The notes under the pieces: generated by a model | Database searches by the model: none | Told to the model about the DNA's origin: nothing | The model's input: the letters and a program-made list of their open reading frames with translations, nothing else | Translations under genes and position numbers: made by a program | Assembly: GCA_018303325.1 (NCBI GenBank) | Contig: JAGVYH010000003.1 | Coordinates: 1-60,976, forward strand | Origin: Candidatus Woesearchaeota archaeon | GTDB taxonomy: Archaea > Nanobdellota > Nanobdellia > Woesearchaeales > DSVV01 | DNA length: 60,976 nucleotides | Direction of reading: 5' to 3' | Part shown: piece after piece, positions 1 to 60,976 of the stretch | Position numbering within the stretch: position 1 is the first letter of the stretch | Layout of the letters: the number at the start of each line of letters is the position of its first letter

Positions 1-66
1 TAGCCAAAGTTTATCAGTATCATCTTTTTTCATTAAATGACATATATAGAATCCAGAGTTTATAAA

Positions 67-303
67 TTATGGCATTTTATTTTGAGTCAAGCCCTTAGGA
101 CCTCTTAACTCTTCAGCTTTTTTTCGCAAGTAATCAACAACTTGATCTTCGGTTGGTTCTGTAAATCTTACAGGCATGATTACTTTTGTTATGTCTATTG
201 ATTGTTCTCCTACAGGATTATCACAGTTAAGAATAACTTGTTCCCTTTTAGTATAAACCAAATTATCAAATACTGCCGTATATCCTTGCAATTCTAATGT
301 CAT
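67..303 (-). CDS. hypothetical protein (78 aa)
   Basis: Intact ATG-initiated ORF; no motif recognised. Confidence 0.4.
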   Translation of the reverse strand: MTLELQGYTAVFDNLVYTKREQVILNCDNPVGEQSIDITKVIMPVRFTEPTEDQVVDYLRKKAEELRGPKGLTQNKMP

Positions 304-444
304 TTTTTAAACCCCCTGTTTGTTACTAAACTTAATCTGTCTGCTATAAATAAACTAAAAATAGGCTGCTTATATATAAATGTTGTGGTTATTTATCACT
401 ATGCAGTAAGAATATTTATGATTAAGTAAACAAGTTAAGAATAT

Positions 445-825
445 CTATTTCTGCACTTTTTTGTACGAATCAACCATATCACAATCAAGAAAAGGGCGTT
501 TCAGTCCTCTGTACCATTTAAGCTCTTTTAGTTTGTCGCCTACATTTAATTGGCCGCATGAATCAATAACTTTATTTGGTAAATATAAACAACCCCACTT
601 TTTATCTATCTCAATCTCTTTCACGCAAAACTCTATACCTGTATCACCATCTGTACTGCAATCAACATCTACACTTAAAACACTGGTATCTTCGATTGTT
701 TTGCGCTCATAACAGCAATGTTTACCAAGCAGTCCTACACCTGCTATAATTACACCATAGAATACAAGATTAGCAACAACTTCAATTGTTTTATTTGTGT
801 AGTGTTTGAGTTTTTCTGATGACAT
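445..825 (-). CDS. single-pass membrane protein, family-A ectodomain
   Basis: N-terminal hydrophobic helix (VVANLVFYGVIIAGVGLL). C-terminal part aligns by eye with the C-terminus of 9925..10770 and with the disrupted gene 1479..2002 (RKTIED...LNVGDKLKE...CD). Confidence 0.55.
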   Translation of the reverse strand: MSSEKLKHYTNKTIEVVANLVFYGVIIAGVGLLGKHCCYERKTIEDTSVLSVDVDCSTDGDTGIEFCVKEIEIDKKWGCLYLPNKVIDSCGQLNVGDKLKELKWYRGLKRPFLDCDMVDSYKKVQK

Positions 826-846
826 TTTCTCTGCCTTTTTTATGTT

Positions 847-1437
847 TTACTTTGCGCTTTCCTTATCTTTTTGCTGGTATTTCTTTCTCCATAAGTGCGG
901 GCTTTCAAATTGCGGTTTTGGAGAAGTTTCAAAGGCATCTTTTATCTGCAAAGCAAATTCAGGAAATCCGTTGTCACCGTAAAAACTGACGGTTTCATAC
1001 GCCAAACCTGCTTTAATAAGTTTCACTGCCAATAATTCTCCGTCGACAAGAACGTGCGCAAGAGTTCTGCCATATTTATCTTTCTTGTCCTCAAGGATTG
1101 TAACTCTCTTTGCCTCGTCTAAAAGCTTATTTGTCAGATTAACTGCTTCTCTGCCATATTCTTGGTCTTGGAAGATGCCATGCTCTGGATGAGCAATTTC
1201 AGGCGTGTCAAGGCCGAGGATTCTGATATATTTATCGCTGCAATAAAGCGAATCTCCGTCGTCATGCTTAATCCTTTCATGAGGACAGATGTAAGATTGT
1301 ATCTGTGAAGGCTTATCTGCATCTCTATCTTTTTCAGCTCTTAAATAATAGTCAGCTAAGGCGCATAGAGCAACAGCACCTACCAAAGAGGATATGACTA
1401 TTGTTGGCTTGATAATTCTGTTTAAAGTTATATTCAT
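847..1437 (-). CDS. membrane-anchored thermonuclease (staphylococcal nuclease / SNase-like)
   Basis: N-terminal TM helix, then SNase-type motifs: DGDSLY..IRILGLDTPE, EYGREA, DKYGRTLAHVLVDG, LIKAGLA. Confidence 0.8.
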   Translation of the reverse strand: MNITLNRIIKPTIVISSLVGAVALCALADYYLRAEKDRDADKPSQIQSYICPHERIKHDDGDSLYCSDKYIRILGLDTPEIAHPEHGIFQDQEYGREAVNLTNKLLDEAKRVTILEDKKDKYGRTLAHVLVDGELLAVKLIKAGLAYETVSFYGDNGFPEFALQIKDAFETSPKPQFESPHLWRKKYQQKDKESAK

Positions 1438-1478
1438 ATTCCCACCCCATTAAATTAAAAGGAAATCCCTTCGTCTTT

Positions 1479-2002
1479 TTATTCTTTCTCATAACTTTTT
1501 ATGCAATTGCATCTTGTCAATGGGCATAGAAAGTAAGTCGCATTTTTTAATTTATCGCCAATATTTAATTTATCCAGCCCATCTCCTCTTAAACAGACAT
1601 TATAATTGTTCAATGAGATAGTTGGCTGTAACTCTGTATAATGCTCAGGATAATCTGTGCCATTATCCCTGAATAAGTCAACATGATCTTCTCCTTTCGC
1701 AATAATATAGTAAGTGACCTAAATTTTTATACAAATCGTGTCACTTACTATATTTGTCGGACATAACTATTTGTATAAGTATTTATGTCCGACATTATAG
1801 TTGCATTTTCAATTGTTCGAGGATATCTTTGGTAAGCTAAAGCGCCAGCCATTAATACGGCAATTGACAACAGTGCATATTCCCTTATTCTGCTTAGTGA
1901 TATTGATTGTCTGCTTAATGAAGAGGAGTGAGATATTTCAGTTTCATCGATGCCTGTTGTTTTATCGTAGATTGATGGCATTTTGATCAGCTTCCTTTGC
2001 AT
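1479..2002 (-). pseudogene. family-A membrane protein gene split by insertion of a hairpin (H) element
   Basis: ORF 1748..2002 encodes TM + RTIENATI, then runs into the repeat and stops (MSDINTYTNSYVRQI is translated repeat). Beyond the repeat an open frame (1479..~1705) reads IIAKGEDHVDLFRDNG...LNIGDKLKNATYF...RCNC..., matching the C-terminal domain of intact paralogs 445..825 and 9925..10770. Confidence 0.55.
1706..1799. mobile_element. H element, two-hairpin version (tagtaagtgac/gtcacttacta and tgtcggacataa/ttatgtccgaca hairpins)
   Basis: Near-identical to part of the repeats at 17031..17210 and 23473..23702. Sits inside a coding frame that continues on both sides. Confidence 0.6.
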
Positions 2003-2099
2003 TTTTCATTCATTTGTTTAAAATAGCGGTTGTATATCTCAGCACCTCTTTTTGAATCTATTTCTGGATTATTTATTCTTTCATCGTGATAAGTGATGC

Positions 2100-2498
2100 T
2101 TATAGTGACACAATCGCCTTTTTTTTGAAAAGCGCCATTAATTCAGCTTTACAAAGGTCTAATTGCATGTTAATATAATAGTCAGGACTATAACCATTTT
2201 CCTTATCTCTTTCCATTTCGTAACGCTTAATAAACAATAAGTCATTATTATCTTCTGTTTTTACTGAGTATACCACCTGATATAAATTATATTGAAACTC
2301 ACGCTGATTATCATCACGACTACTAAACTCAGTGATTAATCCTTCAAGAGAAACTTCTGTTACTTTCTCTTTTTTTAATTCTTGGTTTATTTCAGGTTCT
2401 ATATAAAAATTAAAATATAACCATATTGCATTTATAATATTTGAGGGGATTATTAATCCAATCATCTTTTCTTTAAGCAGTTTAAACATTTTGGTCAC
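2100..2498 (-). CDS. membrane-anchored protein, family-B domain
   Basis: N-terminal hydrophobic segment. The block VTEVSLEGLITEF...LLFIKRYEME matches VREVSLEGLVTEV...LLFINRAHIR in the N-terminal half of 9925..10770. Confidence 0.5.
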   Translation of the reverse strand: MTKMFKLLKEKMIGLIIPSNIINAIWLYFNFYIEPEINQELKKEKVTEVSLEGLITEFSSRDDNQREFQYNLYQVVYSVKTEDNNDLLFIKRYEMERDKENGYSPDYYINMQLDLCKAELMALFKKKAIVSL

Positions 2499-2516
2499 AT
2501 TTAGTATATACTAAAG

Positions 2517-3911
2517 TCAACCACTATATCTATACTTAGCCAGGAGAGGAGTTATCTTTCTAAACGCTTTTTGTTGTAATTGATGTACTCTCTGTTTGCT
2601 TATACCTCCTAATTCTTTTGCAACATCTTCTACTATCATTGGCTCTCCGTCCAGCCCCCAATGCAAAGAGATTAGACGTTTTTCTCTTTCACCTAATTGT
2701 TTTAATGCGCGATTAACCGCTTTGCGTAAATCATTTTCTTCTGATATATTTTCTAATATATCTAATGAGCTTTGTTCATTATTAGATATAATCTCCATAA
2801 TAGAACATTTTCTGTTATCTCCTACTGATTTATCCAACTCTAAGATATACATTAAATTTATTCTTGATTCCAAGAATAAAATTTGTTCATCATCAATACC
2901 CATTTTTTTGTATACTTCTTCTTTTTCAGGCTCTCTTCCTAATTCCTTTTTGCATCCTTCTCTTGCTCTTTTATATTCTCTGCATAGTTTATTGAAGCCA
3001 GGCGGAGTTCTTATTAGTCTGCTTTTATTGTCAATTTCTCTGCGGATTTCTCCGTCAATTATTATCCCAGCATAAACACTAAACTTCACGCCTAAACTGC
3101 CATTAAACCGTTCTATAGCTTTCATTAATCCAATATTGCCTTCCTGTATTAAATCTGTAATTTCAAGTTTTCTGGGGTTTGCAAAACCATTGTTTTCATA
3201 TCTTCTGGCAAAGTAAATAACATATCCAAGATATTGCTTGATTATATTTTCCCATGAAGACATATAATTTTTTAATAACACATTTAATTCACCTGCTTTT
3301 TCATCTATCTTGCCTTCTTTACAGCATTCTGTTCTATGATTTTTTTTATAGTTCTCAACAATACGTTCATAATAACTGTTGATAATATGCATTTTCTCAA
3401 GATATCCTGCCATTTCTGCGTATACTCTTTTTGCTCTTTTTTGTTTTTCTTCATCGCTTATTTTATCTTCTGGCTTATTTTGCGCTTCAATTCTTTCATC
3501 TTCTTTTCTTCCAATTTGTTCATCTTCTCTTCTTCTAATTATTTCATCTATTCTTTTGTCAAGTAATTTCATATTACAATAATAATTGGCAATTAATTTG
3601 TATTTTTCATTTTCACTTTTTGTATCTAACCCTGCCAGACTAAAATCTTCGTCAGGATTTGCGATTATTCTTTCAATCTCTCCAAACAATTCTTTTTTGG
3701 CATATCTGCACAAATACTCAAAAAAATTTGTTCTGCTTTGCGCAAGCTGGTGAAATAAATTATTCTCCTCTTTTCGAGAAGGTATTTTTGGAGGACCAAC
3801 TTCAGATAAATAAAGTGAAATAGAGGATAACCTATCTCTCGGCAGCTTGTTTCTATCTTCTTTTGGAGTAATGTTCTCTCTGTATTCTTTTGTGATAGTT
3901 TCGTATACCAT
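2517..3911 (-). CDS. sigma-70 family RNA polymerase sigma factor homolog (RpoD-like, regions 1.2, 2, 3, 4)
   Basis: DLIQEGNIGLMKAIERF..G.KFSVYA (region 2), IRTPPGFNKL...LGREPEKEEV (region 3), LGEREKRLISLHWGL...VEDVAKELGGISKQRVHQLQQKAFRKI (region 4). A long charged insertion sits between regions 1.2 and 2. Confidence 0.85.
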   Translation of the reverse strand: MVYETITKEYRENITPKEDRNKLPRDRLSSISLYLSEVGPPKIPSRKEENNLFHQLAQSRTNFFEYLCRYAKKELFGEIERIIANPDEDFSLAGLDTKSENEKYKLIANYYCNMKLLDKRIDEIIRRREDEQIGRKEDERIEAQNKPEDKISDEEKQKRAKRVYAEMAGYLEKMHIINSYYERIVENYKKNHRTECCKEGKIDEKAGELNVLLKNYMSSWENIIKQYLGYVIYFARRYENNGFANPRKLEITDLIQEGNIGLMKAIERFNGSLGVKFSVYAGIIIDGEIRREIDNKSRLIRTPPGFNKLCREYKRAREGCKKELGREPEKEEVYKKMGIDDEQILFLESRINLMYILELDKSVGDNRKCSIMEIISNNEQSSLDILENISEENDLRKAVNRALKQLGEREKRLISLHWGLDGEPMIVEDVAKELGGISKQRVHQLQQKAFRKITPLLAKYRYSG

Positions 3912-3971
3912 TTTTGTTTATTCTAACCCATTTATTACATGTAAGACTTCTGTAGGTTGCTATTATTTACA

Positions 3972-5417
3972 TTATTGCATTTGATATCCTGCTTCTTTAT
4001 ATTGCCCAAAAACAGCTCTGTCAAAAAGAGATATTTCCCATCCTTTTGTCTGGAACATACAATCTGTTTCAAATTTAGGTCTTCTCTCTTCAATATTTCT
4101 CATTACTTCAAAAATCTTATCTAAAGGATTATCTTTGATAAATCTTGGTGAAAAGTAAAGCAGAAACGGAAATTGCTCGACGTATCCATTTGAATCGACT
4201 CCTTTAAAATCTAACAAATCATAAATTGAGATTGTTCTAGCCAGAGAATAACTAATAACTGTTGGAAGTGTTTCTATTATCTTATTTGTAGCTTCTGCAT
4301 CATGTCTTGAATCAAGGAATTCATAAATTAAATTAGTTTTAGCCAGAGAACAACCAAGAACAGCTGGATGTATTTCTACTATTTTATTTGTAATTTCTGT
4401 GTCATGTCTTGAGTCGAGAAACTCATAGATAAAAGATGTTCGTTTAAGAGAATAGCGAAGAACCGTTGGACGTATTTCTACTATTCTATCTGTAGCTTTT
4501 TGTTCATGTCTTGAGTCAAGAAATTCATAAATTGAATTAGTTCTAGCCAGAGAATAACTAATAACTGCCGGAAGTGTCTCTACTATTTTATTTGTAGCTT
4601 TTTGTCCATGTCTTGAGTCAAGGAATTTATAAATTGAACTTGTTCTTTTAAAAGAGCATCTAAAAACAGAAGGCTGTGTTTCTACTATCTTATTAGTAGC
4701 TTTTTGTTCATGCCTTGAGTCAAGGAATTTATAAATTGAAGTAGTCCTTAACAGAGAATAACCAAGAACTGTTGGAAGCATTTCTACTATTTTATTAGTC
4801 GCTTTTTGTTCATGCCTTGAATCAAGAAAATTATAAATTGAATTAGTTCTAGCAAGAGAATAACTAAGAACAGTGGGATGTGTTTCTACTATTTTATTAG
4901 TCGCTTTTTGTTCATGCCTTGTGTCAAGAAAATTATAAATTGAAATTGTCCTTGCAAGAGAACAGCGAAAAATAGCAGGATGTGATTCTACTATTTTATT
5001 TGTGGCTTCTGCGTCATGCCTTGAGTCAAGGAATTCATAAATTGAACGTGTCCTAGCCAGAGAATAGCCAAGAACAGTTGGATGTATTTCTACTGTTCTA
5101 TTTGTAGTTTTTTGTCCGTGTCTTGAGTCGAGGAATTTATAAATTGAACGTGTCCTAGCCAGAGAACAGCCAAGAATACTTGGAAATGCTTTTATTATTT
5201 TATATGCAGCTTCTGTGCCATGTCTTGTGTATAAAAAGAAAACTCTTGTGTGGCTCTCTTCTGAAATATCTCTTGAACAAGCAAGAATGAAGTCTAAACT
5301 AAAGCGTGTAGTATCATAGTTAACTTCACTGGCAAACTTAACTAGTGCTGCTTTTTTTCGCGCAGTTAATCCTTCTTTTTCATTAATTTGATATACTATC
5401 TGTTCTAATTCTCTCAT
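3972..5417 (-). CDS. helical repeat protein with ~10 tandem 34-aa repeats, mTERF-like
   Basis: Repeat consensus SLARTxSIYxFLDSRHxxKATNKIVExxPxVLxY. The P-x-[IV]-L-x-[YC]-S-L ... [FI]-L pattern resembles mTERF motifs; a TPR-like helical repeat is the alternative. Confidence 0.6.
   Translation of the reverse strand: MRELEQIVYQINEKEGLTARKKAALVKFASEVNYDTTRFSLDFILACSRDISEESHTRVFFLYTRHGTEAAYKIIKAFPSILGCSLARTRSIYKFLDSRHGQKTTNRTVEIHPTVLGYSLARTRSIYEFLDSRHDAEATNKIVESHPAIFRCSLARTISIYNFLDTRHEQKATNKIVETHPTVLSYSLARTNSIYNFLDSRHEQKATNKIVEMLPTVLGYSLLRTTSIYKFLDSRHEQKATNKIVETQPSVFRCSFKRTSSIYKFLDSRHGQKATNKIVETLPAVISYSLARTNSIYEFLDSRHEQKATDRIVEIRPTVLRYSLKRTSFIYEFLDSRHDTEITNKIVEIHPAVLGCSLAKTNLIYEFLDSRHDAEATNKIIETLPTVISYSLARTISIYDLLDFKGVDSNGYVEQFPFLLYFSPRFIKDNPLDKIFEVMRNIEERRPKFETDCMFQTKGWEISLFDRAVFGQYKEAGYQMQ
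4150..5190 (-). repeat. coding tandem repeat, 102-bp period, about 10 copies
   Basis: Recurring ...catg(t/c)cttgagtc(a/g)aggaa(t/a)t(t/c)ataaattgaa... blocks every 102 nt on the plus strand. Confidence 0.8.
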
Positions 5418-5421
5418 CTTT

Positions 5422-5604
5422 CTAACCTATTGGCGCATATTCTCTATTGTCTGGCTTCTTAGAACCATCATCCCCCGTTGTGATTGCTGTTGCAGAAAAG
5501 TATGCGTCATAAACTTGCTTAAAATTACTTCTAATCAAATCTGTGAATTGGATACTTTGTTCAACCTTTACTTCAAGACCATTTTCTTGCATTTGTTTCA
5601 CCAT
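5422..5604 (-). CDS. hypothetical protein (60 aa), first gene of the putative sigma/mTERF-like operon
   Basis: ATG ORF ending 4 nt before the start of 3972..5417; no motif recognised. Confidence 0.4.
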   Translation of the reverse strand: MVKQMQENGLEVKVEQSIQFTDLIRSNFKQVYDAYFSATAITTGDDGSKKPDNREYAPIG

Positions 5605-5684
5605 TTAAGGATATTTTTATCTCTAAAATCTAATTTTTCCACCACTATATTCACTGATGGTCAAGTGGAAAAATCAGGGTTAAA

Positions 5685-5765
5685 GAAAACCGACCAGAGT
5701 CCGTAGGACGAGAATGCCACCAATCTATTGACTGGTGGTGGTCGGTTTTCTTTTTTCTTTTTATA
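5685..5765. terminator. long compound hairpin followed by T-runs
   Basis: agaaaaccgacc...ggtcggttttct outer stem enclosing ccaccaatctattgactggtgg and gtccgtaggac hairpins, then ttttttcttttt. Lies between two minus-strand genes. Confidence 0.35.
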
Positions 5766-5771
5766 AAAAAT

Positions 5772-6788
5772 TCACATCTTGTCAAATGTTTTCAATGCTG
5801 CTTCAATCAGCTGGCTTTTTGCAGTATCTGAATCTACGTCATAAAATTCGTGTTTTAACTTTCCTTCACTTAATATGTATCTGTCGCTTCCAATAACAAG
5901 GCTTGCAGCATGTTTTCCCATGAGTTTTGCAGTCATAAATAACGAAGCTGCTTCCATCTCGACGTAGCTAGGTCTTGGTTTGTAAGAATAAAACTCTCCG
6001 TTAATCAATTCTTCAATTACTGCTGTCGGCTGAAAATAATAAATAGGCATTGTAAATCCAATCGCTAAGCTGTATATTCTGTGTTCTATGTTGAAAGTTT
6101 CGCTTATTTTTTTTGTAAGTTCCTCTGATGGTCTTGCAATAAGAGTGTTATCATAAGCATTTTGTTCAGGTGCTGATAGGATTAATGCAGCTGCATCTTT
6201 ATAAGATCCGCTTGAGATTATAGGTGTTCCTTCTTTTTGTTTTTCACCAATCAAGCCACAAGTTCCAATATGAATAATATGCTCTACACCTAATGCATAC
6301 AGTTCAGCAGCCTGTGTAGCAACACCGCCAGCACCAGGTAAACCTCTGTTTAGAATAAAATCTTTGCCGAAGTTTTTCCTGACAATATAAATTAAGTTTG
6401 GATCAGTTGAGCCTGTTTCTATTATTTTATATTGTGAAGCATTAAATCCTAATTTTTGTAGATGTTGCTCCACTTTTGCATCATGCAGAATAATCCCGCA
6501 TTTTGGCAGATTATCTAATTCTCCATGTGTGAAAACACTTTCTTTAAGCCAATCAATATATCCTTTTGGGTCTATCTCTCTAGTGCCATTACTTGGAAAA
6601 TAATTTTTCTTCAGGAATCCTGTAAGTTCTGAATCTTTTGGGCAAACATTTTTCTTTGAACCACATCCAACAACAGATAAGACCAGAGTAGATAATCCAG
6701 ATAACCCAGCTACCTGCAATAATCTTCTTCTGTCAAATTTAGTTCTTTTATCTGTTTCATATTCTTTTTCTTTATTCATTATTTTCAC
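5772..6788 (-). CDS. secreted (Tat signal + lipobox) nucleoside phosphorylase, PNP/UDP family
   Basis: FDRRRLLQVAGLSGL...VVGCGS signal. GLPGAGGVATQAAELYALGVEHIIHIGTCG and VEMEAASLF match the PNP_UDP_1 phosphate/nucleoside-binding pattern. Confidence 0.7.
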   Translation of the reverse strand: MKIMNKEKEYETDKRTKFDRRRLLQVAGLSGLSTLVLSVVGCGSKKNVCPKDSELTGFLKKNYFPSNGTREIDPKGYIDWLKESVFTHGELDNLPKCGIILHDAKVEQHLQKLGFNASQYKIIETGSTDPNLIYIVRKNFGKDFILNRGLPGAGGVATQAAELYALGVEHIIHIGTCGLIGEKQKEGTPIISSGSYKDAAALILSAPEQNAYDNTLIARPSEELTKKISETFNIEHRIYSLAIGFTMPIYYFQPTAVIEELINGEFYSYKPRPSYVEMEAASLFMTAKLMGKHAASLVIGSDRYILSEGKLKHEFYDVDSDTAKSQLIEAALKTFDKM

Positions 6789-6797
6789 CGTTTTAAA

Positions 6798-7418
6798 TCA
6801 ATGATTGTAATCTATTTTTGGATAAATCATTTCACCCTCACCAAACATGTCTGGTCCATAAAAAAAACGAAAGCTAACATGTTTTGTTGGCTTTATTACA
6901 ACAGACGGCCCTAAGAAAAAATATGGTTTTTTACCATCATCAATAGAGTTTTTACCATAACCCATAACCCCAACTTTTAAAAAATCAAACACTTGATAAT
7001 AAATAGTTGGGATGGCATAAACTTCATCTTTTGACTCTTCATTCAATCCCAAAAAGTATCTTGTTTGAAGATCAAAACTAAGCCTATCTTCTAAAGCTTT
7101 GAAACCAACATCTAATCTTGCTCCACCCCAACTGCGACCATTTTGGTCAAATTTCCAATAATTGTATAATGTTGCTGGGCCAAAATTTCTTCCAACTAAC
7201 ATATCAACACGCTGACTATTTTTAGTAAAATTATGGTCATAAGGTCTAATTTTCAGAATGTCTTTATCATTAGTAAATGTTGACTCAACTGCTACTTTAT
7301 GCACTTCTTCAGCTTGAGCTGGTTTTGCATGCGCTATATATGATGCTGATAAAAGTGTGGAAAGTGCAGTTAATTTTCTTAATGTTTTTTCAGTTTTTCT
7401 AATTAGGTTATTTTTCAT
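6798..7418 (-). CDS. secreted beta-strand-rich protein (206 aa), function unknown
   Basis: Signal peptide ending AHAKPAQA. Alternating hydrophobic strands (LSFDLQTRYFLGL, AIPTIYYQVF, VSFRFFYG). Adjacent to and co-oriented with the nucleoside phosphorylase. Confidence 0.55.
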   Translation of the reverse strand: MKNNLIRKTEKTLRKLTALSTLLSASYIAHAKPAQAEEVHKVAVESTFTNDKDILKIRPYDHNFTKNSQRVDMLVGRNFGPATLYNYWKFDQNGRSWGGARLDVGFKALEDRLSFDLQTRYFLGLNEESKDEVYAIPTIYYQVFDFLKVGVMGYGKNSIDDGKKPYFFLGPSVVIKPTKHVSFRFFYGPDMFGEGEMIYPKIDYNH

Positions 7419-7520
7419 AAGGATTAGTACGCAAGTGAGAATAATAAAATCTTCTATCTGTTTTTTTACGAAAAATATAAAGAAATCTTCAATTATTTGT
7501 GTTTCGTAAAAATTTAGTTA
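7419..7520 (-). promoter_or_regulatory. conserved upstream module M1 with inverted TTTTTACGAAAA / TTTCGTAAAAA boxes
   Basis: About 80% identical by eye to 9551..9645. Boxes at 7461..7475 and 7501..7515. Confidence 0.5.
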
Positions 7521-7733
7521 TATAACATTAAGCAAGAAATGAACCTATTGCCTTCTTAATACCATACTTTACAATGAAGTCATAAATCTTTTCTTTAAGC
7601 ATTTTGATCCTTTGTAATTATTTATTTTAAGAGTATTTCTTTTTGCTGCTTTCCATCCAACTGTTTAGTTTACTAAAAAATAAAAAAAGAAAATTAATTA
7701 GTGAACCTATAATTTCATCTCATTAAGTAATTC

Positions 7734-9449
7734 TCATTTTTTGCTTAAGGAAAAATACATACCAATCATCCCTTTTATGCCCCTAATAACATCTTGATGT
7801 AAGAGTATATTCTCATTTTTTCCGTGTGCATTTGAGTTTGGATTGCCGTATCCCATATTTATCACAGGCACACCCAAAGATTCACCAAAGTGTGAAGCGA
7901 TTGGTTCTGTAGCTCCATGGCATGTATAATTAACTGCCTTGACACCGGTTCCTGCTTTTAGTCCGTCTACAACTGCTTTAAACACAGGAGAGGAAGATTC
8001 ACTGTAAAATGGCTGTGCAACTTCTTTGACTTCTGCATAAATACCTATCTCTTGTGGTGTTCTTGCAATAGGCATACCATATTCTCTAGCAAGTTGCTCT
8101 ACTTTTTCTTTTATCGAATTTCCAATTTTTTCTGCGTCTTGGCCGTATGCAATTCTAGACGTAATATACATTGAAGCAGTTGGACAAAGTTTAGTTCCGA
8201 ATTCACCGCCATGTATGACATGAACTTCTAGTGAAGGCATGGCGCAGATTCTTTCATCGATATCCTTATTTGTGTCTCCAAGTTTCTTGAAAGGAAGCAT
8301 TTTTTCTACTTTACCTCTTTTTGATCCCTCTTTTTTGCCATTATTTATCATTTCTCTCAAAGAATCAGGAACAACAATTCCGTCGTAGAATGATGCAACT
8401 GTGGCAATACCATTTATATCTTTAAGGCCTGCAGCAATTTTTGCAATCCATTCTGGCGCATTTGGAAGAACTCCGCCAACACTTCCTGAATGTGTACAGC
8501 TGTCATTCTCTGTATAAAATGTTTTAACTTTAACATCCAATGTAGTTATGCCTCTTAAACTGGTAATGATATCCATGTTTTCATAAGTGCCGTTATCACC
8601 ATCAGCTATAATGACACCTTCTGCTTTAAGCATATCTTTATGTCCTTGTAGAAATTCTCTCATTAAAGGGCTACCCATTTCTTCTCCCATCTCTATAAGA
8701 AATTTCATATTAATTGGCAGGTCTATGCCATAAGCTTTCAAGGTTTTCAGGGCAAAAAGATGCATGAATAATTGGCCAGTATCATCAATTACTCCTCTGC
8801 CATATGCAATCTTATCATTTACTTTTTTGCCGTTTACAGTAATCTCTGTGTCAAAAAACTTTTCAGGGTTAAATGGGTCATTGAGCCATGCCTTGTCACT
8901 TCTGTCTGCTGATTGTACATCTGCATGGTTATAAAAAAGGAATGTTTTTGCGTTTGGATTTGGTGAAGCTATCTCGCAAAAAAAGGCATAATTGCCGTGA
9001 TTAATGCTGTTTATAGTATCAACTTTTCCATCTTTCTCTTTTTTCACAAGATCAAACACCTGAATATTTTCACAGCCATAACTTTTGAAAACCTTAACTA
9101 ATGCATCTCTTTTTTCTTTTCTTTGATTATCCCATCGTTTCATCTTGTTTAAGTCAGGATCATCAGCACTGACAGCTTCATATCTTAAGTTTGGAAAAAC
9201 CTCGTTTACAAACATTGCTTCTGCATTTTGCTCGATATATGATGACATAGTTTCAACAATTGATTCTATTTCTGTGGTATTATTTGTTTTTTTGTCGTCA
9301 GCTTGGGCAGCTTGGCCTGTAAGAGCACAATAACCCATTACTACTGCAGTAGTTAATCCAACACCAATTTTTACAGCACTGTCTAAAAAACTCTGGTTTT
9401 GGCTTATAGTTTTATCATTTCCATTTACTCTCTCATTTTTCTCAACCAT
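7734..9449 (-). CDS. secreted/membrane-anchored M20 family metallopeptidase (dipeptidase-like)
   Basis: YNHADVQ..W..DPF, GRGVIDDTGQ, EMGEEMGS motifs, with an N-terminal hydrophobic segment + AQA. Start moved to the ATG at 9449 (GGAGGAGAG 5 nt upstream) because 9551..9585 is homologous to non-coding sequence upstream of 6798..7418. Confidence 0.8.
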   Translation of the reverse strand: MVEKNERVNGNDKTISQNQSFLDSAVKIGVGLTTAVVMGYCALTGQAAQADDKKTNNTTEIESIVETMSSYIEQNAEAMFVNEVFPNLRYEAVSADDPDLNKMKRWDNQRKEKRDALVKVFKSYGCENIQVFDLVKKEKDGKVDTINSINHGNYAFFCEIASPNPNAKTFLFYNHADVQSADRSDKAWLNDPFNPEKFFDTEITVNGKKVNDKIAYGRGVIDDTGQLFMHLFALKTLKAYGIDLPINMKFLIEMGEEMGSPLMREFLQGHKDMLKAEGVIIADGDNGTYENMDIITSLRGITTLDVKVKTFYTENDSCTHSGSVGGVLPNAPEWIAKIAAGLKDINGIATVASFYDGIVVPDSLREMINNGKKEGSKRGKVEKMLPFKKLGDTNKDIDERICAMPSLEVHVIHGGEFGTKLCPTASMYITSRIAYGQDAEKIGNSIKEKVEQLAREYGMPIARTPQEIGIYAEVKEVAQPFYSESSSPVFKAVVDGLKAGTGVKAVNYTCHGATEPIASHFGESLGVPVINMGYGNPNSNAHGKNENILLHQDVIRGIKGMIGMYFSLSKK

Positions 9450-9550
9450 TTTTCTCTCCTCCATTCTCCCATTCTGTTTGAATGATTTATAGAAATTCCT
9501 GCCGAAGATTTTAGAAATTATTTTGAAACTCTTCGAGGATTTCAAAGAAA

Positions 9551-9645
9551 GAGTACGCAAAAGAGAATGATAAAATCTTGTTCTGATTTTTTTACGAAAA
9601 AATTAAGAAATAATACATTTATCGCTGTTTTGTAAAAATTAGGAT
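9551..9645 (-). promoter_or_regulatory. conserved upstream module M2
   Basis: gagtacgcaaaagagaatgataaaatctt...tttttttacgaaaaaa...gttttgtaaaaatt, homologous to M1. Confidence 0.5.
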
Positions 9646-9682
9646 TAATTATGATACCTCTTTATTCCTGTTTTGGTTTAAT

Positions 9683-9869
9683 GTATGTGCATAGCTTTTT
9701 CAAGGAGGATACTGCTGCCTCAAATTTGTTTTCTTAGCAGTTTTACTCGTAAGACATCAGGTAACCGAAAACAAAATATATATTCATTGCAACTGCAGAG
9801 AATAAATTATAAAGTTTTCGGCGAAGAAAACTGGCAGTAGCATAATCTCAATGAGAGCTATGCGCATAC
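9683..9869 (+). mobile_element. T-family MITE, copy T1
   Basis: Inverted arms gtatgtgcatagc...ggatactgctgcc / ggcagtagcataatc...gctatgcgcatac. Exact 8-bp direct repeat ggtttaat on both flanks (9675..9682 and 9870..9877). Confidence 0.8.
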
Positions 9870-9924
9870 GGTTTAATATCCAGTAGCTCGCTGTGATTGG
9901 AATCGACGATGCTCCTATTTCGTT

Positions 9925-10770
9925 TTATTTCTCATACTTTACCATATAATCACATGGCCCTAAATATGGCTTCCATGTTATTTTATTTAGAACATCACCA
10001 ACATTCAACCAAACACCATGCTCAAACCACCATTTTACATCAGTGCCAGCAATTAAACAGTTATCATGTTTGTCGACGGTAATTTTATACACATTTACAG
10101 TATGGCCTGATTTTGCATTAATCTCCTCTTCTTTATCAATGCTGATAACAGTTGCATGTTCTATTGTTCTCGGCATAAAATAATATTCATAGAACATTCC
10201 TGCACCAAAAGCACTAACTGCAACAAGAGCGCATCTTTTTATCCATCTAACTACTTCCAATTCTCTCCTTCTATCTGTTATATATGCATGCCATTTATAA
10301 TCATTCCTAAGTTTTTTTGAATCTCTCCCAACATCAATTTGCCTATCTATTTTTAACGCTTCTACATAAACATCATCTTTTTCTGCTTTCCTGGTCCTAG
10401 GTATTTCCCTATGATATTTTTTCCTAAACATTTCTTCAAGATGTTTTTTTCTTCGTTCTAATATTAAATCAGCTCTTGCTGCGATAAAATGCTCGTTAAG
10501 AAGATAACTAAATTCATTAAACCTGATATGCGCTCTGTTTATGAACAATAATTCTTTATCATCTTTCAACAGCCATGCCCTATACATCACATTCAGAATA
10601 AAGTATGGATTATTGTCTTTAAAAACACTTACTTCAGTTACCAATCCCTCAAGAGAAACTTCTCTTACTCTTTCTCTTGTTAGTATTTCATCTATATCTT
10701 TCTTAGACTGATAACGAATACCTTCTGATTTATCCTTTACGTTTTTTGACTTTTCCATGTTTAATAACAC
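9925..10770 (-). CDS. membrane protein fusing a family-B N-terminal domain, a TM helix and a family-A C-terminal domain
   Basis: N-half matches 2100..2498; TM is ALVAVSAFGAGMFYEYYF; C-half matches 445..825. Start is either GTG 10770 or ATG 10758. Confidence 0.6.
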   Translation of the reverse strand: MLLNMEKSKNVKDKSEGIRYQSKKDIDEILTRERVREVSLEGLVTEVSVFKDNNPYFILNVMYRAWLLKDDKELLFINRAHIRFNEFSYLLNEHFIAARADLILERRKKHLEEMFRKKYHREIPRTRKAEKDDVYVEALKIDRQIDVGRDSKKLRNDYKWHAYITDRRRELEVVRWIKRCALVAVSAFGAGMFYEYYFMPRTIEHATVISIDKEEEINAKSGHTVNVYKITVDKHDNCLIAGTDVKWWFEHGVWLNVGDVLNKITWKPYLGPCDYMVKYEK

Positions 10771-10786
10771 TTTAGTTCATTGTTAT

Positions 10787-10847
10787 GCACTTTTGTATAT
10801 ACAAATGGAATTAATTTGTTCGAAAACTAATTCCATTTAATATATAC
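10787..10847. repeat. F hairpin, copy F1 (loop gttcgaaaa)
   Basis: aaatggaattaattt-gttcgaaaa-ctaattccattt, flanked by cttttgtatatac / aatatatac. Confidence 0.6.
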
Positions 10848-10869
10848 ACCTTGATTTTATAATAATAGA

Positions 10870-10933
10870 TATTGCAGTTTTTTTTACGAAAAACCACAAT
10901 CTTTTTATATTTAGCTTCATTTCTGTAAAAATT
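10870..10933. promoter_or_regulatory. conserved upstream module M3 in the divergent region between 9925..10770 and the Lrp/AsnC gene
   Basis: ttttttttacgaaaaa (10877..10892) and ttctgtaaaaatt (10920..10932) abut the ATG at 10934. Confidence 0.45.
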
Positions 10934-11980
10934 ATGGGGGAAGAAGTTTTCAGAGGGCAAATCTATGAGCATATTATGCCGCAGAAAATAGACTTAATAG
11001 ATAGGAAAATCTTATGGCTTCTAAGCAAAAATGCCAGATATTCTAATACAGCTATTGCTAAAGCACTGAGAATAAAGAGAGAAGTGGTTGCGTACAGAAT
11101 TAAAATAATGATTGAGAATAAGGTGATTAATGGCTTCTTTACTTTAATTGACACTAGAAAGATGGGATATTATGTGTATGTTGTGTATATGAAACTAAAA
11201 ACACTCACTCATGAAAAAGAGATGATAGATTTTTTAGTAGCTACACCTGAAGTTAGTGTTGTAAGTGGATGCTCAGGAATGTATGACTTGCATTTTGAAA
11301 TAACTACCCAAGCATTAGAAGATTTTGACAGAGTATTCAGTAAAATCTTTGATAAGTATAGAGAAGTTATTCACGATTATCTAGTTTTAAATTTTCTTAG
11401 GGAAGACAGCACAGGAAGGGGTTTTTTAGTGGATGTTGAAGAAGTGAAATCTTCTGGTATTGATAAATTTAAGGAAATTAAAGGAAGCTGCTTTCAAAAA
11501 GATTTTGACCAGCAGAACAAAAGTCATTTTATTGTAAATATAGATGAATTAGATAAACAGATTCTTTCCGCAGTAAATCATAATTCGCGGCTAACAATAA
11601 GGGAAATTTCAGAGAAACTAAAAGTTTCGCCGTCAACAGTAGAGCAGAGAAAAAGAAAACTTATCAAAGATGGTGTAATAAAGAGATTTTTGCCTTTAAT
11701 CAACTTTTCGCATTTTAATGTCCAATGGTATGCGGTTTTCTTTTACATGAAAGACCTCGACGAGAGTAAGTTGGTTACTTATCTCCAAGAAGAGCCGCAT
11801 ACTCTTTGGTATGTAAAATATGTGGGGAAATGGAATTACCAAATAAATATCTTTGCTGAGAATAATTCTCATTTTCACGACGTGCTTAATAAGATTAGAA
11901 ATACTTTCAGTGATAATATCATGAATTTTGAGTCAATAATCATGTTTAATCAGTATAAAAGGGGAGCAGTGTTTTTGTAA
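10934..11980 (+). CDS. tandem (two-module) Lrp/AsnC family transcriptional regulator
   Basis: Two HTH_AsnC-type segments, each followed by a ligand-domain-like region: DRKILWLLSKNARYSNTAIAKALRIKREVVAYRIKIM and DKQILSAVNHNSRLTIREISEKLKVSPSTVEQRKRKL. Confidence 0.75.
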   Translation: MGEEVFRGQIYEHIMPQKIDLIDRKILWLLSKNARYSNTAIAKALRIKREVVAYRIKIMIENKVINGFFTLIDTRKMGYYVYVVYMKLKTLTHEKEMIDFLVATPEVSVVSGCSGMYDLHFEITTQALEDFDRVFSKIFDKYREVIHDYLVLNFLREDSTGRGFLVDVEEVKSSGIDKFKEIKGSCFQKDFDQQNKSHFIVNIDELDKQILSAVNHNSRLTIREISEKLKVSPSTVEQRKRKLIKDGVIKRFLPLINFSHFNVQWYAVFFYMKDLDESKLVTYLQEEPHTLWYVKYVGKWNYQINIFAENNSHFHDVLNKIRNTFSDNIMNFESIIMFNQYKRGAVFL

Positions 11981-12083
11981 GTTTTATACTTGTCTACTTT
12001 AAAAAAGTTGATATTAATACTAAACTCAGCCGATATACACAAAATACAAATTCAAAACATCTAAACATTTGTGGAGGGAGATT

Positions 12084-13340
12084 ATGGCACTAGGATTAGA
12101 GACAGAATTAAAAGAACCGCCAGTTTTGAAGGGTTTTTTCCCGAATAATGCAAAAGAACTTCTCGAATCTAGACTAACTGGGAATTTGTTGACGGCAAAT
12201 GTTTATTTTTATCCAGAATGCAATAACCAATGTATAATGTGCTGCGACGGTGATAGTAGAAAAAAAGGGTTTACACATAACGGAAGAAGGATAAAACCAC
12301 TGACTCTTGGAGATTATACACTACTTATAAAAGAATTTGCAAGTATGGGTGTTAAAACATTATTTGTGCCTGGCGCTGGTGAACCATTTTATGTAGATGA
12401 AACAGATGAAAAAACTTATTATGTTGACGAAACCAGTGGAAAAAAAGTTTCAAAATTTCTTAAATTTATAGAAATAGCAAATGGGGAAGGACTGCATGTT
12501 ATTGTTATCTCTTCTTTAAATCCTGAGCCAAGCGATGAACTTGTAGCAGAACTTAAAGGACTAAATGTTTCCATAATTGGAAAGCTCGAATCAATGATTC
12601 CTGAACGATTTAATGCTATTGTTAATCCAAACAAACCGTATAATTTTTCTAGAATCAAAGGGTATGGGCATGTTACAAGAGGACTAAAAAAGTTAATGGA
12701 AGCAGGATTTAATGAACCTGATAAAAATGGTCAGGTAAGGTTAGGTTCTGGAACAGTAATACATAATTTTAACAAGGATGAAGCAGAGAATATCTTTCGT
12801 TTTTATAGAGATTTTGATATTTGGCCGTATATGCAGATTATAGCGCCACGTGAGAGAGCAGCAAAACGCTCTGATTTATGGGGTGGAATAGATAAATTTG
12901 AGATATTCAGTAAATTATTAGAAATCGACGAAAAAGAATATGGTTACACATGGGATCTTCATTATAGACGAGTAGCATTTGACTTTGTTTACCCAACAAT
13001 TATTGTTTATTATAGTGGGGATGTACTCTTTAATGCATTTTTCAGATACTATTTAGGTAGTGTTTATGATGATAATGATCATTATACAGATGGAGAAATA
13101 ACAAGAATTGCAAATTCAAACCCTGCCAAATGGCTTAGAAAAATTCATTTTTCAATTGGTGGAGAAAAAGAATGTTCCCCATATGATCATTCAAAATGTG
13201 GAAAGATACTTTTAGAACCATTTTTTGATCCAGGAGAGATAACCAAGAGGATACCAGAAGATTTTTTTAAGAATAATCCAAATGATTATTGTCCCTTCTT
13301 TAGTTCTTGTACACAGGATAAGTATACTGGAGTAAAATAG
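12084..13340 (+). CDS. radical SAM enzyme with Cys-rich C-terminal region
   Basis: CxxxCxxC at YPECNNQCIMCC. C-terminal cysteines (KECSPYDHSKCG ... YCPFFSSC) suggest an auxiliary cluster. ATG 12084 is preceded by ggaggg; the ORF-track TTG 12069 is less likely. Confidence 0.65.
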   Translation: MALGLETELKEPPVLKGFFPNNAKELLESRLTGNLLTANVYFYPECNNQCIMCCDGDSRKKGFTHNGRRIKPLTLGDYTLLIKEFASMGVKTLFVPGAGEPFYVDETDEKTYYVDETSGKKVSKFLKFIEIANGEGLHVIVISSLNPEPSDELVAELKGLNVSIIGKLESMIPERFNAIVNPNKPYNFSRIKGYGHVTRGLKKLMEAGFNEPDKNGQVRLGSGTVIHNFNKDEAENIFRFYRDFDIWPYMQIIAPRERAAKRSDLWGGIDKFEIFSKLLEIDEKEYGYTWDLHYRRVAFDFVYPTIIVYYSGDVLFNAFFRYYLGSVYDDNDHYTDGEITRIANSNPAKWLRKIHFSIGGEKECSPYDHSKCGKILLEPFFDPGEITKRIPEDFFKNNPNDYCPFFSSCTQDKYTGVK

Positions 13341-13376
13341 AAAAGAAGATAATCAAATAAAAAAACAAAAATCTCC

Positions 13377-15491
13377 TTAATTTCCCTTCGTCATCTCTTT
13401 CTGCATCTCGCCCATCATCTCCCTCTCAACATTCGGGCTGAATTTGAAGGAGTACCAAAGATATACATCACGTGGCATTTCTCCTATGACGGGTATGTGT
13501 TTCTCTTGAAGTAATTTTGGAAGCTGTTCTTGCGACTCTTTTATCCAGTTTTTGGCAGATTTATAATCACCTTCTTGTTGGATGGTCATAATTTTAAGCG
13601 CAGTTTCATAAAATGCATCATATATTTGTGGGTTATCCAAATCAATCTTGTATTTTCCTTCAGGTGTTTCTACTATTACTCCTGCTTTGTAAAGCTCAGC
13701 AAACTGCAAAATAGAGCCTGTGCCATGTGGATCATCAACTCCATAAGACAATCCTCTTAAATAGCTAGGAATTATTGAAATAAGGGCATTTTTCCATTCT
13801 TCTTCTGAGATTAAGTTCTGCCTAACTGCTTGTCCTAATATTGCCATTCCTAACAAATCTGCTTTTGCCTCTTCTAAAGCATGAGCATATTCCCCTAATT
13901 TACTAATTATATAACTATTACTCGGACCAAGACCATGAGCCATTTCATGTGCTACCACCCAAATAATACTATCTTCACCAATTAAGTCTGCTAATTGTTT
14001 TTGATCCATCACCACCTTAGCCATTGGCAATGAAACCAAATCCATTCTTGCAGTTATATTATTAAGTGCAATCACATTTTTATAGAATTCCGTTCTACCA
14101 AATGGTTCAATGTTTGGAAACTTCTTCGCACCGCCAACATATCCGCCGGAACGGCTATCACCACTATATATTGTATCAGCAAAAACAAGGGGTGGTTGAA
14201 ACTTTGTAAAATCACGGATAGCGTACCCTTCCCCAAGATTTACACTTATTTTATTCTCAGTTGGTTGAATAAGTTGCTGGAGTGTTTGTCCAACTTTAGT
14301 ATAACTTTCGTTTATTATACCTATGTTCATTTCCATCATTCCAATCCTTTCAAAAGCACCATGATATTCTTCATTGTTACCAACAAGCACGTCTAACAAT
14401 GATTTCTGTTTTATCCACAAGAGATCTCCTGATTGATAGGGGGATGGATTTTTCAAATCTAAAAACTCATTAGCTCTAATAAGAAAATAATTGCTAAGAG
14501 AAGTGTCTATTCCTATAATTTTTACTAATTCTTCTAGTTCTTTACTTAATCTTCTTAATTCATCTTTATAATAAGGGCTATTGTTTATGGAATCCCATGT
14601 TAGAGAACCATTGCCACTCCACACAACATTTACAAAATGGCTCATTATAGGATCGTTGGGTGAGCTTTTTATTCTATTAATATCTTCTTGAGTAAACCCT
14701 GAAGGCCATTGCCCTGCATTAGGCACTTTCTTTGGGAAGTCAGGATGTGAACTGCATAAATCATCTTTAACTGTTAAACACCATACGCCACCGCTAATAT
14801 TTAAGTGAAGATAATCTTCTAACTCACCTTTTTTTATTAAGTCTATACGATATTTTAAGTTGTTTGGATCTCTTTGAGCAAGAAATACTTTTTCCACAAA
14901 TGGTGTGACTTTGTAGAGCAAGTTCCATGCTACTTTTTGATATGCTTCTGGAAGAATGCTAAAGTCTATATTATGTTTAGCCCATTGTCGAAATGTCTGA
15001 TCTAAATCACGCAAAGTCTTTCGTAAATGTTGTTTATTTTCTTCAGATGAATTCTTTTTATAAGCTTCTTCTGCAGACTTAACTTTACTTCTAATCTTTT
15101 TTATATAATCTTGGTTGTGCGGTTTTAGAGATGGTGCTAGTTTAACACCTTGCTCTGTTAGAGAGACAGCATTTTCCAACAATTTAGGATCAGAATTAAT
15201 ATCATTCGGAACATTAACCAATTCAGATGTTTCAACTTTCCCATTTTTGTTAACATCTTTCCATAACATATAAACTCCTAAATTATAAGAAGCAGTGTTA
15301 AATTCTTTCTCTTGCTTAGAAAAAAATGATTGCTGTGTTTCATCTTGAATTTCTTGTGCACCTTGTTGATGCTGTTGCGCAATCGCTTCTCCACCAACAA
15401 ACATGCTTGCTCCTGCTAATGTTCCAACTAAAACTTTTTTTATTTTATCTGTTATAGATTTATCTTTTATCATTTTTTTATCTTTCACCAT
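13377..15491 (-). CDS. secreted zinc metalloprotease (HExxH ... EExxAD, M49/DPP III-like arrangement)
   Basis: Signal/TM VLVGTLAGASMFVGGEAIA. VVAHEMAHGLGP followed by LEEAKADLLG. aggtggtggg RBS before the ATG. Confidence 0.65.
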   Translation of the reverse strand: MVKDKKMIKDKSITDKIKKVLVGTLAGASMFVGGEAIAQQHQQGAQEIQDETQQSFFSKQEKEFNTASYNLGVYMLWKDVNKNGKVETSELVNVPNDINSDPKLLENAVSLTEQGVKLAPSLKPHNQDYIKKIRSKVKSAEEAYKKNSSEENKQHLRKTLRDLDQTFRQWAKHNIDFSILPEAYQKVAWNLLYKVTPFVEKVFLAQRDPNNLKYRIDLIKKGELEDYLHLNISGGVWCLTVKDDLCSSHPDFPKKVPNAGQWPSGFTQEDINRIKSSPNDPIMSHFVNVVWSGNGSLTWDSINNSPYYKDELRRLSKELEELVKIIGIDTSLSNYFLIRANEFLDLKNPSPYQSGDLLWIKQKSLLDVLVGNNEEYHGAFERIGMMEMNIGIINESYTKVGQTLQQLIQPTENKISVNLGEGYAIRDFTKFQPPLVFADTIYSGDSRSGGYVGGAKKFPNIEPFGRTEFYKNVIALNNITARMDLVSLPMAKVVMDQKQLADLIGEDSIIWVVAHEMAHGLGPSNSYIISKLGEYAHALEEAKADLLGMAILGQAVRQNLISEEEWKNALISIIPSYLRGLSYGVDDPHGTGSILQFAELYKAGVIVETPEGKYKIDLDNPQIYDAFYETALKIMTIQQEGDYKSAKNWIKESQEQLPKLLQEKHIPVIGEMPRDVYLWYSFKFSPNVEREMMGEMQKEMTKGN

Positions 15492-15544
15492 TTTATCCCA
15501 CCACCTAATTAGTTAGAACTTATTAGGTGAAAGAACTATACACA

Positions 15545-15630
15545 AAGACAAATGATAAAATCTGCGACAGAAATTTTTACGAAAAGAGAAGAATTATTGC
15601 ATTAAAACAATGTTATGGAAAATATTAAAC
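15545..15630 (-). promoter_or_regulatory. conserved upstream module M4
   Basis: aaatgataaaatctgcgacagaaatttttacgaaaag...gttatggaaaatatt, alignable to M1/M2. Confidence 0.4.
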
Positions 15631-15678
15631 TGTTTAAGAAGATAAACAGAAAAATGAGTTTCGACAAAAGTATTTACA

Positions 15679-16893
15679 CTATCTTACACTATCATATTGT
15701 TTAATCAGTGCCCTAATGCTATCAACGAAATCATATACTAACAAGATACTTTCTTCTGGTGTGTTCTTTGTTAGGTCTGGTTTGATTTTTCTTTTCACCA
15801 CAGAATAATCCCATTTTAATAATACAAATTCTGTTTTTCCTGACTCAAATGGGCTGTTCATGAAACTACCACTGTAGTTCTCAGATAAGTATGAAACTAT
15901 TTCTTGTTTGATGGAATAATATAAGTGATTAAACTTGCCCCCCCAATCACCTTCCAAATTATTTCCATACTTATCTACTCCATTTTTCTTCCCGACATTA
16001 AAATCATCTATTTCTATCACTAGCTCACAAGCCCAACTATCTAACAAGGATACTAAGTCATTTCCTTGATAATGTTCATCATCACCAACTATTTTTATTT
16101 TGATTGATCCATGTTTATTTTCATGATTAATTTTGTGAGAAGAAATAAGATACATAATACGAGCGTATAGTTCGTTCACATGATCTTCCGTCATCATAAT
16201 ATCTCCTGCATCAAGTAAGCCTGAAACCCCTGTTAGTTTATATTCAATAGCACTAATCTCTACATATGCAAGTTCATCATTTATAATTACGCCTTTTACA
16301 TATATAATATCATCTAATTTAAAACTCATTAACTCTTTTTTGTTACAATTATTTTCTGAATTGTTCTCATCTTCTCCACAGTCCAATACAAAATAATGTA
16401 ACTCTGAATTCCAGATACCACCAGATAAACCAAATGCATTTAGAACATGTGTGGCTTCTTCAAATATTTGATCGGTGAATCGTTTTTCACAATTTTCGTT
16501 CTGACAACAGTCCATATCATCCATATAGTCAAACTCGCCACAATAGGTTGATACAAATGATTGAAATGAGTTAGGGATTCCATAATACTCAATCCTCGGC
16601 GCAAATCTTTCCAATGTTTCTTCTCTAGAAAGAACTTCTTGTTGTGTTATCGTTGGTTGTGTTTGTGGTGAGATGTATATTATACTGCTGGCTAACGCAG
16701 CAATACCTGCACCAACCAGCGCGCCAATCTTCCAGTAATTTTTATCTTTCTTTCCAGCAAGCTCTTTAATCCTTTCAGGAGAATAAGTTAATCCTCTGAC
16801 TCCGCCATCGCAGGTATTCCACGCATGGTTGCCTCTGACTATTTCTGTGAGTTCTACATCTCTTGGTTCATGTGGATTTTGTTTGTCAGCCAT
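15679..16893 (-). CDS. handle-family paralog 1 (404 aa): conserved N-terminal handle + TM + divergent C-terminal domain
   Basis: VRGNHAWNTCDGGVRGLTYSPERIKELAGKKDKNYWKIGALVGAGIAALA, then a unique acidic Cys-containing domain. Confidence 0.7.
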   Translation of the reverse strand: MADKQNPHEPRDVELTEIVRGNHAWNTCDGGVRGLTYSPERIKELAGKKDKNYWKIGALVGAGIAALASSIIYISPQTQPTITQQEVLSREETLERFAPRIEYYGIPNSFQSFVSTYCGEFDYMDDMDCCQNENCEKRFTDQIFEEATHVLNAFGLSGGIWNSELHYFVLDCGEDENNSENNCNKKELMSFKLDDIIYVKGVIINDELAYVEISAIEYKLTGVSGLLDAGDIMMTEDHVNELYARIMYLISSHKINHENKHGSIKIKIVGDDEHYQGNDLVSLLDSWACELVIEIDDFNVGKKNGVDKYGNNLEGDWGGKFNHLYYSIKQEIVSYLSENYSGSFMNSPFESGKTEFVLLKWDYSVVKRKIKPDLTKNTPEESILLVYDFVDSIRALIKQYDSVR

Positions 16894-17030
16894 TGTGTAA
16901 ATGGAATATAATTATCTGAATCATAAAACTTACCTTGGGATTTTTTATGAAAATGAAGGAATCACGGATTAAATTGTGATTTTAGTGAATGCTTGTTAAT
17001 AATGTCCCTCAAATGTTCTAAACCAATCTA

Positions 17031-17210
17031 TAGCAAAGGCACTAAATTTTCGTAATTAATGATGCCTTTGCTATATATAGTAAGTGACGTAAATTTTTAT
17101 ACAAATCGTGTCACTTACTATATTTGTCGGACATAACACTTGGTATAAATATTTATGTCCGACATTATACGTGGACTTTAACAAAAAAGATACGAATATT
17201 AAAGTCCACC
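17031..17210 (+). repeat. H hairpin-module array, left copy (four hairpins)
   Basis: Four modules: tagcaaaggc/gcctttgcta, tagtaagtgac/gtcacttacta, tgtcggacataa/ttatgtccgaca, gtggacttta/taaagtccac. The reverse complement is near-identical to 23473..23702. Confidence 0.85.
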
Positions 17211-17213
17211 CCT

Positions 17214-18731
17214 CTAATACAATTCAAGGTCTTTTGTATATACTGTTAATGGTGGAAACTTCATATTCCATTTAAAATACCGATCTCTTGATTTGTCATG
17301 CCCATATTTTAATAGTGTACTAAACACATCAACAAGTCGGTATAACAATAGTGCGTTATTTTCAGGCGTATTTTCTATGTCACCATAAATTATTATTGTC
17401 TTCTCCTCTGAGACAAAACTAGATAATGTTTCTTCTTTTTTACTCCTTCTTCTTGCCTCTTGAATATTTTTTCTTATCGAGTGTTCTGCATCAAATACAG
17501 GTTCTAACATGGTTTCAATAATTTCATACATTATATCAACTGCTCCAGTTACTTCATCATAATAATAAATTATACCTAATTTAGATAATGCACTATTTAT
17601 ATTCCACATTAGTGTGAGTCGCATAGAAAAAAGTCCCCGTCGAATGCTTGACCATGAGTTTACGTCATCAATTATGTTACAATCAGCCCATCTATCATAC
17701 TTAGAAGGTAGATCATGAGTTATTCTACAAACATTATGTTCAAACCACCCATCATATGGCATATTTATACTGAAGCTATAACTACTTGCAAAAATCTGTG
17801 TTTTATTAACCTCATCAGTCTGTTTTGCATTTGATTCTTCAAGTGTCACTTTCAGCATTCCGTGTAATGGTAATAATTTGAAATGATAATAACTGATTAT
17901 TGGCCCATATATTTTAAAATTATCTAATTCTTTCTTGTTGTCCATTATGTACTGTTTTTCTAAATATAGTTCATCTATGGTATGCTTTACAGCTCTTATT
18001 TCCAAGTAAGGCTGCACTCCTTCTTTTATTACACCCTTAACACTTAGTATGTCTTCCAGTGGCAAACTTAATTTTTCATTCTCTTTGCAAACATCACCTT
18101 CTTCAGATGATTTGCATTCATAAGATAAGCAATGTATCTCTGGAATATATCTCTTTTCAAAGAACCCATTTTCATATCGTGGAATATATTCGACTTCATC
18201 ACTATTTGAAACCCACCCTTTATAACAAAATTTTTTTAATAATGAGGGCAATTTATCAGTATAATCTCCTTTGTACTTCTCACTTATCTTCTTTACCTCT
18301 TGACTATCCAAGTCTGTTATGTAGTCCCACTCATTGTTTTTACTTAATGTATTTTTTTCAATTCCTTCAGTATAATCCTCTTCAACCCCATAATATTCTA
18401 TTGTTGGATCAACATTTTCCAATATATTCTCAAGAGAAACTGCCGTGGTTTGACTCTGTTGAGATAACTTTGTTATTTCTAATGTTGCTTTAGATGCAGT
18501 AAAATATAATATTCCAACAAGCAATGTAGCAACCCCACCACTCACCAACGCTCCAATCTTCCAATAATTCTTTTTATGTTTTTTTTCAGCAAGCTCTCTA
18601 ACTCTTTCAGCAGAATAAAGTAATCCTCTGACACCGCCATTGCAGGTATTCCATGCATGGTTGCCTCTGATTCGTTCGTCTGTTTTGACTTTATCATCTA
18701 TGGTTTGCGGTGATTGTGTTTCATTTGGCAT
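17214..18731 (-). CDS. handle-family paralog 2 (505 aa)
   Basis: IRGNHAWNTCNGGVRGLLYSAERVRELAEKKHKKNYWKIGALVSGGVATLL + divergent domain. Confidence 0.7.
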   Translation of the reverse strand: MPNETQSPQTIDDKVKTDERIRGNHAWNTCNGGVRGLLYSAERVRELAEKKHKKNYWKIGALVSGGVATLLVGILYFTASKATLEITKLSQQSQTTAVSLENILENVDPTIEYYGVEEDYTEGIEKNTLSKNNEWDYITDLDSQEVKKISEKYKGDYTDKLPSLLKKFCYKGWVSNSDEVEYIPRYENGFFEKRYIPEIHCLSYECKSSEEGDVCKENEKLSLPLEDILSVKGVIKEGVQPYLEIRAVKHTIDELYLEKQYIMDNKKELDNFKIYGPIISYYHFKLLPLHGMLKVTLEESNAKQTDEVNKTQIFASSYSFSINMPYDGWFEHNVCRITHDLPSKYDRWADCNIIDDVNSWSSIRRGLFSMRLTLMWNINSALSKLGIIYYYDEVTGAVDIMYEIIETMLEPVFDAEHSIRKNIQEARRRSKKEETLSSFVSEEKTIIIYGDIENTPENNALLLYRLVDVFSTLLKYGHDKSRDRYFKWNMKFPPLTVYTKDLELY

Positions 18732-18818
18732 ATTTTAAACCTAATCTCATTATTATTAATTAAAAATTAGATCACAAAGAATCTCTTTTTTTGTGTACTT
18801 CTTCTTATCAGTTCTTAA

Positions 18819-20432
18819 TCACCACGCCGTACCGCCGGTTGGATGGCATGTTTTTTCTGTAAGTTCTCCCAATGTTGTTTCCAAGAGGGGAGTATTAATA
18901 TAAGGTTCTAATGCTTGGTAAACTTTAAATAATTCTACATTTTTCTCTATTTCAGTATCAAATACTTGTACACACATTATTATCTTTTCGAGATATCCAA
19001 ATAGTTCTTCTATTTCAGTTTGGTTTTTAAGTTTTGAGAAAAAACCAAGATAGCTTTTTATAAGATTATTTGTTCTTAGATATGGTAAAACCTTTTCAAT
19101 ATGTTTGAAGATTGCGGAAACAGTTTCTCTATCTTTTTCGCTGTCATCTACACCATCTAAGTATGAATGTGCTATACTATACATAATAGAAACCATTTCA
19201 GGATTGTCTGTGCTTACTCTAATATCATACATAATTATATCATCATGTAAATTTAATATATTATTATAAATATATGTTCTAAGCAAATTTGCTAGTTTAT
19301 GAATATCATCAATCCTTTCCTCCTCAGCAAGTGTCGTCTTGCCTGTAAATACATGCTCTCTTCTTTCAGTAGTCCATCTAACAAGTTCTAATTCATACTC
19401 GATGTCACCATGTTTGTTCACATCTCTTGCTATTTTCTTCTGAAGTCGACAAGCCATTTTTTCAAGTGCAGTAAATGATTTCCAATAATCTTCCTCGCAA
19501 TACTTAAGTTCAATATTGTATTTTTTACATTGAACAATCAATTCTTCTTTACTCATGCAACTGCCAACTCTTTTATCCAATTTTATATCTTGTTTAGAGT
19601 CATCATTATAAACTAATCTGAATATTATTTTTGGAAGAGTGCTATCGTCAATAAGATAATATCCTTCATCTTTTTCATCTCCTTCTGTTTTTTGTAGTGT
19701 TAATGATGAGAAAGCCATAACAAGCGCTAAATCTTTTAGTTTGCCGTAATCTATTTTAATATCATACTCTTTTTTAATCCACCACACAAAATTAGGCTCA
19801 TTATCTAAAACATGTTGTGAAAAATCAGTTAAAGTATAATCATCTTTACCACCAACTATAATTACCTTGCCCTGAATTGATTCATCATATTTTATTACTC
19901 TTTCATCAAAAGTAAGTGTAACCGAAGAAGAACTAATTGAATCGTTATTAATAATACCAACAACATCTAATAAATTATTAAGAGAAGGTGTGATGCCTGC
20001 ATCACAAAACAGACCATCACCATTCCCAACATATCCTCTTTCACAAAATGATTCTAAGGCAGAATTAATCTTTTCTCTTACTTCTCTTAAGGTAAGACCT
20101 TTTATTACTTTACCTTTATATTGTTCTATATTACTAATTTGTTCAACTGGTGGTTCAATCTTAGACCAGCCCTCTCTTTCATCTGTTGATGTCAAGAATA
20201 ATATTGAAGTAGTAGCTACTGCAGTAAACACAGCAATCCCACTCACCAGCGCCCCAATCTTCCAGTAATTCTTTTTATGTTTCTTCCCAGCAAGCTCTAT
20301 AACTCTTTCAGCAGAATAAAGTAATCCTCTTACACCACCTTCAGTCTTTTCATGCCATGCAAAGTTATTTCTAGCTCGCTCTTCTGTGTTGACTTTCTCG
20401 TCGAGAGTTTGGGTCAAGTTTTTGTTTGACAT
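18819..20432 (-). CDS. handle-family paralog 3 (537 aa), degenerate handle
   Basis: ARNNFAWHEKTEGGVRGLLYSAERVIELAGKKHKKNYWKIGALVSGIAVF + divergent domain. Confidence 0.7.
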   Translation of the reverse strand: MSNKNLTQTLDEKVNTEERARNNFAWHEKTEGGVRGLLYSAERVIELAGKKHKKNYWKIGALVSGIAVFTAVATTSILFLTSTDEREGWSKIEPPVEQISNIEQYKGKVIKGLTLREVREKINSALESFCERGYVGNGDGLFCDAGITPSLNNLLDVVGIINNDSISSSSVTLTFDERVIKYDESIQGKVIIVGGKDDYTLTDFSQHVLDNEPNFVWWIKKEYDIKIDYGKLKDLALVMAFSSLTLQKTEGDEKDEGYYLIDDSTLPKIIFRLVYNDDSKQDIKLDKRVGSCMSKEELIVQCKKYNIELKYCEEDYWKSFTALEKMACRLQKKIARDVNKHGDIEYELELVRWTTERREHVFTGKTTLAEEERIDDIHKLANLLRTYIYNNILNLHDDIIMYDIRVSTDNPEMVSIMYSIAHSYLDGVDDSEKDRETVSAIFKHIEKVLPYLRTNNLIKSYLGFFSKLKNQTEIEELFGYLEKIIMCVQVFDTEIEKNVELFKVYQALEPYINTPLLETTLGELTEKTCHPTGGTAW

Positions 20433-20464
20433 TATTTATGTGCATTATTTAATTTTTATATTAT

Positions 20465-22051
20465 TCACTCTATTTTTGTATGTGTTGTTTGTTTGTACAA
20501 TAATTTTAGTATCTCTTTATTATTCATCTCTTTGTAAAGCAAAAAGATAAACTCTAATGGTGTTCTAAAAGCATCAGCCAATTGCATCATTAATGACGTG
20601 TTCTCTTCAGTTGACAGTGTAGGATTATGTTTAATTATAATTTCCTTTGTGTCTGCTTCAAATGCCATAAAAGTTCTTGTAACAACTCGTGTAGGATTAT
20701 TCTCACATTCGTCAGGAAAAAAGGAGTAAGTAAATGGGTAAACTTCTTCTGCATTCAGTTTTGGTTTGTACACATCTCCATTTGGATCATATTCAGCAAT
20801 TTTCTTTATTAAAAAAGCAGGTCCATTATTATAATCGAATCTAGATGCAGGAATACTAATTCTTTGCTCATCATCACTTTGAAAGCTTTTAAAATAAAAA
20901 TCTATTGCAATTAATCTATAAATTGTTTCATCATCATACATATATTCATCAGTTATACCATCATAATACGTATCCTCATCAGTTGTATCATTATCTATTT
21001 TCATCCATGTAAAGCCGTAAGGAGTTAGATACTCAACATACCTGAATTCAATCCTTGCTTTTTCTAGCTGTTCAGAATTTATTTCATCTCCTAAATTAAG
21101 TTCTAATTGTACTTCTAATCCAATAATTAAATCAATAAAAAAGTTAGAATCACTTAGAACTTCAGAAACAGTACGGGTTCTTTTCTGATACGATGTTTCC
21201 TCATTATCTCTTGTAATCTTACCCATTGTCTTACCTATAACACTTTCTATTTTTTCTAGTTCATCCAAAACTTGTAGTTCTGCGATAGTGTTATCAAATA
21301 TCTCTTCTTCGTATTTATCTATAATTAAGTTAGGTTCACCTTTCTTTAATTTAAGAATTAATCTTGGTGTATATCCTTCATCAAATTCTACCCTCACATC
21401 TTTAATATCACTTAAATCGTTATCCACTATTTCTTTCAGCTCTTCAGTTACACACTCTTTCTCAAAGCTAACGATCACCTCGCTAGTTTTTTTATTATAT
21501 GTTTTGTTTGGTTTAGTTTCATATTTTAAACAATAGTTTTCAAGACAAGTTATCTTCATATCATCAGAAGCACTTACAAAACAAAAATCATTCATTACAT
21601 TTTCTATTAAATCATCTATTCCAAGCAAACTATCGGTTCCTAAACTAGAATCAAACCAACCTTCTACTTTTTCTTTTAAACCATCTATTGCTAGTAGATT
21701 ATATGCCCCATTGAAGTCAAACCAACTAATTCCACGATATGTGTCAACAACATTAAATGGTGTTTCTACTTTAATTTCTTCTTTTTCAGGATTTTCAACA
21801 ATTATTTCAGGATTCGGGGGAGCAAGCGGCGAAGTAAAATATAATAATCCAGATACTATCGCAGCAATCCCACCACCAACCAACGCGCCAATTCTCCAAT
21901 AATTCTTTTTATGTCTCTTCTCAGCAAGCTCTTTAATCTTTTCAGCAGAATAAACTAATCCTCTGACTCCACCATCGCAGGTATTCCACGCATGGTTGCC
22001 TCTTCTATTCTCTTCTACTTTTTGTTCAGAATTTTCTTTTTCCTTTGCCAA
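20465..22051 (-). CDS. handle-family paralog 4 (528 aa)
   Basis: RRGNHAWNTCDGGVRGLVYSAEKIKELAEKRHKKNYWRIGALVGGGIAAIV + divergent acidic domain. TTG start with agggg upstream. Confidence 0.65.
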   Translation of the reverse strand: MAKEKENSEQKVEENRRGNHAWNTCDGGVRGLVYSAEKIKELAEKRHKKNYWRIGALVGGGIAAIVSGLLYFTSPLAPPNPEIIVENPEKEEIKVETPFNVVDTYRGISWFDFNGAYNLLAIDGLKEKVEGWFDSSLGTDSLLGIDDLIENVMNDFCFVSASDDMKITCLENYCLKYETKPNKTYNKKTSEVIVSFEKECVTEELKEIVDNDLSDIKDVRVEFDEGYTPRLILKLKKGEPNLIIDKYEEEIFDNTIAELQVLDELEKIESVIGKTMGKITRDNEETSYQKRTRTVSEVLSDSNFFIDLIIGLEVQLELNLGDEINSEQLEKARIEFRYVEYLTPYGFTWMKIDNDTTDEDTYYDGITDEYMYDDETIYRLIAIDFYFKSFQSDDEQRISIPASRFDYNNGPAFLIKKIAEYDPNGDVYKPKLNAEEVYPFTYSFFPDECENNPTRVVTRTFMAFEADTKEIIIKHNPTLSTEENTSLMMQLADAFRTPLEFIFLLYKEMNNKEILKLLYKQTTHTKIE

Positions 22052-22073
22052 TTAATAACCCCTAAATTTGTTA

Positions 22074-23414
22074 TTACGCTTTTTTACTTCTTTTAGAATC
22101 TCTTATATATCTGGTCCAATCATGCCAAGTATTTAGCCTTCTGAATACTGTAAATAATCTATCAACTTCTGGGCTTTCTTCTTTTATCAAATGGATATCA
22201 GAATAATCCTTTTCTTTTGGAGGAAGATTTTGTTTATATCTGAATACTCTCATTTTATCTTCTTTTGTAGTTAAAACTAAATTATATCCCTCTTGTCCTT
22301 TTTCATTTTGTCCTTTTTCGCTTTTATATTCCCTCCCAAAAAAATAATTAACAAAATGTATTGGACCTTGTGGTGGATAGTGGCTGCTAAAACAAGAATT
22401 TACAAATAATCCTCTTTTTGTTTTAGCTGCCATCACCAAAACATAATCATAAACTAATTCATAAAGAAAATCTCTCAATTTTACTTCTTCTTCACTAAAT
22501 ATTTCTTCTATAATTCGGTCAGGTATTTTTTCATCTTTCTTATCATCTTTAGTATAATCTTCTATACTTTTCACTGATTCAGGTTTAAACCATGGAACAC
22601 CAAACACACCTTCAATCACAAGATATTTATTACCTGTTTTATTGCCTTTTTTATCCACTTCTTCTGCATCAACAAGAATAGCAACAATTTGTGCTGGAGC
22701 ATTTTGTGTTTTCTTAAATCCTTCTGTTATTTTTGGTGTGATAAGAAGATAGTGTATATGTTCATCAGCACAATCAAGCATTGCAGCTCTCATCTCATAA
22801 TCTCCATTGAATTTACAAGTATTAACATCATGATAAAGATTTCTCCATATAGAATCTGAAAACATTACTCCATATCGCTGATTTCTAAATAGTTTTTCAA
22901 CAGAAGCAAAAACACAAGAATTACTATCTTTTGGCAATGTTTTATTATAATTCTTAATAAGGTAACATATTAAACGCAAAGCGTCAATTGGATTTCCTTC
23001 CTTTTCAAGAAAATGTTCACCAATATTTTTAAATTTCTCACTTTTTATAATTTTATATCTATCTTTTGTTATTTCCACACATGTTGAGGTTGTTGTTGGC
23101 TCAAGGACAACTTCATTAAGAAATCTTAAAATATTTTCATTTGGGCTGCTTTTTTCTTTAAATATCTGCTTTAAATATTTGGAGTCACTTCCAAAATAAA
23201 ATTCTTGGCATAATACTAATACATTTCCTGCAAATTCTTCATATGTATAATCAAATTTAATTTTTCCTATTTTACCAATTTCTTTTATTGGCTCTATACT
23301 CGCTTTACAGAATTCAACAACTCGTTTAAAATTAGAACCATTAATACCACCAAGGCTAGCTACTAATTCAGGATTTTCTTGTATTTTAGCTTGAACAATA
23401 TCTTCTATTCCCAT
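22074..23414 (-). CDS. hypothetical soluble protein (446 aa), first gene of the paralog cluster
   Basis: Long intact ORF 22 nt upstream of paralog 4; no TM segment, no recognised motif. Confidence 0.6.
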   Translation of the reverse strand: MGIEDIVQAKIQENPELVASLGGINGSNFKRVVEFCKASIEPIKEIGKIGKIKFDYTYEEFAGNVLVLCQEFYFGSDSKYLKQIFKEKSSPNENILRFLNEVVLEPTTTSTCVEITKDRYKIIKSEKFKNIGEHFLEKEGNPIDALRLICYLIKNYNKTLPKDSNSCVFASVEKLFRNQRYGVMFSDSIWRNLYHDVNTCKFNGDYEMRAAMLDCADEHIHYLLITPKITEGFKKTQNAPAQIVAILVDAEEVDKKGNKTGNKYLVIEGVFGVPWFKPESVKSIEDYTKDDKKDEKIPDRIIEEIFSEEEVKLRDFLYELVYDYVLVMAAKTKRGLFVNSCFSSHYPPQGPIHFVNYFFGREYKSEKGQNEKGQEGYNLVLTTKEDKMRVFRYKQNLPPKEKDYSDIHLIKEESPEVDRLFTVFRRLNTWHDWTRYIRDSKRSKKA

Positions 23415-23472
23415 CTACCCCACCCCACAACTATTTATAATAATTGTAATAATTATAATCCTTACACATAGT

Positions 23473-23702
23473 GGTGGACTTTAATATTCGTATCTTTTTT
23501 GTTAAAGTCCATGTATAATGTCGGACATAAATATTTATACCAAGTGTTATGTCCGACAAAGGTTGGAAAGCAAAGCTTTCTAACCTCTCAGGAATCTCTG
23601 ATTCCCGAGATATAGTAAGTGACACGATTTGTATAAAAATTTACGTCACTTACTATATATAGCAAAGGCAACGTTAATTACGGAAATTTAGTGCCTTTGC
23701 TA
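23473..23702 (-). repeat. H hairpin-module array, right copy (six hairpins), inverted relative to 17031..17210
   Basis: Same four modules in reverse complement, plus a 51-bp insert carrying two extra hairpins (ggttggaaagc/gctttctaacc and tctcaggaatc/gattcccgaga). Confidence 0.85.
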
Positions 23703-23821
23703 CATAACCCAATTCTAAACTAAAGGTACACCATATCCATATATAAATCTTACCTTTATTATTACTTATAAATAGTCACATACCCACAATCTTTAAAAAG
23801 AGAGCCAAGTTCCATAACAAG

Positions 23822-24874
23822 ATGGACTTAGACACATTATTGGAACAAAACTATGAAGAGTTAAAGGACCCTGAATGTAAAAAGAAGGTTCTTGAATATC
23901 TGGCTGAGCATGAGACAGTGGAAGATGAAGAAGTTGTATTTATAAAACGCCTGACAAAGACTGCAAGCCACATTATTAAGTCAGACCCTGATTCAATTGA
24001 TGAGTTTCTGGAGGATTTATATACTTTTAATCTAACAGGAGCTAAGAAAGCGTTTTCAATTCTTAATGATAAAGAAAATAAAGATTATAGTTCAAATCAA
24101 TTGCTGAACATGACACTGCATTTTCTTACTTACGCAGGAGATATAGCAATGGTTTTGTTTAAAAAAACAGGCGACATCTTCTGGGCAGAGAAATGGTATG
24201 ACCTTCATCGTAAATCTGCTGATACTGGCATGGGAATAGATACTAAACACTCTGTGTACGTTTATAGTTTTGCAGGCAATGCAGCAAGAGCATTGTTCGA
24301 TAAGACAGGCGATATTACCTGGGCAGAGAAATGGTATGATTCTTATTATAAATCCGCAGAGTCAAGCAAAGACTTCAATAAAAAACATTCAGTACATTGT
24401 TATGGTTTTGCAGGCAATGCAGCAAGAGCATTGTTCGATAAGACAGGCGATATTACTTGGGCAGAGAAATGGCATGAATGTTACAAGCTCTCAGCAGAAC
24501 TAAGCAGTGAGTTTGACCTTGCTTCATTTGACCCTACATCTGTTGAAGCACTCTCAACAATTTGTTATGACCCAAAACATTCAGCACATGCCTATAGCTT
24601 TGCAGGATTTGCTGCAAAAGAAAGATTCAAAAAGAGGCCGGAAACTGAGCGCACAGAAACCAAATGGGCAGAAGAGGCGATTAGTTGTTATCAGAAATTT
24701 TTAGCTTACTATAAACCAATTTATTGTATTGAAGGCGAGAACAAATCCAGACCAGAGGGACTGATTCACAAGATAAATAGTGATATCTCTTATTTAAAGA
24801 GGCAAATAGATTATATTTCGAAACAATTAGCTGCTCACAACAGAGATGTTGGACACAGTCCAACCACTGTGTAA
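23822..24874 (+). CDS. helical repeat protein (350 aa)
   Basis: Three to four repeats of KHSxxxYxFAGNAARALFDKTGDITWAEKWYDxYxKSAE. Two DNA copies (from ~24268 and ~24406) are nearly identical over ~70 nt. Confidence 0.6.
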   Translation: MDLDTLLEQNYEELKDPECKKKVLEYLAEHETVEDEEVVFIKRLTKTASHIIKSDPDSIDEFLEDLYTFNLTGAKKAFSILNDKENKDYSSNQLLNMTLHFLTYAGDIAMVLFKKTGDIFWAEKWYDLHRKSADTGMGIDTKHSVYVYSFAGNAARALFDKTGDITWAEKWYDSYYKSAESSKDFNKKHSVHCYGFAGNAARALFDKTGDITWAEKWHECYKLSAELSSEFDLASFDPTSVEALSTICYDPKHSAHAYSFAGFAAKERFKKRPETERTETKWAEEAISCYQKFLAYYKPIYCIEGENKSRPEGLIHKINSDISYLKRQIDYISKQLAAHNRDVGHSPTTV

Positions 24875-25028
24875 TAAACTTGTGAAGTGCGCACTCCAAA
24901 AAGAAAGTTTGGTGTTGCATTTTTAAAGCCTGACACTCATTTTTATAAACTTTTTAGTTTTAAACTTTTTAGTTTATAAAAAAGATGGCAAGATTGCATA
25001 TAATAAAACATCTAAATCTTCAATAAAC

Positions 25029-25252
25029 GTATTTGTTTAGTTCTTGGCATGTCCAACACGTTCACAAAGATAAAATAGTAAGTCGTTAGTCGTAGGTCGT
25101 TTGTCGTCAGCTGTTTTTTACGTTTTTCCGTTTACGACTAACGACAAACGACTTACGACAAACAGTTTAATTAGTGAGACGGTGGACTGCGTCCCACAAA
25201 CGAGTAGAAAGCAGAAAAAAAGATGAAAAAAAGAAATCAGCTAAACAAATAC
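25029..25252 (-). mobile_element. P element, copy P1 (core of GTCGTNN heptamers)
   Basis: Ends gtatttgtttag...ctaaacaaatac. Flanks caataaac / caataaaa (7 of 8). Inner conserved boxes ttggcatgtccaacacgttcac and gacggtggactgcgtcccacaaacg. Confidence 0.7.
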
Positions 25253-25396
25253 CAATAAAAGATTTATCTAAACCTAAATGAGCTGTCACAAAGTCAATAA
25301 ATTTCAAAAATCCAAAAACTTTATATATCTCTTAACTTAGGGTTTATATAATATAATAATTAATATAATACATTAAATTATAAATAGGTCATCATA

Positions 25397-36800: not shown

Positions 36801-39457
36801 CAACTACAACTTATAACCCCACAACAGGAGAAAGGGAGATTACTTACATAAAAAAACCAGATGACTCACAACTACTATTACCAACATATACTTTTTCGTA
36901 TAATCATCAAACAAATAACTGGGAAGGAAAAATTGTTGGAGACCAATTGGTTGTGATTGATAATAATGGCAATATTAAATCTCTTGATGGAATAAGTTGT
37001 ACTCAAACAGATTGTGATTTTGTAGAAAATAATCTACCCGCAATATTTAATGAGATTAAAGCAAAGAGGGATTCAACCTTAGCTGAACAAGCAGGTGGGA
37101 TTGGTTATGATGATAAGAAAAAACAATTTAGCGAAGGCCAAGCACCACCAGAACCACAAGGAACATTTATCAAAATCACCACAGACAAAGATGGTGTTGA
37201 ACATTATCTTCTTCAACAAGATGGAACTCAAGTTGAGATAAATCCTTTTGTTTATAGAAATCAATTAATAACAGCAGGATTAGATGAGCAACAAACAGCA
37301 ATGTTATATGCGCAAATGTTAAAAGACCATCCTCAAGATGCAGTAAATCCTGATTATATTAAATGTAATTCTAATTGGTGTTACATAGATAAAGATGGGA
37401 TAAAAGAAGATGTTTATATTTTTAGTAAACAGGATGACAAGTCAGTATTAACGGTTTATAAAAATGGTTATGGCGAATTTGATGATTTTGACGTAAATTC
37501 TTTTGATAGCATTATATCTTACACTATTGGAGACAGTAATGAGATAACAAAAGTTACTCAGTGGGTTGGTACAGGTGAAGAGCAGGTTGTAACAACTTAT
37601 GATCCATCTAGTAAAGAGCAAACAGTTTTGTTTGGTGATGCAGAATTTAATGTAATCCCATCAGGTGTGTGGTCAGGAACAATTAATGGTCAAACAGTTC
37701 AATTTTCAAGCGAGGGTAAGTTATTAAGTGTAAGTGGAAATGATTGTATTGTAAATAAAGATGCTTGTTCTGCAGCAGAAGATCAACTAAAACCATTATT
37801 AAACCAAATACAAGGTCAAATGAAAGATACAATCGCAGCAGCTGGACAATTTGTTCAACCTCAGGAAGTGGAATTAATTCCTCCACCTTCATCTCAACCC
37901 CCTCAACCTGAACCACCACAATTAGAACAATCGCAACAAGCAGCGCTTAAAGCACAAAAAAAGAAAGAAGAGCAAGTTCAAGCAGGTGATTCAGGCACAT
38001 CAACAATAACTTATGGTGGTAACAGTCCAGCAATCGTCGAGGGAACAACAGTTAAAATGACACAAAAAGATGATGGAACGTGGAAATTAGAAGAAAAATC
38101 AGGAAAAACAGTTAAAAATCAAGAACTAAAAAAAGCACTTGGTGGCACAGTTGAAACAGATGATGATGGAAATATAATTAAAATTAAAACAAGTGATGGT
38201 GTAGAGTTATGTAATAGTGAAGAAAGTTGTAACCAAAAATTGGGTACTTCTCTCAGTAATCTCGAAGCTGGCCTAAAAAAAGTAAAAGAGAAAGAAAAAG
38301 CAGCAAAAGCAGCTGAAGAAAAGAAAAAGGAAGCAGAAGCTCCACAACCTGTCGCTCCAGTCGCAGAAGAAAAACCAAAAAGAGAAGAAAAACCCAAAGA
38401 GCCACCCAAACCCTACGCCCCACCCCAAAACGTCGCTGGTTTAGACGCAGAGGGTAGTGTTATTGCTTGTGCTGATGAAACAAAACCTTGCGAACAAAAA
38501 GACGCATCATTCGCATTTGCCCACGAAAGTATCCTCGACGGTGTTGAAGGAAGTGTTTATGTTAATGATGAAAATAAACTTTGTGCCCCTCAATCTGAAA
38601 ACTGTCAAAAAAAGAATTGTGACGACGTTAAAGGATGCAAACAAACTTCTGACGGCGACAAATATTGCACTGAATTCTCAGGGAAAACCTCATGTGTCAA
38701 TGATCCTTTAGAGGTTACAGAGCATTTTATAGAAGAATGCGCGAAGAACCAACAGTATAAAGAGGGAACATCAACCTGCGCAGGTGCAAACGCATTAAGC
38801 GAAACACTTTACCAGTCTCTCGACTTTGAATTCCGCTCAAGAGTAGAGGTTGTATTCGGCAGTTTATTTGATGATTGGTCAAACAATGCATTCTCACGAT
38901 TGGAATATTGGATGTATGACAATGTCTGCCACATGAATTATTATAATGCTGGAGAAAGCGAGGTTGATTTAATTGCAGGCGGAACAATCACACAAGAGCA
39001 TAATTTTGCGCACAATTTAAGTTATCTTGGGCCGAATGAAATCATTGTCACTTTAGGCGGAGAAAAGGAAGAGGTCAACGGCACAATATTCAGGTATGCT
39101 TTCAGTATACAAACAATTGGACCTGTGCACGGTGTCGTCTATTTATATAACAAATGCACGCAGAAGAAATCATTCTCAACGACGGGCGCAGGATGGAAGG
39201 ATGAGTTTGTCGTCAATAATCCGTTAGGTGTCCATAGAAATCATTATGCAACTGACCAATTAACATTTGACTGCGATTTAGAGGGTATAGAAGAATGCAG
39301 GTTTGACCATGCCTGTTTAAAGATTCTTGACAATGAAGGTTATGTTGCGCCATTATGCCAGAAATTAGAGGGCGATGAGATTATTCTAAACCCTGAAACC
39401 GGCGATACAAACTGCGGTGATGTTGCAAGCACAGCGCTGGGATTTAAGAAGGGGTAA
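33863..39457 (+). CDS. giant surface protein (~1864 aa): N-terminal TM, internally repeated modules, Lys/Glu/Pro linker, Cys-rich C-terminal domain
   Basis: ATG 33863 overlaps the HEPN stop (atgcctaa). TM is ALIFITLLMIVTSLVIF. Duplicated modules include YKT.TGK..., and VIPQSVYQQKLQNMAD...SCDTSSCYVGEDVYKIEKG versus VEINPFVYRNQLITAG...KCNSNWCYIDKDGIKEDVYIFSK. Confidence 0.75.
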   Translation: MPKRKFRKALIFITLLMIVTSLVIFQSPEYKKNYNNLNNGGYDNLGGDLVGMAGEGEDAESIEVKSLGVKQEKPVPLQVFTPKQGKKPVNTYYKTATGKEVFNCGASFCLKIGTSYLLIPSTVDVPVRYYGSSSQFAYAFISGKDSYPYSKEPYTTGTESAQIHFTESHKSKVDIAVTYKGKGVSLLFASTGGEDNPFQLVSVAPTSYNSGGKKLYSSIDTDGSTRLFTLEGNEKLTPLTTTEKLKSPSGEIVFISNGVVEKELVPTKVIGIYMIAEGNDLKRDEEGKPVLMDSTGAQLSKGYSQILEESHEQSLLPEEIKTKFGFQSEQTPPVTAAMGLEYIVESKPLNLKTHPLPQVSQEQPAATDYKTPTGKQIYTFNGKQGVIIGNEFIEMPSNAAVLVRDNAGNNFIVFGDKINKADDTKKGLFDQKYQYAQEQGVEVALSEQTQPYYATYGQAGSGEMHLFQAIPTGVKTNEGKPIIMMSKTGVQSYGVLTKGDFVPLEKGTKFSAGNSLVVIGKEGTGIKYVKVKGAEKYSEGYTVYEDVNGNFFAVHTDLNSYKINEGKITYSDSSTAFVKNGKIDYKLVPSANAVGFYTKTTYDQTGNEVQGLVADLFDAEGEPIKNKVVFFLSKNPALPETYLAYDHEGKAHVVSYAGGAMVDEQKVYWDDNRRVFVKLDGSIVTNQQVTYKGKDGKEYKEQLDSSGVLPPAQQAQPSALSIPENPLIKAQVALSEVTVKLDANSEIVLEALKQLGISVTDGQEEEAVKEIQNVWIKLYCSDGNCPGTCIGSMKTGICIPDGKPGDKTKAFMGKQLLSKVIAESQPPPQQGITASIVTGTGGAQVWQYSFTDSKGQTQVIPQSVYQQKLQNMADTKTGGKLSQPQLTLLYEVMSKEHPDKMNIEQMSCDTSSCYVGEDVYKIEKGAEGKQTVKIYRGVSADGISDAQDEIDDGDYDGVTDYETQVGQVAVISFTDAETGATTTYNPTTGEREITYIKKPDDSQLLLPTYTFSYNHQTNNWEGKIVGDQLVVIDNNGNIKSLDGISCTQTDCDFVENNLPAIFNEIKAKRDSTLAEQAGGIGYDDKKKQFSEGQAPPEPQGTFIKITTDKDGVEHYLLQQDGTQVEINPFVYRNQLITAGLDEQQTAMLYAQMLKDHPQDAVNPDYIKCNSNWCYIDKDGIKEDVYIFSKQDDKSVLTVYKNGYGEFDDFDVNSFDSIISYTIGDSNEITKVTQWVGTGEEQVVTTYDPSSKEQTVLFGDAEFNVIPSGVWSGTINGQTVQFSSEGKLLSVSGNDCIVNKDACSAAEDQLKPLLNQIQGQMKDTIAAAGQFVQPQEVELIPPPSSQPPQPEPPQLEQSQQAALKAQKKKEEQVQAGDSGTSTITYGGNSPAIVEGTTVKMTQKDDGTWKLEEKSGKTVKNQELKKALGGTVETDDDGNIIKIKTSDGVELCNSEESCNQKLGTSLSNLEAGLKKVKEKEKAAKAAEEKKKEAEAPQPVAPVAEEKPKREEKPKEPPKPYAPPQNVAGLDAEGSVIACADETKPCEQKDASFAFAHESILDGVEGSVYVNDENKLCAPQSENCQKKNCDDVKGCKQTSDGDKYCTEFSGKTSCVNDPLEVTEHFIEECAKNQQYKEGTSTCAGANALSETLYQSLDFEFRSRVEVVFGSLFDDWSNNAFSRLEYWMYDNVCHMNYYNAGESEVDLIAGGTITQEHNFAHNLSYLGPNEIIVTLGGEKEEVNGTIFRYAFSIQTIGPVHGVVYLYNKCTQKKSFSTTGAGWKDEFVVNNPLGVHRNHYATDQLTFDCDLEGIEECRFDHACLKILDNEGYVAPLCQKLEGDEIILNPETGDTNCGDVASTALGFKKG

Positions 39458-39555
39458 TACCACATATACTTATTGCGTATCTTATTATCACTTTCAGATT
39501 AATAAGCGCTATTTTGAACCGAAAAAGCGAAAGCTTTATAAATATGTGACTATAC

Positions 39556-39654
39556 TATCGAGAAACATGTCGGTTATAATACGCATATTATCGAGAAACA
39601 TGTCGGTTATAATACGCATATTATCGAGAAACATGTCGGTTATAATAACCCAGC
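39556..39654 (+). repeat. 33-bp direct tandem repeat, 3 copies
   Basis: tatcgagaaacatgtcggttataatacgcatat repeated head to tail; the last copy diverges at its end. Confidence 0.85.
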
Positions 39655-39662
39655 TATGAATA

Positions 39663-39824
39663 GTATGTGCATAGCTCTCATAGGGATTATGCTACTGCCA
39701 GTTGCAGTGGCGGAAATCATGCTGTAATAATGCTGGATTTCCGTTCCCTAAAAGATAAACAGAGAAATGCCACTGCAACAAATTTGAGGCAGTAGCATAA
39801 TCCTTGAAAAAGCTATGCACATAC
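39663..39824 (-). mobile_element. T-family MITE, copy T3 (inverted orientation, different interior)
   Basis: Same terminal arms as T1/T2. Exact 8-bp flanking duplication tatgaata (39655..39662 and 39825..39832). Confidence 0.8.
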
Positions 39825-39859
39825 TATGAATAATACCTTAAACGAAGATGTGAACGAAT

Positions 39860-41131
39860 ATGATAGATGAACATAATCCTCATTGGGAAGAAGACTTTTT
39901 TTATAATCACTTTTTGTATAGAAACCTTTACAGTGAATTAGTTAAGGAATTAACTTCAAAACAGATAATCTCTCTGATAGGTTTAAGAAGAACAGGAAAA
40001 ACAACACTGTTTTATCAGCTGATTAATCACTTAATAAAAGATAAACAAATTCAAAGAAAACATATATTCTATTTTTCATTTGACGAAGAACAACCTAAAC
40101 TTTCTGATGTTATAAATAGCTATGAACTAAAGATGGGAAAAAGCATTCGTTCAATACATGATAAGCTGTATATCTTTTTAGATGAAATACAAAAATTAAA
40201 AAATTGGCAGAATCAAATAAAATATTATTATGATTTTTATCCTAATTTAAAATTCTTTGTTAGTGGCTCTGCGTCTTTGTTTATTAAAAAACATACTCAA
40301 GAATCTTTGGCAGGAAGAATATATGAATTTACATTAAGTCCTCTAACTTTTAAAGAATTTTTAACATTAAAAGGAAGAGGAGAATTAATAGACAAACAAC
40401 AATTGCTTCCAGAAGAAATAAAAAGAGAATTTCAGCGTTATCAAAAGAGGCAGTTTATTGAGATGATGAATGAAGATGAAGAAAAGATGCTGAAATACAC
40501 TAAATCGATTATAGAACAAATTATATATCATGACATCCCTTCTATTTTTCCAATAGAACAGGAAGAACTATTGTTAAAATTATTAAAAATAGTGGCTTCT
40601 CAGCCAGGAATGTTTTCAGACTATGAAAGCCTATCAAGAGAATTTGGGATACATAGAGAAACATTGTCTAATTATTTCTTTTATTTGGAAGAATCTTTTT
40701 TAACAAGGAAATTATATAATTATTCAAGAAATGCATTTACTTCAGAGAAGAAATTAAAAAGAATTTATTTAATTACTCCTGCATTTTTTTCTTATCTCAA
40801 CCCGCAAATAGAGGAATCAAAGCTTATAGAAAATTTAATTATATCCCACTTAAACGCCAAATGGTTCTGGAGAACACCATCAAAAGAGGAAGTAGATATT
40901 ATCTTGGAAAAAGGCAATGAGCTTATTCCTGTTGAAGTTAAATATGCAAATATCATTGTAAAAAAGGATTTTAAAAATCTGTTAAAATTCTCAAGGAGGT
41001 TTAAGATAAAAGAGGCGATAATGGTTACGAAAGATACAGAAGGCAGGGAAATACTTCAAACTGGCAAAAACAAGTTTCATGTGCAGCTTATTCCAGCGTG
41101 GAAATTCTGCCTGAATTATGGTGAGAAATAG
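39860..41131 (+). CDS. AAA family ATPase (AAA_14 + DUF4143-type archaeal ATPase)
   Basis: Walker A GLRRTGKTT, Walker B IFLDEIQ. C-terminal EVDIILEKGNELIPVEVKY restriction-endonuclease-like tail, typical of this family. Confidence 0.75.
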   Translation: MIDEHNPHWEEDFFYNHFLYRNLYSELVKELTSKQIISLIGLRRTGKTTLFYQLINHLIKDKQIQRKHIFYFSFDEEQPKLSDVINSYELKMGKSIRSIHDKLYIFLDEIQKLKNWQNQIKYYYDFYPNLKFFVSGSASLFIKKHTQESLAGRIYEFTLSPLTFKEFLTLKGRGELIDKQQLLPEEIKREFQRYQKRQFIEMMNEDEEKMLKYTKSIIEQIIYHDIPSIFPIEQEELLLKLLKIVASQPGMFSDYESLSREFGIHRETLSNYFFYLEESFLTRKLYNYSRNAFTSEKKLKRIYLITPAFFSYLNPQIEESKLIENLIISHLNAKWFWRTPSKEEVDIILEKGNELIPVEVKYANIIVKKDFKNLLKFSRRFKIKEAIMVTKDTEGREILQTGKNKFHVQLIPAWKFCLNYGEK

Positions 41132-41338
41132 TAGATATCGTCAACCAACAAAACATATACACCTAAAGGAGAAGGTGATTATTGCAGATTAAATGAAAAA
41201 TTATTTATTATTTTGTATTTAATCTGCAAGATTGTAAATTTAACCTAATAAGAAAAATTCAGTTAAATTTACAATAGCTATAAACCATTTTTTGCAGGAA
41301 TATGCAATAAAATCAAAAAAATTTAACGGTGATAAACA

Positions 41339-42154
41339 ATGAGCATAACACAAACAATTAAACAAACATTATCAGATACATCATTCATACAAAGTTTTCA
41401 GTGCTTTAAAAAAAATAATATTTTAAATTATTTAATTACTGTCATGTATGACCTGGCTTATTATCTTATTTTTGCGTTTGTAATATTTACGTTTATAAGA
41501 TATGTTCTGCCTCAGGCAACATTTCTTTTCAAGGCAAAAACATTTGTTGAGGGAATGCAGAATCTTCCTGCTGAACAGCTTATCTCAATGGCACAGCAAA
41601 TGGAGAACTCTATTTATTTTACCGGCGCTCTTACCTTAATCTTCATGCTTTTGATGTTATTTAGTTTCAGCTTTTTCAAGGGCTTGGTATGGTCGAGAAT
41701 ACAGAATAAGAAATATAATCTTAACTCTTTTTTAAAGCTGTGTGCTGCAAATTTAATCATCTCGTTATTCTTTGTAGGATTGTTGTTCATTGCAGTTTAT
41801 TTAATTGATCCTTCCAATCAAATGATATTTTTATTGTTGTTTGGAGTTCCTTTTACAATATACCTTTCTCATCTGGCCAATGCAGTTGTGAGCTTCTTTG
41901 CCGCAGAAAAAGTAAAGGGCATTATTCTAAACTTCCTTAAGACTGCATTTGCAAGGGTTTATTTGTTCATTATTCCTTATGCACTATTATTATTGATTCT
42001 TGTTATTTTGATAAAAGTGATGATTACAATAAACTTTTTGCCATCAAAAATATATTATCTTATCTATTTGCTTTTGTTTGTTTCTTATTCCTGCTGGGCA
42101 AAGCAGTATTTGTGGCTGGTGATAAGAAAAACTCTTGCCGTCCATAACTCTTAA
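41339..42154 (+). CDS. polytopic membrane protein (271 aa)
   Basis: Five to six long hydrophobic segments; no catalytic motif recognised. Confidence 0.55.
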   Translation: MSITQTIKQTLSDTSFIQSFQCFKKNNILNYLITVMYDLAYYLIFAFVIFTFIRYVLPQATFLFKAKTFVEGMQNLPAEQLISMAQQMENSIYFTGALTLIFMLLMLFSFSFFKGLVWSRIQNKKYNLNSFLKLCAANLIISLFFVGLLFIAVYLIDPSNQMIFLLLFGVPFTIYLSHLANAVVSFFAAEKVKGIILNFLKTAFARVYLFIIPYALLLLILVILIKVMITINFLPSKIYYLIYLLLFVSYSCWAKQYLWLVIRKTLAVHNS

Positions 42155-42207
42155 AATTACCGAAACATTTAAATATATGGTACAAAACCATAATATTATG
42201 GTTTAAA

Positions 42208-42777
42208 ATGGATAATGAAAAACTAAACATATTGCAGCTGCTGATAGAAAGCCAAGAAGAAATATTTAGTATTCGACAAATTGCTCTCAAACGAAAAATA
42301 AATTACAAATCAGCTTATCAGGCAGTGCATAAACTCAATAAAGAAGGAATTGTTGATATTACTAAACATGGTAATACTATGATTTGCAGATTTAACAAAA
42401 ACTTTAACAATTCTGTGTTTGTGGTGGAACACAATCGTCTGCAGGAATTATTGAAAAACAAAAACTTTAAAGTGATATATAATCGTTTCAAAGGAATAAA
42501 CCACCAATTTGTTTTATTATTATTTGGCTCTTATGCTAAAAAAACACAAACAAAACACTCTGATATTGACTTGCTTTTGATAGCTAATCAGGGCGAAGAG
42601 ATACAAACACAGATAAATCTTCTGCCTTTGCCGATTCACCTTACACATATAAAATATGCTGATTTTCAAACAATGCTCAAATCAAAAGAGTTTACAGTTG
42701 TGTCTGAAGCGATAAAACATAATATTATCCTTTTTGGTATAGAAGATTATTACAGGTTGATAAGCAATGCTGGTTGA
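42208..42777 (+). CDS. wHTH + minimal nucleotidyltransferase (MNT-type), paralog of 32757..33419
   Basis: LLFGSYAKKTQTKHSDIDLLLIA; N-terminal wHTH. Confidence 0.75.
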   Translation: MDNEKLNILQLLIESQEEIFSIRQIALKRKINYKSAYQAVHKLNKEGIVDITKHGNTMICRFNKNFNNSVFVVEHNRLQELLKNKNFKVIYNRFKGINHQFVLLLFGSYAKKTQTKHSDIDLLLIANQGEEIQTQINLLPLPIHLTHIKYADFQTMLKSKEFTVVSEAIKHNIILFGIEDYYRLISNAG

Positions 42778-42783
42778 TGGACA

Positions 42784-43305
42784 ATGCTTGATGAAAACAG
42801 AATAAAAGAAGCAGAAAAACAAGTTAGACAATACATTGAAGAGGGTTTACTAAAAAGATCACTGTTTCAAAAAGAGATTTACATTATTTTACTTAAAAAT
42901 GCCCACGAGAGCTTAGATATCGCTGAATTTTTACTCAAACACAATAAATCAGATTTATGGATTATTGTTACTTCATACTATGCTATGTATTATGTTGCTA
43001 ATACTGTTCTCTATAAACAAGGATACAAAGTTGGAGAAAAGATATCACATAAGATAACTGCTGATGCCTTGATTGTTTTTGTAAGAAATAAGCTAAAGAG
43101 AACATTACTTGAACATTATGAAGAAGCCCAACGGGAAGCGCTTGCTGGAATTAAAGTCGATTCTTTGCTCGAAACATTTGAGATGGAAAGAAAAAAGAGA
43201 AGTGAAGTACAATATGAAATGAAAGAATCTGAACTGCATAGTAAAGCGAAAACATCTATCATTAGGGCAAAAGAATTTATATTTGAAATGGAAAAATTGC
43301 TTTAA
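42784..43305 (+). CDS. HEPN-like partner
   Basis: Starts 7 nt after the NTase stop. All-helical, with DLWIIVTSYYAMYYVANTVL as in 33376..33870. Confidence 0.55.
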   Translation: MLDENRIKEAEKQVRQYIEEGLLKRSLFQKEIYIILLKNAHESLDIAEFLLKHNKSDLWIIVTSYYAMYYVANTVLYKQGYKVGEKISHKITADALIVFVRNKLKRTLLEHYEEAQREALAGIKVDSLLETFEMERKKRSEVQYEMKESELHSKAKTSIIRAKEFIFEMEKLL

Positions 43306-43562
43306 GAATAGGCTATCTAAAATCACAAAAAAAGAAAAATTTACAAATAAGTGTAAGTTATACTTATATATAACTATGGCTTATTGTCAAAAACAAACAA
43401 AAAGCTCTTAACATATCTGAAACATTATCCTAAAAGATTTAGAAAAATTGTCTCAAAAGAATTAGTGTGATTACTTCATAATACTAAGAAACATATATAT
43501 ATAGATATAAGATTAAATATCATTTAGTCTAATGTAAAGGTGTCAAAATTAAAGGTGTCAAA

Positions 43563-45089
43563 ATGAATAAAAGAGGCCAAATAACCATCTGGATAGTTCT
43601 AGCATTAGTTTTACTTATCTTATTTGCAATCACAGCTTATGTTCAGGATTACTTCTTTCTTAAAACAAAGGTTAAACAAATACAGGAAGTTCCTCAGGAA
43701 TTAATTCCTGTAAAAGAATTTGTTGAATCCTGCATAGAACAATCTGCGAGGGAAGCAATTGTTTTAAACTCTATTCAAGGCGGATACTTTGACATAAGAA
43801 CAAAAACATCGGGCGAATTCCCGCCTGAATTATTATCTATGCCATTAACTATCAGGTCAAAAGGAGAAGACATTCCTTTCTATATTCCTTATTATATTTA
43901 TGCAGGCGAAGATTTAATTCCTTCAATCAATGAATTAGAGGCGCAGTTTCCTAAACGAATTAAAACTTATTTATTAGACTGCCTAAACTTTTCAAAACTT
44001 TCTAATTTTAATAATCTTGAAATAAAAACTTCACCAAACCAGATGGAATTAAATGCTCAGTTTAGCAATGATTCTATCAACCTACAATTAATATATCCTC
44101 TTAAAATAAAAATTGGAGATACAACAAAAGAAATAAGTTTCTTTGAAAAAGAAGTGAAAACAACTTATTCTGAGCTATTCCAAGCAGCAAAAGAATTCTC
44201 AGAGACACAATTAGAGCACGGAAATTACATCTGCTTAACCTGTATGCAGGATGTGGCAGATAAATATGATTTATTCATTCAGCATTTTGAAACAGAGGAT
44301 TACGGCGAAATTATTTTCGAAAAAGAAGGAGATGTGACAACAAACATAAATATCATGCCAAACCACACAGTCAGCATTCTTTATCAGTTTACTAAAGAAG
44401 ATGCAACATGGCAAAACATTACTTTCCAGTTTGTTCATTTCTTTGACATAAAGGATGAATATAGAGAAAAAGGCGATTCTTTAGAGCTAACGCCGATAGA
44501 CGACATTCTGCAGGCAGAAGTTGGTTATGAATTCTCGTATCAGGCAGAAGCCGACGGCAATAATGTCAGCTTTTTCGACGATACACTTATATTTGATATT
44601 GATATGAACACAGGTTTAATCAAATTCACACCGCAAGACGAGGATGTTGGCAGTCGCATAATTAAATTCGGCGTCGTGGATAATGACGGCAATGTAAAGA
44701 CAGATACATTTATTTTAAACATAAAATCCTTAATAAACAAGCCAAGTATAGAATACATTGATTATCAAAATGCAGCTGTTGGGGAAGAATTTACTTATCA
44801 GGTTGTTGCTAAGCCTTACAGCCAGGATAATATTCCTTATAACCAGGATAATATTAATAGCGCAAACGGAAAACTCATATATTCCGACGACACAACACTT
44901 TTTGACATTGATAAAAACATAGGGATTATTAAATTCACGCCAAAAGAAAGTGATGCAGGCGAACATACAATAAAAATTACAGTTATTGACGAGAATGGCT
45001 ATCTGAATACTGCTGAAATGCTGTTGATAATAAATGAAAAATATGAAGAAGAAGGAATAGCAGAAGGTGAAGAATTTGCATCAGCATAA
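43563..45089 (+). CDS. extracellular protein with class III (pilin-like) signal peptide and two cadherin-like/He_PIG-type Ig repeats, 508 aa
   Basis: MNKRG/QITIWIVLALVLLILFAI. N-domain homologous to 25397..27712. Repeats F.YQ....FDID.N.G.IKFTP...D.G...IK..V.D..G. Confidence 0.7.
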   Translation: MNKRGQITIWIVLALVLLILFAITAYVQDYFFLKTKVKQIQEVPQELIPVKEFVESCIEQSAREAIVLNSIQGGYFDIRTKTSGEFPPELLSMPLTIRSKGEDIPFYIPYYIYAGEDLIPSINELEAQFPKRIKTYLLDCLNFSKLSNFNNLEIKTSPNQMELNAQFSNDSINLQLIYPLKIKIGDTTKEISFFEKEVKTTYSELFQAAKEFSETQLEHGNYICLTCMQDVADKYDLFIQHFETEDYGEIIFEKEGDVTTNINIMPNHTVSILYQFTKEDATWQNITFQFVHFFDIKDEYREKGDSLELTPIDDILQAEVGYEFSYQAEADGNNVSFFDDTLIFDIDMNTGLIKFTPQDEDVGSRIIKFGVVDNDGNVKTDTFILNIKSLINKPSIEYIDYQNAAVGEEFTYQVVAKPYSQDNIPYNQDNINSANGKLIYSDDTTLFDIDKNIGIIKFTPKESDAGEHTIKITVIDENGYLNTAEMLLIINEKYEEEGIAEGEEFASA

Positions 45090-48000
45090 ATCCCTGACTA
45101 AATTAATTGTGTTCTTAATAGTATTAGTGGCATTTTCAATATTATTAAGCCTATTATTAAGCCTTACAGTCTATGCAGCGCCGTGTCCCCCTACTTGCAA
45201 TGAGATGGAATTAATAACACTTGCAGCCACAAATCCGCAGGCTGCTTATAATACTAATTCTGAGCTTTCTGTAAAAGTTACAAGCGGAAAGATTTTGGAC
45301 AATCACGATATTGCGCATGATTATTTTACAAAACATCCTGACAAAATGAAAGAATATAAGAAATTTGCGCAAAACTATTTTCTGACAAAAGGAAAGATAA
45401 ATAAAAATTTAATGAAGAAATATTTAAGCGCTTATGTAACAACCCACGATGAGCAGGATTTATGGATTGCCAGAAAATATCTGCGCGGCAATAATTTTAA
45501 GGATGCAACAGACAGAACAATATTCAGATTTTTCATGCGGGATTTAAAAACATTAAGCGGAGAGGATAAAGTAACAGCAAAGAATTTCTTCACAGCCGAG
45601 AATGGCAAATATATCAATGAAAATATACAGAATGTTAGAGAGTTATTTGCAAGATATCTTAAGGCAGAAGGCGTCCAAGTAACAGGAATAAATGGTCCAA
45701 TAAAAGCATTTACCAGAGATGGAACACTCAAAGGAAAAAATGCGCAGGTGAATATTTACAATTTAAAAGAAAAAGCAGGTTTCACTTATGCACTTAAAGT
45801 AGAAAGTGATGGAAGCTTGGCATTGACACAAACACAATTTGGAATAAAACAAAAAGAAGAATTCAAGATAACTGAAAAAGCAAAACAGGAGCAAATGGGC
45901 ACATCAAAATGGTCTGCTTTATGGTCTGTTTTATCTGGAGAAAGTGAAGCAGAATTCTTCATGAGAACCTCTAAAGAAAAACAGAAAGAAACCACAGAAA
46001 CAGAAATATCAGAGGGTATTGTAACCACATACGAGCCAGGTTTTTATTCAACAGATGTTAAAGTTCCATTTGAAGGCGACTTAGAGCTAACAGATGGTGG
46101 TAAATTAAAACTGAAACAAGGAAAAATAAGGCATGTTGATGTAAAAGGCGCAGAGGATGTGACAGCAGATGCGCGATCTTTCAGTGGAAAATTTAAGGAA
46201 GTTGCGGGTGTGGAGTTCAAGAGTCCGTCGCATGTTAAAGTTCATACAGTCCTCTTGCCTGATGAAGATAATCCGCAAAAAAAGACAGTTTATTATAATC
46301 TAGAAGGGGAGCAAGCAGATGATGGTGGTGTGCCAATCATTGGTAAAATAACCCCTTACACATTCAAAGATTATACCCAATTTAGTGAAACCAATGGACA
46401 AGATGTACCAGAAGAAGTAAAAGTAGATTTTGCAGGAGGAATTGATAATAATGGAGTTATACTTTCAGGAAATTACTTAATTAATGATTATAATGCTATT
46501 AATCCAAAAAGAAATATTGTAGCACCTCCTCATGGTACTTCTTTAACTTTAAATGGCGTTACTATATACCCTGAAGAACAACATTATACCCGCATTTTAT
46601 TTCCTAACAAGCCAGTTACAGAAGAGCTTAAAAGCGAAAATTATGTTGCTTTTACAGAAGAAGGTGTTATTGTTAATGGTGCTGGCACTAAAGCATTAAT
46701 AACTCCCACTGGTTTGGTACAAAATGAGCTTGCAGCAACAGGGAAAACAACAGGGTTGGTAAAATTTCCACAAAAAGGATATTTTAGTGTAGGCGATAAA
46801 GATTCTGGAGAAAGTGATAATATTAAAAAAATTCAAGGTTTTGTTGGAGTGCCTCAAACTGGCGTTTATGACCAAACAACATACGATAAAGTTTTTCAAT
46901 GGCAAATAGGTCATTCTTTAAATGGACGCTATATAAAACCAGACGGATTATTTGGCAAACAAACCCTTATGACATACCTTCAAAATAACGAAGGAGATAT
47001 CATCTTATCTACAAGTGTCAACAGCAATTATAACCAAGGAAAAGTTTCATATGAAGAAGGTAAAATAAAAATTGATACACAAGGTGATCTTGAAAGTGTA
47101 AGAGTAGGTGCGAAAGAGTATGCTGTTAAAACAAGTAAAAGAGGTATGGACCAACAATTAGCAGTTGGTGAGTCTGTTCCTGTGGATATAGAGTCACCAG
47201 ATGGTGCAGTTACAGAACACCAGCTTGACCAAGTTCCAGGTTTAAATCCTTTTTTTGCTGCAAAAGAGGTAGGAATACCTTATGAACTAAATGTAGGAAA
47301 GCTTAGTAGTGATGTAGATTCTGAAACAAAAACTGTGGTGCAGGATCCTAACGCATTAAAATATTATCAGTTTGACAGACAGGCAATTTATGCGCAAACA
47401 GGAAATTTTATTGATACTTTAATTAATCCTGAATTAGTAAAAGAAGGTGTAGAAATTAATCCTGAGTTCAAAGAGATGGTTAAGGATGGTAAACTGCGTG
47501 TTGTATATCTAGCAGGAAAAGGCGATGAAGGCAAACTTACATTAGATCATGATACTAATATATTACACACAACAAGCAGTGGATTACAAGAGCCAGCTCA
47601 AACACCTTTGCCGCAAACATTCACTAAAGTTTATACTCAAAAAGATGGAACCCCTATCGATGTTGAGGTTGTAGTAGTTTGGAGTCAAAAACAGGTTACT
47701 GATGAATTAAAACAAGAAGGAACAGATGTTTTTCATATAAGTTCACATTCGCGTTCCATAGAAAAACAAGGTTTCTTTTTAGGTAAAGGTAGATCTATTT
47801 TAGACACAAAAGCATTAGCATCGCATTCTAAAGAATATAAACGCCCTCAACTTGTTAGTGTAAGGTCATGTATTTCCACAAAAAGAACATTACCTGGACT
47901 TAAAGCCATGTTTAAACAATCACAAGGACCGCAAACAACTTACCTTGCTGCAGTTCATAAGCCAGGAGCAGATATTGGCACAACATTATTAGGTGGATTA

Positions 48001-48168
48001 TTAACAGGCAAAAGTTTGAAAGATATCAAAGATATAGCTAATCTTGAAAATCAAGAAGGAGATATGTTTACAATTATTCCTGAAAAGGGAGTGGCTCAAG
48101 TTTCAAAAAAGCCAAAGAAAGAAGAACAACAAATACCTGCTGCAAATGTTGCTGTAAATAATGATTAA
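45067..48168 (+). CDS. large secreted protein (1033 aa) with a probable peptidoglycan-binding (PG_binding_1-like) segment
   Basis: GTG start overlaps the upstream gene by 23 nt. Signal peptide ends VYAAP. IKKIQGFVGVPQTGVYDQTTYDKVFQWQ...DGLFGKQT resembles PG_binding_1. Confidence 0.6.
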   Translation: MKNLHQHKSLTKLIVFLIVLVAFSILLSLLLSLTVYAAPCPPTCNEMELITLAATNPQAAYNTNSELSVKVTSGKILDNHDIAHDYFTKHPDKMKEYKKFAQNYFLTKGKINKNLMKKYLSAYVTTHDEQDLWIARKYLRGNNFKDATDRTIFRFFMRDLKTLSGEDKVTAKNFFTAENGKYINENIQNVRELFARYLKAEGVQVTGINGPIKAFTRDGTLKGKNAQVNIYNLKEKAGFTYALKVESDGSLALTQTQFGIKQKEEFKITEKAKQEQMGTSKWSALWSVLSGESEAEFFMRTSKEKQKETTETEISEGIVTTYEPGFYSTDVKVPFEGDLELTDGGKLKLKQGKIRHVDVKGAEDVTADARSFSGKFKEVAGVEFKSPSHVKVHTVLLPDEDNPQKKTVYYNLEGEQADDGGVPIIGKITPYTFKDYTQFSETNGQDVPEEVKVDFAGGIDNNGVILSGNYLINDYNAINPKRNIVAPPHGTSLTLNGVTIYPEEQHYTRILFPNKPVTEELKSENYVAFTEEGVIVNGAGTKALITPTGLVQNELAATGKTTGLVKFPQKGYFSVGDKDSGESDNIKKIQGFVGVPQTGVYDQTTYDKVFQWQIGHSLNGRYIKPDGLFGKQTLMTYLQNNEGDIILSTSVNSNYNQGKVSYEEGKIKIDTQGDLESVRVGAKEYAVKTSKRGMDQQLAVGESVPVDIESPDGAVTEHQLDQVPGLNPFFAAKEVGIPYELNVGKLSSDVDSETKTVVQDPNALKYYQFDRQAIYAQTGNFIDTLINPELVKEGVEINPEFKEMVKDGKLRVVYLAGKGDEGKLTLDHDTNILHTTSSGLQEPAQTPLPQTFTKVYTQKDGTPIDVEVVVVWSQKQVTDELKQEGTDVFHISSHSRSIEKQGFFLGKGRSILDTKALASHSKEYKRPQLVSVRSCISTKRTLPGLKAMFKQSQGPQTTYLAAVHKPGADIGTTLLGGLLTGKSLKDIKDIANLENQEGDMFTIIPEKGVAQVSKKPKKEEQQIPAANVAVNND

Positions 48169-48192
48169 TGTTCTTATAATGATTACATTATC

Positions 48193-48425
48193 GTATGCGC
48201 ATAGCTCTTTTAAGGAGGATGCTACTGCCTCAAATTTGTTTTCTGAGCAGTTTTATTCGTAAGATATCGAGTGGCCGAAAACTTATAAGATATACATTAT
48301 ATACAAAAGTGATTAATTTTCGAACAAATTAATCACTTTTGTATATATTTGTAGAGAATGAACAATCGTGTTTTCGGCGAAGAAAACTGGCAGTAGCATA
48401 ATCCCAATGAGAGCTATGCGCATAC
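48193..48425 (+). mobile_element. T-family MITE, copy T2, carrying a nested F hairpin (48299..48346)
   Basis: Arms gtatgcgcatagctc...ggatgctactgcc / ggcagtagcataatc...gagctatgcgcatac. No flanking duplication visible. Confidence 0.7.
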
Positions 48426-48461
48426 TCAAAAACCATATATTATTATTATTATTATTAAAGA

Positions 48462-49487
48462 TTACGGTGTAATAACCACTAATGTTCCAATTCCTTTTCC
48501 AAATTGTTCGTCTAATAATCCATAAAGTTTTTTAATTTCTTGATTATTCATTCTTATACAACCATAAGATGCATCAGTTCCTATTGTGTCTTGTAGTCTT
48601 GTAACAGAGCCATGAAATGCAATTTCATCATAAGGTCTTCTGTTTTTTGGAACACCAACAGATATCATTCTTGGACCATAACGAGGACCAATTTTCTGTA
48701 ACTCTTGGTCTTTAGCAGATTTGTAATAAGCAACAGGATCTTCAACCATCCTATCCACCCAAAATATTCCTTCAGGCGTGGTTCTGTCTTTTGCATTTAA
48801 TCCTGCAATTGTTCTTCTCTTGCCTTTAGTCTTTCCAATCGCAATCTCATAAACATTGTCTGGTTGTTTTTCTTGATTATCTCCGTGAGTTTCATCTTCA
48901 CTTCCAAAATTAAAATAATACAGATAATATGAAGATTTGCATTTTGTTGTGCTTCCACCTTCTTTCTCACTAGGTTTATCTTTTCTGCACGTTTTTGACT
49001 TATCGACAATAATAACTGCTTTTGGCAGAAACCTAAATCTCTTATAATCTTCAGAATAACTCTGAATGAATTCTTTAAAATATTCATCCATAAATCCTTC
49101 ATGTATATACTTTTGAGGAATAGATGCGAATAAACTGTTTAGATGTTCTTCTAAATGTGAGCGATACTCATCTTTGCCTGTATCATCGCTTGTAAATAAA
49201 TCGTTAGTAAATTCGCTGGTAAATGACGCTGTTTCTCCCAAAACTTCTTTCCCAAATTTTTTCACTCTTTCGCGGAAATCAACAACAACATCTAAAGAAT
49301 CAGTTGAGGTATCAGTTTTATTCATTCCTTTTTGCGAACCTTTTGAACCTTCTTGATGTTTCGAACCTCTTTTTTCTGTGTTTTTATGATGAATTGGTGT
49401 TTTTTCAATACTATCATTATTAATATCAACAGGATTACCTAAGATAAATGCCAATGACAGCAATGCAGGAATTATCTTAAACTTCAT
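48462..49487 (-). CDS. secreted L,D-transpeptidase (YkuD) domain protein
   Basis: Signal peptide MKFKIIPALLSLAFILG. C-terminal IAFHGS...GTDASYGCIRMNNQEI matches the YkuD H...S.GC.R catalytic motif. Confidence 0.75.
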   Translation of the reverse strand: MKFKIIPALLSLAFILGNPVDINNDSIEKTPIHHKNTEKRGSKHQEGSKGSQKGMNKTDTSTDSLDVVVDFRERVKKFGKEVLGETASFTSEFTNDLFTSDDTGKDEYRSHLEEHLNSLFASIPQKYIHEGFMDEYFKEFIQSYSEDYKRFRFLPKAVIIVDKSKTCRKDKPSEKEGGSTTKCKSSYYLYYFNFGSEDETHGDNQEKQPDNVYEIAIGKTKGKRRTIAGLNAKDRTTPEGIFWVDRMVEDPVAYYKSAKDQELQKIGPRYGPRMISVGVPKNRRPYDEIAFHGSVTRLQDTIGTDASYGCIRMNNQEIKKLYGLLDEQFGKGIGTLVVITP

Positions 49488-50045
49488 TAAAACACCCATA
49501 ACATTAAATACATCAATAAAAATAACTAATAACTAATAAAACAAAACTATTAAACCAATCAGAAGAAACCATTTTTCTTTTAAAAAGTTTGTTACTGTTG
49601 TTATTGAGTTGCAGTGTTCTCTCGACGAGAGAATCTTTGTATATTTTTGTCACAAAAAGGTGATAGAATTTATAATTTGTTACTAAATTACATCTTTTTG
49701 AATAATGTTTATACTCTCTTCAAATTTTTTCTTTAATTATTATGTGATAACTTAAGTTTACAACTGATATTTAGAGTTTACGGTTGAAAACCATAATATT
49801 TTAATACATCTTACTATCTTTATAATTTTAATTCAGTTTATAATTTGGATATACTCAAATTCCTTGATTTTCGAACAAACTAATTCCATTTAATATATGT
49901 ACTAGTACTATGACAACTTAATGTTGTAACATATTAATACAGTGTACCTTTTGGGTATTATGCAGTTATTTGTCTGAAAATTAAATTGTCAAGCTACTAG
50001 TAATCATAAATATTGCACATTATGGGACAGAAGGGAGTGATCAAA

Positions 50046-50345
50046 ATGAAAAAATGTTCTGAATGCAATGGAAAAATGGTTGAATTAAAAGCCAAAACAC
50101 CTGAAGGGATAGAATATGATTATTTCATATGTGAAATGTGTGGTGAAGAAATTATTAAAGCAGAGAAATTACATGCAGTCCCACAGAAACATAGATTAAA
50201 AAGGTACAACGCAAAGATTTCTAAATTGAGAGAGGGCTTAGGAATAAAAATACCTTCTGAACTGGTAAAAAAATACAAATTAAAGGATAATGGACTAGTT
50301 ACAATTATATCTGAAAAAGAAGGAATCAAAATTATTACGGCTTAA
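50046..50345 (+). CDS. zinc-ribbon + SpoVT/AbrB-like small DNA-binding protein
   Basis: CSECNG...CEMCGEE ribbon; C-terminal GIKIPSELVKKYKLKDNGLVTI AbrB-like swapped-hairpin motif. ATG is preceded by gggag. Confidence 0.55.
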   Translation: MKKCSECNGKMVELKAKTPEGIEYDYFICEMCGEEIIKAEKLHAVPQKHRLKRYNAKISKLREGLGIKIPSELVKKYKLKDNGLVTIISEKEGIKIITA

Positions 50346-50364
50346 ACAGAAACAATACCTTAGA

Positions 50365-50688
50365 TTAGAACAACTCAACCCCCGTAATCCAATAAACCGC
50401 TGCCCAAAACAATGCAATGATGCCTAACTGCAGCAGCCATGCAATAAAAGACCTGAACCAGCCCATTCTAAACATTATTTTGTAAATAAGCAATAATAAT
50501 AAGAACGAAATCAAGCCAGAAAATTTATTTATCTTCAATCCAATAAGAAAACTTGCTATTGCCACAAGGAAATTGACAAACATCGCCTTAAACCATGTAG
50601 ACTTTCCGTCTAAAAGGCTTACTGCTATATGCAATGGTATTGCAGATATCACAAATGAAATAATTAAATAGATAAGTTTGGCAGGCAT
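50365..50688 (-). CDS. small membrane protein (107 aa, 3 TM)
   Basis: Three hydrophobic helices; no other motif. Confidence 0.5.
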   Translation of the reverse strand: MPAKLIYLIISFVISAIPLHIAVSLLDGKSTWFKAMFVNFLVAIASFLIGLKINKFSGLISFLLLLLIYKIMFRMGWFRSFIAWLLQLGIIALFWAAVYWITGVELF

Positions 50689-50946
50689 AATATTCTATAA
50701 AAGCGCAGAATTTATATATTTTTTCTAATCGCAAAAATCAACTTAAACTTTCTACTCCTAAATAAAAACACTATATAAATATCATAAAATATGATAAAAT
50801 TACACCTAAATTCATGCAAAGATTTATATATAACCGCGTATAAGGCATATATAGGATTTAGTTTGATTTTCAAATTAAAACCTAAACAACAAAACAAGAA
50901 TAACAGAGTAAGGGAGAAAATTAAGAATAAAGGGGAGGTAAATAAA

Positions 50947-51096
50947 ATGGCTGAAAAATTAAGTTTTTATGATGTAAAAGGCAAGAAGAAGTTCACATCA
51001 GACAAATACACAACTGTAACAAAGAAAGGCAGAAAATTTGCAGTTGCAGACGCTCCATCAGGAATCAAGGCATGGAGAATATTAGGAAGAGCATAA
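50947..51096 (+). CDS. small basic protein (49 aa), candidate nucleic-acid-binding protein
   Basis: ggggagg RBS 7 nt before the ATG. MAEKLSFYDVKGKKKFTSDKYTTVTKKGRKFAVADAPSGIKAWRILGRA is Lys/Arg-rich and beta-strand-like. The longer ORF-track start is unlikely. Confidence 0.55.
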   Translation: MAEKLSFYDVKGKKKFTSDKYTTVTKKGRKFAVADAPSGIKAWRILGRA

Positions 51097-51189
51097 ATCT
51101 TCTTATTTCTTCTTTTTATTTTTTTAAGTTTATTTTTTGATTTATTATCTAGTTTTTAACCTAATTTCTTAATACATTTAACCCCACTT

Positions 51190-51385
51190 TCTCACTCTCA
51201 GCACGTTTGTGGGCGCAGCCACCGTCTCATGAAAAATAAAAATAGGTGCTAGGTGCTAGTGGCTAAGTGGGTGCTGGCTTCTAAGTGCTGGGTGCTAGTT
51301 ACGATGAATTATCGCTGCCAGCACCTAGAACCCATCACCTAGTTTTCATAGTGAACCGTGGCTGCGCCATAGAACGAGATAAATC
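51190..51385 (+). mobile_element. P element, copy P3 (AGGTGCT-type core, degenerate ends)
   Basis: cacgtttgtgggcgcagccaccgtctcatgaaaaa ... ggtgcta-type hairpin with the same loop (agcgataattcatcgtaac) as P2 ... ttttcatagtgaaccgtggctgcgcc. Confidence 0.65.
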
Positions 51386-51464
51386 AGTTAAATGTCTATT
51401 TTCACTATGTTTAAATAATAAAAACAGTAAAATTTATAATCTAACTCTTTTTTCTTTATCTATT

Positions 51465-52589
51465 ATGGTCACATTTACATCTGAACACAAAGGAGTCCAC
51501 GGAAAAGCTATGTATGTAGCTGTTCCACTAAGGCCTACACTGACAGAGATATTAGGCAGCTCTGAATTTAAAGACGATGCTTTTCCTATGCCTGATTCTC
51601 CTCCACATATTGAAGGAAGAAAGATTATAGTTGAAGCAAATAATTCTCTTGTTGAAATTGTGGCTGCATTTTCAAAAGAAAAGGGTGATATTTCACAGTT
51701 GTATGTAGTTCCGAATGATGGCTTAGATGGTACTACCTTAAGCATTTCAGTGATTGGCAAAACGCCTTCAACTGTAGATAATATTATCAAAAGATTGTTA
51801 TCTTTTTTTGGTACGTATATTGATTTAAAGATGAAACCAGCTGTTCGTCCAAGATTTGAAAGAGCATTTCAAGGAGCTCTTCATGAAGCAACTTATAATT
51901 TTCCTTTCTTTGAGCAATATCAGAAAATCAGAGCAAACTTGTCAGATGTACAAAAATTGCCAAATATGAAAATTAAAAAAGGCTTTATTATAGATTTCGG
52001 TAATGAGATATTAAAACAAGTTGGGATAACTAATTTTCAATCTGCTTATAATGTAATGCTTGTTAAAAGAATCCAAGGAATATATCAAAATATACCTTTA
52101 GAACTATCTCTTGTTCATATATTTGGTCCAAGATTATATCCAAAAGTACAAGGAGTATTCCTTTACAAAAAGTTTGAAAGCAGCTGTCCATCATGTGAAA
52201 TCTCTACATGTGACCAAGCAGAAGCATTTGCTGGACATTTTCTTTCTGCAAAAAGACTTGTTTTTGGCGGCGTTATGCTTTTGCCAGAAAAAAGAAAAGT
52301 GTTTTACAAAGATCAGGAATCAGGTCCGCAAGGACAATTAGATTTTTGTGTGAAATGTATTACTTATATTGATTCTGATTCACCATTTGAAAAATTTGAA
52401 CCTGAATTATCTAAGTTTGCTTCACCTCTCCAAGTGACAACAGTGAGTGATGATTATAAAAGACACCACCCAAACCCACAAAGCGGCATTGATATGGCAA
52501 ATGTTCCTAACCAATTTGCCAAAGAACAAATCGAGATTATGCGCGGATTGACAAGGTTAGTTTATGATTCTTATAACTTGAATAATTAA
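51465..52589 (+). CDS. hypothetical protein (375 aa)
   Basis: Long ORF. Start moved to ATG 51465 because the upstream 60 codons are translated P-element sequence. Cys pairs CPSCEISTC and FCVKC are present. Confidence 0.55.
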   Translation: MVTFTSEHKGVHGKAMYVAVPLRPTLTEILGSSEFKDDAFPMPDSPPHIEGRKIIVEANNSLVEIVAAFSKEKGDISQLYVVPNDGLDGTTLSISVIGKTPSTVDNIIKRLLSFFGTYIDLKMKPAVRPRFERAFQGALHEATYNFPFFEQYQKIRANLSDVQKLPNMKIKKGFIIDFGNEILKQVGITNFQSAYNVMLVKRIQGIYQNIPLELSLVHIFGPRLYPKVQGVFLYKKFESSCPSCEISTCDQAEAFAGHFLSAKRLVFGGVMLLPEKRKVFYKDQESGPQGQLDFCVKCITYIDSDSPFEKFEPELSKFASPLQVTTVSDDYKRHHPNPQSGIDMANVPNQFAKEQIEIMRGLTRLVYDSYNLNN

Positions 52590-52680
52590 GTCAACAAAAT
52601 TATTTACACTACCATTTACACTATCCCTCTTTTATTTTTTTAATCCCTTTTTTTGACTCTTTTTCTAGCTTACAACCCCT

Positions 52681-52860
52681 CTTTCCAACCACAACTCGTT
52701 TGTGTGCGAAGCCACCGTCACATGAAAAGAAAATAAAGTAAGATAGTAGGAAGGTCAGATGGTTTGATGGAAACGACTTATTTCCGTCGTGCCGTTCGTA
52801 GTACCTTCAGACCATCAAACCATATTACCATCTTACCTTTTTTAGTGAACGTGTTGCAAA
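52681..52860 (+). mobile_element. P element, copy P4 (GA[AT]GGT octamer core), truncated at its right end
   Basis: ctcgtttgtgtgcgaagccaccgtcacatgaaaa ... core near-identical to P6 and P8 ... ttttttagtgaacgtgttg. Ends 1 nt before the PAC2 stop codon. Confidence 0.65.
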
Positions 52861-52861
52861 T

Positions 52862-53662
52862 CTACCCAATATAACTAACTTCTTCCTTAAACTTTCGCTT
52901 TAATTTCTTTATTGCAATATCCTTGCTTACATCACTTAATTCTTTTGTTGTCTTGAGCATTTCTTTTTCAAGGCCTTTTATTTCTTTGTCAAGCTCGTTT
53001 AAGTGTATTTTCAAGTCTAATTTTTGCTGCAGTATTTTCATTATCTCCCTTGCTCCTTTTACACCAAGATACATTGGGTGGCCTATTGTTTCTGCAAGCA
53101 TTGCAATACCTTGAATCTTTCGTTTCCCGGCTAAACCAACTAAAAGTCCTGTAACACCGATTATTGGCCCAACAATGCCATAAATCTTGTCAGTTGCCTT
53201 TGTTCCTTTTACATATTTGGCAACAATTTCCTTAGAATTGCCTGTGCAATATATTTTTGGTGTTTTTGGCACATCCTGAAGCCCAATGCCGCCAATAGTT
53301 ATAATCTCTTTGCCCTTAAACTTTTCAAATAAATTCAGCACATCTTCGCAAAATAAGTATGAACTTTCTTCGTCAATCGGCTGAATGTCTCCCGCAATAA
53401 ACAAAAGGTCATTTTTTTTAGGGTTGTTAAATTTTTTATAATAAATTTCTATAGTTGGTAATTCTACAAGGTCTTTTTCATTAACAAAAACAGTATGGGG
53501 GAATGAATATGAAAACACATCATACAGCTTTACAGCCTTTAAATCATCAATCAAGAAATCAACTACAACCTTGCCAACATTGCCAATTCCTGGCAAACCC
53601 TCTATTAATATAGGTTTATTTAATTTGGGAATCTTTCCGTGTAAAGTAAATTTCCATTTCAT
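52862..53662 (-). CDS. PAC2 family proteasome assembly chaperone (archaeal COG1938-type)
   Basis: LIEGLPGIGNVGKVVVDFLIDDL N-terminal signature. ATG 53662 preferred over TTG 53668. Confidence 0.75.
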   Translation of the reverse strand: MKWKFTLHGKIPKLNKPILIEGLPGIGNVGKVVVDFLIDDLKAVKLYDVFSYSFPHTVFVNEKDLVELPTIEIYYKKFNNPKKNDLLFIAGDIQPIDEESSYLFCEDVLNLFEKFKGKEIITIGGIGLQDVPKTPKIYCTGNSKEIVAKYVKGTKATDKIYGIVGPIIGVTGLLVGLAGKRKIQGIAMLAETIGHPMYLGVKGAREIMKILQQKLDLKIHLNELDKEIKGLEKEMLKTTKELSDVSKDIAIKKLKRKFKEEVSYIG

Positions 53663-53714
53663 GAGCAAACACCAAACATCTTTTATTGCAGATTAAATAA
53701 TTTTTAATTAAATC

Positions 53715-53939
53715 GTATTTGTTTAGCTGATTTCTTGTTTCCGTTCTCAATCTTCTTCTTAATTTCCTTTTTTTCTCACAATCACTTTTTCCGCTCTCAA
53801 CACATTCCAAGGACGCAGTCCCTCGTCTCATGATTCTATTTTTTTAAAGTTTTTTTTAAGTTATATACTAAAAAGGTAAACTAAAGCCTAAACTAAACTT
53901 CATGAGAAGGGTGGCTGCGTCCAGGAACTGAACAAAAAC
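53715..53939 (+). mobile_element. P element, copy P5 (complete ends, AT-rich degenerate core)
   Basis: gtatttgtttagctgatttc ... ccgctctcaacacattccaaggacgcagtccctcgtctcatga ... catgagaagggtggctgcgtccaggaactgaacaaaaac. Flanks attaaatc / attaaatt (7 of 8). Confidence 0.7.
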
Positions 53940-53968
53940 ATTAAATTTACAATTAATGAATCTTTTCC

Positions 53969-54139
53969 TTAAATTAAACCCTTACCTTTTCTATCATCTG
54001 CTTTAACTTCTCGCCTGTATTTCGCATATTTATCCTCAGGAGAGTATTTTGGGGGCTTTGTTTCGATAGTCTTTTCGCCGCAACACTCTTTCTTTAGTGT
54101 ATATTTATTGCATTTCTGGCATTTAAGTATATGCTGCAT
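53969..54139 (-). CDS. nop10: H/ACA RNP protein Nop10
   Basis: MQHILKCQKCNKYTLKKECCGEKTIETKPPKYSPEDKYAKYRR matches the archaeal Nop10 zinc ribbon and KPPK[FY]SPED..KYRR motif. G-rich RBS before ATG 54139. Confidence 0.85.
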   Translation of the reverse strand: MQHILKCQKCNKYTLKKECCGEKTIETKPPKYSPEDKYAKYRREVKADDRKGKGLI

Positions 54140-54231
54140 AAGTAACCCCCCTTCTATAATTATAATAAATATATACATCCATAAATAAGATTAATATTTA
54201 AAGATGTTATTTAAATAGTTTTTCTTATTGA

Positions 54232-54384
54232 GTATGTATTAAGCCTGCCCTCATTTTGTCAGCTTTGCTATCATATCTCGTAAGACTATCAGGAAAGCGA
54301 AAACCATCAGTAAACTCAAGTTCCTTTGCTGTGTCTTAATTAATCAGGTTTTCGCCAAAGCTGACTGGCAGGCTTAATACATAC
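54232..54384 (+). mobile_element. T-family MITE, copy T4 (different arm sequence, same internal boxes)
   Basis: gtatgtattaagcctgcc ... ctcgtaagactatcagg..cgaaaac ... gttttcgccaaag ... ggcaggcttaatacatac. Exact 8-bp duplication cttattga (54224..54231 and 54385..54392). Confidence 0.8.
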
Positions 54385-54411
54385 CTTATTGAATGTTACA
54401 TCTTATCCAAA

Positions 54412-54695
54412 TTATTTGTTTAGATAATGTTTTGTATCTTAATCTTAATTCGGTTTCCCGCTCTTAATCCGTTTGTGGTGCGCAGTACACCGTCACATGA
54501 AAAAAAGGTAAGAAGGTTTGAAGGTCAGATGGTTTGATGGCAGCGACTTATTTCCGTCGTGCTGTTCGTAGTACCTTCAGACCATCAAACCATATTACCA
54601 TCTTACCTTTTTTAGTGAACTGGTTGGACATGCCAGGAACTAAAAAAAACTTAAAATTATTGAACAATGGCTTCGCCCAAGAATGAAACAAAAAC
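54412..54695 (+). mobile_element. P element, copy P6, plus an extra solo right-end segment
   Basis: ttatttgtttagat ... cccgctcttaatccgtttgtggtgcgcagtacaccgtcacatgaaaaa ... octamer core ... tagtgaactggttggacatgccaggaactaaa, then ttgaacaatggcttcgcccaagaatgaaacaaaaac. Ends 15 nt before the gyrB stop. Confidence 0.7.
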
Positions 54696-54710
54696 AACAT
54701 TAGAAATCAA

Positions 54711-56855
<2,145 letters not shown>

Positions 56856-56989
56856 TTATGTAAATTCATATAAATTTAAACATGATTTTTCTCGTCGAGA
56901 AAAACTCCTTTTTTTACACTTTCTAAATGCGTTTTTCTTTATATACTTTTCGCTTTTCTGTGTGAAATTTTTGTAGAATTTTTAAGTGG

Positions 56990-57231
56990 TTTATAAGCTG
57001 TAAAAGCGCAGAATTTGAAGGTTATAAAGCTTGAAGGTCTGAAAGCTCGAAGGTGCGCTTTAGGGGTCACACTTTCAAGCTGTCAAGCTTTCTAACCTTC
57101 AAGCTTCTAAATGCTGTCAAGCTTTCTAACTTTCAAACCATCTTACCATTTCTTCATGAACGTGTCCAATCAGGTAGGAAATAAAGAAATAAAACTAATG
57201 AACGGGCTGTGCCTATGAACGAAACAAAAAA
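56990..57231 (+). mobile_element. P element, copy P7 (TTGAAGGT/CTTCAAGC-type core, degenerate left end, duplicated right end)
   Basis: gaatttgaaggttataaagcttgaaggtctgaaagctcgaaggt ... ccttcaagcttc ... catgaacgtgtccaatcaggtaggaaataaa ... atgaacgggctgtgcctatgaacgaaacaaaaa. Confidence 0.55.
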
Positions 57232-57257
57232 TTCGATTTTATTAAATAATTTCAACT

Positions 57258-59201
57258 TCACACTTTCGTCTCAAAACTCAGAACTTCGCTGGAAACAACA
57301 CTGCCTTGCGCGTCAAGATAAACAACTTGGTAATAATATTTTTGGCTAGTTTTTAGGTTTTTAAGTATTAATTCATGTTGTGTTGTTTCTGTTAAATCAT
57401 AGGTAGTATCAGATAAATAACTTTGAACCTTTCCGTATTTAACTATACTTTTGGTAGCTATGTTTGTTGACCATGTTATTTTATAAGTAGTATAATCTAT
57501 TTTAATAGCTTCAACATTACTAAATTGTACCTTACTTGCTTCAGGGCTGGGTTGTGATGGTTGCTGCTGTGATGGTTGTGGTGTTTCTTTTGGCTTAGAT
57601 GGTTGAGGTTCAGGACTTGGCTGTGTCGGACTTTCTGGTGATAGTTCTGGTGTTGGCTTAATTTCAGGTTGCGGAGATGGAGGTGTCGGCAATAGTTCTT
57701 CTGGCAGCCATGTTTTTGGCGTTTCAGTAACTGGTGTTTCTGTTGGGGGCAATGTCTTTCCTTTTTCTCCGCCTATACCATACGTGTTTTGAAGAACAGA
57801 CAATTTCTGAAGATTGACACAGCTGTCTTTGTAAGTTGGATCTTTTATTTTTTCGCAGTTTGAATATTCACCATAACTCAAAGCAAAAGATAAGTAACAG
57901 CTGTCTTTCTTTTTGCTGTTAACTATGTCTTCGCAATACTTGCTTTGATTAGAATTCTTTGCCACATCTGTCACGCATTGGTCTATTGATGAGCTGATGC
58001 TGAGATCTTTGCACATCTGAACTGCTTTGTCAGGATTTTTCTTTGATGTTTCCTTTGCTTCCAAAAGTTTGTCGACAAAATTAACACCATCTGATGGCTT
58101 CTCTTCGCTTGGTGTTTCTGTTGAGGTATCTTCTGCTGCTGTTTTAGATGTTTCAGGTGTTTCAATCTCTCCTTCTGTTACTTCCTCTTCTTCGCATGGT
58201 ATCTTGCATATGCCTCCACAGTCCACTCCTTCCTCATCCTGATTTTTGGTGTTGTCAAAACAAGTTTCACATTGAGTGCAGACACCGCCGCAGTCAACAT
58301 TTATCTCATTCTGGTTTTGGACATTATCAAAACAGGATTCACACTCATTGCACTTTCCGCCGCAGTCTATTCCTTTTTCATCCTGATTTTTTATTCCGTC
58401 AAAACAGCTTGGTGCTTTTTCAGTCGAGAGAACTTTGAAACTGTTTGATGCTTTGTTCTGCGTCTCGCCATAATGAACAGTTCCAGAAAGAATATATCTG
58501 CCAGCAGGAGTATTTTTTGGTATAAGGACACTTTCCGGCTTGTCAACAACAACATCAATTGCAAATGTTTTGCTCCACGACGTTAATTCGTCAAGCGTAT
58601 CTTTGTTGATTATCTTAAACTCTATAAAAATATCATATCTGTTTTTATCGCCCATATTTGTGATTTTATTTGTGAAGTAAATCTTTTCACCAGGCCTAAT
58701 TTCCGGACTGTCAATCTGTATTGTATAATCTAATAGCTCAGGAGATGCTGGCAATTTAAAAAAAAGATAATATCCACCAGAAACGAAACCACCCAGAACA
58801 ATTAACAGCAGAAATATATGAAATATTGTTTTTGGGTGAATCTCTACAATGTGCCTTACATGTGATGGCTGCGCTGATTGGATTGCCTGCTCGATTATTC
58901 CTGCGTCATAACCTGATTGTATAAGATAATTTCGTATTGATTCTGTATCATATCCTTTTGCAAGATTGTCCTGTATGTATTTCACAAGCTGGGCATTTGC
59001 ATTTTGAGAATTGTTTGCACCTGAACTCCCTGCTGTTCCTGCGCCAAACTTTGTGAACGGCTGCTGCCTGACAAAGTCAATTGCCTCGTCGATATTATTG
59101 CTTTTAAAACCATATTTAAGAAGATAATCTTTAATCTGCTCAATAGTATAGCCTTGGCTGATATGCTCTCTGATGAATTTAACTATTGTTTCGTTGACCA
59201 T
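57258..59201 (-). CDS. membrane-anchored surface protein: duplicated N-terminal helical module, TM, three Cys-rich CFD..NQDE..DCGG.C..C modules, Pro/Thr/Ser/Gln linker, C-terminal FN3-like domain
   Basis: Duplicated module: IVKFIREHISQGYTIEQIKDYLLKYGF / LVKYIQDNLAKGYDTESIRNYLIQSGY. The CFDGIKNQDEKGIDCGGKC-type module occurs 3 times. C-terminal YKITWSTN...KYYYQV. ATG 59201 preferred, because upstream codons are P8 sequence. Confidence 0.7.
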   Translation of the reverse strand: MVNETIVKFIREHISQGYTIEQIKDYLLKYGFKSNNIDEAIDFVRQQPFTKFGAGTAGSSGANNSQNANAQLVKYIQDNLAKGYDTESIRNYLIQSGYDAGIIEQAIQSAQPSHVRHIVEIHPKTIFHIFLLLIVLGGFVSGGYYLFFKLPASPELLDYTIQIDSPEIRPGEKIYFTNKITNMGDKNRYDIFIEFKIINKDTLDELTSWSKTFAIDVVVDKPESVLIPKNTPAGRYILSGTVHYGETQNKASNSFKVLSTEKAPSCFDGIKNQDEKGIDCGGKCNECESCFDNVQNQNEINVDCGGVCTQCETCFDNTKNQDEEGVDCGGICKIPCEEEEVTEGEIETPETSKTAAEDTSTETPSEEKPSDGVNFVDKLLEAKETSKKNPDKAVQMCKDLSISSSIDQCVTDVAKNSNQSKYCEDIVNSKKKDSCYLSFALSYGEYSNCEKIKDPTYKDSCVNLQKLSVLQNTYGIGGEKGKTLPPTETPVTETPKTWLPEELLPTPPSPQPEIKPTPELSPESPTQPSPEPQPSKPKETPQPSQQQPSQPSPEASKVQFSNVEAIKIDYTTYKITWSTNIATKSIVKYGKVQSYLSDTTYDLTETTQHELILKNLKTSQKYYYQVVYLDAQGSVVSSEVLSFETKV

Positions 59202-59229
59202 GTTCCTCTTTTTTAATTGATTTTTTTTC

Positions 59230-59368
59230 GCACACAATTCGTTTGTGGGCGCAGCCACCGTCTTATAAAAAAGGTCAGATGGTTTGATGGCAGCGACTTA
59301 TTTCCGTCGTGCCGTTCGTAGTACCTTCAGACCATCAAACCATATTACCATCTTACCTTTTTTAGTGA
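59230..59368 (+). mobile_element. P element, copy P8 (both ends truncated)
   Basis: cacaattcgtttgtgggcgcagccaccgtcttataaaaa + a core near-identical to P4/P6 + ttttttagtgaat. Confidence 0.65.
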
Positions 59369-59526
59369 ATTTTCTATTTTTTTATATCTGTTTTCTATAT
59401 ATTTCTTTTGTGTGATTCACTCTATTCATCACTTCTTTTTTACAGTATCATCGGGATGTCTCCTTCAAATTTTCTCGTTCGGCTATCATTCGTTTTACTG
59501 CATCATTTGCTTGTCGTTCTTATCTA

Positions 59527-59618
59527 TACTAAAAGTGCAAAATAATCGAACATTATTTTGCACTTTTGTATATACAAAAGTGATTAATTTGTTCGAAAAT
59601 TAATCACTTTTAGTATAT
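59527..59618. repeat. F hairpins, copy F4 (two adjacent hairpins)
   Basis: aaaagtgcaaaataa-tcgaac-attattttgcactttt and aaaagtgattaattt-gttcgaaa-attaatcactttt. Confidence 0.6.
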
Positions 59619-59813
59619 GTTATCCTTATTTACAGTGCCATTTACAGTGCCATCACATAAGGCATAGTAGCCGGTTTTTGCAGCCCCAGTAAATTGGATA
59701 ATTTTTTTCTTAGTTAATTCCGTCAAATCCCTTCTGGCAGTTCTTAACGAAGCAGAGTTTAACTTAACATATTCTTTTGTTGTTATTCTTCCATTCTTAG
59801 CAATGTATTCCAA
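59610..59813 (-). CDS. small winged-helix DNA-binding protein (67 aa)
   Basis: GRITTKEYVKLNSASLRTARRDLTELTKKKIIQFTGAAKTGYYAL is wHTH-like. Overlaps the end of the AbiEii gene by 17 nt. Confidence 0.5.
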   Translation of the reverse strand: MEYIAKNGRITTKEYVKLNSASLRTARRDLTELTKKKIIQFTGAAKTGYYALCDGTVNGTVNKDNIY

Positions 59814-60582
59814 AGCTTTCTTTCTCTTTTTTGAGCTTAAATTCTTTTGCGAGTGTTTTCATAACTTCGTTAAATGTTATCTCTTCTGATAATAACGGAA
59901 TAAGATCTTCATCCCATCTTTTTTTAAGTTTTTTAGCTTGATTGAACATTTTTATGATATTAAACTCAACGCCAGAGCTATTGCATTTCTTTTTTACTAA
60001 TTCAAGATTGATAGGGATTCCTTTTTTTATTATCTTATACAAATCATAATGATCTCTCGGCTTATTTCTGCCGATTGCAGCTGCCATCTTCTCTGCAATC
60101 ATCTCTTCTTTTGCAAGTGTATTAAAAGAGAATTCTGGGATGCTTTCCTGGTAGAAATGCTTGATTATATGTTTTTCAGGTTTAGACAAGAGTGCTGCTC
60201 TTTTGTTTAGGTCAATGAATACATAACCCTCTTCGCCTTCAAAACCTTTATAATGAACAATAATTCTTGTAAAGCCTTCAACATCTTTGTCTTTTGTTAT
60301 CCGCTCAAAGAAATTGCTTTTATGTAAGATTTCATTTATATTCTTCTTTGTTTCTTCAATATCAGCAGTTATTGTAAAATCTACATCTTCACTAATCCTA
60401 GCGTGGTTCAGGATAATCTTTTGGATTGCCGTCCCGCCTTTAAAATAAATTCCATTTATATCTTTTAATAAATACAAAATTATGGTGATATAATAATCTT
60501 TAGTTAAAATTCTTTTAGCAAAAGGTAATTTTGATGCTATATCACTAAATTCTATACCTACCAGTTTCTTAATTTCAGCCAT
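59797..60582 (-). CDS. nucleotidyltransferase AbiEii/AbiGii-type toxin (DUF1814)
   Basis: YFKGGTAIQKI...ARISEDVDFT signature; size and position after an AbiEi-like gene. Confidence 0.75.
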   Translation of the reverse strand: MAEIKKLVGIEFSDIASKLPFAKRILTKDYYITIILYLLKDINGIYFKGGTAIQKIILNHARISEDVDFTITADIEETKKNINEILHKSNFFERITKDKDVEGFTRIIVHYKGFEGEEGYVFIDLNKRAALLSKPEKHIIKHFYQESIPEFSFNTLAKEEMIAEKMAAAIGRNKPRDHYDLYKIIKKGIPINLELVKKKCNSSGVEFNIIKMFNQAKKLKKRWDEDLIPLLSEEITFNEVMKTLAKEFKLKKEKESFGIHC

Positions 60583-60976
60583 TTTTTTGAATACTCCTTC
60601 TTCATTATATTAAACTGATTATTTGCAATGTTTTTTGTTACTGCTTTTCTTTCTATATCTTTCTTTGTTGTTCTATGAAACATAAACTTTGTGTTCAAAA
60701 TTGTCTTCTTACCTTGTCTTCTTGTTGTATAAATGTCTGTTCTCATTGGAACCTGCTCTGTTAAATGCCAGAAATTTGCTGCTGACCAACCGCCAATAAA
60801 ATAATCTTTGCCATTACAGATTTCATCAGCGATAATAAACGAGTCTTCTGTCCAAGAGCCAGATTTTGCCTTTATTGGCACAAGATAATATTTTGTTCTG
60901 TTAATTTTTATGATTCTTTTCTTTTTTATCAGGTTCTTGATTGTATTGTATCTCTGTGTTTTATTTTTTAAGAATT
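60558..60976 (-). CDS. AbiEi-type antitoxin/transcriptional regulator (5' end outside the window)
   Basis: The frame stays open to the window edge (..IKNLIKKKRIIKINRTKYYLVPIKAKSGSW..) and shows the AbiEi-like G.Y.L motif. C-terminal FIGGWSAANFWHLTEQ. Overlaps the AbiEii start. Confidence 0.65.
   Translation of the reverse strand, partial: FLKNKTQRYNTIKNLIKKKRIIKINRTKYYLVPIKAKSGSWTEDSFIIADEICNGKDYFIGGWSAANFWHLTEQVPMRTDIYTTRRQGKKTILNTKFMFHRTTKKDIERKAVTKNIANNQFNIMKKEYSKKWLKLRNW

What the first reader, a model, noticed from the sequence alone, without database searches (positions are those of the whole stretch)
2517..3911. Full-length bacterial-type sigma-70 homolog in an archaeal context, lacking the region 2.3 tryptophan dyad
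The ORF has clear regions 1.2, 2, 3 and 4 of RpoD-type sigma factors. The window otherwise carries archaea-specific genes (Nop10, PAC2, class III signal peptides), and archaeal RNAP uses TBP/TFB rather than sigma. Where bacterial primary sigmas read KFSTYATWWIRQAI (aromatic residues used for -10 melting), this protein reads KFSVYAGIIIDGEI. A canonical promoter-melting role is therefore doubtful. It lies in a same-strand run with a 60-aa gene, the mTERF-like repeat protein and a family-B membrane protein, all within the accessory left block. The options are horizontal acquisition with a new function, a viral or mobile-element gene, or mis-binning of the contig.
Basis: partly seen in the sequence, partly recalled or inferred. 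Interest (0 to 1): 0.68.

Follow-up and report, generated by a model that had tools for sequence, protein, structure and literature searches.

The report
Bacterial-type sigma factor in Woesearchaeota
A small, uncultured DPANN archaeon (Woesearchaeota) really does carry an intact, selection-maintained bacterial-type sigma-70 gene; sigma-70 genes in this group were already noted in 2021, and their function in a cell without bacterial RNA polymerase is still unknown.

Summary
Window 2517..3911 (-) encodes a 464-aa sigma-70 family protein with a region-1.2-like motif, a spacer and regions 2, 3 and 4. It reads KFSVYAGIIIDGEI where primary sigmas read KFSTYATWWIRQAI. The contig is archaeal: it carries Nop10 and PAC2, and neighbouring proteins are deposited as Candidatus Woesearchaeota. 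It is not chimeric, because the same gene order recurs in at least 8 independent assemblies and composition is uniform.

Sigma-70 genes in DPANN, "particularly prevalent in Woesearchaeota", were reported by Castelle et al. 2021, so the phenomenon is known. This gene belongs to a tiny, very divergent clade of four lineages. The RNAP clamp-binding helix 2.2 and a clade-specific N-terminal block are strongly conserved. Region 4.2 and the sigma finger are not.

Missing the tryptophan dyad is not, alone, evidence against promoter melting. Region 2.3/2.4 matches functional group-3 sigmas (sigma-F: KFSTYAVPMIIGEIQR).

The gene sits in a variable island of secreted and surface proteins, next to an mTERF-repeat protein and a conserved 60-aa protein. 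My best guess (confidence 0.4) is a domesticated, lineage-specific regulator that docks on the archaeal RNAP clamp and/or DNA. Function is untested.

The parts
2517..3911 (-). sigma-70 family gene, 464 aa
   Evidence: ORF; Pfam r2/r3/r4; NCBIfam; AF2 plus Foldseek to E. coli sigma70
3738..3830 (-). region-1.2-like motif (aa 28-58: LSSISLYLSEVG...SRKEENNLFHQLAQ); codons 47/48 are the positions of the in-frame stops in the two ~50% relatives
   Evidence: alignment to bacterial RpoD region 1.2; no Pfam hit reported; stops in L010 and L011
3612..3737 (-). clade-specific conserved N-terminal block (aa 59-100: SR..F.EYLCRYAKKELF.E.ERIIANP.EDFSLAG)
   Evidence: 48% invariant across four lineages; dN/dS ~0.15; matched in only one further protein (P0139) among 1.84e9 representatives
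3432..3611 (-). variable charged spacer (aa 101-160) at the position of the sigma non-conserved region, containing 24-nt tandem repeats
   Evidence: 3% invariant; tandem repeat 3485-3572; 8-aa indel and frameshift variants within the 90% cluster
3003..3245 (-). sigma region 2 (aa 223-303). Helix 2.2 DLIQEGNIGLMKA is at 3102..3158. Motif KFSVYAGIIIDGEI is at 3045..3086
   Evidence: Pfam r2; region 2.2 is 68% invariant in the clade and matches the bacterial consensus; E. coli numbering; group-3-like 2.3/2.4
2736..3002 (-). sigma region 3 (aa 304-392), including a non-acidic 3.2 'finger'
   Evidence: Pfam r3 at 23.8 bits; finger net charge -1 vs -7 in the two bacterial sigmas aligned
2532..2735 (-). 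sigma region 4 (aa 393-460), an HTH with a diverged recognition helix (SKQRVHQLQQKA)
   Evidence: Pfam r4; region 4.2 is 6% invariant, and region 4 dN/dS is ~0.75-0.8 vs L010/L011
5422..5604 (-). 60-aa protein (FTDLIRSNFKQVYDAYF) linked to the sigma gene; first gene of the 60aa-mTERF-sigma-129aa run
   Evidence: homologue directly upstream of sigma in L010 and L011, upstream of mTERF in L012, partial copy after sigma in L012
3972..5417 (-). mTERF-repeat protein, 481 aa, about 10 tandem 34-aa (102-nt) repeats
   Evidence: Pfam mTERF E 3.8e-19; TRF period 102 x 9.9; 85% identical orthologue in L012
2100..2489 (-). 129-aa 'domain A' protein immediately downstream of sigma (27-nt gap to the called start at 2489)
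   Evidence: homologue directly downstream of sigma in L011; no family hit
9925..10758 (-). 277-aa domain A - TM - domain B protein (the topology of an anti-sigma factor, but no fold support)
   Evidence: alignment A5; only 3 family members in 5.8e9 proteins; AF2 beta-barrels, Foldseek best E 0.024
445..825 (-). 126-aa TM plus Cys-containing 'domain B' surface protein, of the paralogous family that accompanies sigma in all four loci
   Evidence: blastp between loci; sequences
5682..5753 (.). perfect 15-nt inverted repeat (42-nt loop) followed by a T-run on the minus strand, between the PNP gene and the 60-aa gene; possible terminator or operator upstream of the sigma operon
   Evidence: sequence

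Best explanation
This is a genuine sigma-70 family gene of bacterial origin that has long resided in a small lineage of Woesearchaeota (DPANN archaea) and is maintained by selection. Most likely it no longer acts as a general bacterial-style initiation factor. Instead it probably works inside the archaeon as an accessory, lineage-specific transcription regulator. Its sigma-2 domain would dock through the invariant helix 2.2 on the RNAP clamp coiled-coil. That site is structurally conserved in all multisubunit RNAPs and is used by sigma and NusG in bacteria and by TFE and Spt5 in archaea. Regions 2.3/2.4 (group-3-like), 3 and the fast-evolving region-4 HTH would contact DNA. The target would be a small regulon, plausibly the adjacent variable island of secreted and surface proteins. 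Shown: identity, archaeal residence, age, selection pattern, genomic association. Inferred: binding to archaeal RNAP and/or DNA, and the regulon.
For: The protein belongs to the sigma-70 family, with a group-1-like order of a 1.2-like motif, spacer and regions 2, 3 and 4. The genome is archaeal and the assembly reproducible. Codon usage and GC3 are host-like, and the clade's own paralogues have diverged to dS ~1.7, so the acquisition is old. Overall dN/dS is 0.33-0.43, which indicates a functional protein. Conservation is concentrated on helix 2.2 (68% invariant, matching the bacterial consensus) and on a clade-specific N-terminal block (48% invariant, dN/dS 0.15). Region 4.2 is 6% invariant, and the sigma finger has lost its acidity. 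Region 2.3/2.4 matches functional group-3 sigmas. The gene is linked in all four loci to the 60-aa protein and to families of small secreted or membrane proteins, and in two loci to rSAM/SPASM maturases with Cys-rich secreted proteins. Castelle et al. 2021 independently report sigma-70 genes in many Woesearchaeota alongside TBP, TFB and TFE. That the clamp coiled-coil tip is a factor-docking site conserved across domains is established knowledge, not tested here.
Against: There is no direct evidence that any sigma binds an archaeal RNAP. Helix 2.2 has stayed at the bacterial consensus, which could equally mean its partner is still a bacterial beta-prime. Two of four lineages carry an in-frame stop at codons 47/48, and one population variant is frameshifted. 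Region 4 is nearly unconstrained. No conserved promoter-like motif was found, and canonical sigma70 promoter-like sites are not enriched in the island. No partner protein could be identified. The clade is very rare, with four lineages in 1.84e9 representatives.
Confidence: 0.4

Rival explanations
1. The protein still targets a bacterial RNA polymerase, that of a bacterial host, prey or neighbour of the episymbiotic archaeon. It would act as a transferred effector that redirects the partner's transcription or blocks it as a decoy, as phage-encoded sigma factors do.
For: Helix 2.2 (DLIQEGNIGLMKA) matches the bacterial consensus in all four lineages despite 32-55% overall identity. DNA-recognition parts evolve fast, as expected in a conflict. 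The island is variable, with sigma paralogues swapped between close relatives. Neighbours include a membrane-anchored nuclease, a Tat-signal nucleoside phosphorylase and a peptidase, and the window also carries a YkuD L,D-transpeptidase, a peptidoglycan-acting enzyme.
Against: There is no signal peptide or secretion apparatus next to the gene. To my knowledge all demonstrated DPANN hosts are archaea. Helix 2.2 is also part of the sigma-2 fold core, so its conservation is not specific evidence. No transfer mechanism is known.
Confidence: 0.12
2. It is a DNA-binding regulator only. It would use the sigma-4 and sigma-3 helix-turn-helix domains like an ordinary bacterial-type repressor or activator, without touching RNAP.
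For: To my knowledge most archaeal transcription regulators are bacterial-type HTH proteins. The region-4 HTH fold is retained.
Against: The HTH region is the least conserved part, and the RNAP-docking helix 2.2 the most conserved. That is the opposite of what a pure DNA binder would show.
Confidence: 0.15
3. It is a decaying relic of an old transfer with no current function.
For: In-frame stops in L010 and L011. A frameshifted variant and an indel variant in the window's own population. High dN/dS in region 4 and in the N-terminal tail. A very narrow distribution.
Against: Overall dN/dS is 0.33-0.43, and 0.15-0.3 in regions 2 and 3 and the N-terminal block, after divergence with dS near or above 1. 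The window and L012 copies are full-length and intact, and the same intact sequence is present in all 19 contigs read. The block just after the stops is the most constrained part.
Confidence: 0.12
4. It is cargo of a mobile element, virus or defence system (for example an MzaA-like sigma of the MZA anti-phage system) rather than a host regulator.
For: It lies in a variable island with different gene content in close relatives. MzaA is among the top NCBIfam and PADLOC hits. The window carries other defence-type genes elsewhere (AbiEii, PDC-S01-like AAA_14/DUF4143, Schlafen AlbA_2).
Against: MzaA scores (132-155 bits) are far below the 800-bit cutoff and reflect the generic sigma core. No MzaB-E or other PADLOC hit lies in the neighbourhood. 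No relatives were found in IMG/VR. No integrase, transposase or tRNA is nearby. The flanks are syntenic host genes.
Confidence: 0.08
5. It is an artefact: a mis-binned or chimeric contig, or the genome is actually bacterial.
For: Several neighbours look 'bacterial' (Tat/lipobox signal, signal-peptide beta-rich protein, YkuD).
Against: The same linkage from MetRS through sigma to Lrp, rSAM, Nop10, PAC2 and GyrB appears in >=8 independent assemblies, on contigs up to 125 kb. Tetranucleotide correlation of the left 10 kb with the rest is 0.89, in line with every other segment, and codon usage is uniform. Nop10 is, to my knowledge, specific to archaea and eukaryotes. Two different NCBI MAGs are labelled Woesearchaeota.
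Confidence: 0.02

Closest known systems
Sigma-70 genes in DPANN archaea (protein family fam00359; Castelle et al. 2021, Front Microbiol, PMC8204110)
   Same: A sigma-70-classified protein encoded in a Woesearchaeota genome. Mis-binning is excluded, no recognisable anti-sigma factor is present, and the function is unknown.
   Different: I could not verify that this protein belongs to that exact family, because the held supplements do not list it. This clade is very small and divergent. It has a clade-specific N-terminal block, a group-3-like region 2.3/2.4 and a non-acidic finger, none of which the paper describes.
Bacterial primary and primary-like sigma factors (group 1/2: RpoD/SigA, RpoS)
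   Same: The order 1.2-like motif, spacer, regions 2, 3, 4. Helix 2.2 matches the consensus. These give the best sequence and structure matches. The nearest non-clade relatives checked sit in bacterial housekeeping contexts.
   Different: Scores are about one third of the family cutoffs. There is no region 1.1. W433/W434, Y425, R436, Q437, T440, H455 and E458 are replaced. The finger is not acidic. The -35 recognition helix is changed and variable. The host is an archaeon.
Group-3 sigma factors (SigF/SigG/SigB type; PDB 1L0O chain C, 8X6G chain H)
   Same: Region 2.3/2.4 pattern: V at the Y425 position, no WW, and 'GEI.R' in place of 'QAITR'.
   Different: Family models are not passed (SigBFG 102 vs 234; FliA/WhiG 104 vs 190). 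The protein has a long N-terminal 1.2-like region plus spacer that, to my knowledge, group 3 lacks. No SpoIIAB, RsbW or FlgM-type partner lies nearby.
Phage-encoded sigma factors (e.g. phrog_351)
   Same: A sigma gene outside a bacterial chromosome, divergent from host-type sigmas.
   Different: There is no viral context and no relatives in IMG/VR. The gene is flanked by syntenic cellular genes.
Plastid transcription (nuclear-encoded sigma factors plus mTERF proteins acting on the bacterial-type PEP polymerase)
   Same: A sigma-70 homologue and an mTERF-repeat protein occur together, here as adjacent co-oriented genes. The plastid parallel is from my own knowledge.
   Different: This is a resemblance only. 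No bacterial-type core polymerase is known in this organism. In L012 the sigma and mTERF genes lie 6 kb apart, and L010 and L011 lack the mTERF gene next to sigma.

Membership tests
Sigma-70 superfamily | Region 2 domain (PF04542), including the core-binding helix 2.2 | tested here: met
   PF04542 E 1.4e-13; DLIQEGNIGLMKA matches the consensus
Sigma-70 superfamily | Region 4 HTH domain (PF04545) | tested here: met
   PF04545 E 8.4e-8, 32.1 vs 24.1 bits
Sigma-70 superfamily | Superfamily model TIGR02937 above cutoff | tested here: met
   86.2 vs 42.9 bits
Sigma-70 superfamily | Binds bacterial core RNAP and directs promoter-specific initiation | not testable with these tools
   Needs biochemistry or multimer modelling
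Group 1 primary sigma (RpoD/SigA) | Passes RpoD/SigA equivalog models | tested here: not met
   RpoD_Cterm 127.5 vs 354; PRK05658 104.9 vs 555; Sig70-cyanoRpoD 138 vs 384.5
Group 1 primary sigma (RpoD/SigA) | Region 1.1 and region 1.2 | tested here: inconclusive
   Only 27 low-confidence residues precede the 1.2-like motif, so there is no region 1.1. Region 1.2 is seen by alignment only, with no Pfam hit reported
Group 1 primary sigma (RpoD/SigA) | Region 2.3 aromatic melting residues, including W433/W434 | tested here: not met
   I283/I284; F427 and Y430 are kept, Y425 is V
Group 3 sigma (SigB/F/G, FliA/WhiG) | Passes subfamily models | tested here: not met
   SigBFG 102 vs 234.35; FliA_WhiG 104 vs 189.6
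Group 3 sigma (SigB/F/G, FliA/WhiG) | Region 2.3/2.4 of the 'YAxxxIxGEIxR' type | tested here: met
   Window YAGIIIDGEIRR vs sigma-F YAVPMIIGEIQR
Group 3 sigma (SigB/F/G, FliA/WhiG) | Cognate anti-sigma (SpoIIAB/RsbW kinase, FlgM) encoded nearby | tested here: not met
   No such Pfam or NCBIfam hit among the neighbours
Group 4 (ECF) sigma / anti-sigma pair | Two-domain sigma (regions 2 and 4 only) co-transcribed with a single-pass membrane anti-sigma factor | tested here: not met
   The protein has region 3 and a 220-aa N-terminal part. The candidate A-TM-B partner has an OB-like beta-barrel fold, not an anti-sigma domain (Foldseek best E 0.024), and linkage is loose
DPANN sigma-70 family fam00359 (Castelle 2021) | Sigma-70-classified protein encoded on a verified DPANN (Woesearchaeota) contig | tested here: met
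DPANN sigma-70 family fam00359 (Castelle 2021) | Clusters in that specific protein family | not testable with these tools
   The family member list is not in the held supplements
MzaA (MZA anti-phage system sigma) | Passes the MzaA model, and MzaB-E are encoded alongside | tested here: not met
   131.7 vs 800 bits; PADLOC 82.5 bits on the sigma core only, and no other Mza hit in the neighbours

The most novel reading that the evidence does not exclude
A bacterial-type sigma factor has been recruited as a working partner of an archaeal RNA polymerase. It would dock on the clamp coiled-coil in place of, or in competition with, TFE or Spt4/5, and would direct or gate initiation at a private set of promoters. 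That would be a hybrid initiation mode alongside TBP/TFB. An alternative that is equally unexcluded is that the protein is delivered to a bacterial partner to hijack its RNAP.
Probability: 0.12. Interest if true: 0.9.

Novelty: new member of a known kind. Interest (0 to 1): 0.5.

Why it matters
Sigma factors and the TBP/TFB/TFE set are textbook markers of the bacterial and archaeal ways of starting transcription. A sigma gene kept under selection for a long time in an archaeon asks a concrete question: can sigma domain 2 use the universally conserved clamp coiled-coil of a non-bacterial RNAP? The selection pattern found here points to a specific experiment, which is binding of helix 2.2 to the archaeal clamp. 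The clamp-docking helix and a new N-terminal block are conserved, while the promoter-reading parts are free to change. The loose but recurrent linkage to an mTERF-repeat protein, a 60-aa protein and a variable set of secreted Cys-rich proteins gives candidate partners and targets. The bare phenomenon was published in 2021, so this adds detail and testable hypotheses rather than a discovery.

Tried and rejected
1. Chimera or mis-binning: rejected.
2. Viral origin: the full protein and the clade-specific N-domain found nothing in IMG/VR, and PHROG hits are generic sigma.
3. MZA defence system: only the generic sigma core matches and no partners are present.
4. More clade members: none turned up. 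The GTDB species-representative scan found only one distant bacterial hit. The JGI metagenome scan with the N-domain found nothing. A word-based search with the N-terminal half found only P0002. The exhaustive profile search added only P0139.
5. Anti-sigma hypothesis for the domain A / A-TM-B proteins: the family co-occurs with the clade (3 members in 5.8e9 proteins), but L018 carries it with no sigma gene within 6.2 kb. The AF2 model is made of OB-like beta-barrels with no significant PDB match. The hypothesis is unsupported, not disproved.
6. Canonical sigma70 promoter scan of the island: not enriched, 49 found vs 45.1 +/- 5.9 in shuffles. Inspection of upstream regions across loci showed no obvious shared motif.
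7. dN/dS within the window's own 90% cluster: the cluster is too clonal to use.
8. Rfam scan and tRNA scan of the window: nothing found.
9. Identifying a specific bacterial donor: the nearest relatives are diverse bacterial primary sigmas, and most carry no taxonomic label. No tree was built.
10. P0283, the one non-clade relative with a similar WW-less motif: it lies on short contigs with uninformative context.
Full report

Yes. Window 2517..3911 (minus strand) is an ATG-initiated ORF of 464 aa.

- Pfam finds Sigma70_r2 (E 1.4e-13), Sigma70_r4 (8.4e-8) and Sigma70_r3. The r3 hit (4.9e-5, 23.8 bits) is just under its 25.3-bit cutoff.
- The NCBIfam sigma-70 superfamily model passes. RpoD, RpoS and cyanobacterial RpoD models align over aa ~172-459 but reach only about one third of their cutoffs.
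- An AlphaFold2 model built on a 58-sequence alignment is confident (mean pLDDT 82.7). Its best PDB matches are E. coli sigma70 chains from holoenzyme and open complexes, over about 490 columns.
- Region 1.2 is supported only by alignment ('SLYLSEVG..SRKEENNLF' against 'YLxEIGxxxLLxxEEExxLA'). Pfam reported no hit there. There is no region 1.1.
- The motif KFSVYAGIIIDGEI is at aa 276-289. A PDB sequence alignment fixes E. coli numbering (window D253 = D403), so I283/I284 replace W433/W434.
- Among the 269 nearest relatives, 247 have WW and 17 keep at least the second Trp. The four members of this clade, P0283 (YL) and P0249 (WY) lack it.

**2. Is the context archaeal, and is the contig sound?**

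- ORF 53969..54178 is Nop10 (NF009623, E 3.6e-18). The same gene has a precomputed PF04135 hit in another assembly.
- PAC2, GyrB and a tandem Lrp/AsnC regulator are present.
- The MetRS just beyond the left end of the window is NCBI MBS3121975.1, 'Candidatus Woesearchaeota archaeon'. A >=90% relative of the Lrp/AsnC protein (MBI4453944.1) carries the same label.
- The sigma protein is encoded, identically, on 19 contigs from at least 8 independent assemblies. Gene order is the same and contigs reach 125 kb.
- Tetranucleotide usage of the left 10 kb correlates with the rest at r = 0.89, like every other segment. The sigma gene's GC3 and codon usage lie within the range of GyrB, PAC2 and Nop10.
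- Chimerism, mis-binning and a bacterial genome are therefore excluded for practical purposes, and the gene is compositionally host-adapted.

**3. Is it known?**

Castelle et al. 2021 (PMC8204110) report sigma-70 genes (family fam00359) in DPANN. They describe them as 'particularly prevalent in Woesearchaeota', rule out mis-binning, find no anti-sigma factor and leave the mechanism 'unclear'. I found no later functional work. The phenomenon is published; the function is open.

**4. What kind of sigma is it?**

- An exhaustive profile search of 1.84 billion representatives finds only two clusters that match over the N-terminal half. These are the P0002 cluster, which contains the window protein and P0003, and P0139. 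All other hits match regions 2-4 only, at <=205 bits.
- Searches with the N-terminal domain alone find nothing more in the protein collection, JGI metagenomes or IMG/VR. The clade has four known lineages: the window, L010, L011 and L012.
- L012 is another NCBI Woesearchaeota MAG contig (GCA_016205905.1).
- The nearest outsiders whose context I checked are ordinary bacterial primary sigmas. P0144 lies among L32p, NusB, FtsH, RNase III, S16 and TrmD. P0005 lies by cytochrome bd. P0017 is in a dnaG-rpoD arrangement.
- Region 2 is closest to RpoD, SigA and RpoS by sequence.

**5. What has been kept and what has changed?**

- Across the four lineages (32-55% identical overall), helix 2.2 (DLIQEGNIGLMKA) is 68% invariant and matches the bacterial consensus.
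- A clade-specific block at aa 59-100 is 48% invariant, with dN/dS about 0.15.
- Regions 2.3 and 2.4 are intermediate (about 40% invariant).
- Region 4.2 is 6% invariant, and region 4 dN/dS is 0.75-0.8 between the window and L010/L011.
- The 3.2 'finger' has net charge -2 to +1, against -7 in the two bacterial sigmas in the alignment.
- The extended -10 residues H455 and E458, the -12 residues Q437 and T440, and the -35 residues R584, E585 and R588 are replaced or variable. The functional roles of these residues are from established sigma70 literature (my knowledge). The substitutions themselves are read from the alignments.
- Overall dN/dS is 0.33-0.43. The gene is constrained but evolves fast. 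These Nei-Gojobori estimates are rough because dS is near saturation.

**6. The tryptophan dyad argument**

That inference does not hold on its own. PDB 1L0O chain C (sigma-F) reads KFSTYAVPMIIGEIQR, and 8X6G chain H (a sigma in an RNAP complex) reads KFEAFLVPTVIGEIKR.

Both lack WW, have Val at the Y425 position, and have 'GEI.R' where RpoD has 'QAITR'. The window has the same pattern (KFSVYAGIIIDGEIRR). The protein thus combines a group-1-like layout (1.2-like motif plus spacer) with a group-3-like region 2.3/2.4. Group-3 sigmas initiate transcription normally in bacteria (established knowledge). Doubt about a canonical role rests on the lack of a known bacterial core enzyme in archaea, and on the changes in the finger and region 4.

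**7. Genomic setting**

The gene lies in a minus-strand run: 60-aa gene, mTERF-repeat gene (about ten 34-aa tandem repeats), sigma, then a 129-aa gene. Gaps between these genes are 4, 60 and 27 nt. A perfect 15-nt inverted repeat lies upstream of the 60-aa gene.

Comparison of the four loci:

- The 60-aa family (FTDLIRSNF.Q.YD.YF) lies directly upstream of sigma in L010 and L011, and upstream of mTERF in the window and L012. A partial copy follows sigma in L012.
- The small neighbouring proteins are built from two domains. Domain A has no preceding signal. Domain B follows a TM helix and contains cysteines.
- Domain A alone is encoded immediately downstream of sigma in the window and in L011. 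A 277-aa A-TM-B fusion is at window 9925..10758.
- L012 has eight Cys/Pro-rich small secreted proteins after sigma, some with Tat signals, and then an rSAM/SPASM enzyme. L010 has an rSAM/SPASM enzyme (ACGX-type, below cutoff) and a 12-Cys secreted protein before sigma.

Between the window and L012, the flanking orthologues are 82-96% identical with dS 0.22-0.41. The two sigma genes are 32-35% identical (blastp and MAFFT alignments) with dS about 1.7, and occupy different slots. They are therefore old paralogues or alleles shuffled within a variable island, not fast-evolving orthologues.

**8. Partner hunt**

The A-TM-B architecture has the topology of an anti-sigma factor, and the family is as rare as the sigma clade, with 3 proteins in 5.8 billion. 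Against this, L018 carries it with no sigma gene within 6.2 kb. Its AF2 model (pLDDT 77) consists of OB-like beta-barrels with no significant PDB match. The idea is unsupported. PADLOC and PHROGs give only generic sigma hits. Canonical sigma70 promoter-like sites are not enriched in the island.

**9. Most likely mechanism**

The strongest constraint falls on the RNAP clamp-docking helix and on a new N-terminal block. The DNA-reading parts drift or diversify. I therefore favour, at confidence 0.4, a domesticated and lineage-specific regulator. It would still dock on an RNAP clamp coiled-coil, here the archaeal one, which is the conserved TFE/Spt5 site. It would contact DNA through regions 2.3/2.4, 3 and 4, and would probably control the adjacent island of secreted and surface proteins.

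Shown: identity, residence, age, selection pattern and linkage. Inferred: the binding partner and the regulon.

The rivals are action on a bacterial partner's RNAP (0.12), a pure DNA binder (0.15), a decaying relic (0.12), mobile-element or defence cargo (0.08) and an artefact (0.02).

**10. Verdict**

This is a new, divergent member of an already reported kind (sigma-70 in Woesearchaeota). Interest is moderate: the core surprise was published in 2021, but the function remains an open and now more sharply testable question.

Noticed in passing
L010:1886-3139 (stop at 1997-1999) and L011:260-1609 (stop at 374-376); equivalent to window codons 47/48 (nt 3768-3773): Both ~50%-identical relatives of the sigma gene carry a single in-frame stop at adjacent codons inside the region-1.2-like motif: TAA in L010 and TAG in L011, where the window has AAA GAG. 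The frame is otherwise continuous from a conserved MVYATV start. The 52 codons after the stops are the most constrained part of the gene (dN/dS ~0.15). Two independent stops at the same spot suggest readthrough, a split gene, or very recent inactivation. Unexplained.
   Followed up: partly
window 3972-5417 (-): An mTERF-family protein (PF02536, E 3.8e-19) built from about 10 near-identical 34-aa (102-nt) tandem repeats, in an archaeon, adjacent to the sigma gene. It is 85% identical in the L012 relative. As far as I know mTERF is mainly a eukaryotic organellar family.
   Followed up: partly
L012:12175-16776; L010:138-1662: Runs of small Cys/Pro-rich secreted proteins (CxPxC-type repeats, some with twin-arginine signals) lie next to radical-SAM/SPASM enzymes and beside the clade sigma genes. 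This looks like a peptide-maturation cassette. The L010 enzyme is closest to the ACGX-system rSAM model (268 bits, cutoff 400).
   Followed up: partly
window 3432-3611 (-); cluster members P0123/P0124/P0125: The charged spacer of the sigma protein contains 24-nt tandem repeats. It varies in the population: one variant has an 8-aa deletion, and another has a frameshift in an A-rich run that splits the gene into 153-aa and 298-aa ORFs.
   Followed up: partly
window 48462-49499 (-): A YkuD-type L,D-transpeptidase domain protein (PF03734, E 1.7e-15) with a signal peptide. This is a peptidoglycan-acting enzyme family in an archaeon that presumably lacks murein.
   Followed up: no
window 847-1437 (-), 5772-6788 (-), 7734-9560 (-), 6798-7418 (-): The island around sigma encodes a membrane-anchored staphylococcal-type nuclease, a nucleoside phosphorylase with a Tat/lipobox-like signal, an M20 peptidase with an N-terminal anchor, and a 206-aa signal-peptide protein with no family match. 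This looks like an extracellular scavenging set.
   Followed up: no
window 59610-60582 (-), 39860-41131 (+), 31876-32460 (+), 32757-33419 (+), 42208-42777 (+): Defence or toxin-antitoxin-type genes elsewhere in the window: AbiEii with a small HTH partner, an AAA_14/DUF4143 ATPase matching the PADLOC candidate PDC-S01 (181 bits), a Schlafen AlbA_2 protein, and two minimal nucleotidyltransferases.
   Followed up: no
window 13377-23414 (-), 25397-31468 (+), 33851-39457 (+), 45067-48168 (+): Many large ORFs (404-1868 aa) have no Pfam match at all. Between the window and L012, p704 is 68% and p404 is 43% identical, while adjacent genes are >90% identical. Divergence along the contig is very heterogeneous.
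   Followed up: no
window 54711-56828 (-): GyrB has an acidic, low-complexity N-terminal extension of about 70 aa before the conserved ATPase domain.
   Followed up: no
window 5630-5753: Two inverted repeats lie in the 167-nt gap upstream of the 60-aa gene. One is a perfect 15-nt pair with a 42-nt loop, flanked by T-runs. The other is a 13-nt pair at 92% complementarity. They may be a terminator of the PNP gene or an operator of the sigma operon.
   Followed up: no

What the first reader, a model, noticed from the sequence alone, without database searches (positions are those of the whole stretch)
15679..23414. Array of four divergent paralogs sharing a conserved N-terminal handle (RGNHAWNTCDGGVRGL...NYWKIGALV + TM), headed by an unknown 446-aa gene
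Four consecutive minus-strand genes (404, 505, 537, 528 aa) open with the same ~60-aa module: RGNHAWNTC[DN]GGVRGLxYSxE[RK][IV]xELAxK[KR]xKNYW[KR]IGALV, followed by one hydrophobic helix. Copy 3 is degenerate (RNNFAWHEKTEGGVRGL). Past the helix, the 330-460-aa acidic, Cys-containing regions cannot be aligned by eye, apart from a short tail motif (ENTPE..LL.Y..VD.F..L in copies 1, 2 and 4). About 130 nt encoding the handle are still recognisably similar at DNA level between all four copies; the rest is not. That pattern suggests conservation or gene conversion of the 5' handle and diversification of the predicted external part. A soluble 446-aa protein with no recognisable motif sits at the head of the cluster. 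I recognise no described family with this handle. The topology (short conserved cytoplasmic N-terminus, TM, variable exterior) fits a polymorphic surface receptor or adhesin set, which would be a new host-interaction module for a small-genome archaeon.
Basis: partly seen in the sequence, partly recalled or inferred. Interest (0 to 1): 0.78.

Follow-up and report, generated by a model that had tools for sequence, protein, structure and literature searches.

The report
Shared-handle membrane protein array in Woesearchaeota
A few groundwater DPANN archaea carry a gene cluster found nowhere else: one soluble protein followed by three or four single-pass membrane proteins that share a swapped-around 40-residue inner "handle" and fast-evolving outer domains, and what it does is still unknown.

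Summary
Five consecutive minus-strand genes sit exactly as described. Four of them (404, 505, 537 and 528 aa) share a ~41-residue motif followed by one TM helix. About 135 nt of handle DNA align between all four copies.

No library gave a match: Pfam, NCBIfam, PADLOC, PHROGs, PDB sequences, and Foldseek against PDB and BFVD. An exhaustive HMMER search of 1.84 billion proteins found only about 8 true cluster representatives. The only named relatives are NCBI "Candidatus Woesearchaeota archaeon" proteins.

New findings:
- **Head linkage.** The 446-aa head gene is linked to the array in three genomes (86% and 38% identity).
- **Handle exchange.** Handle and outer-domain relationships disagree. 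W_c1 and L1_617 have unrelated outer domains, yet their handles differ by only dS 0.17, the between-genome level.
- **Fast outer domains.** They evolve at dN/dS ~0.5-0.6, against 0.07-0.2 for the handle and flanking genes.
- **Shared base.** The outer domains are not unrelated. All keep a membrane-proximal Y-x-G / F-C / L-x-C / D-V-x-G-x-I skeleton.
- **Copy 3.** Its handle is a recurring subtype, not decay.
- **Flanking repeat.** A 183-nt four-hairpin repeat, 97-98% identical and inverted, flanks head to c2.

The proposed adhesin or receptor role fits the predicted topology but was not tested.

The parts
22074..23414 (-). Head gene: 446-aa soluble protein, no TM segment, pI 7.5, 8 Cys
   Evidence: ORF. 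No TM segment. The ortholog in L001 is 86% identical and also heads the array. A 38%-identical homolog, P0011 in L004, is followed 20 nt later by a gene starting MVEKESSESKLEEKLRGNHAWNTCD. No Pfam, NCBIfam, PADLOC, PHROGs or PDB match. The AF2 model is poor (pLDDT 53.5) and has no fold match.
20465..22051 (-). Copy 4 (c4): 528 aa, TTG start 22 nt after the head stop; handle + TM + acidic outer domain
   Evidence: Its positional counterpart in L001 (865 aa) keeps the same leader, LAKEK(E/D)NSEQ, but has a handle with an insertion and a different outer domain. Population variants carry two homopolymer frameshifts and a 36-nt deletion that removes the start codon.
18819..20432 (-). Copy 3 (c3): 537 aa, variant handle RNNFAWHEKTEGGVRGL; core outer domain plus a C-terminal extension of about 140 aa
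   Evidence: Orthologs are L1_617 (69% identity) and P0014/L9_391 (54%), which ends just after the tail-like helix. The same handle subtype occurs in L010.
17214..18731 (-). Copy 2 (c2): 505 aa
   Evidence: Its outer domain is homologous to the c1 type (E 4e-11). Tail motif scores 82 bits. No ortholog in L001.
15679..16893 (-). Copy 1 (c1): 404 aa, separated from c2 by a 320-nt gap, probably with its own promoter (TATA-like ATAATTATATT at about 15-25 nt before the ATG; sequence reading only)
   Evidence: Orthologs are L1_402 (43%), L2_382 (48%) and P0008 (48%). AF2 model: pLDDT 61.7, with the outer domain mostly at 70-83.
16672..16836 (-). c1 handle core (aa 20-60) plus TM segment (aa 56-74)
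   Evidence: repeat family D1.
18501..18668 (-). c2 handle core (aa 22-63) plus TM segment (aa 59-77)
20193..20372 (-). c3 handle core (aa 21-63) plus TM segment (aa 62-80)
21836..22003 (-). c4 handle core (aa 17-58) plus TM segment (aa 54-72)
17031..17213 (.). Left copy of a four-hairpin intergenic repeat. It starts right after the c2 stop codon and lies 138 nt upstream of c1. Whether it belongs to the module is not shown.
   Evidence: Inverted repeats I1 and I2 (93 nt at 97% and 91 nt at 98%). Sequence. The RNA fold gives 4 perfect hairpins, -73.8 kcal/mol, z -11.5.
23470..23702 (.). Right, inverted copy of the same repeat, with about 50 nt extra (two more hairpins). It lies 56 nt upstream of the head ATG and 120 nt upstream of the divergent gene at 23822.
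   Evidence: A third partial copy lies at 1705-1809.

Best explanation
**What it is (shown).** This is a lineage-restricted gene module. One conserved soluble protein (head) is followed by a tandem array of at least 3-4 single-pass membrane proteins. Each array protein has:
- a basic N-terminal segment of about 55 residues, containing the ~41-residue handle R-G-x-x-A-W...G-G-V-R-G-L...K-N-Y-W-K-I-G-A-L-V;
- one TM helix;
- an acidic, Cys-containing C-terminal region of 300-780 residues.

**Handle exchange (shown).** The handle is kept uniform by purifying selection and by recombination between array members.

**Outer-domain evolution (shown).** The C-terminal regions evolve several-fold faster than the handle and flanking genes. 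They gain and lose C-terminal extensions. Whole copies are gained, lost and reordered between genomes.

**Topology (inferred).** The handle faces the cytoplasm and the variable region faces outward (positive-inside rule).

**Mechanism (inferred).** The invariant handle is a common docking peptide for one cytoplasmic partner. The co-inherited head protein is the obvious candidate. A single intracellular machine would thereby serve a changing repertoire of surface-exposed domains that bind external ligands, such as host or partner cell surfaces or other environmental targets.

The module's existence, the handle exchange and the fast outer-domain evolution are well supported. The docking idea and the binding function are hypotheses.
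For: - **Anatomy.**: one TM segment; N-flank net charge +3 to +7 against C-flank -2 to +1; outer-domain pI 4.4-5.1; 4-17 Cys.
- **Conserved Cys.** Two conserved Cys (F-C and L-x-C) sit in a membrane-proximal skeleton shared by all 13 members. This fits an extracytoplasmic disulfide.
- **Arrays are general.** Every locus with enough sequence shows tandem handle genes: L001 has 3, L002 plus L004 at least 3, L008 at least 2, L009 at least 2, L010 at least 3.
- **Head linkage.** Head precedes the array in the window, in L001 and in L004. The head family is as narrowly distributed as the handle family (4 clusters).
- **Handle exchange.**
  - L1_402 has a c1-type outer domain, but its N-terminus is closest to L1_617 and W_c2 (74% and 71%) rather than to W_c1 (55%).
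  - The W_c1 and L1_617 handles are 90% identical with dS 0.17, within the between-genome ortholog range (0.18-0.31), although their outer domains are unrelated.
  - Paralog handles use the same codon at 72-88% of identical residues, against 48% expected (P 5e-3 to 4e-6).
  - The L004 and L002 contigs both end inside the handle.
- **Rates (dN/dS).** c1 outer domain 0.63, c3 outer domain 0.50, handle about 0.2, w704 0.22, rSAM 0.10, AsnC 0.07.
Against: - No experimental or homology evidence exists for any function.
- Both AF2 models are of low to moderate confidence, and neither gives a fold match.
- N-glycosylation sequons are not enriched.
- Within-population variants are almost invariant, so there is no sign of ongoing hypervariation.
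- Head-handle binding is inferred from co-occurrence in only three loci.
- The dS and dN estimates come from 41 codons, or from saturated and poorly alignable outer domains, and are rough.
- The whole family is known from about six related metagenomic genomes.
Confidence: 0.5

Rival explanations
1. Transmembrane signalling set, working like anti-sigma factors or one-component sensors. The variable outer domains sense different signals. The shared cytoplasmic handle sequesters or activates one cytoplasmic regulator, which could be the head protein or the sigma-70-like protein encoded nearby.
For: The topology matches that of bitopic anti-sigma factors: a short conserved cytoplasmic N-terminus, one TM segment and a variable exterior. 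A sigma-70-like gene (regions 2, 3 and 4) lies in the same conserved neighbourhood in the window (2517-3911) and in L001.
Against: No zf-HC2, RskA or other anti-sigma model matches any of 8 members, even at E up to 10. The handle has a single, non-invariant Cys and no HxxxCxxC motif. The sigma gene is 6-12 kb away and not adjacent. A large sensor repertoire would be unusual for a reduced genome (inference).
Confidence: 0.17
2. Envelope scaffold proteins that work like PilN/PilO, GspL/M or FtsN. In this reading, bitopic proteins use their conserved N-terminal peptide to clamp onto a cytoplasmic protein (head), and their outer parts form a structural assembly rather than binding ligands.
For: The architecture is the same: a cytoplasmic partner gene followed by bitopic proteins with a conserved N-terminal peptide. 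This analogy to PilM-PilN comes from my own knowledge. There is a weak VirB8 hit over the TM region of c4 (E 0.089). The outer domains keep a shared skeleton.
Against: Structural scaffolds are normally single-copy and slowly evolving. Here copy number, gene order and outer-domain sequence change between close relatives. c4 is disrupted in several population variants. No pilus or secretion ATPase was found among the scanned neighbours. The VirB8 hit is below the Pfam threshold and covers little beyond the TM segment.
Confidence: 0.13
3. The handle is an extended, conserved signal peptide, in the manner of YSIRK, ESPR or KxYKxGKxW extensions. It would be cleaved after export, so the mature proteins are secreted or wall-associated and the handle only serves targeting.
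For: The conserved motif sits immediately N-terminal to the hydrophobic segment. K-N-Y-W-K-I-G loosely recalls the motifs of extended signal peptides (sequence reading plus my own knowledge).
Against: No YSIRK, ESPR or TIGR03715 model hit. The hydrophobic segment is 19-23 residues, which is anchor-length, and no conserved A-x-A type site follows it. The N-region of about 55 residues is far longer than known extensions.
Confidence: 0.1
4. Polymorphic toxin or effector array: a conserved N-terminal trafficking module joined to variable C-terminal toxic domains.
For: Conserved N-terminus, variable C-terminus and tandem arrangement.
Against: Intergenic gaps of 22-87 nt leave no room for immunity ORFs. 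No toxin domain hit. The extreme C-terminal tail helix is conserved in c1 and c2, which is the opposite of polymorphic toxins. The variable region begins right at the membrane.
Confidence: 0.04

Closest known systems
Tandem surface or secreted multigene families homogenised by ectopic recombination (yeast FLO adhesins, PMC3512402; M. tuberculosis PE/PPE, PMC13061034; bacterial antigen families reviewed in PMC4534519)
   Same: Tandem paralogs with one conserved end and one fast-evolving end. Mosaic genes arise by recombination between paralogs. Gene content turns over between close relatives.
   Different: There is no sequence or fold relationship. The conserved part here is a cytoplasmic juxtamembrane peptide of an N-terminally anchored archaeal protein. 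No repeats, no silent cassettes and no strain-level hypervariation were seen.
Bitopic anti-sigma factors (RsiW, RskA, zf-HC2 class)
   Same: Short conserved cytoplasmic N-terminal domain, one TM segment, variable extracytoplasmic domain. A sigma-70-like gene lies in the neighbourhood.
   Different: No model hit and no zinc-binding HxxxCxxC motif. The array is not adjacent to the sigma gene. It is a multi-copy tandem array.
PilM-PilN type pairs, in which a cytoplasmic protein binds the conserved N-terminal peptide of a bitopic partner
   Same: Gene order (a soluble protein followed by bitopic proteins) and a conserved N-terminal cytoplasmic peptide.
   Different: No homology detected. The head fold is unknown. 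Several fast-evolving paralogs take the place of one conserved partner.
VirB8 (PF04335)
   Same: Bitopic N-in topology. A sub-threshold Pfam hit over c4 residues 45-99.
   Different: 13.1 bits against a cut-off of 23.2. It is seen in only 1 of 8 members and covers essentially the TM region. No NTF2-like fold match.

Membership tests
Any curated protein family (Pfam-A, NCBIfam, PADLOC, PHROGs) | Score at or above the curated or significant threshold for the handle, the outer domain or the head protein | tested here: not met
   Nothing scored better than E 0.0097, and every hit was below its cut-off.
Anti-sigma factor (zf-HC2 / RskA type) | N-terminal anti-sigma domain with an HxxxCxxC zinc motif | tested here: not met
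   No Pfam hit at E up to 10 in 8 members. The handle alignment shows one variable Cys and no such motif.
Anti-sigma factor (zf-HC2 / RskA type) | Gene adjacent to, or co-transcribed with, its sigma factor | tested here: not met
   The sigma-70-like gene is about 12 kb away in the window and about 6 kb away in L001.
Polymorphic toxin systems | Recognisable C-terminal toxin domain with a cognate immunity gene immediately downstream | tested here: not met
   No toxin domain hits. Gaps of 22, 32 and 87 nt hold no ORFs.
DGR (diversity-generating retroelement) targets | Reverse transcriptase plus a template/variable repeat pair | tested here: not met
   No TR/VR-like direct repeat in 13000-26000 apart from the handle. 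No RT among the scanned ORFs. Population variants differ by single residues only.
Archaeal class III (type IV pilin-like) signal peptides | Short N-region (under about 30 aa) and a [KRDE][GA][ALIFQMVED] cleavage motif directly before the hydrophobic stretch | tested here: not met
   The N-region is about 55 aa. The sequence before the helix is K-I-G-A-L-V, with an extra residue between K and G. This is sequence reading only.
Extended signal peptides (YSIRK, ESPR, KxYKxGKxW) | Match to the family model and a cleavable signal peptide | tested here: not met
   No Pfam or NCBIfam hit. The hydrophobic segment is 19-23 aa. Cleavage itself cannot be tested here.
VirB8 | Pfam PF04335 at or above gathering score, with an NTF2-like periplasmic domain | tested here: not met
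   13.1 bits against 23.2, in one member only. No fold match.
Invertible-segment (shufflon or Vlp-like) phase variation | Inverted repeats flanking the segment, a site-specific recombinase, and both orientations present in the population | tested here: inconclusive
   The IRs are present (183 nt, 97-98% identical). No recombinase was found among the scanned ORFs. The one strain-variant scaffold examined (L011) has the same orientation. The same repeat has a third copy elsewhere in the window.
Concerted-evolution multigene family (a kind, not a sequence family) | The conserved segment shows phylogeny discordant with the rest of the gene, and synonymous similarity beyond codon bias | tested here: met

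The most novel reading that the evidence does not exclude
The head protein and the handle form a previously unknown archaeal 'plug-and-socket' surface system. One cytoplasmic machine docks onto a universal juxtamembrane peptide. Recombination at the handle lets the cell re-assort or replace surface recognition domains, and these domains determine which host cells these DPANN archaea attach to. The flanking hairpin repeats and the recurrent c4 knock-outs would then be part of an on/off control.
Probability: 0.12. Interest if true: 0.72.

Novelty: new variant of a known kind. Interest (0 to 1): 0.42.

Why it matters
How DPANN archaea recognise and hold on to their hosts is largely unknown, and no Woesearchaeota is in culture (my own knowledge, not checked here). 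This family is lineage-specific, membrane-anchored and fast-evolving, has a recombining common handle and comes with a dedicated cytoplasmic partner gene. That makes it a concrete, testable candidate for the recognition layer.

It is also a clear small-scale case of concerted evolution restricted to a cytoplasmic peptide in an archaeon.

The limits are real. The family is confined to a handful of related groundwater genomes, and nothing yet ties it to any function. Its general importance is therefore uncertain.

Tried and rejected
- **Family libraries.** Pfam, NCBIfam, PADLOC and PHROGs scans of all five proteins and of the neighbours gave nothing.
- **PDB sequence profiles.** Profiles of the head, the handle and the c1-type outer domain gave nothing.
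- **Structure.** The AF2 model of c1 (pLDDT 61.7) was searched with Foldseek against PDB and BFVD. The AF2 model of head (pLDDT 53.5) was searched against PDB. No match had E below 0.04 and all TM-scores were below 0.2. A scatter of alpha-tubulin acetyltransferase hits for head (E above 3) was discarded as noise.
- **Exhaustive HMMER.** Two hits, P0013 and P0016, are repeat proteins (an HYR-like domain array and an insect cuticle protein) that accumulate score over 7-12 stretches. They were rejected as spurious.
- **Collection scans.** The JGI metagenome scan was run twice (with the handle and with the c1 outer domain) and the IMG/VR scan once, with no relatives found. The GTDB scan found only the L001 contig.
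- **Broadened handle profile.** A word-indexed search with the 13-sequence alignment A8 returned nothing, not even known members. This looks like a candidate-selection failure of the tool (my inference), so the result is uninformative.
- **Profile-profile comparison.** hhalign of c1-type against c3-type outer domains gave probability 3.9% and E 0.011. This is not significant, and only the FC...G and DV.G.I.ND motifs align.
- **Tail motif.** A local HMM finds it robustly in c1 and c2, marginally in c4, and not in c3.
- **Rejected readings.** DGR, polymorphic toxin, class III signal peptide and Tat signal were all considered and rejected (see the membership tests).
- **Hairpin repeat in other loci.** No copies were found in the other fetched loci.

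Full report
**1. Observation**

- c1, 15679-16893, 404 aa
- c2, 17214-18731, 505 aa
- c3, 18819-20432, 537 aa
- c4, 20465-22051, 528 aa, with a TTG start behind an AGGGG Shine-Dalgarno-like box
- head, 22074-23414, 446 aa

Intergenic gaps are 22, 32, 87 and 320 nt.

The four array proteins share a block with 28 invariant positions in residues 17-60. A single hydrophobic segment of about 19 residues follows.

About 135 nt encoding the handle align in all four copies at 77-88% identity. The rest of the genes do not align at DNA level.

The similarity is far beyond chance. The handle profile retrieves family members at E 1e-32 to 1e-37 in a library of 1.84 billion proteins.

**2. Whose genome**

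The window encodes a sigma-70-like protein, GyrB and a YkuD transpeptidase. It also encodes PAC2 and AsnC-type regulators.

Close relatives of the array proteins, the head gene and the flanking genes are NCBI proteins named "Candidatus Woesearchaeota archaeon". They come from a groundwater MAG contig, JACQSP010000103. AsnC is 96% identical and the radical-SAM neighbour 93% identical.

**3. Distribution**

- A word-indexed search of 5.8 billion proteins found 8 clusters.
- An exhaustive HMMER search of 1.84 billion representatives with the handle profile found 10 hits. Two of them (P0013 and P0016) are repeat-protein artefacts.
- One GTDB species representative carries the family.
- JGI metagenome and IMG/VR scans found nothing.
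- The head protein is equally rare, with 4 clusters.

No Pfam, NCBIfam, PADLOC, PHROGs or PDB sequence match exists for any of the five proteins.

The AF2 models (c1 pLDDT 61.7, head pLDDT 53.5) gave no Foldseek match.

'No described family' is thus confirmed as far as these tools reach.

**4. The module is conserved as a unit**

| Locus | Genes seen |
|---|---|
| L001 | head (86% identical), then three handle genes (865, 617, 402 aa), then the ortholog of the downstream 704-aa gene, then radical-SAM, AsnC, M20 and sigma-70 |
| L004 | a 38%-identical head homolog, followed 20 nt later by a gene beginning ...LRGNHAWNTCD, where the contig ends |
| L002 (same sample as L004) | begins NHAWNTCDGG... 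and carries two handle genes |
| L008 | at least two tandem handle genes |
| L009 | at least two tandem handle genes |
| L010 | at least three tandem handle genes |

Contigs that break inside the handle are what an assembler does at a repeated sequence (inference).

**5. Handle against outer domain**

Outer domains fall into orthology groups that cross genomes:
- c3, L1_617 and L9_391 (54-70% identity)
- c1, L1_402, L2_382 and P0008 (43-55% identity)

The N-terminal parts group differently:
- L1_402 is closest to L1_617 and W_c2 (74% and 71%), not to W_c1 (55%).
- W_c1 is closest to L1_617 (79%).
- The two L008 copies and the two L009 copies share genome-specific handle variants.

In the 41-codon core, the W_c1 and L1_617 handles differ by dS 0.17. 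That is within the range for orthologous housekeeping neighbours between the two genomes (0.18-0.31). Their outer domains are nevertheless unrelated.

Window paralogs differ by dS 0.27-0.65. They use the same codon at 72-88% of identical residues, against 48% expected from the window's codon usage (P 5e-3 to 4e-6).

The handle has therefore been exchanged between array members after the outer-domain types diverged.

Copy 3's odd handle (RNNFAWHEKTEGGVRGL) recurs in L010 (RARNNFAWHKNPKGGVRGLL). It is a second handle subtype, not decay. A third subtype, with a DD(V/I)(N/S)xEYARL insertion, occurs in L1_865 and in both L008 copies.

**6. Outer-domain evolution**

| Region | dN/dS (window vs L001; handle = window paralogs) |
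|---|---|
| c1-type outer domain | 0.63 |
| c3-type outer domain | 0.50 |
| head | about 0.4 |
| w704 | 0.22 |
| handle core | about 0.2 |
| radical-SAM | 0.10 |
| AsnC | 0.07 |

All values are (Nei-Gojobori, rough).

c2 and c4 have no ortholog in L001. The position of c4 is taken there by an 865-aa protein that keeps c4's first 17 residues and TTG start but little else. Gene order also differs in L010.

There is no hypervariation within a population, however. Full-length variants of c1-c4 differ by single residues.

**7. The outer domains are not unrelated**

- c1 and c2 outer domains are homologous (E 4e-11).
- A local alignment of the first ~190 residues after the TM segment shows a common skeleton across the 13 members: E-x-Y-x-G, a helix ending L-x-x-F-C, a second Cys in L-x-C, and a D-[IV]-x-[DE]-V-x-G-x-I strand.
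- Profile-profile comparison of c1-type against c3-type is not significant on its own.
- The tail motif is strong in c1-type proteins and c2, and marginal in c4. It is only a look-alike in c3-type proteins, where it is followed by extensions of 140-220 aa.

The best reading is one ancestral scaffold that has diverged heavily, with variable C-terminal add-ons.

**8. Topology and likely mechanism**

Each protein has one TM segment. Net charge is +3 to +7 on the N-side and -2 to +1 on the C-side. The C-terminal regions are acidic (pI 4.4-5.1) with 4-17 Cys. This predicts N-in/C-out.

The handle is therefore a cytoplasmic juxtamembrane peptide. Strict conservation and homogenisation of such a peptide is most simply explained by a shared cytoplasmic binding partner.

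The head protein is soluble, always first in the cluster, evolves more slowly than the outer domains and has the same phyletic range. It is the leading candidate (inference).

The fast-evolving exterior suggests interaction with changing external targets (inference). Nothing here distinguishes adhesion from sensing.

**9. Rivals**

- **Anti-sigma-like signalling.** It has the right topology and a sigma-70-like gene in the conserved neighbourhood. There is no domain match and no adjacency.
- **PilN or VirB8-like scaffold.** It fits the gene order but not the turnover.
- **Cleaved extended signal peptide.** It is disfavoured by the anchor-length helix.
- **Polymorphic toxins and DGR targets.** Both are excluded by anatomy.

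**10. Extra features**

A 183-nt element made of four perfect hairpins lies directly after the c2 stop codon, at 17031-17213. As RNA it folds at -73.8 kcal/mol with z -11.5.

The same element lies inverted, at 97-98% identity, at 23470-23702 upstream of head. That copy has two extra hairpins. Together the two copies bracket head-c4-c3-c2.

A third partial copy lies at 1705-1809, and the window holds many other intergenic repeat families. The element is therefore a dispersed intergenic repeat.

Recombination between the two flanking copies could invert the 6.3-kb block. The one strain-variant scaffold examined has the same orientation, and no recombinase was seen.

c4 is disrupted in three different ways in population variants: two homopolymer frameshifts, and a 36-nt deletion that removes the head stop codon and the c4 start. 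Assembly error cannot be excluded.

**11. Verdict**

The evolutionary interpretation, a conserved and converted handle with diversifying exteriors, is supported. The adhesin or host-interaction function remains a reasonable but untested hypothesis.

The protein families are new, while the evolutionary pattern is a known kind. Interest is moderate.

Noticed in passing
window 17031-17213 and 23470-23702 (also 1705-1809): A four-hairpin intergenic element of 183 nt is present as a 97-98% identical inverted pair bracketing head-c4-c3-c2. The right copy has two extra hairpins. A third partial copy lies upstream of the SNase-like gene. As RNA it folds at -73.8 kcal/mol (z -11.5). It could act as terminator, operator or recombination substrate. 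No copies were found in the other fetched loci.
   Followed up: partly
window 20465-22051 (c4); L011 3840-3860; proteins P0021-P0025: c4 is disrupted in several assemblies of the same population. One variant has an extra A in an A-run (giving GDEIKF*). Another has lost a T in a T-run. A third has a 36-nt deletion that removes the head stop codon, the spacer and the c4 TTG start. These may be real on/off variation or pseudogenisation, or they may be assembly errors.
   Followed up: partly
window 3972-5417 (-), next to the sigma-70-like gene at 2517-3911: A 481-aa protein is built of about 11 very regular tandem 34-aa repeats (SLARTxSIYxFLDSRHxQKATNKIVExxPxVLxY). The DNA period is 102 nt and the copies are 75-79% identical. 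It matches Pfam mTERF at E 4e-19. The array looks TALE-like in its regularity and may be a modular nucleic-acid binder.
   Followed up: no
window 2517-3911, 48462-49499, 54711-56828: Bacterial-type genes occur in a genome whose closest relatives are named Woesearchaeota: a sigma-70 homolog with regions 2, 3 and 4, a YkuD L,D-transpeptidase and GyrB. The sigma gene is syntenic with the array neighbourhood in L001.
   Followed up: no
window 13377-15491 (-): The 704-aa gene downstream of c1 has an N-terminal hydrophobic signal-like segment and HEMAHGLGP...EEAKADLLG, a zinc-metallopeptidase-like HExxH plus EExxA motif. It matches no Pfam or NCBIfam model. It follows the array in L001 (67% identity) but sits elsewhere in L002.
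   Followed up: partly
window 23822-24874 (+): The divergently transcribed 350-aa protein contains internal repeats (KHSV..YSFAGNAARALFDKTGDITWAEKWY) that are also visible as 62-nt DNA repeats. Its upstream region shares the hairpin element with c1, in the same relative orientation.
   Followed up: no
window-wide, e.g. 9678-9869 / 48188-48425, 52729-52861 / 54499-54631 / 59249-59381, 10796-10838 / 48298-48347 / 59569-59611, 31550-31667 / 51211-51342: Many families of conserved intergenic repeats, often palindromic and 40-130 nt long, are scattered through the window. The genome seems rich in dispersed structured intergenic elements.
   Followed up: no
L004 end (4159-4233) and L002 start (2-40): Two contigs from the same sample (SRR22387754) both end inside the handle-coding sequence. 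This is what would be expected if near-identical handle DNA in several paralogs breaks the assembly.
   Followed up: no
window 25397-48168 (+): A run of very large proteins (771, 1219, 1868, 508 and 1033 aa) has only faint Ig-like or adhesin-like Pfam hints. They are interspersed with nucleotidyltransferase, Schlafen-AlbA2 and AAA_14 genes. This looks like a variable region enriched in probable surface proteins and defence or TA-like genes.
   Followed up: no

Follow-up and report, generated by a model that had tools for sequence, protein, structure and literature searches.

The window analysed here, a 60,976-nucleotide stretch of an archaeal MAG of 1.97 Mb, contains two hairpin-rich inverted-repeat arms that bracket a segment (17214-23469) of four co-oriented minus-strand genes encoding proteins of 505, 537, 528 and 446 aa. 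The 505-aa paralog (paralog 2; 17214..18731), which has no family match, adjoins the left array with its 3′ end, and is accompanied by the 537-aa paralog (paralog 3; 18819..20432), the 528-aa paralog (paralog 4; 20465..22051), of which certain strains have a broken or variant form (392+58+102 aa, or 472 aa), and the 446-aa orphan gene (22074..23414), which heads the co-oriented block and has an ortholog at 86% identity in the same-genus relative G001. Outside the segment lie the 404-aa paralog 1 (15679..16893, minus strand), which has an N-terminal handle of ~75 aa plus a TM helix in common with paralogs 2-4, and the gene of a 350-aa repeat protein (23822..24874, plus strand), divergent from the 446-aa gene. 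These ORF coordinates agree with the original prediction, made from the window itself, that the arms enclose paralogs 2-4 and the 446-aa gene and leave paralog 1 outside. Sequence searches against Pfam, PHROG, PADLOC and PDB gave no matches for the enclosed genes. A phage or plasmid origin was rejected, as there were no PHROG hits for 10 proteins and nothing in phage records, and the rRNA is that of an archaeal chromosome.

Comparison of 17031-17213 with the reverse complement of 23470-23702 showed a 97-98% match outside a 50-bp insert that only the right arm has. The repeat search resolved the arms into two pairs, 17031-17123/23610-23702 (93 nt, 97% complementary) and 17123-17213/23470-23560 (91 nt, 98% complementary), and coincidence is excluded since no such arm-to-arm match is expected in shuffled sequence. 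The near-identical inverted repeats of the original prediction are real, although they end 3 nt further inward than was proposed, and the predicted right-arm insert is present with its two extra hairpins but is 50 bp (23560-23609) rather than 51 bp in length. This single insert (X) accounts for the difference in length between the right (233 nt) and left (183 nt) arms. The left array (17031..17213, plus strand) has the stop of the 505-aa gene on one side and the 404-aa promoter region on the other, and comprises the hairpins H1 (17031-17077), H2 (17075-17123), H3 (17124-17169) and H4 (17167-17213). The right array (23470..23702, minus strand) separates the starts of two divergent genes, those of 446 aa and 350 aa, and comprises H4 (23470-23516), H3 (23514-23559), X (23560-23609, minus strand), H2 (23610-23658) and H1 (23656-23702), with X forming a 50-nt double hairpin nested at the H2/H3 junction. 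A third copy of the H2H3 unit in the window (1705..1799, plus strand) is solitary, without H1 or H4. Single-strand folding gave four hairpins for the left arm (z = -9.6) and six for the right arm (z = -11.0), and none of 200 shuffles was as stable.

The five hairpins of the arms (H1, H2, H3, H4 and X), each of about 47 nt, all recur elsewhere in the genome. The left arm gave 73 matches within its own genome, and 87 arrays were found, with module copies numbering 32 for H2, 29 for H4, 25 for X, 18 for H3 and 10 for H1. The modules have the general form TATA-stem-loop-stem-TATA, with ends TATAG.../...TATA in H1 and H2, TTTGTCGG.../...ATTATA in H3 and TATACGTGG.../...CACTATA in H4. Their stems covary, with 98% of cells paired and 7 of 26 pairs changed on both sides, a result matched by none of 500 shuffles. 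Nearly all placeable arrays (72/74) are intergenic, and their distribution over tandem, convergent and divergent gaps was 47/14/11 versus a background of 757/221/233. Six other inverted pairs, of 88-103 nt and spaced 3-17 kb, are present on single contigs of the same genome.

Subsets of the modules also occur in partial combinations. Six other sites have H1 in direct contact with H4, and at C67 this junction is occupied by other hairpins; H2H3 occurs without H1 or H4 about 25 times. X is mostly solitary or within the loop of another hairpin, and 21 of its 25 copies are directly 3′ of TATAT, none with a target duplication. The arms are nested insertions, with H2H3 placed within an H1H4 unit and X within H2H3. 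The two arms are not fully independent of one another, because the order H1-H2-H3-H4 occurs genome-wide only at these arms and their H2H3 units are identical, with private loop variants; some copying between them has taken place, itself a recombination or local-transposition event. The arms differ at five bases, of which the H1 loop holds three and H4 two, so that all differences fall in H1 and H4 and none in the 95 nt of H2 and H3 (p about 0.026); in addition, the left H1 is identical to a copy at C25:113516 and not to the right H1. To judge from this pattern, the arms are not a recent whole duplication.

Module families of this type are restricted to the genus, with 74 module matches in G001, at other loci, and none in three other genera of the family. 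H2H3 copies have been gained since the species split: G001 aligns across several H2H3 insertion points of the source genome (G000) and the sites are empty, the G000 copies being missing from at least four orthologous sites. The empty site is base-exact at site 5 (G001 TTTTTTATATAATTCTT versus G000 TTTTTATA-TA-[TAG...CATTA]-TA-ATTCTT), while the other empty sites are in diverged spacers and are not base-exact. H2H3 insertion is compatible with a TA duplication, but is explained just as well by insertion 3′ of a TA that is not duplicated, because the H2H3 element itself ends in TA. G001 is collinear with the window from 9.5 to 23.4 kb in the same orientation. Its left junction is a 46-nt spacer with no array, and its contig ends 91 nt upstream of the 446-aa ortholog, those 91 nt being hairpin-free. 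In this comparison of synteny, suggested with the original prediction, the gene cluster of the sister species has kept both its locus and its orientation, and the block and its arms do not come or go as one unit.

Together, the arms are probably arrays of small, non-coding, hairpin-forming mobile repeats rather than sites whose purpose is to invert or transpose the block. Modules would insert at TA/TATA(T) sites, favouring the TATA junctions and loops of resident modules, and nested arrays would pile up because modules prefer the junctions and loops of existing modules. At this locus, a native cluster of orphan membrane-protein paralogs would first have received an H1H4 unit in the intergenic spacer on either side, the two units being oppositely oriented. 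H2H3 would then have inserted into the H1/H4 junction of one array, and either a local hop or gene conversion would have copied it to the other, followed by insertion of X into the H2/H3 junction of the right array; we infer this order of events. The 183/233-bp inverted repeat would be a by-product of repeat accumulation, and could serve RadA-type homologous recombination.

The original prediction regarded the long inverted repeats as substrates for homologous recombination, which holds in principle as the arms are near-identical. Orientation was scored at the block junctions in public assemblies, which are not independent because many come from one aquifer. Parental junctions were 20/22 on the 350-aa side, 18/18 on the 404-aa side, 12/12 on the 446-aa side and 16/17 informative contigs (18 read) on the 505-aa side, a tally of 66 parental observations versus two one-sided recombinant contigs. 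A scan of JGI metagenome contigs for the private H3-H4 sequence of the array gave 0 hits, apparently as it did not cover records close to the source genome. The reference orientation is ancestral and overwhelmingly predominant. Observations named with the original prediction as counting against inversion, a single orientation throughout and hairpin arrays occurring without partners, are largely what was seen, with arrays mostly unpaired (87 arrays) and one orientation nearly everywhere.

The two recombinant contigs, L051 and L047, carry precise hybrid arrays joining the 350-aa side to the 505-aa end. L051 (ERZ27254846 k141_1183003, 6.5 kb) has the order 505-aa gene, left-type H4, H3, X, H2, right-type H1 and 350-aa gene, and shows 100% identity to the window on one side and a single mismatch over 4656 nt on the other, with the crossover inside a 48-nt identical H3 tract. 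The same junction type is present in L047 (JGI 3300009296) without X, which places the crossover within a 60-nt H2 tract. The spacings of the recombinants are exactly those expected from inversion (352 = 233+119 and 302 = 183+119). The L051-type arrangement, in which X is next to H3 and then left-type H4, can be recognised as …CCAACCTTTGTCGGAC…CATTATACGTGGAC…CCACCCCT, with the left-arm marker TATACGTGGAC…CCACCCCT-CTAATAC after X and H3. In the L047 type, the right-type H1 marker (TTTCCGTAATTAACGTTGCC) is followed by H2-H3 without X. The reciprocal type would be marked by TATACATGGAC…CCACCACT-ATGTGTA without X, or alternatively by left-type H1 with X.

A low-frequency natural inversion by homologous recombination between the arms, with L051 and L047 as genuine products, is compatible with mobile-repeat arrays and is a possible reading that we hold to be the less probable one. 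The exactly predicted junction, with crossovers inside identical tracts, argues for it, and the identical H2H3 in both arms suggests an earlier exchange. However, only one junction type was seen, on two short contigs, and the reciprocal junction (404-aa side plus 446-aa start), sought via the 446-, 404- and 528-aa proteins with short flanks, was found in none of 12 + 18 informative contigs. L047 is chimeric elsewhere, because its first 183 nt, which match nothing in the source genome, are fused to the middle of the 505-aa gene. Cross-locus joins at repeats were also observed in two further contigs: L092, which shares its study and assembler with L051, leaves this locus within H2 and continues, over about 40 identical nt, into the flank of an unlinked H2H3 copy on C65, with the parental 404-aa side present on another contig of the same sample, and L038 joins C31 to C60 via a shared 232-bp MITE. 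Repeated flipping would yield mosaics, yet there were none among the arrays in parental orientation. The evidence that the 6.3-kb block flips is weak, and the recombinant contigs may be an assembly artefact. More speculatively, nested TATA-targeting hairpins moved by a putative enzyme might give DPANN archaea portable recombination sites; in that case both L051 and L047 would be true recombinants, the 6.3-kb cluster would invert in groundwater populations via the 48-60 nt tracts, and the identical H2H3 would be a gene-conversion footprint, a proposal that is less likely still.

Alternatively, the hairpin arrays could have a host function as terminators, RNA-stability or regulatory sites or small RNAs, with their pairing around the block being regulatory, which appears improbable. 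Stems have been kept through compensatory change, the TATA-rich junctions could serve as TATA boxes, and on the minus strand the 505-aa stop codon is directly followed by a T6 run from H4. Oligo-T tracts are the sites of archaeal transcription termination. However, the right arm lies between two gene starts, the arrays have no 3′-end bias, their presence differs between sister species, and module content and order vary freely among sites. No Rfam family reached threshold in the 15-26 kb part of the window. Terminator clusters as such are ruled out by the array position statistics and the location of the right arm.

A programmed switch, in which a site-specific recombinase flips the segment and changes expression of the surface-protein paralogs, is very unlikely, even though inverted repeats surround fast-evolving membrane-protein paralogs and four tyrosine recombinase genes were detected elsewhere in the genome, on contigs C63, C12, C66 and C52. 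No recombinase gene was found in the window, as the original prediction had noted, nor on the contig that contains it, and no serine recombinase was found in the genome. Arm sequences are present in 87 arrays, and a recombinase recognising them would therefore scramble the genome. Furthermore, the 55 nt between the 446-aa start codon and the right array (23415..23469, minus strand) contain a TATA-like TTATAAATA, which precedes the ATG by about 26 nt, and a G-rich GTTGTGGGGTGGGGTAG block that is conserved in sister species G001. This stretch is likely the promoter and leader of the 446-aa gene, and the promoter is likely inside the segment because both the TATA-like box and the conserved block lie within the 55 nt. 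The proposal that inversion would rewire the genes to a promoter in 23703-23821 is thereby not supported; a flip would likely leave the 446-, 404- and 350-aa genes with their own putative promoters, which would stay with their genes. The sister species' locus without arrays and the dominance of one orientation also argue against a switch. Finally, the original prediction raised a composite mobile cassette as a possibility. The view that a composite transposon or cassette brought in the four genes, with the arms as its terminal inverted repeats, is consistent with near-identical inverted ends around orphan cargo but is excluded: the arms are non-coding, lack a transposase and are made of independent repeats, the outer flanks of the block (left, CCAATCTA; right, CATAACCC) have no target duplication, composition shows no break at the block, the cargo is paralogous to the 404-aa gene just outside it, and the sister species has a collinear paralog array with an array-free left junction.

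The main value of the analysis is a correction, in that a striking inverted repeat in a DPANN archaeon is probably a by-product of self-nesting hairpins and not a switch or cassette. Through exact empty sites, nesting and covarying stems, it documents TATA-flanked hairpin modules that are specific to one genus of Woesearchaeota, in a setting without RAYT, IS630-type transposase or a matching IS. Hairpin arrays also give rise to alternative joins when metagenomes are assembled, both within a locus and between loci, and apparent inversions or translocations at such arrays therefore need read-level proof.

The locus resembles invertons and shufflons (Hin, Gin, Fim, Rci) in that inverted repeats flank genes of variable surface-type proteins, but it lacks a dedicated recombinase, and its repeats are not locus-specific and split neither a promoter nor a coding sequence. 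As in repeat-mediated inversions between IS elements or MITEs, inverted dispersed repeats bracket a segment and crossovers would fall in identical tracts; here, however, only one of two junction types was seen, on just two short contigs, and chimeras are documented at the same repeats.

Candidate mobilising enzymes were sought in the genome. An IS630-type DDE transposase (DDE_3) was absent from both genomes of the genus, and TnpB and RAYT were absent among the possible mobilisers searched. The only full-length Y1 gene is an IS200/IS605 TnpA (NF033573, 133 bits); its protein fails the RAYT model (26 bits versus a cut-off of 80), and no TATA hairpins directly adjoin the gene. This IS200/IS605 element was rejected as the mobiliser, having the target TTTAG, ends (CCCAGCACTAAAGTGCTGGG) that do not match, and end hairpins unrelated to the modules.

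The REP, BIME and REPIN sequences of bacteria are mobilised by RAYT, a Y1 HUH transposase whose gene is usually flanked by the repeats. The modules are likewise short extragenic palindromes in tens of copies, with mosaic arrays like BIMEs, stems preserved by compensatory change and families confined to a narrow lineage, and REP-type repeats are a known source of ectopic recombination. The modules differ in their archaeal host and in having no cognate RAYT gene. In addition, REPs are defined by a conserved GTAG or CGTC tetranucleotide at one end (PMC3733652), a tag that the modules lack, their ends being TATA. Among archaea, a Woesearchaea genome is one of those with the highest MITE density, at 105 per Mb (PMC11602168). 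Compared with MITEs, the modules are only ~47 nt long, each a single hairpin, and nest at junctions and loops; X has no duplication, and the genome has no IS combining matching ends with a transposase. Prokaryotic MITEs that target TA derive from IS630/Tc1-mariner elements, for example SM1 of Sulfolobus. The modules resemble MITEs in being small and non-autonomous with inverted ends, in their differing presence or absence between close relatives, and in the apparent TA duplication at the base-exact empty site of H2H3.

The assembly containing the window (G000; 1.97 Mb, 78 contigs, 92% complete), of which the window is contig C60, has an SSU rRNA that scores 1408 bits to the archaeal model vs 1072 bits to the bacterial model; its sole close relative found was G001, a sister species of the same genus, and the public contigs carrying the locus originate from groundwater metagenomes. 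The near-identical inverted repeats of the original prediction are real, with an outer pair (17031-17123 and 23610-23702; 93 nt, 97% match) and an inner pair (17123-17213 and 23470-23560; 91 nt, 98% match). In the right arm, 50 bp of inserted sequence (23560-23609; predicted as 51 bp) come between the two. Folded as single strands, the 183-nt left arm formed four hairpins (z = -9.6 vs shuffles) and the 233-nt right arm six (z = -11.0), including the two extra hairpins of the original prediction; both folds were far better than those of shuffles. The gene map agrees with the prediction that paralogs 2-4 and the 446-aa gene are enclosed, as four co-oriented minus-strand genes (505, 537, 528 and 446 aa) lie between the arms and the 404-aa paralog 1 lies outside. 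Common to the four paralogs are an N-terminal handle (~75 aa) and a TM helix, beyond which their sequences are divergent; the 446-aa protein has no relationship to them, and none of these proteins had a match in Pfam, PHROGs, PADLOC or PDB sequences. The window also contains ten tandem 102-nt units (4114-5331; 60-79% identical) within a 481-aa ORF (3972-5417), and three tandem 33-nt units (39552-39650; 91-100% identical) adjoining a palindromic MITE-like element (39655-39832).

Inversion of the enclosed segment was assessed by genotyping every public assembly of the locus reachable by exact-protein look-up. The parental left arm runs from the 404-aa side through the left form of H1, without X and with G and C in H4, to the end of the 505-aa gene; the parental right arm runs from the side of the divergent 350-aa gene outside the segment through the right form of H1, X, and A and A in H4 to the start of the 446-aa gene (H1-H4 and X being the ~47-nt hairpin modules of the arms). 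All but two of the arrays read were parental. Junction tallies, which include places grouped by identical neighbouring proteins, with the arrays actually read forming part of the total, were 20 parental and 2 recombinant from the 350-aa side, 18 and 0 from the 404-aa side, 12 and 0 from the 446-aa start, and 16 and 1 from the 505-aa end. A MEGAHIT contig from ERZ27254846 (L051) proceeds from the 505-aa end through left H4, H3, X, H2 and right H1 to the 350-aa gene; its crossover falls within a 48-nt identical H3 tract, its flanks otherwise match the window at 100% and 99.98% identity, and it is a short contig that breaks at non-repeat positions. A second contig (L047; JGI 3300009296) has the same type of junction without X, placing its crossover in the 60-nt H2 tract. 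These precise hybrids are what a real, low-frequency inversion predicts; such inversion is nevertheless rather unlikely, as no reciprocal junction was seen among the public assemblies genotyped, and L047 is chimeric elsewhere, opening with 183 nt foreign to G000 that are fused to the interior of the 505-aa gene. Moreover, contig L092, which shares its study and assembler with L051, exits the left arm in H2 into the flank of an unlinked H2H3 copy (C65:8561-8744), with the parental 404-aa side present on another contig of that sample, and scaffold_20569 of ERZ28563591 (L038/L048) joins contig C31 to C60 via a shared 232-bp MITE. This last strain is ~99.4% identical, the MITE copies lie at 25020-25251 of the window and C31:20880-21112, and the join connects the 350-aa gene region to C31's glycosyltransferase and carbamoyltransferase genes; it is either a genuine rearrangement mediated by the repeat or a chimera of the assembly. 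Multi-k assemblers can retain low-k joins over short identical tracts in final contigs at low coverage. The proposal that the arms are homologous-recombination substrates stands as a possibility, with weak, one-sided evidence of exchange (L051 and L047, no reciprocal). Six other inverted pairs (88-103 nt, at least 90% identity, 3-17 kb apart on single contigs) occur in G000, at C15:8602-8704/15611-15710, C32:3533-3632/10896-10995, C65:11049-11136/14882-14969 and C15:12727/15776, and on C77 and C55; the present pair is the longest of its kind in this genome, not a special device.

The effect of an inversion would probably be little. The 446-aa gene has TTATAAATA ~26 nt upstream of its ATG, and this element and a block conserved in G001 are both within 55 nt inside the segment; the position of these predicted promoter elements does not support the expected rewiring of the genes to an outside promoter. 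For the 404-aa and 350-aa genes, the promoter regions appear to lie outside the segment, and judging from the sequence, inversion would cost no gene its predicted promoter; its one effect would be on the read-through context of the 505-aa gene. No recombinase gene was found on C60, as originally noted, and no serine recombinase in the G000 genome. A programmed switch was rejected, as the contig has no recombinase and no gene would be detached from its predicted promoter.

A composite mobile cassette is not borne out. G001 is collinear with the window over 9.5-23.4 kb, retaining the relative orientation of the radical SAM gene, the 704-aa gene, paralog 1, further paralogs and the 446-aa ortholog (86% identity); the genes of the block thus occupy the same locus and orientation in this relative, with a 46-nt spacer and no array at the left junction, and 91 hairpin-free nt upstream of the 446-aa ortholog before the contig ends. 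The block has no flanking duplication and no break in composition. Between the two species the paralog array differs in gene number and gene size (402-, 617-, 865- and 451-aa genes at 9716-16863 of G001 contig C79, locus L027, vs 404, 505, 537, 528 and 446 aa here) and keeps the N-terminal handle; the cluster evolves in place. It also varies among strains (L035/L043 and L044/L054 assemblies): in one population the 528-aa paralog (20465-22051) is present as pieces of 392+58+102 aa, and another has a 472-aa variant in its place, beside a 450-aa form of the 446-aa gene.

Each module is a dispersed repeat by itself. The left arm has 73 matches within G000, and at a coverage threshold of at least 80% there are 32 copies of H2, 29 of H4, 25 of X, 18 of H3 and 10 of H1, in 87 arrays in all; a third H2H3 copy lies at 1705-1799. 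H1 directly abuts H4 (…GCCTTTGCTATATACGTGGAC…) at six other sites, four other hairpins occupy the H1|H4 junction on C67, and H2H3 occurs ~25 times without H1 or H4, invariably as TA|TAG…ATTATA|. X lies directly 3' of TATAT in 21/25 copies, without duplication, mostly in the loop of another hairpin family and at three sites in the H2|H3 junction. Its usual host is the family …GCACTTTTGTATATACAAAAGTGATTAATTTGTTCGAAAATTAATCACTTTT… (10778-10845, 48298-48347, 59551-59618 and many genomic sites), where it sits in the TATA loop of the first hairpin; copies with X beside only one half of the host also exist. All modules have the form TATA-stem-loop-stem-TATA, and every insertion would regenerate TATA sites at its own ends, which may be why they pile up in arrays. 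In the stems of 17 distinct H2H3 copies 98% of cells were paired, with both sides changed in 7/26 pairs; 0/500 shuffles were as good, and slid registers dropped to 24-45% pairing, which indicates that the hairpin form is important. No Rfam family matched. The arrays are intergenic in 72/74 cases in a genome ~80% coding, and their distribution over tandem, convergent and divergent spacers (47/14/11 vs 757/221/233) follows background proportions, so the modules are not terminator-specific; terminator clusters were rejected on this lack of bias and on the position of the right arm between two gene starts. Overall, the original prediction finds partial support: the arms could serve as a recombination substrate, and their readings as cassette ends, switch or terminators are rejected.

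The order H1-H2-H3-H4 occurs at these two sites only. The H2H3 units of the two arms are identical over 95 nt and share private loop variants (e.g. CACTTGG vs CACTTTG in the nearest subgroup), all five differences between the arms fall in H1 and H4 (chance of all missing H2H3 ~0.026), and left H1 is identical to a copy at C25:113516, not to right H1. The simplest reading of this likeness would be that two H1H4 units inserted independently, that a copy of one H2H3 insertion next reached the other arm through a local hop or gene conversion, and that X entered the right arm afterwards.

The same module families have 74 matches in G001, at other loci and many at contig ends, and none in three genomes of the family that belong to other genera. 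When concatenated flanks with the element removed were aligned to G001, the alignment was continuous at the points where several H2H3 copies are inserted in G000. One base-exact empty site (G001 TTTTTTA-TA-TAATTCTT vs G000 TTTTTATA-TA-[TAGTAAG…GACATTA]-TA-ATTCTT) would fit insertion at TA with apparent TA duplication, and would fit equally well insertion 3' of TA of an element itself ending in TA. IS630-type DDE transposases and TnpB are absent from both genomes of the genus. Each assembly has one full-length Y1 transposase gene (IS200/IS605 TnpA, 133 bits), rejected as a RAYT (26 bits vs a cut-off of 80 for the RAYT model). This IS200/IS605 element is itself active and has moved since the two species split: its G001 copy (C4:944-1555) forms a 612-nt insertion when compared with G000 C3. 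It helps to fragment the assembly, since ~15 G000 contig ends stop in its termini (e.g. C72:1-92, C72:13737-13832, C3:45875-45966 and C56:18117-18206). The multi-copy element has an identical subterminal hairpin (CCCAGCACTAAAGTGCTGGG) at each end and always adjoins ACTAAA, which puts its insertion site 3' of TTTAG on the opposite strand. It was rejected as mobiliser, as neither this target nor its end hairpins resemble the TATA modules.

REPs are defined by a GTAG or CGTC tag and a RAYT (PMC3733652), and the modules here differ in having neither. A census had already noted MITE-dense Woesearchaeota genomes (PMC11602168). Each arm is a nested array of mobile hairpin modules that are genus-specific and REP/MITE-like, with a new combination of features (TATA ends, self-nesting, an archaeal host, and neither a RAYT nor a matching IS).

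Follow-up and report, generated by a model that had tools for sequence, protein, structure and literature searches.

The window analysed here, the whole stretch of 60,976 nucleotides from Candidatus Woesearchaeota contig JAGVYH010000003.1, has a G+C content of about 33% and contains eight copies of a family of short elements, called P. All eight are intergenic and lie at or within a few bases of the coordinates at which an earlier note on this DNA had placed them. The region near gyrB also encodes Nop10 and a PAC2 protein; P6 ends 16 nt from the gyrB stop codon, and the distance from P4 to the PAC2 gene is 1 nt. Two ORFs of the window, one sigma-70-like and one YkuD, are oddities, and no tRNAs were found in it. 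P1 and P2 are on the minus strand relative to P3 to P8 (Table 1). The density of P in the window is about 130 elements per Mb. Few of the intergenic spacers between 51 and 59.4 kb are without one, and six consecutive spacers between 51.1 and 59.4 kb are occupied, which suggests either local hopping or a tolerant region. Orientation with respect to neighbouring genes, at 11 vs 6, has no significant bias.

Table 1. Coordinates of the P copies, their parts, and the sister MITE copies in the window
Feature	Position	Strand	Description
P1	25029..25252	-	Complete element, 224 bp
P1 right-end TIR	25029-25040		Read on + strand
P1 right-arm module RA1	25040-25065		
P1 A-type core	arms 25078-25110 + 25134-25163		GTCGTNN heptamers
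P1 left-arm box	25171-25217		
P1 left-end TIR	25241-25252		
P1 target-site duplication	25021..25028 + 25253..25260		CAATAAAC and CAATAAAA, 7/8 match
P2	31497..31726	-	Degenerate TIRs AAATTTGTTTAG / GAAACAAATAA
P2 right-arm module RA1	31509-31534		
P2 G-type core	arms ~31541-31581 + 31587-31627		AGGTGCT heptamers
P2 left-arm box	31644-31688		
P3	51188..51385	+	Without outer left arm and TIR; G-type core, 91% identical to P2 core; RA2-like right module
P3 left-arm box	51188-51234		
P4	52681..52860	+	C-type core (GGTTTGAT-like octamers); right arm cut by 43-bp deletion in window, deletion absent from L007 and L099 (same population)
P4 left-arm box	52690-52727		
P5	53715..53939	+	Complete element; two CCGCTCNCAA boxes
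P5 TIR	53715-53727		
P5 left-arm box	53787-53833		
P5 F-type core	53834-53898		AT-rich, no hairpin
P5 right-arm module RA2	53904-53928		
P5 flanks			ATTAAATC / ATTAAATT, 7/8 match
P6	54412..54695	+	TIR-like TTATTTGTTTAG
P6 left-arm box	54454-54502		
P6 C-type core	54504-54610		
P6 right-arm module RA1	54615-54640		Followed by second, RA2-like module and GAAACAAAAAC
P7	56990..57231	+	5'-truncated, without left-arm box
P7 D-type core	57010-57153		GAAAGCTN/GAAGGTNN octamers
P7 right-arm module RA3	57158-57192		Followed by RA2-like module
P8	59224..59368	+	C-type core, 98.9% identical to P6 core; without right arm after TTTTTTAGTGA
P8 left-arm box	59224-59270		
Sister MITE copy	9683..9869		TIR GTATGYGCATAGC; perfect 8-bp duplication GGTTTAAT (+ strand)
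Sister MITE copy	39663..39824		Perfect 8-bp duplication TATGAATA at 39655-39662 + 39825-39832
Sister MITE copy	48193..48425		No clear duplication
Nested TATA-flanked small hairpin	48298-48347		At centre of the preceding sister copy

The flanks of the copies are homologous. A left-arm profile matches seven of the eight at E ≤ 3 × 10−6 and has no other match in the window; P7 is without the left arm and retains right-arm modules. The same profile also matches the right arms of P in the reverse direction, which shows the two halves to be imperfect inverted repeats of each other. In the window, the motif ACACGTTTGTGGG is present 5 times, where 0.55 would be expected, and the family is also recovered by MAFFT and self-BLAST of the window.

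About 70 distinct copies were catalogued from the window, from 28 JGI contigs of Rifle groundwater, and from one Woesearchaeota MAG, JACQSP01. They are 139 to 324 bp long, below the limit of about 500 bp usual for MITEs, and contain no ORF. The window proteins are present on many Rifle (Colorado) groundwater metagenome contigs, and the 28 JGI contigs were found with a longer P pattern. The JACQSP01 loci come from a scan of a genome collection with the left-arm pattern, which yielded about 35 stretches in that single MAG, labelled Candidatus Woesearchaeota. The MAG originates from Northern California groundwater, and the matches of the scan outside it are chance matches in GC-rich bacteria. In viral contigs, the left arm had a single chance match, in GC-rich coding DNA, and the A-type core string had none. 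Rfam, searched at gathering thresholds and at E ≤ 1, returned only sub-threshold matches of two cores to plant miRNA precursors, which is generic hairpin noise. All of these sequences are short-read metagenome assemblies, and the loci are consistent across independent assemblies.

Termini, arms, and a sister family

Complete P copies have TIRs of 12 to 13 bp, GTATTTGTTTAGC, with ends reading GTATTTGTTTAG(C) / (G)CTAAACAAATAC that are degenerate or lost in truncated copies, and the ends by which a P-family transposon would be recognised are GTATKTGNNTAGC. The target duplication is 8 bp long and consists of variable AT-rich sequence. Among 15 complete copies, the two 8-bp flanks agree at 7 or more positions in 11, P5 and L033 included, and at all 8 in four. 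As a null, mismatched left and right pairs reach 7/8 in 0.5% of cases, and shifted registers around the P ends give background only. Duplications are found around copies with A, C, E, F, G, and H cores (core types are described below), which indicates that whole elements with different cores have transposed. P is a MITE family with all of the defining features apart from a known autonomous partner. That is how the earlier note had read it, from conserved ends, GTAT termini, and an 8-bp duplication. The 7/8 flank matches it had pointed to at P1 and P5 are borne out, as instances of a general 8-bp target duplication.

A complete P copy, read from its outer end inwards, starts with the TIR, after which come a T-rich stretch, where the CCGCTCNCAA box is present in one to four copies (the box also takes the form TTYCCGCTCNCAAY), and a small conserved hairpin. 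In the left arm, this hairpin is GTGGGAC-GCA-GTCCAC, after which come CGTCTCATGA and then the core, and the conserved left-arm string is CGTTTGT-GGGAC-GCA-GTCC(A)C-CGTCTCATGA. To the 3' side of the core there is TCATGA or TAGTGA. Between this and the inverted TIR are one to three right-arm modules, every one of which contains a small hairpin in opposite orientation. The right-arm modules are RA1 (GTGAAC..TTGGACATGCCAA..GAAC), RA2 (GAGACGGGTGGCTTCGCCCAGGAAC), which mirrors the left box, and RA3 (GAACGTGTCCAATCAGGTAGGAAATAAAG). Taken whole, P1 and P6 fold tip to tip, with z = −6.5 for P1 and z = −3.7 for P6, which together with the reverse profile matches bears out the proposal of imperfect inverted repeats.

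The left-arm hairpin has compensatory variants, GTGAGAC/GTCTCAC and GGTAC/GTAC, as well as joint loss of an A-T pair (GGGAC..GTCC to GGGC..GCC) and wobble changes. These were taken directly from the copies, the MAFFT alignment having misplaced the paired indel. There is a hint here that the single-stranded form of this hairpin, as DNA or RNA, may matter.

The window also has three copies of a sister MITE, which is probably the T family of the earlier note. Its TIR, GTATGYGCATAGC, has 10 of its 13 bases in common with the P terminus, and two of the three copies have perfect 8-bp duplications, so it is plausible, as had been proposed, that one absent transposase serves both families. The search for an autonomous element covered 466 kb and found no TIR pair 0.45 to 6 kb apart, a degenerate TIR also being tried, and no multi-copy ORF. 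Pfam found no transposase among 20 window proteins. Since no transposase with P TIRs was found in the 466 kb, we can only infer the mobilising enzyme. IS66 elements typically have TIRs beginning GTAA, often GTAAGCG, with an 8-bp duplication and a DDE transposase, TnpC. P and the sister family have the same duplication length, and their GTATTTG and GTATGCG resemble GTAAGCG, but the fourth terminal base differs in both and no TnpC was identified. By this analogy, an IS66-type origin of the P and sister ends might be followed as a lead.

Core modules and their replacement at fixed loci

P cores come in at least 7 periodic hairpin types and one AT-rich type that is not a hairpin, type F. The hairpin types are built of the units GTCGTNN (A), GGTAAGA (B), GGTTTGAT (C), GAAAGCTN (D), TTCGTNN (E), AGGTGCT (G), and GACGTNN (H). 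Both arms are significantly periodic in every hairpin type, at 7 nt in A, B, E, G, and H, and at 8 nt in C and D, and the description of core arms as short tandem arrays is therefore upheld. A small conserved central hairpin lies between the array and its complementary array; the two are often unequal in unit number and imperfect mirrors, and unit number varies among copies of one core type. Types A and H differ by one concerted change per unit, GTCGT vs GACGT. G/T-richness of every 5' arm was tried as a rule and dropped on account of the E-type core, which breaks it. F-type cores are 45 to 80 nt long and are found in about half of the roughly 70 copies, including P5. The AT-rich cores have little or no hairpin potential, with fold z from −2.3 to +0.6.

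Against dinucleotide shuffles, seven of the eight window cores fold better (z from −2.6 to −8.7), the exception being that of P5 (z = +1.4). Contrary to the earlier note, then, a long hairpin is not present in every core, and neither do the cores differ completely between copies: the eight window copies have five core types, one common to P2 and P3 (91% identity) and another to P4, P6, and P8 (92 to 99%). Core types are also common to the Rifle organism or organisms and JACQSP01, at 85 to 95% identity. Instead of being hypervariable, the cores are a small library of discrete modules. Strain-level length polymorphism of the kind that slippage would produce had been suggested as a check, and no core length polymorphism was found among 6 to 7 independent contigs of the same population. 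The P1 locus is identical in six contigs and the P3 to P8 region in two or three, the sole strain-level difference being the P4 right-arm deletion in the window. Slippage may account for differences in unit number within one core type.

A deep divergence of JACQSP01 from the window, indicated by an absence of long blastn matches, was rejected, since the loci cover other regions and the blocks of JACQSP01 that are orthologous to part of the Rifle contigs are 85 to 92% identical, with proteins at 84 to 99%. Orthologous P loci were compared in only six pairs. Five of these keep both arms, and the core type differs in four of the five, with flanks and outer arms 90 to 97% identical; at some loci, the arm-hairpin variant or a right-arm module differs as well.

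In the pair L027/L098, the gene flank (93%), outer left arm (92%), and right flank (97%) are kept, and so is ATATTTGTTTAATA, a TIR variant specific to this locus. One of the two has an A-type hairpin as its core where the other has F-type AT-rich sequence, the cores being 41% identical and in effect unalignable. An A-T pair in the arm hairpin is gained or lost, and two right modules stand against one. In L025/L111, arms of 90 to 93% identity enclose an A core vs an H core. In L081/L092, the flanks are kept and the core is A vs F, with the left side also different, while L041/L108 keeps the flanks and left-arm box around a B core with a nested small hairpin vs a G core. The core type F is kept in L032/L107, where the right module is RA2 vs RA3. 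At a second locus of L032/L107, only the right arm is kept, the left arm and core having been replaced by a small TATA-type hairpin.

L025 and L027 are different loci of one genome with cores that are 91% identical and have the private variant GTAGTTAG in both. Their orthologues carry H and F cores, respectively, which argues that a core has spread between resident copies. P6 and P8, with nearly identical cores (Table 1), have left arms that differ at about a quarter of positions. L009, orthologous to the P1 locus, has an A-core P element in the opposite orientation about 45 bp away, adjoining the same conserved promoter-like sequence as P1, which points to repeated insertion into the same spacer. 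Interiors are replaced at fixed loci while the ends are kept, and the suggestion to that effect in the earlier note is now seen at orthologous loci of two related genomes.

The periodic hairpins are not confined to P. A-type and B-type hairpins occur alone in intergenic DNA without P arms, and the same hairpins occur inside Q, another conserved, structured element, where again the interior is replaced and the outer stems are kept. A 24-nt string, ACGACAAACGACCTACGACTAACG, is common to hairpins inside and outside P. The copy L018 is a chimera with the 5' end of Q joined to the 3' end of P. Small hairpin units are nested inside the P copies L041, L059, L095, and L106, and P also has nested arrays of small TATA-flanked hairpins, which insert ahead of CGTGT and leave no duplication. 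With the same hairpins present outside P, periodic hairpins are not a property of P alone; they are a genome-wide module class carried by P, not a product of P.

Explanations for the core replacement

We think it probable that P is a non-autonomous DNA transposon, a MITE, of a Woesearchaeota-like (DPANN) archaeon from groundwater, with core exchange through ectopic recombination or gene conversion between copies. The whole element moves through an 8-bp staggered cut, such as DDE transposases make; the transposase would act in trans and is probably the same enzyme that moves the GTATGYGCATAGC family. After insertion, the copies would not evolve independently. The arms are 80 to 90% identical across copies and so offer the homology that ectopic recombination or gene conversion needs; such exchange would carry cores, arm-hairpin variants, and right-arm modules between resident copies. 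Judging from these patterns, exchange through the conserved arms is the most likely cause of replacement. Conversion would explain the interior clustering of linked differences, the variable tract ends, which at times take in the arm hairpin or the right modules, and the Q chimeras, in a pattern drawn from six orthologous pairs. It may be speculated that the long hairpins stall replication or break, and that repair from another copy makes the centre change fastest. A host role, as terminator or RNA structure, would likewise be speculation and is not needed for the data. Counting against the explanation, besides the failure to find a transposase in 466 kb, is the hint of selection on single-stranded structure in the left-arm hairpin, since a plain double-strand DDE model has no need of it.

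A bolder idea, to which we give little credence, is that the periodic hairpins are a distinct self-propagating module class in these DPANN archaea, made or moved by a dedicated process. It might be that the hairpins home to palindromic elements and settle at their centres, or that short units are added from a template and then copied by fold-back, either of which we regard with the same doubt. If this were true, P would be the first carrier recognised for a new kind of nested module in archaea, mobile or hypermutable, and the hairpin modules would be colonising P elements, the Q element, and bare intergenic DNA.

As an alternative account of the swaps, slightly less credible again, tiny mobile or self-propagating hairpins would home into P, Q, and AT-rich intergenic DNA, and a swap would be an insertion or replacement. 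The A and B hairpins found without P arms and in the unrelated Q, ACGACAAACGACCTACGACTAACG being an example of what they have in common, are as expected from this, as are the replaced interiors within kept outer stems in both P and Q and the other small hairpins nested in P. However, the hairpin module has no terminal signature, target duplication, or constant boundary, and in P the AT-rich core is replaced by the hairpin, not interrupted by it. Arm-hairpin variants and right-arm modules also change along with the core, and recombination through the arms fits that better than precise insertion does.

A different proposal, which we consider improbable, is that P elements are domesticated units under selection, as terminators or insulators, mRNA 3' structures, or protein-binding arrays, with cores that diversify by slippage and compensatory change. 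The filling of nearly every spacer from 51 to 59.4 kb and the proximity to stop codons, as in P6 at gyrB and P4 at PAC2, would suit such a role, and there are T-runs after hairpins on both strands. Compensatory variants in the arm hairpin, the differing unit number within a core type, and the concerted change per unit between A and H fall on the same side. Against these stand the lack of a significant orientation bias, the half of the copies that have no hairpin, and the common truncated copies, among which are P3, P4, P7, and P8, cut in various ways. Orthologous loci, moreover, switch between unrelated core types, and slippage cannot do so.

There is very little probability that P belongs with REP/BIME or IS200/IS605-type (PATE) repeats and that a tyrosine transposase, HUH or RAYT-like, recognises the arm hairpins and moves it as single-stranded DNA. 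Arm hairpins with compensatory changes beside CGTC, in arms that are inverted as in REP doublets, do give it an appeal, but P has TIRs and an 8-bp duplication that REP and PATE families are missing, and comparison of ORFs over 466 kb revealed no RAYT or TnpA gene. The P arm hairpin has a stem of 5 to 7 bp, a 3-nt loop, and CGTC on its 3' side instead of at the 5' head as in REPs, whereas in the CGTC families among the CGTC- and GTAG-tagged REPs that have been described, the stem is 8 to 9 bp and the loop 4 to 5 nt (PMC3733652).

Least probable of all is that the core replacement arose falsely when short metagenome reads were assembled across repeats: P copies do disturb assembly, being often at contig ends, but an interior swap with both unique flanks kept needs two compensating mis-joins, and arms of 80 to 90% identity are far below what a graph crossover at k = 127 to 141 needs. 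Independent assemblies, up to six of them and made from different samples, also agree base for base at the window loci.

Some named classes of element were also considered and rejected. C/D-box and H/ACA guide RNAs, ORB repeats of replication origins, retron msd, and CRISPR have no matching boxes or context here, and the target duplications are inconsistent with them. Integron attC sites follow each cassette ORF singly, in one orientation, with R and L boxes and no target duplication. P occurs in both orientations (11 vs 6) among housekeeping neighbours (gyrB, Nop10, PAC2) with its 8-bp duplication, and attC was rejected on those grounds.

On the recombination reading, P has some wider bearing. 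DPANN genomes are tiny, yet spacers beside core genes such as gyrB and Nop10 are filled with P. The family is a checkable case of dispersed mini-transposons as a recombining population, its fixed insertions swapping interior modules within about 10% genome divergence, and it informs repeat-driven rearrangement and regulatory turnover in streamlined genomes. P copies break contigs and thereby affect the quality of MAG assembly and binning, and the findings bear on MITEs as lineage or host markers. They also flag a class of palindromic mini-satellite, with the origin and spread of its 7-8-nt periodicity unexplained, and possibly a new structured RNA family near P.

Comparison with known systems

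Among the nearest known systems are the prokaryotic MITEs, such as Correia/NEMIS of Neisseria, Nezha of cyanobacteria, and SM1-type elements of Sulfolobus, which P resembles in being small, non-coding, multi-copy, and intergenic, and in having TIRs, a fixed-length duplication, a long hairpin fold, and a transposase in trans. P differs in conserving a structured, modular arm of about 60 to 100 nt on each side beyond the TIR, in having an interior of at least 8 alternative cores exchanged at fixed loci, and in having no known cognate IS. A 2024 MITE census ranks a Woesearchaea genome with the archaea of highest MITE density (PMC11602168).

The BIME/REP doublets (REPINs) of Proteobacteria share with P an intergenic mosaic of inverted short palindromes with variable linkers that folds into a larger hairpin, but they are without TIR or target duplication, and their mobilisation is ascribed to RAYT tyrosine transposases, with a linked RAYT gene. 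A REP is a palindrome of 20 to 40 bp whose 5' end has an unpaired GTAG or CGTC head. IS200/IS605 PATEs likewise have no TIR or duplication; they have sub-terminal hairpins and insert beside a fixed tetranucleotide, as against the TIR and variable AT-rich 8-bp duplication of P.

Foldback (FB) transposons are eukaryotic and have inverted arms of tandem sub-repeats, in numbers that vary by copy, that snap back into a hairpin. The tandem sub-repeats in inverted arms are all that they share with P: FB units are terminal, whereas those of P are central, between unique conserved termini of 60 to 100 nt, and the transposase is another. For cyanobacteria, Mazel in 1990 and Elhai in 2008 are said to have described heptameric STRRs and small dispersed repeats nested in hairpins. 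These are like the P cores in their 7-nt tandem intergenic units and in that tiny repeats nest in palindromes with hairpin potential preserved; they differ in being bacterial, with other units, generally no complementary array, and no place as a MITE core.

In the NIMEs of Neisseria, RS segments lie between dRS3 repeats, which are targets of a phage integrase, and the pneumococcal BOX has the form boxA-(boxB)n-boxC without an 8-bp duplication. As in P, conserved ends or junctions flank alternative or repeated interiors, and recombination produces strain mosaics. Both are bacterial, have no sequence relation to P, and are without palindromic cores of 7-8-nt mini-satellites.

The earlier note knew of no described prokaryotic MITE in which a micro-repeat hairpin interior is replaced while the ends are kept. 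Literature searches found no published description of the P family, and to that extent the claim stands; it has to be qualified in that mosaic repeats with exchangeable interiors are known in bacteria as BIME, NIME, and BOX. P is a modular archaeal MITE with probable recombinational core exchange, with exchangeable modules such as those of BIME, NIME, and BOX.

A conserved element beside P6

Next to P6, a window copy of the P family of MITEs (8-bp target duplication, exchangeable core), there is a conserved structured element that we call Q, with the layout GYCTGCCAGTCARCTTTGGCGAAAAC ... GTTTTCGCTTCC..TATAGTYTTACGA ... TAGCAAAGYTGACAAATTGRAGGCAGRC and at least 7 copies in related loci. One stem covaries as GCCTGCC/GGCAGGC versus GTCTGCC/GGCAGAC, a further one as CAGCTTTG versus CAACTTTG, and Rfam has no match for Q. 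At loci L012 and L037, an A-type periodic hairpin, the P core type built of GTCGTNN heptamers, is found in place of the Q interior. Q is possibly a structured RNA family of a new kind, or else another mosaic repeat.

Features of the window, with forward-strand coordinates
Feature	Position	Strand	Remark
Sigma-70 ORF	2517-3911		bacterial-type regions 2, 3 and 4
Tandem 102-nt (34-aa) units	4219-5227	-	~10 copies, 77-80% identity; within 481-aa ORF 3972-5417
Five paralogous genes in a row	15679-23414		404-537 aa
YkuD ORF	48462-49499		L,D-transpeptidase YkuD domain
Palindromic TTTATAAACTTTTTAG motif and TATA-containing stretch	24937-24985, 25296-25340		flanking P1
Small-hairpin arrays	1693-1809, 10794-10848, 17031-17213, 23470-23702, 48298-48347, 59520-59618
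33-nt tandem repeat, near-perfect	39552-39647		2.9 copies, 98% identity; directly before the MITE copy 39663-39824, on its upstream side
Second MITE family	9683-9869, 39663-39824, 48193-48425		TIR GTATGYGCATAGC
Q, ~155 nt	54229-54384	-	between Nop10 (53969-54178) and P6

Genes of the window and the spacer around P1

Apart from the sigma-70 and YkuD ORFs, both on the minus strand, the contig looks archaeal, with Nop10, PAC2 and relatives labelled Woesearchaeota. The five paralogous genes lie on the minus strand and have C-terminal regions conserved among them by self-BLAST, and the two tested against Pfam (15679-16893 and 17214-18731) have no match there.

Both sequences flanking P1 are nearly identical in the orthologous spacer of the related MAG JACQSP01 (L009), where the upstream gene is not the same as in the window. 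The TTTATAAACTTTTTAG motif and TATA stretch probably serve the 771-aa gene as promoter or regulatory elements.

Small-hairpin arrays and strain-level differences

The arrays consist of units of ~45-60 nt, each with a 10-14-bp stem of differing sequence flanked by TATA or TATAG, and they are also nested in P copies outside the window (L041, L059, L095 and L106). In 2 cases they sit before the CGTGT of the P right arm, the conserved 3' part of the element, and lack a target duplication; therefore they insert by a mechanism other than that of P. In the JGI contig L004, the sequence of window 17031-17895 is joined directly to 23610 onward, and the junction runs through the small-hairpin repeat found at both window sites (17031-17895 and 23470-23702). 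These repeats have given rise to a polymorphism here, either a rearrangement or a deletion. Relative to L007 and L099, contigs from the same population, the P4 right arm has 43 bp deleted at 52856/52857, the only strain-level difference seen in ~10 kb.

A second MITE family

In 2 of its 3 window copies the second MITE family has a perfect 8-bp duplication, and one copy contains a nested small hairpin. Its interior is not the same from copy to copy; like P, it follows the theme of conserved ends and a variable interior.
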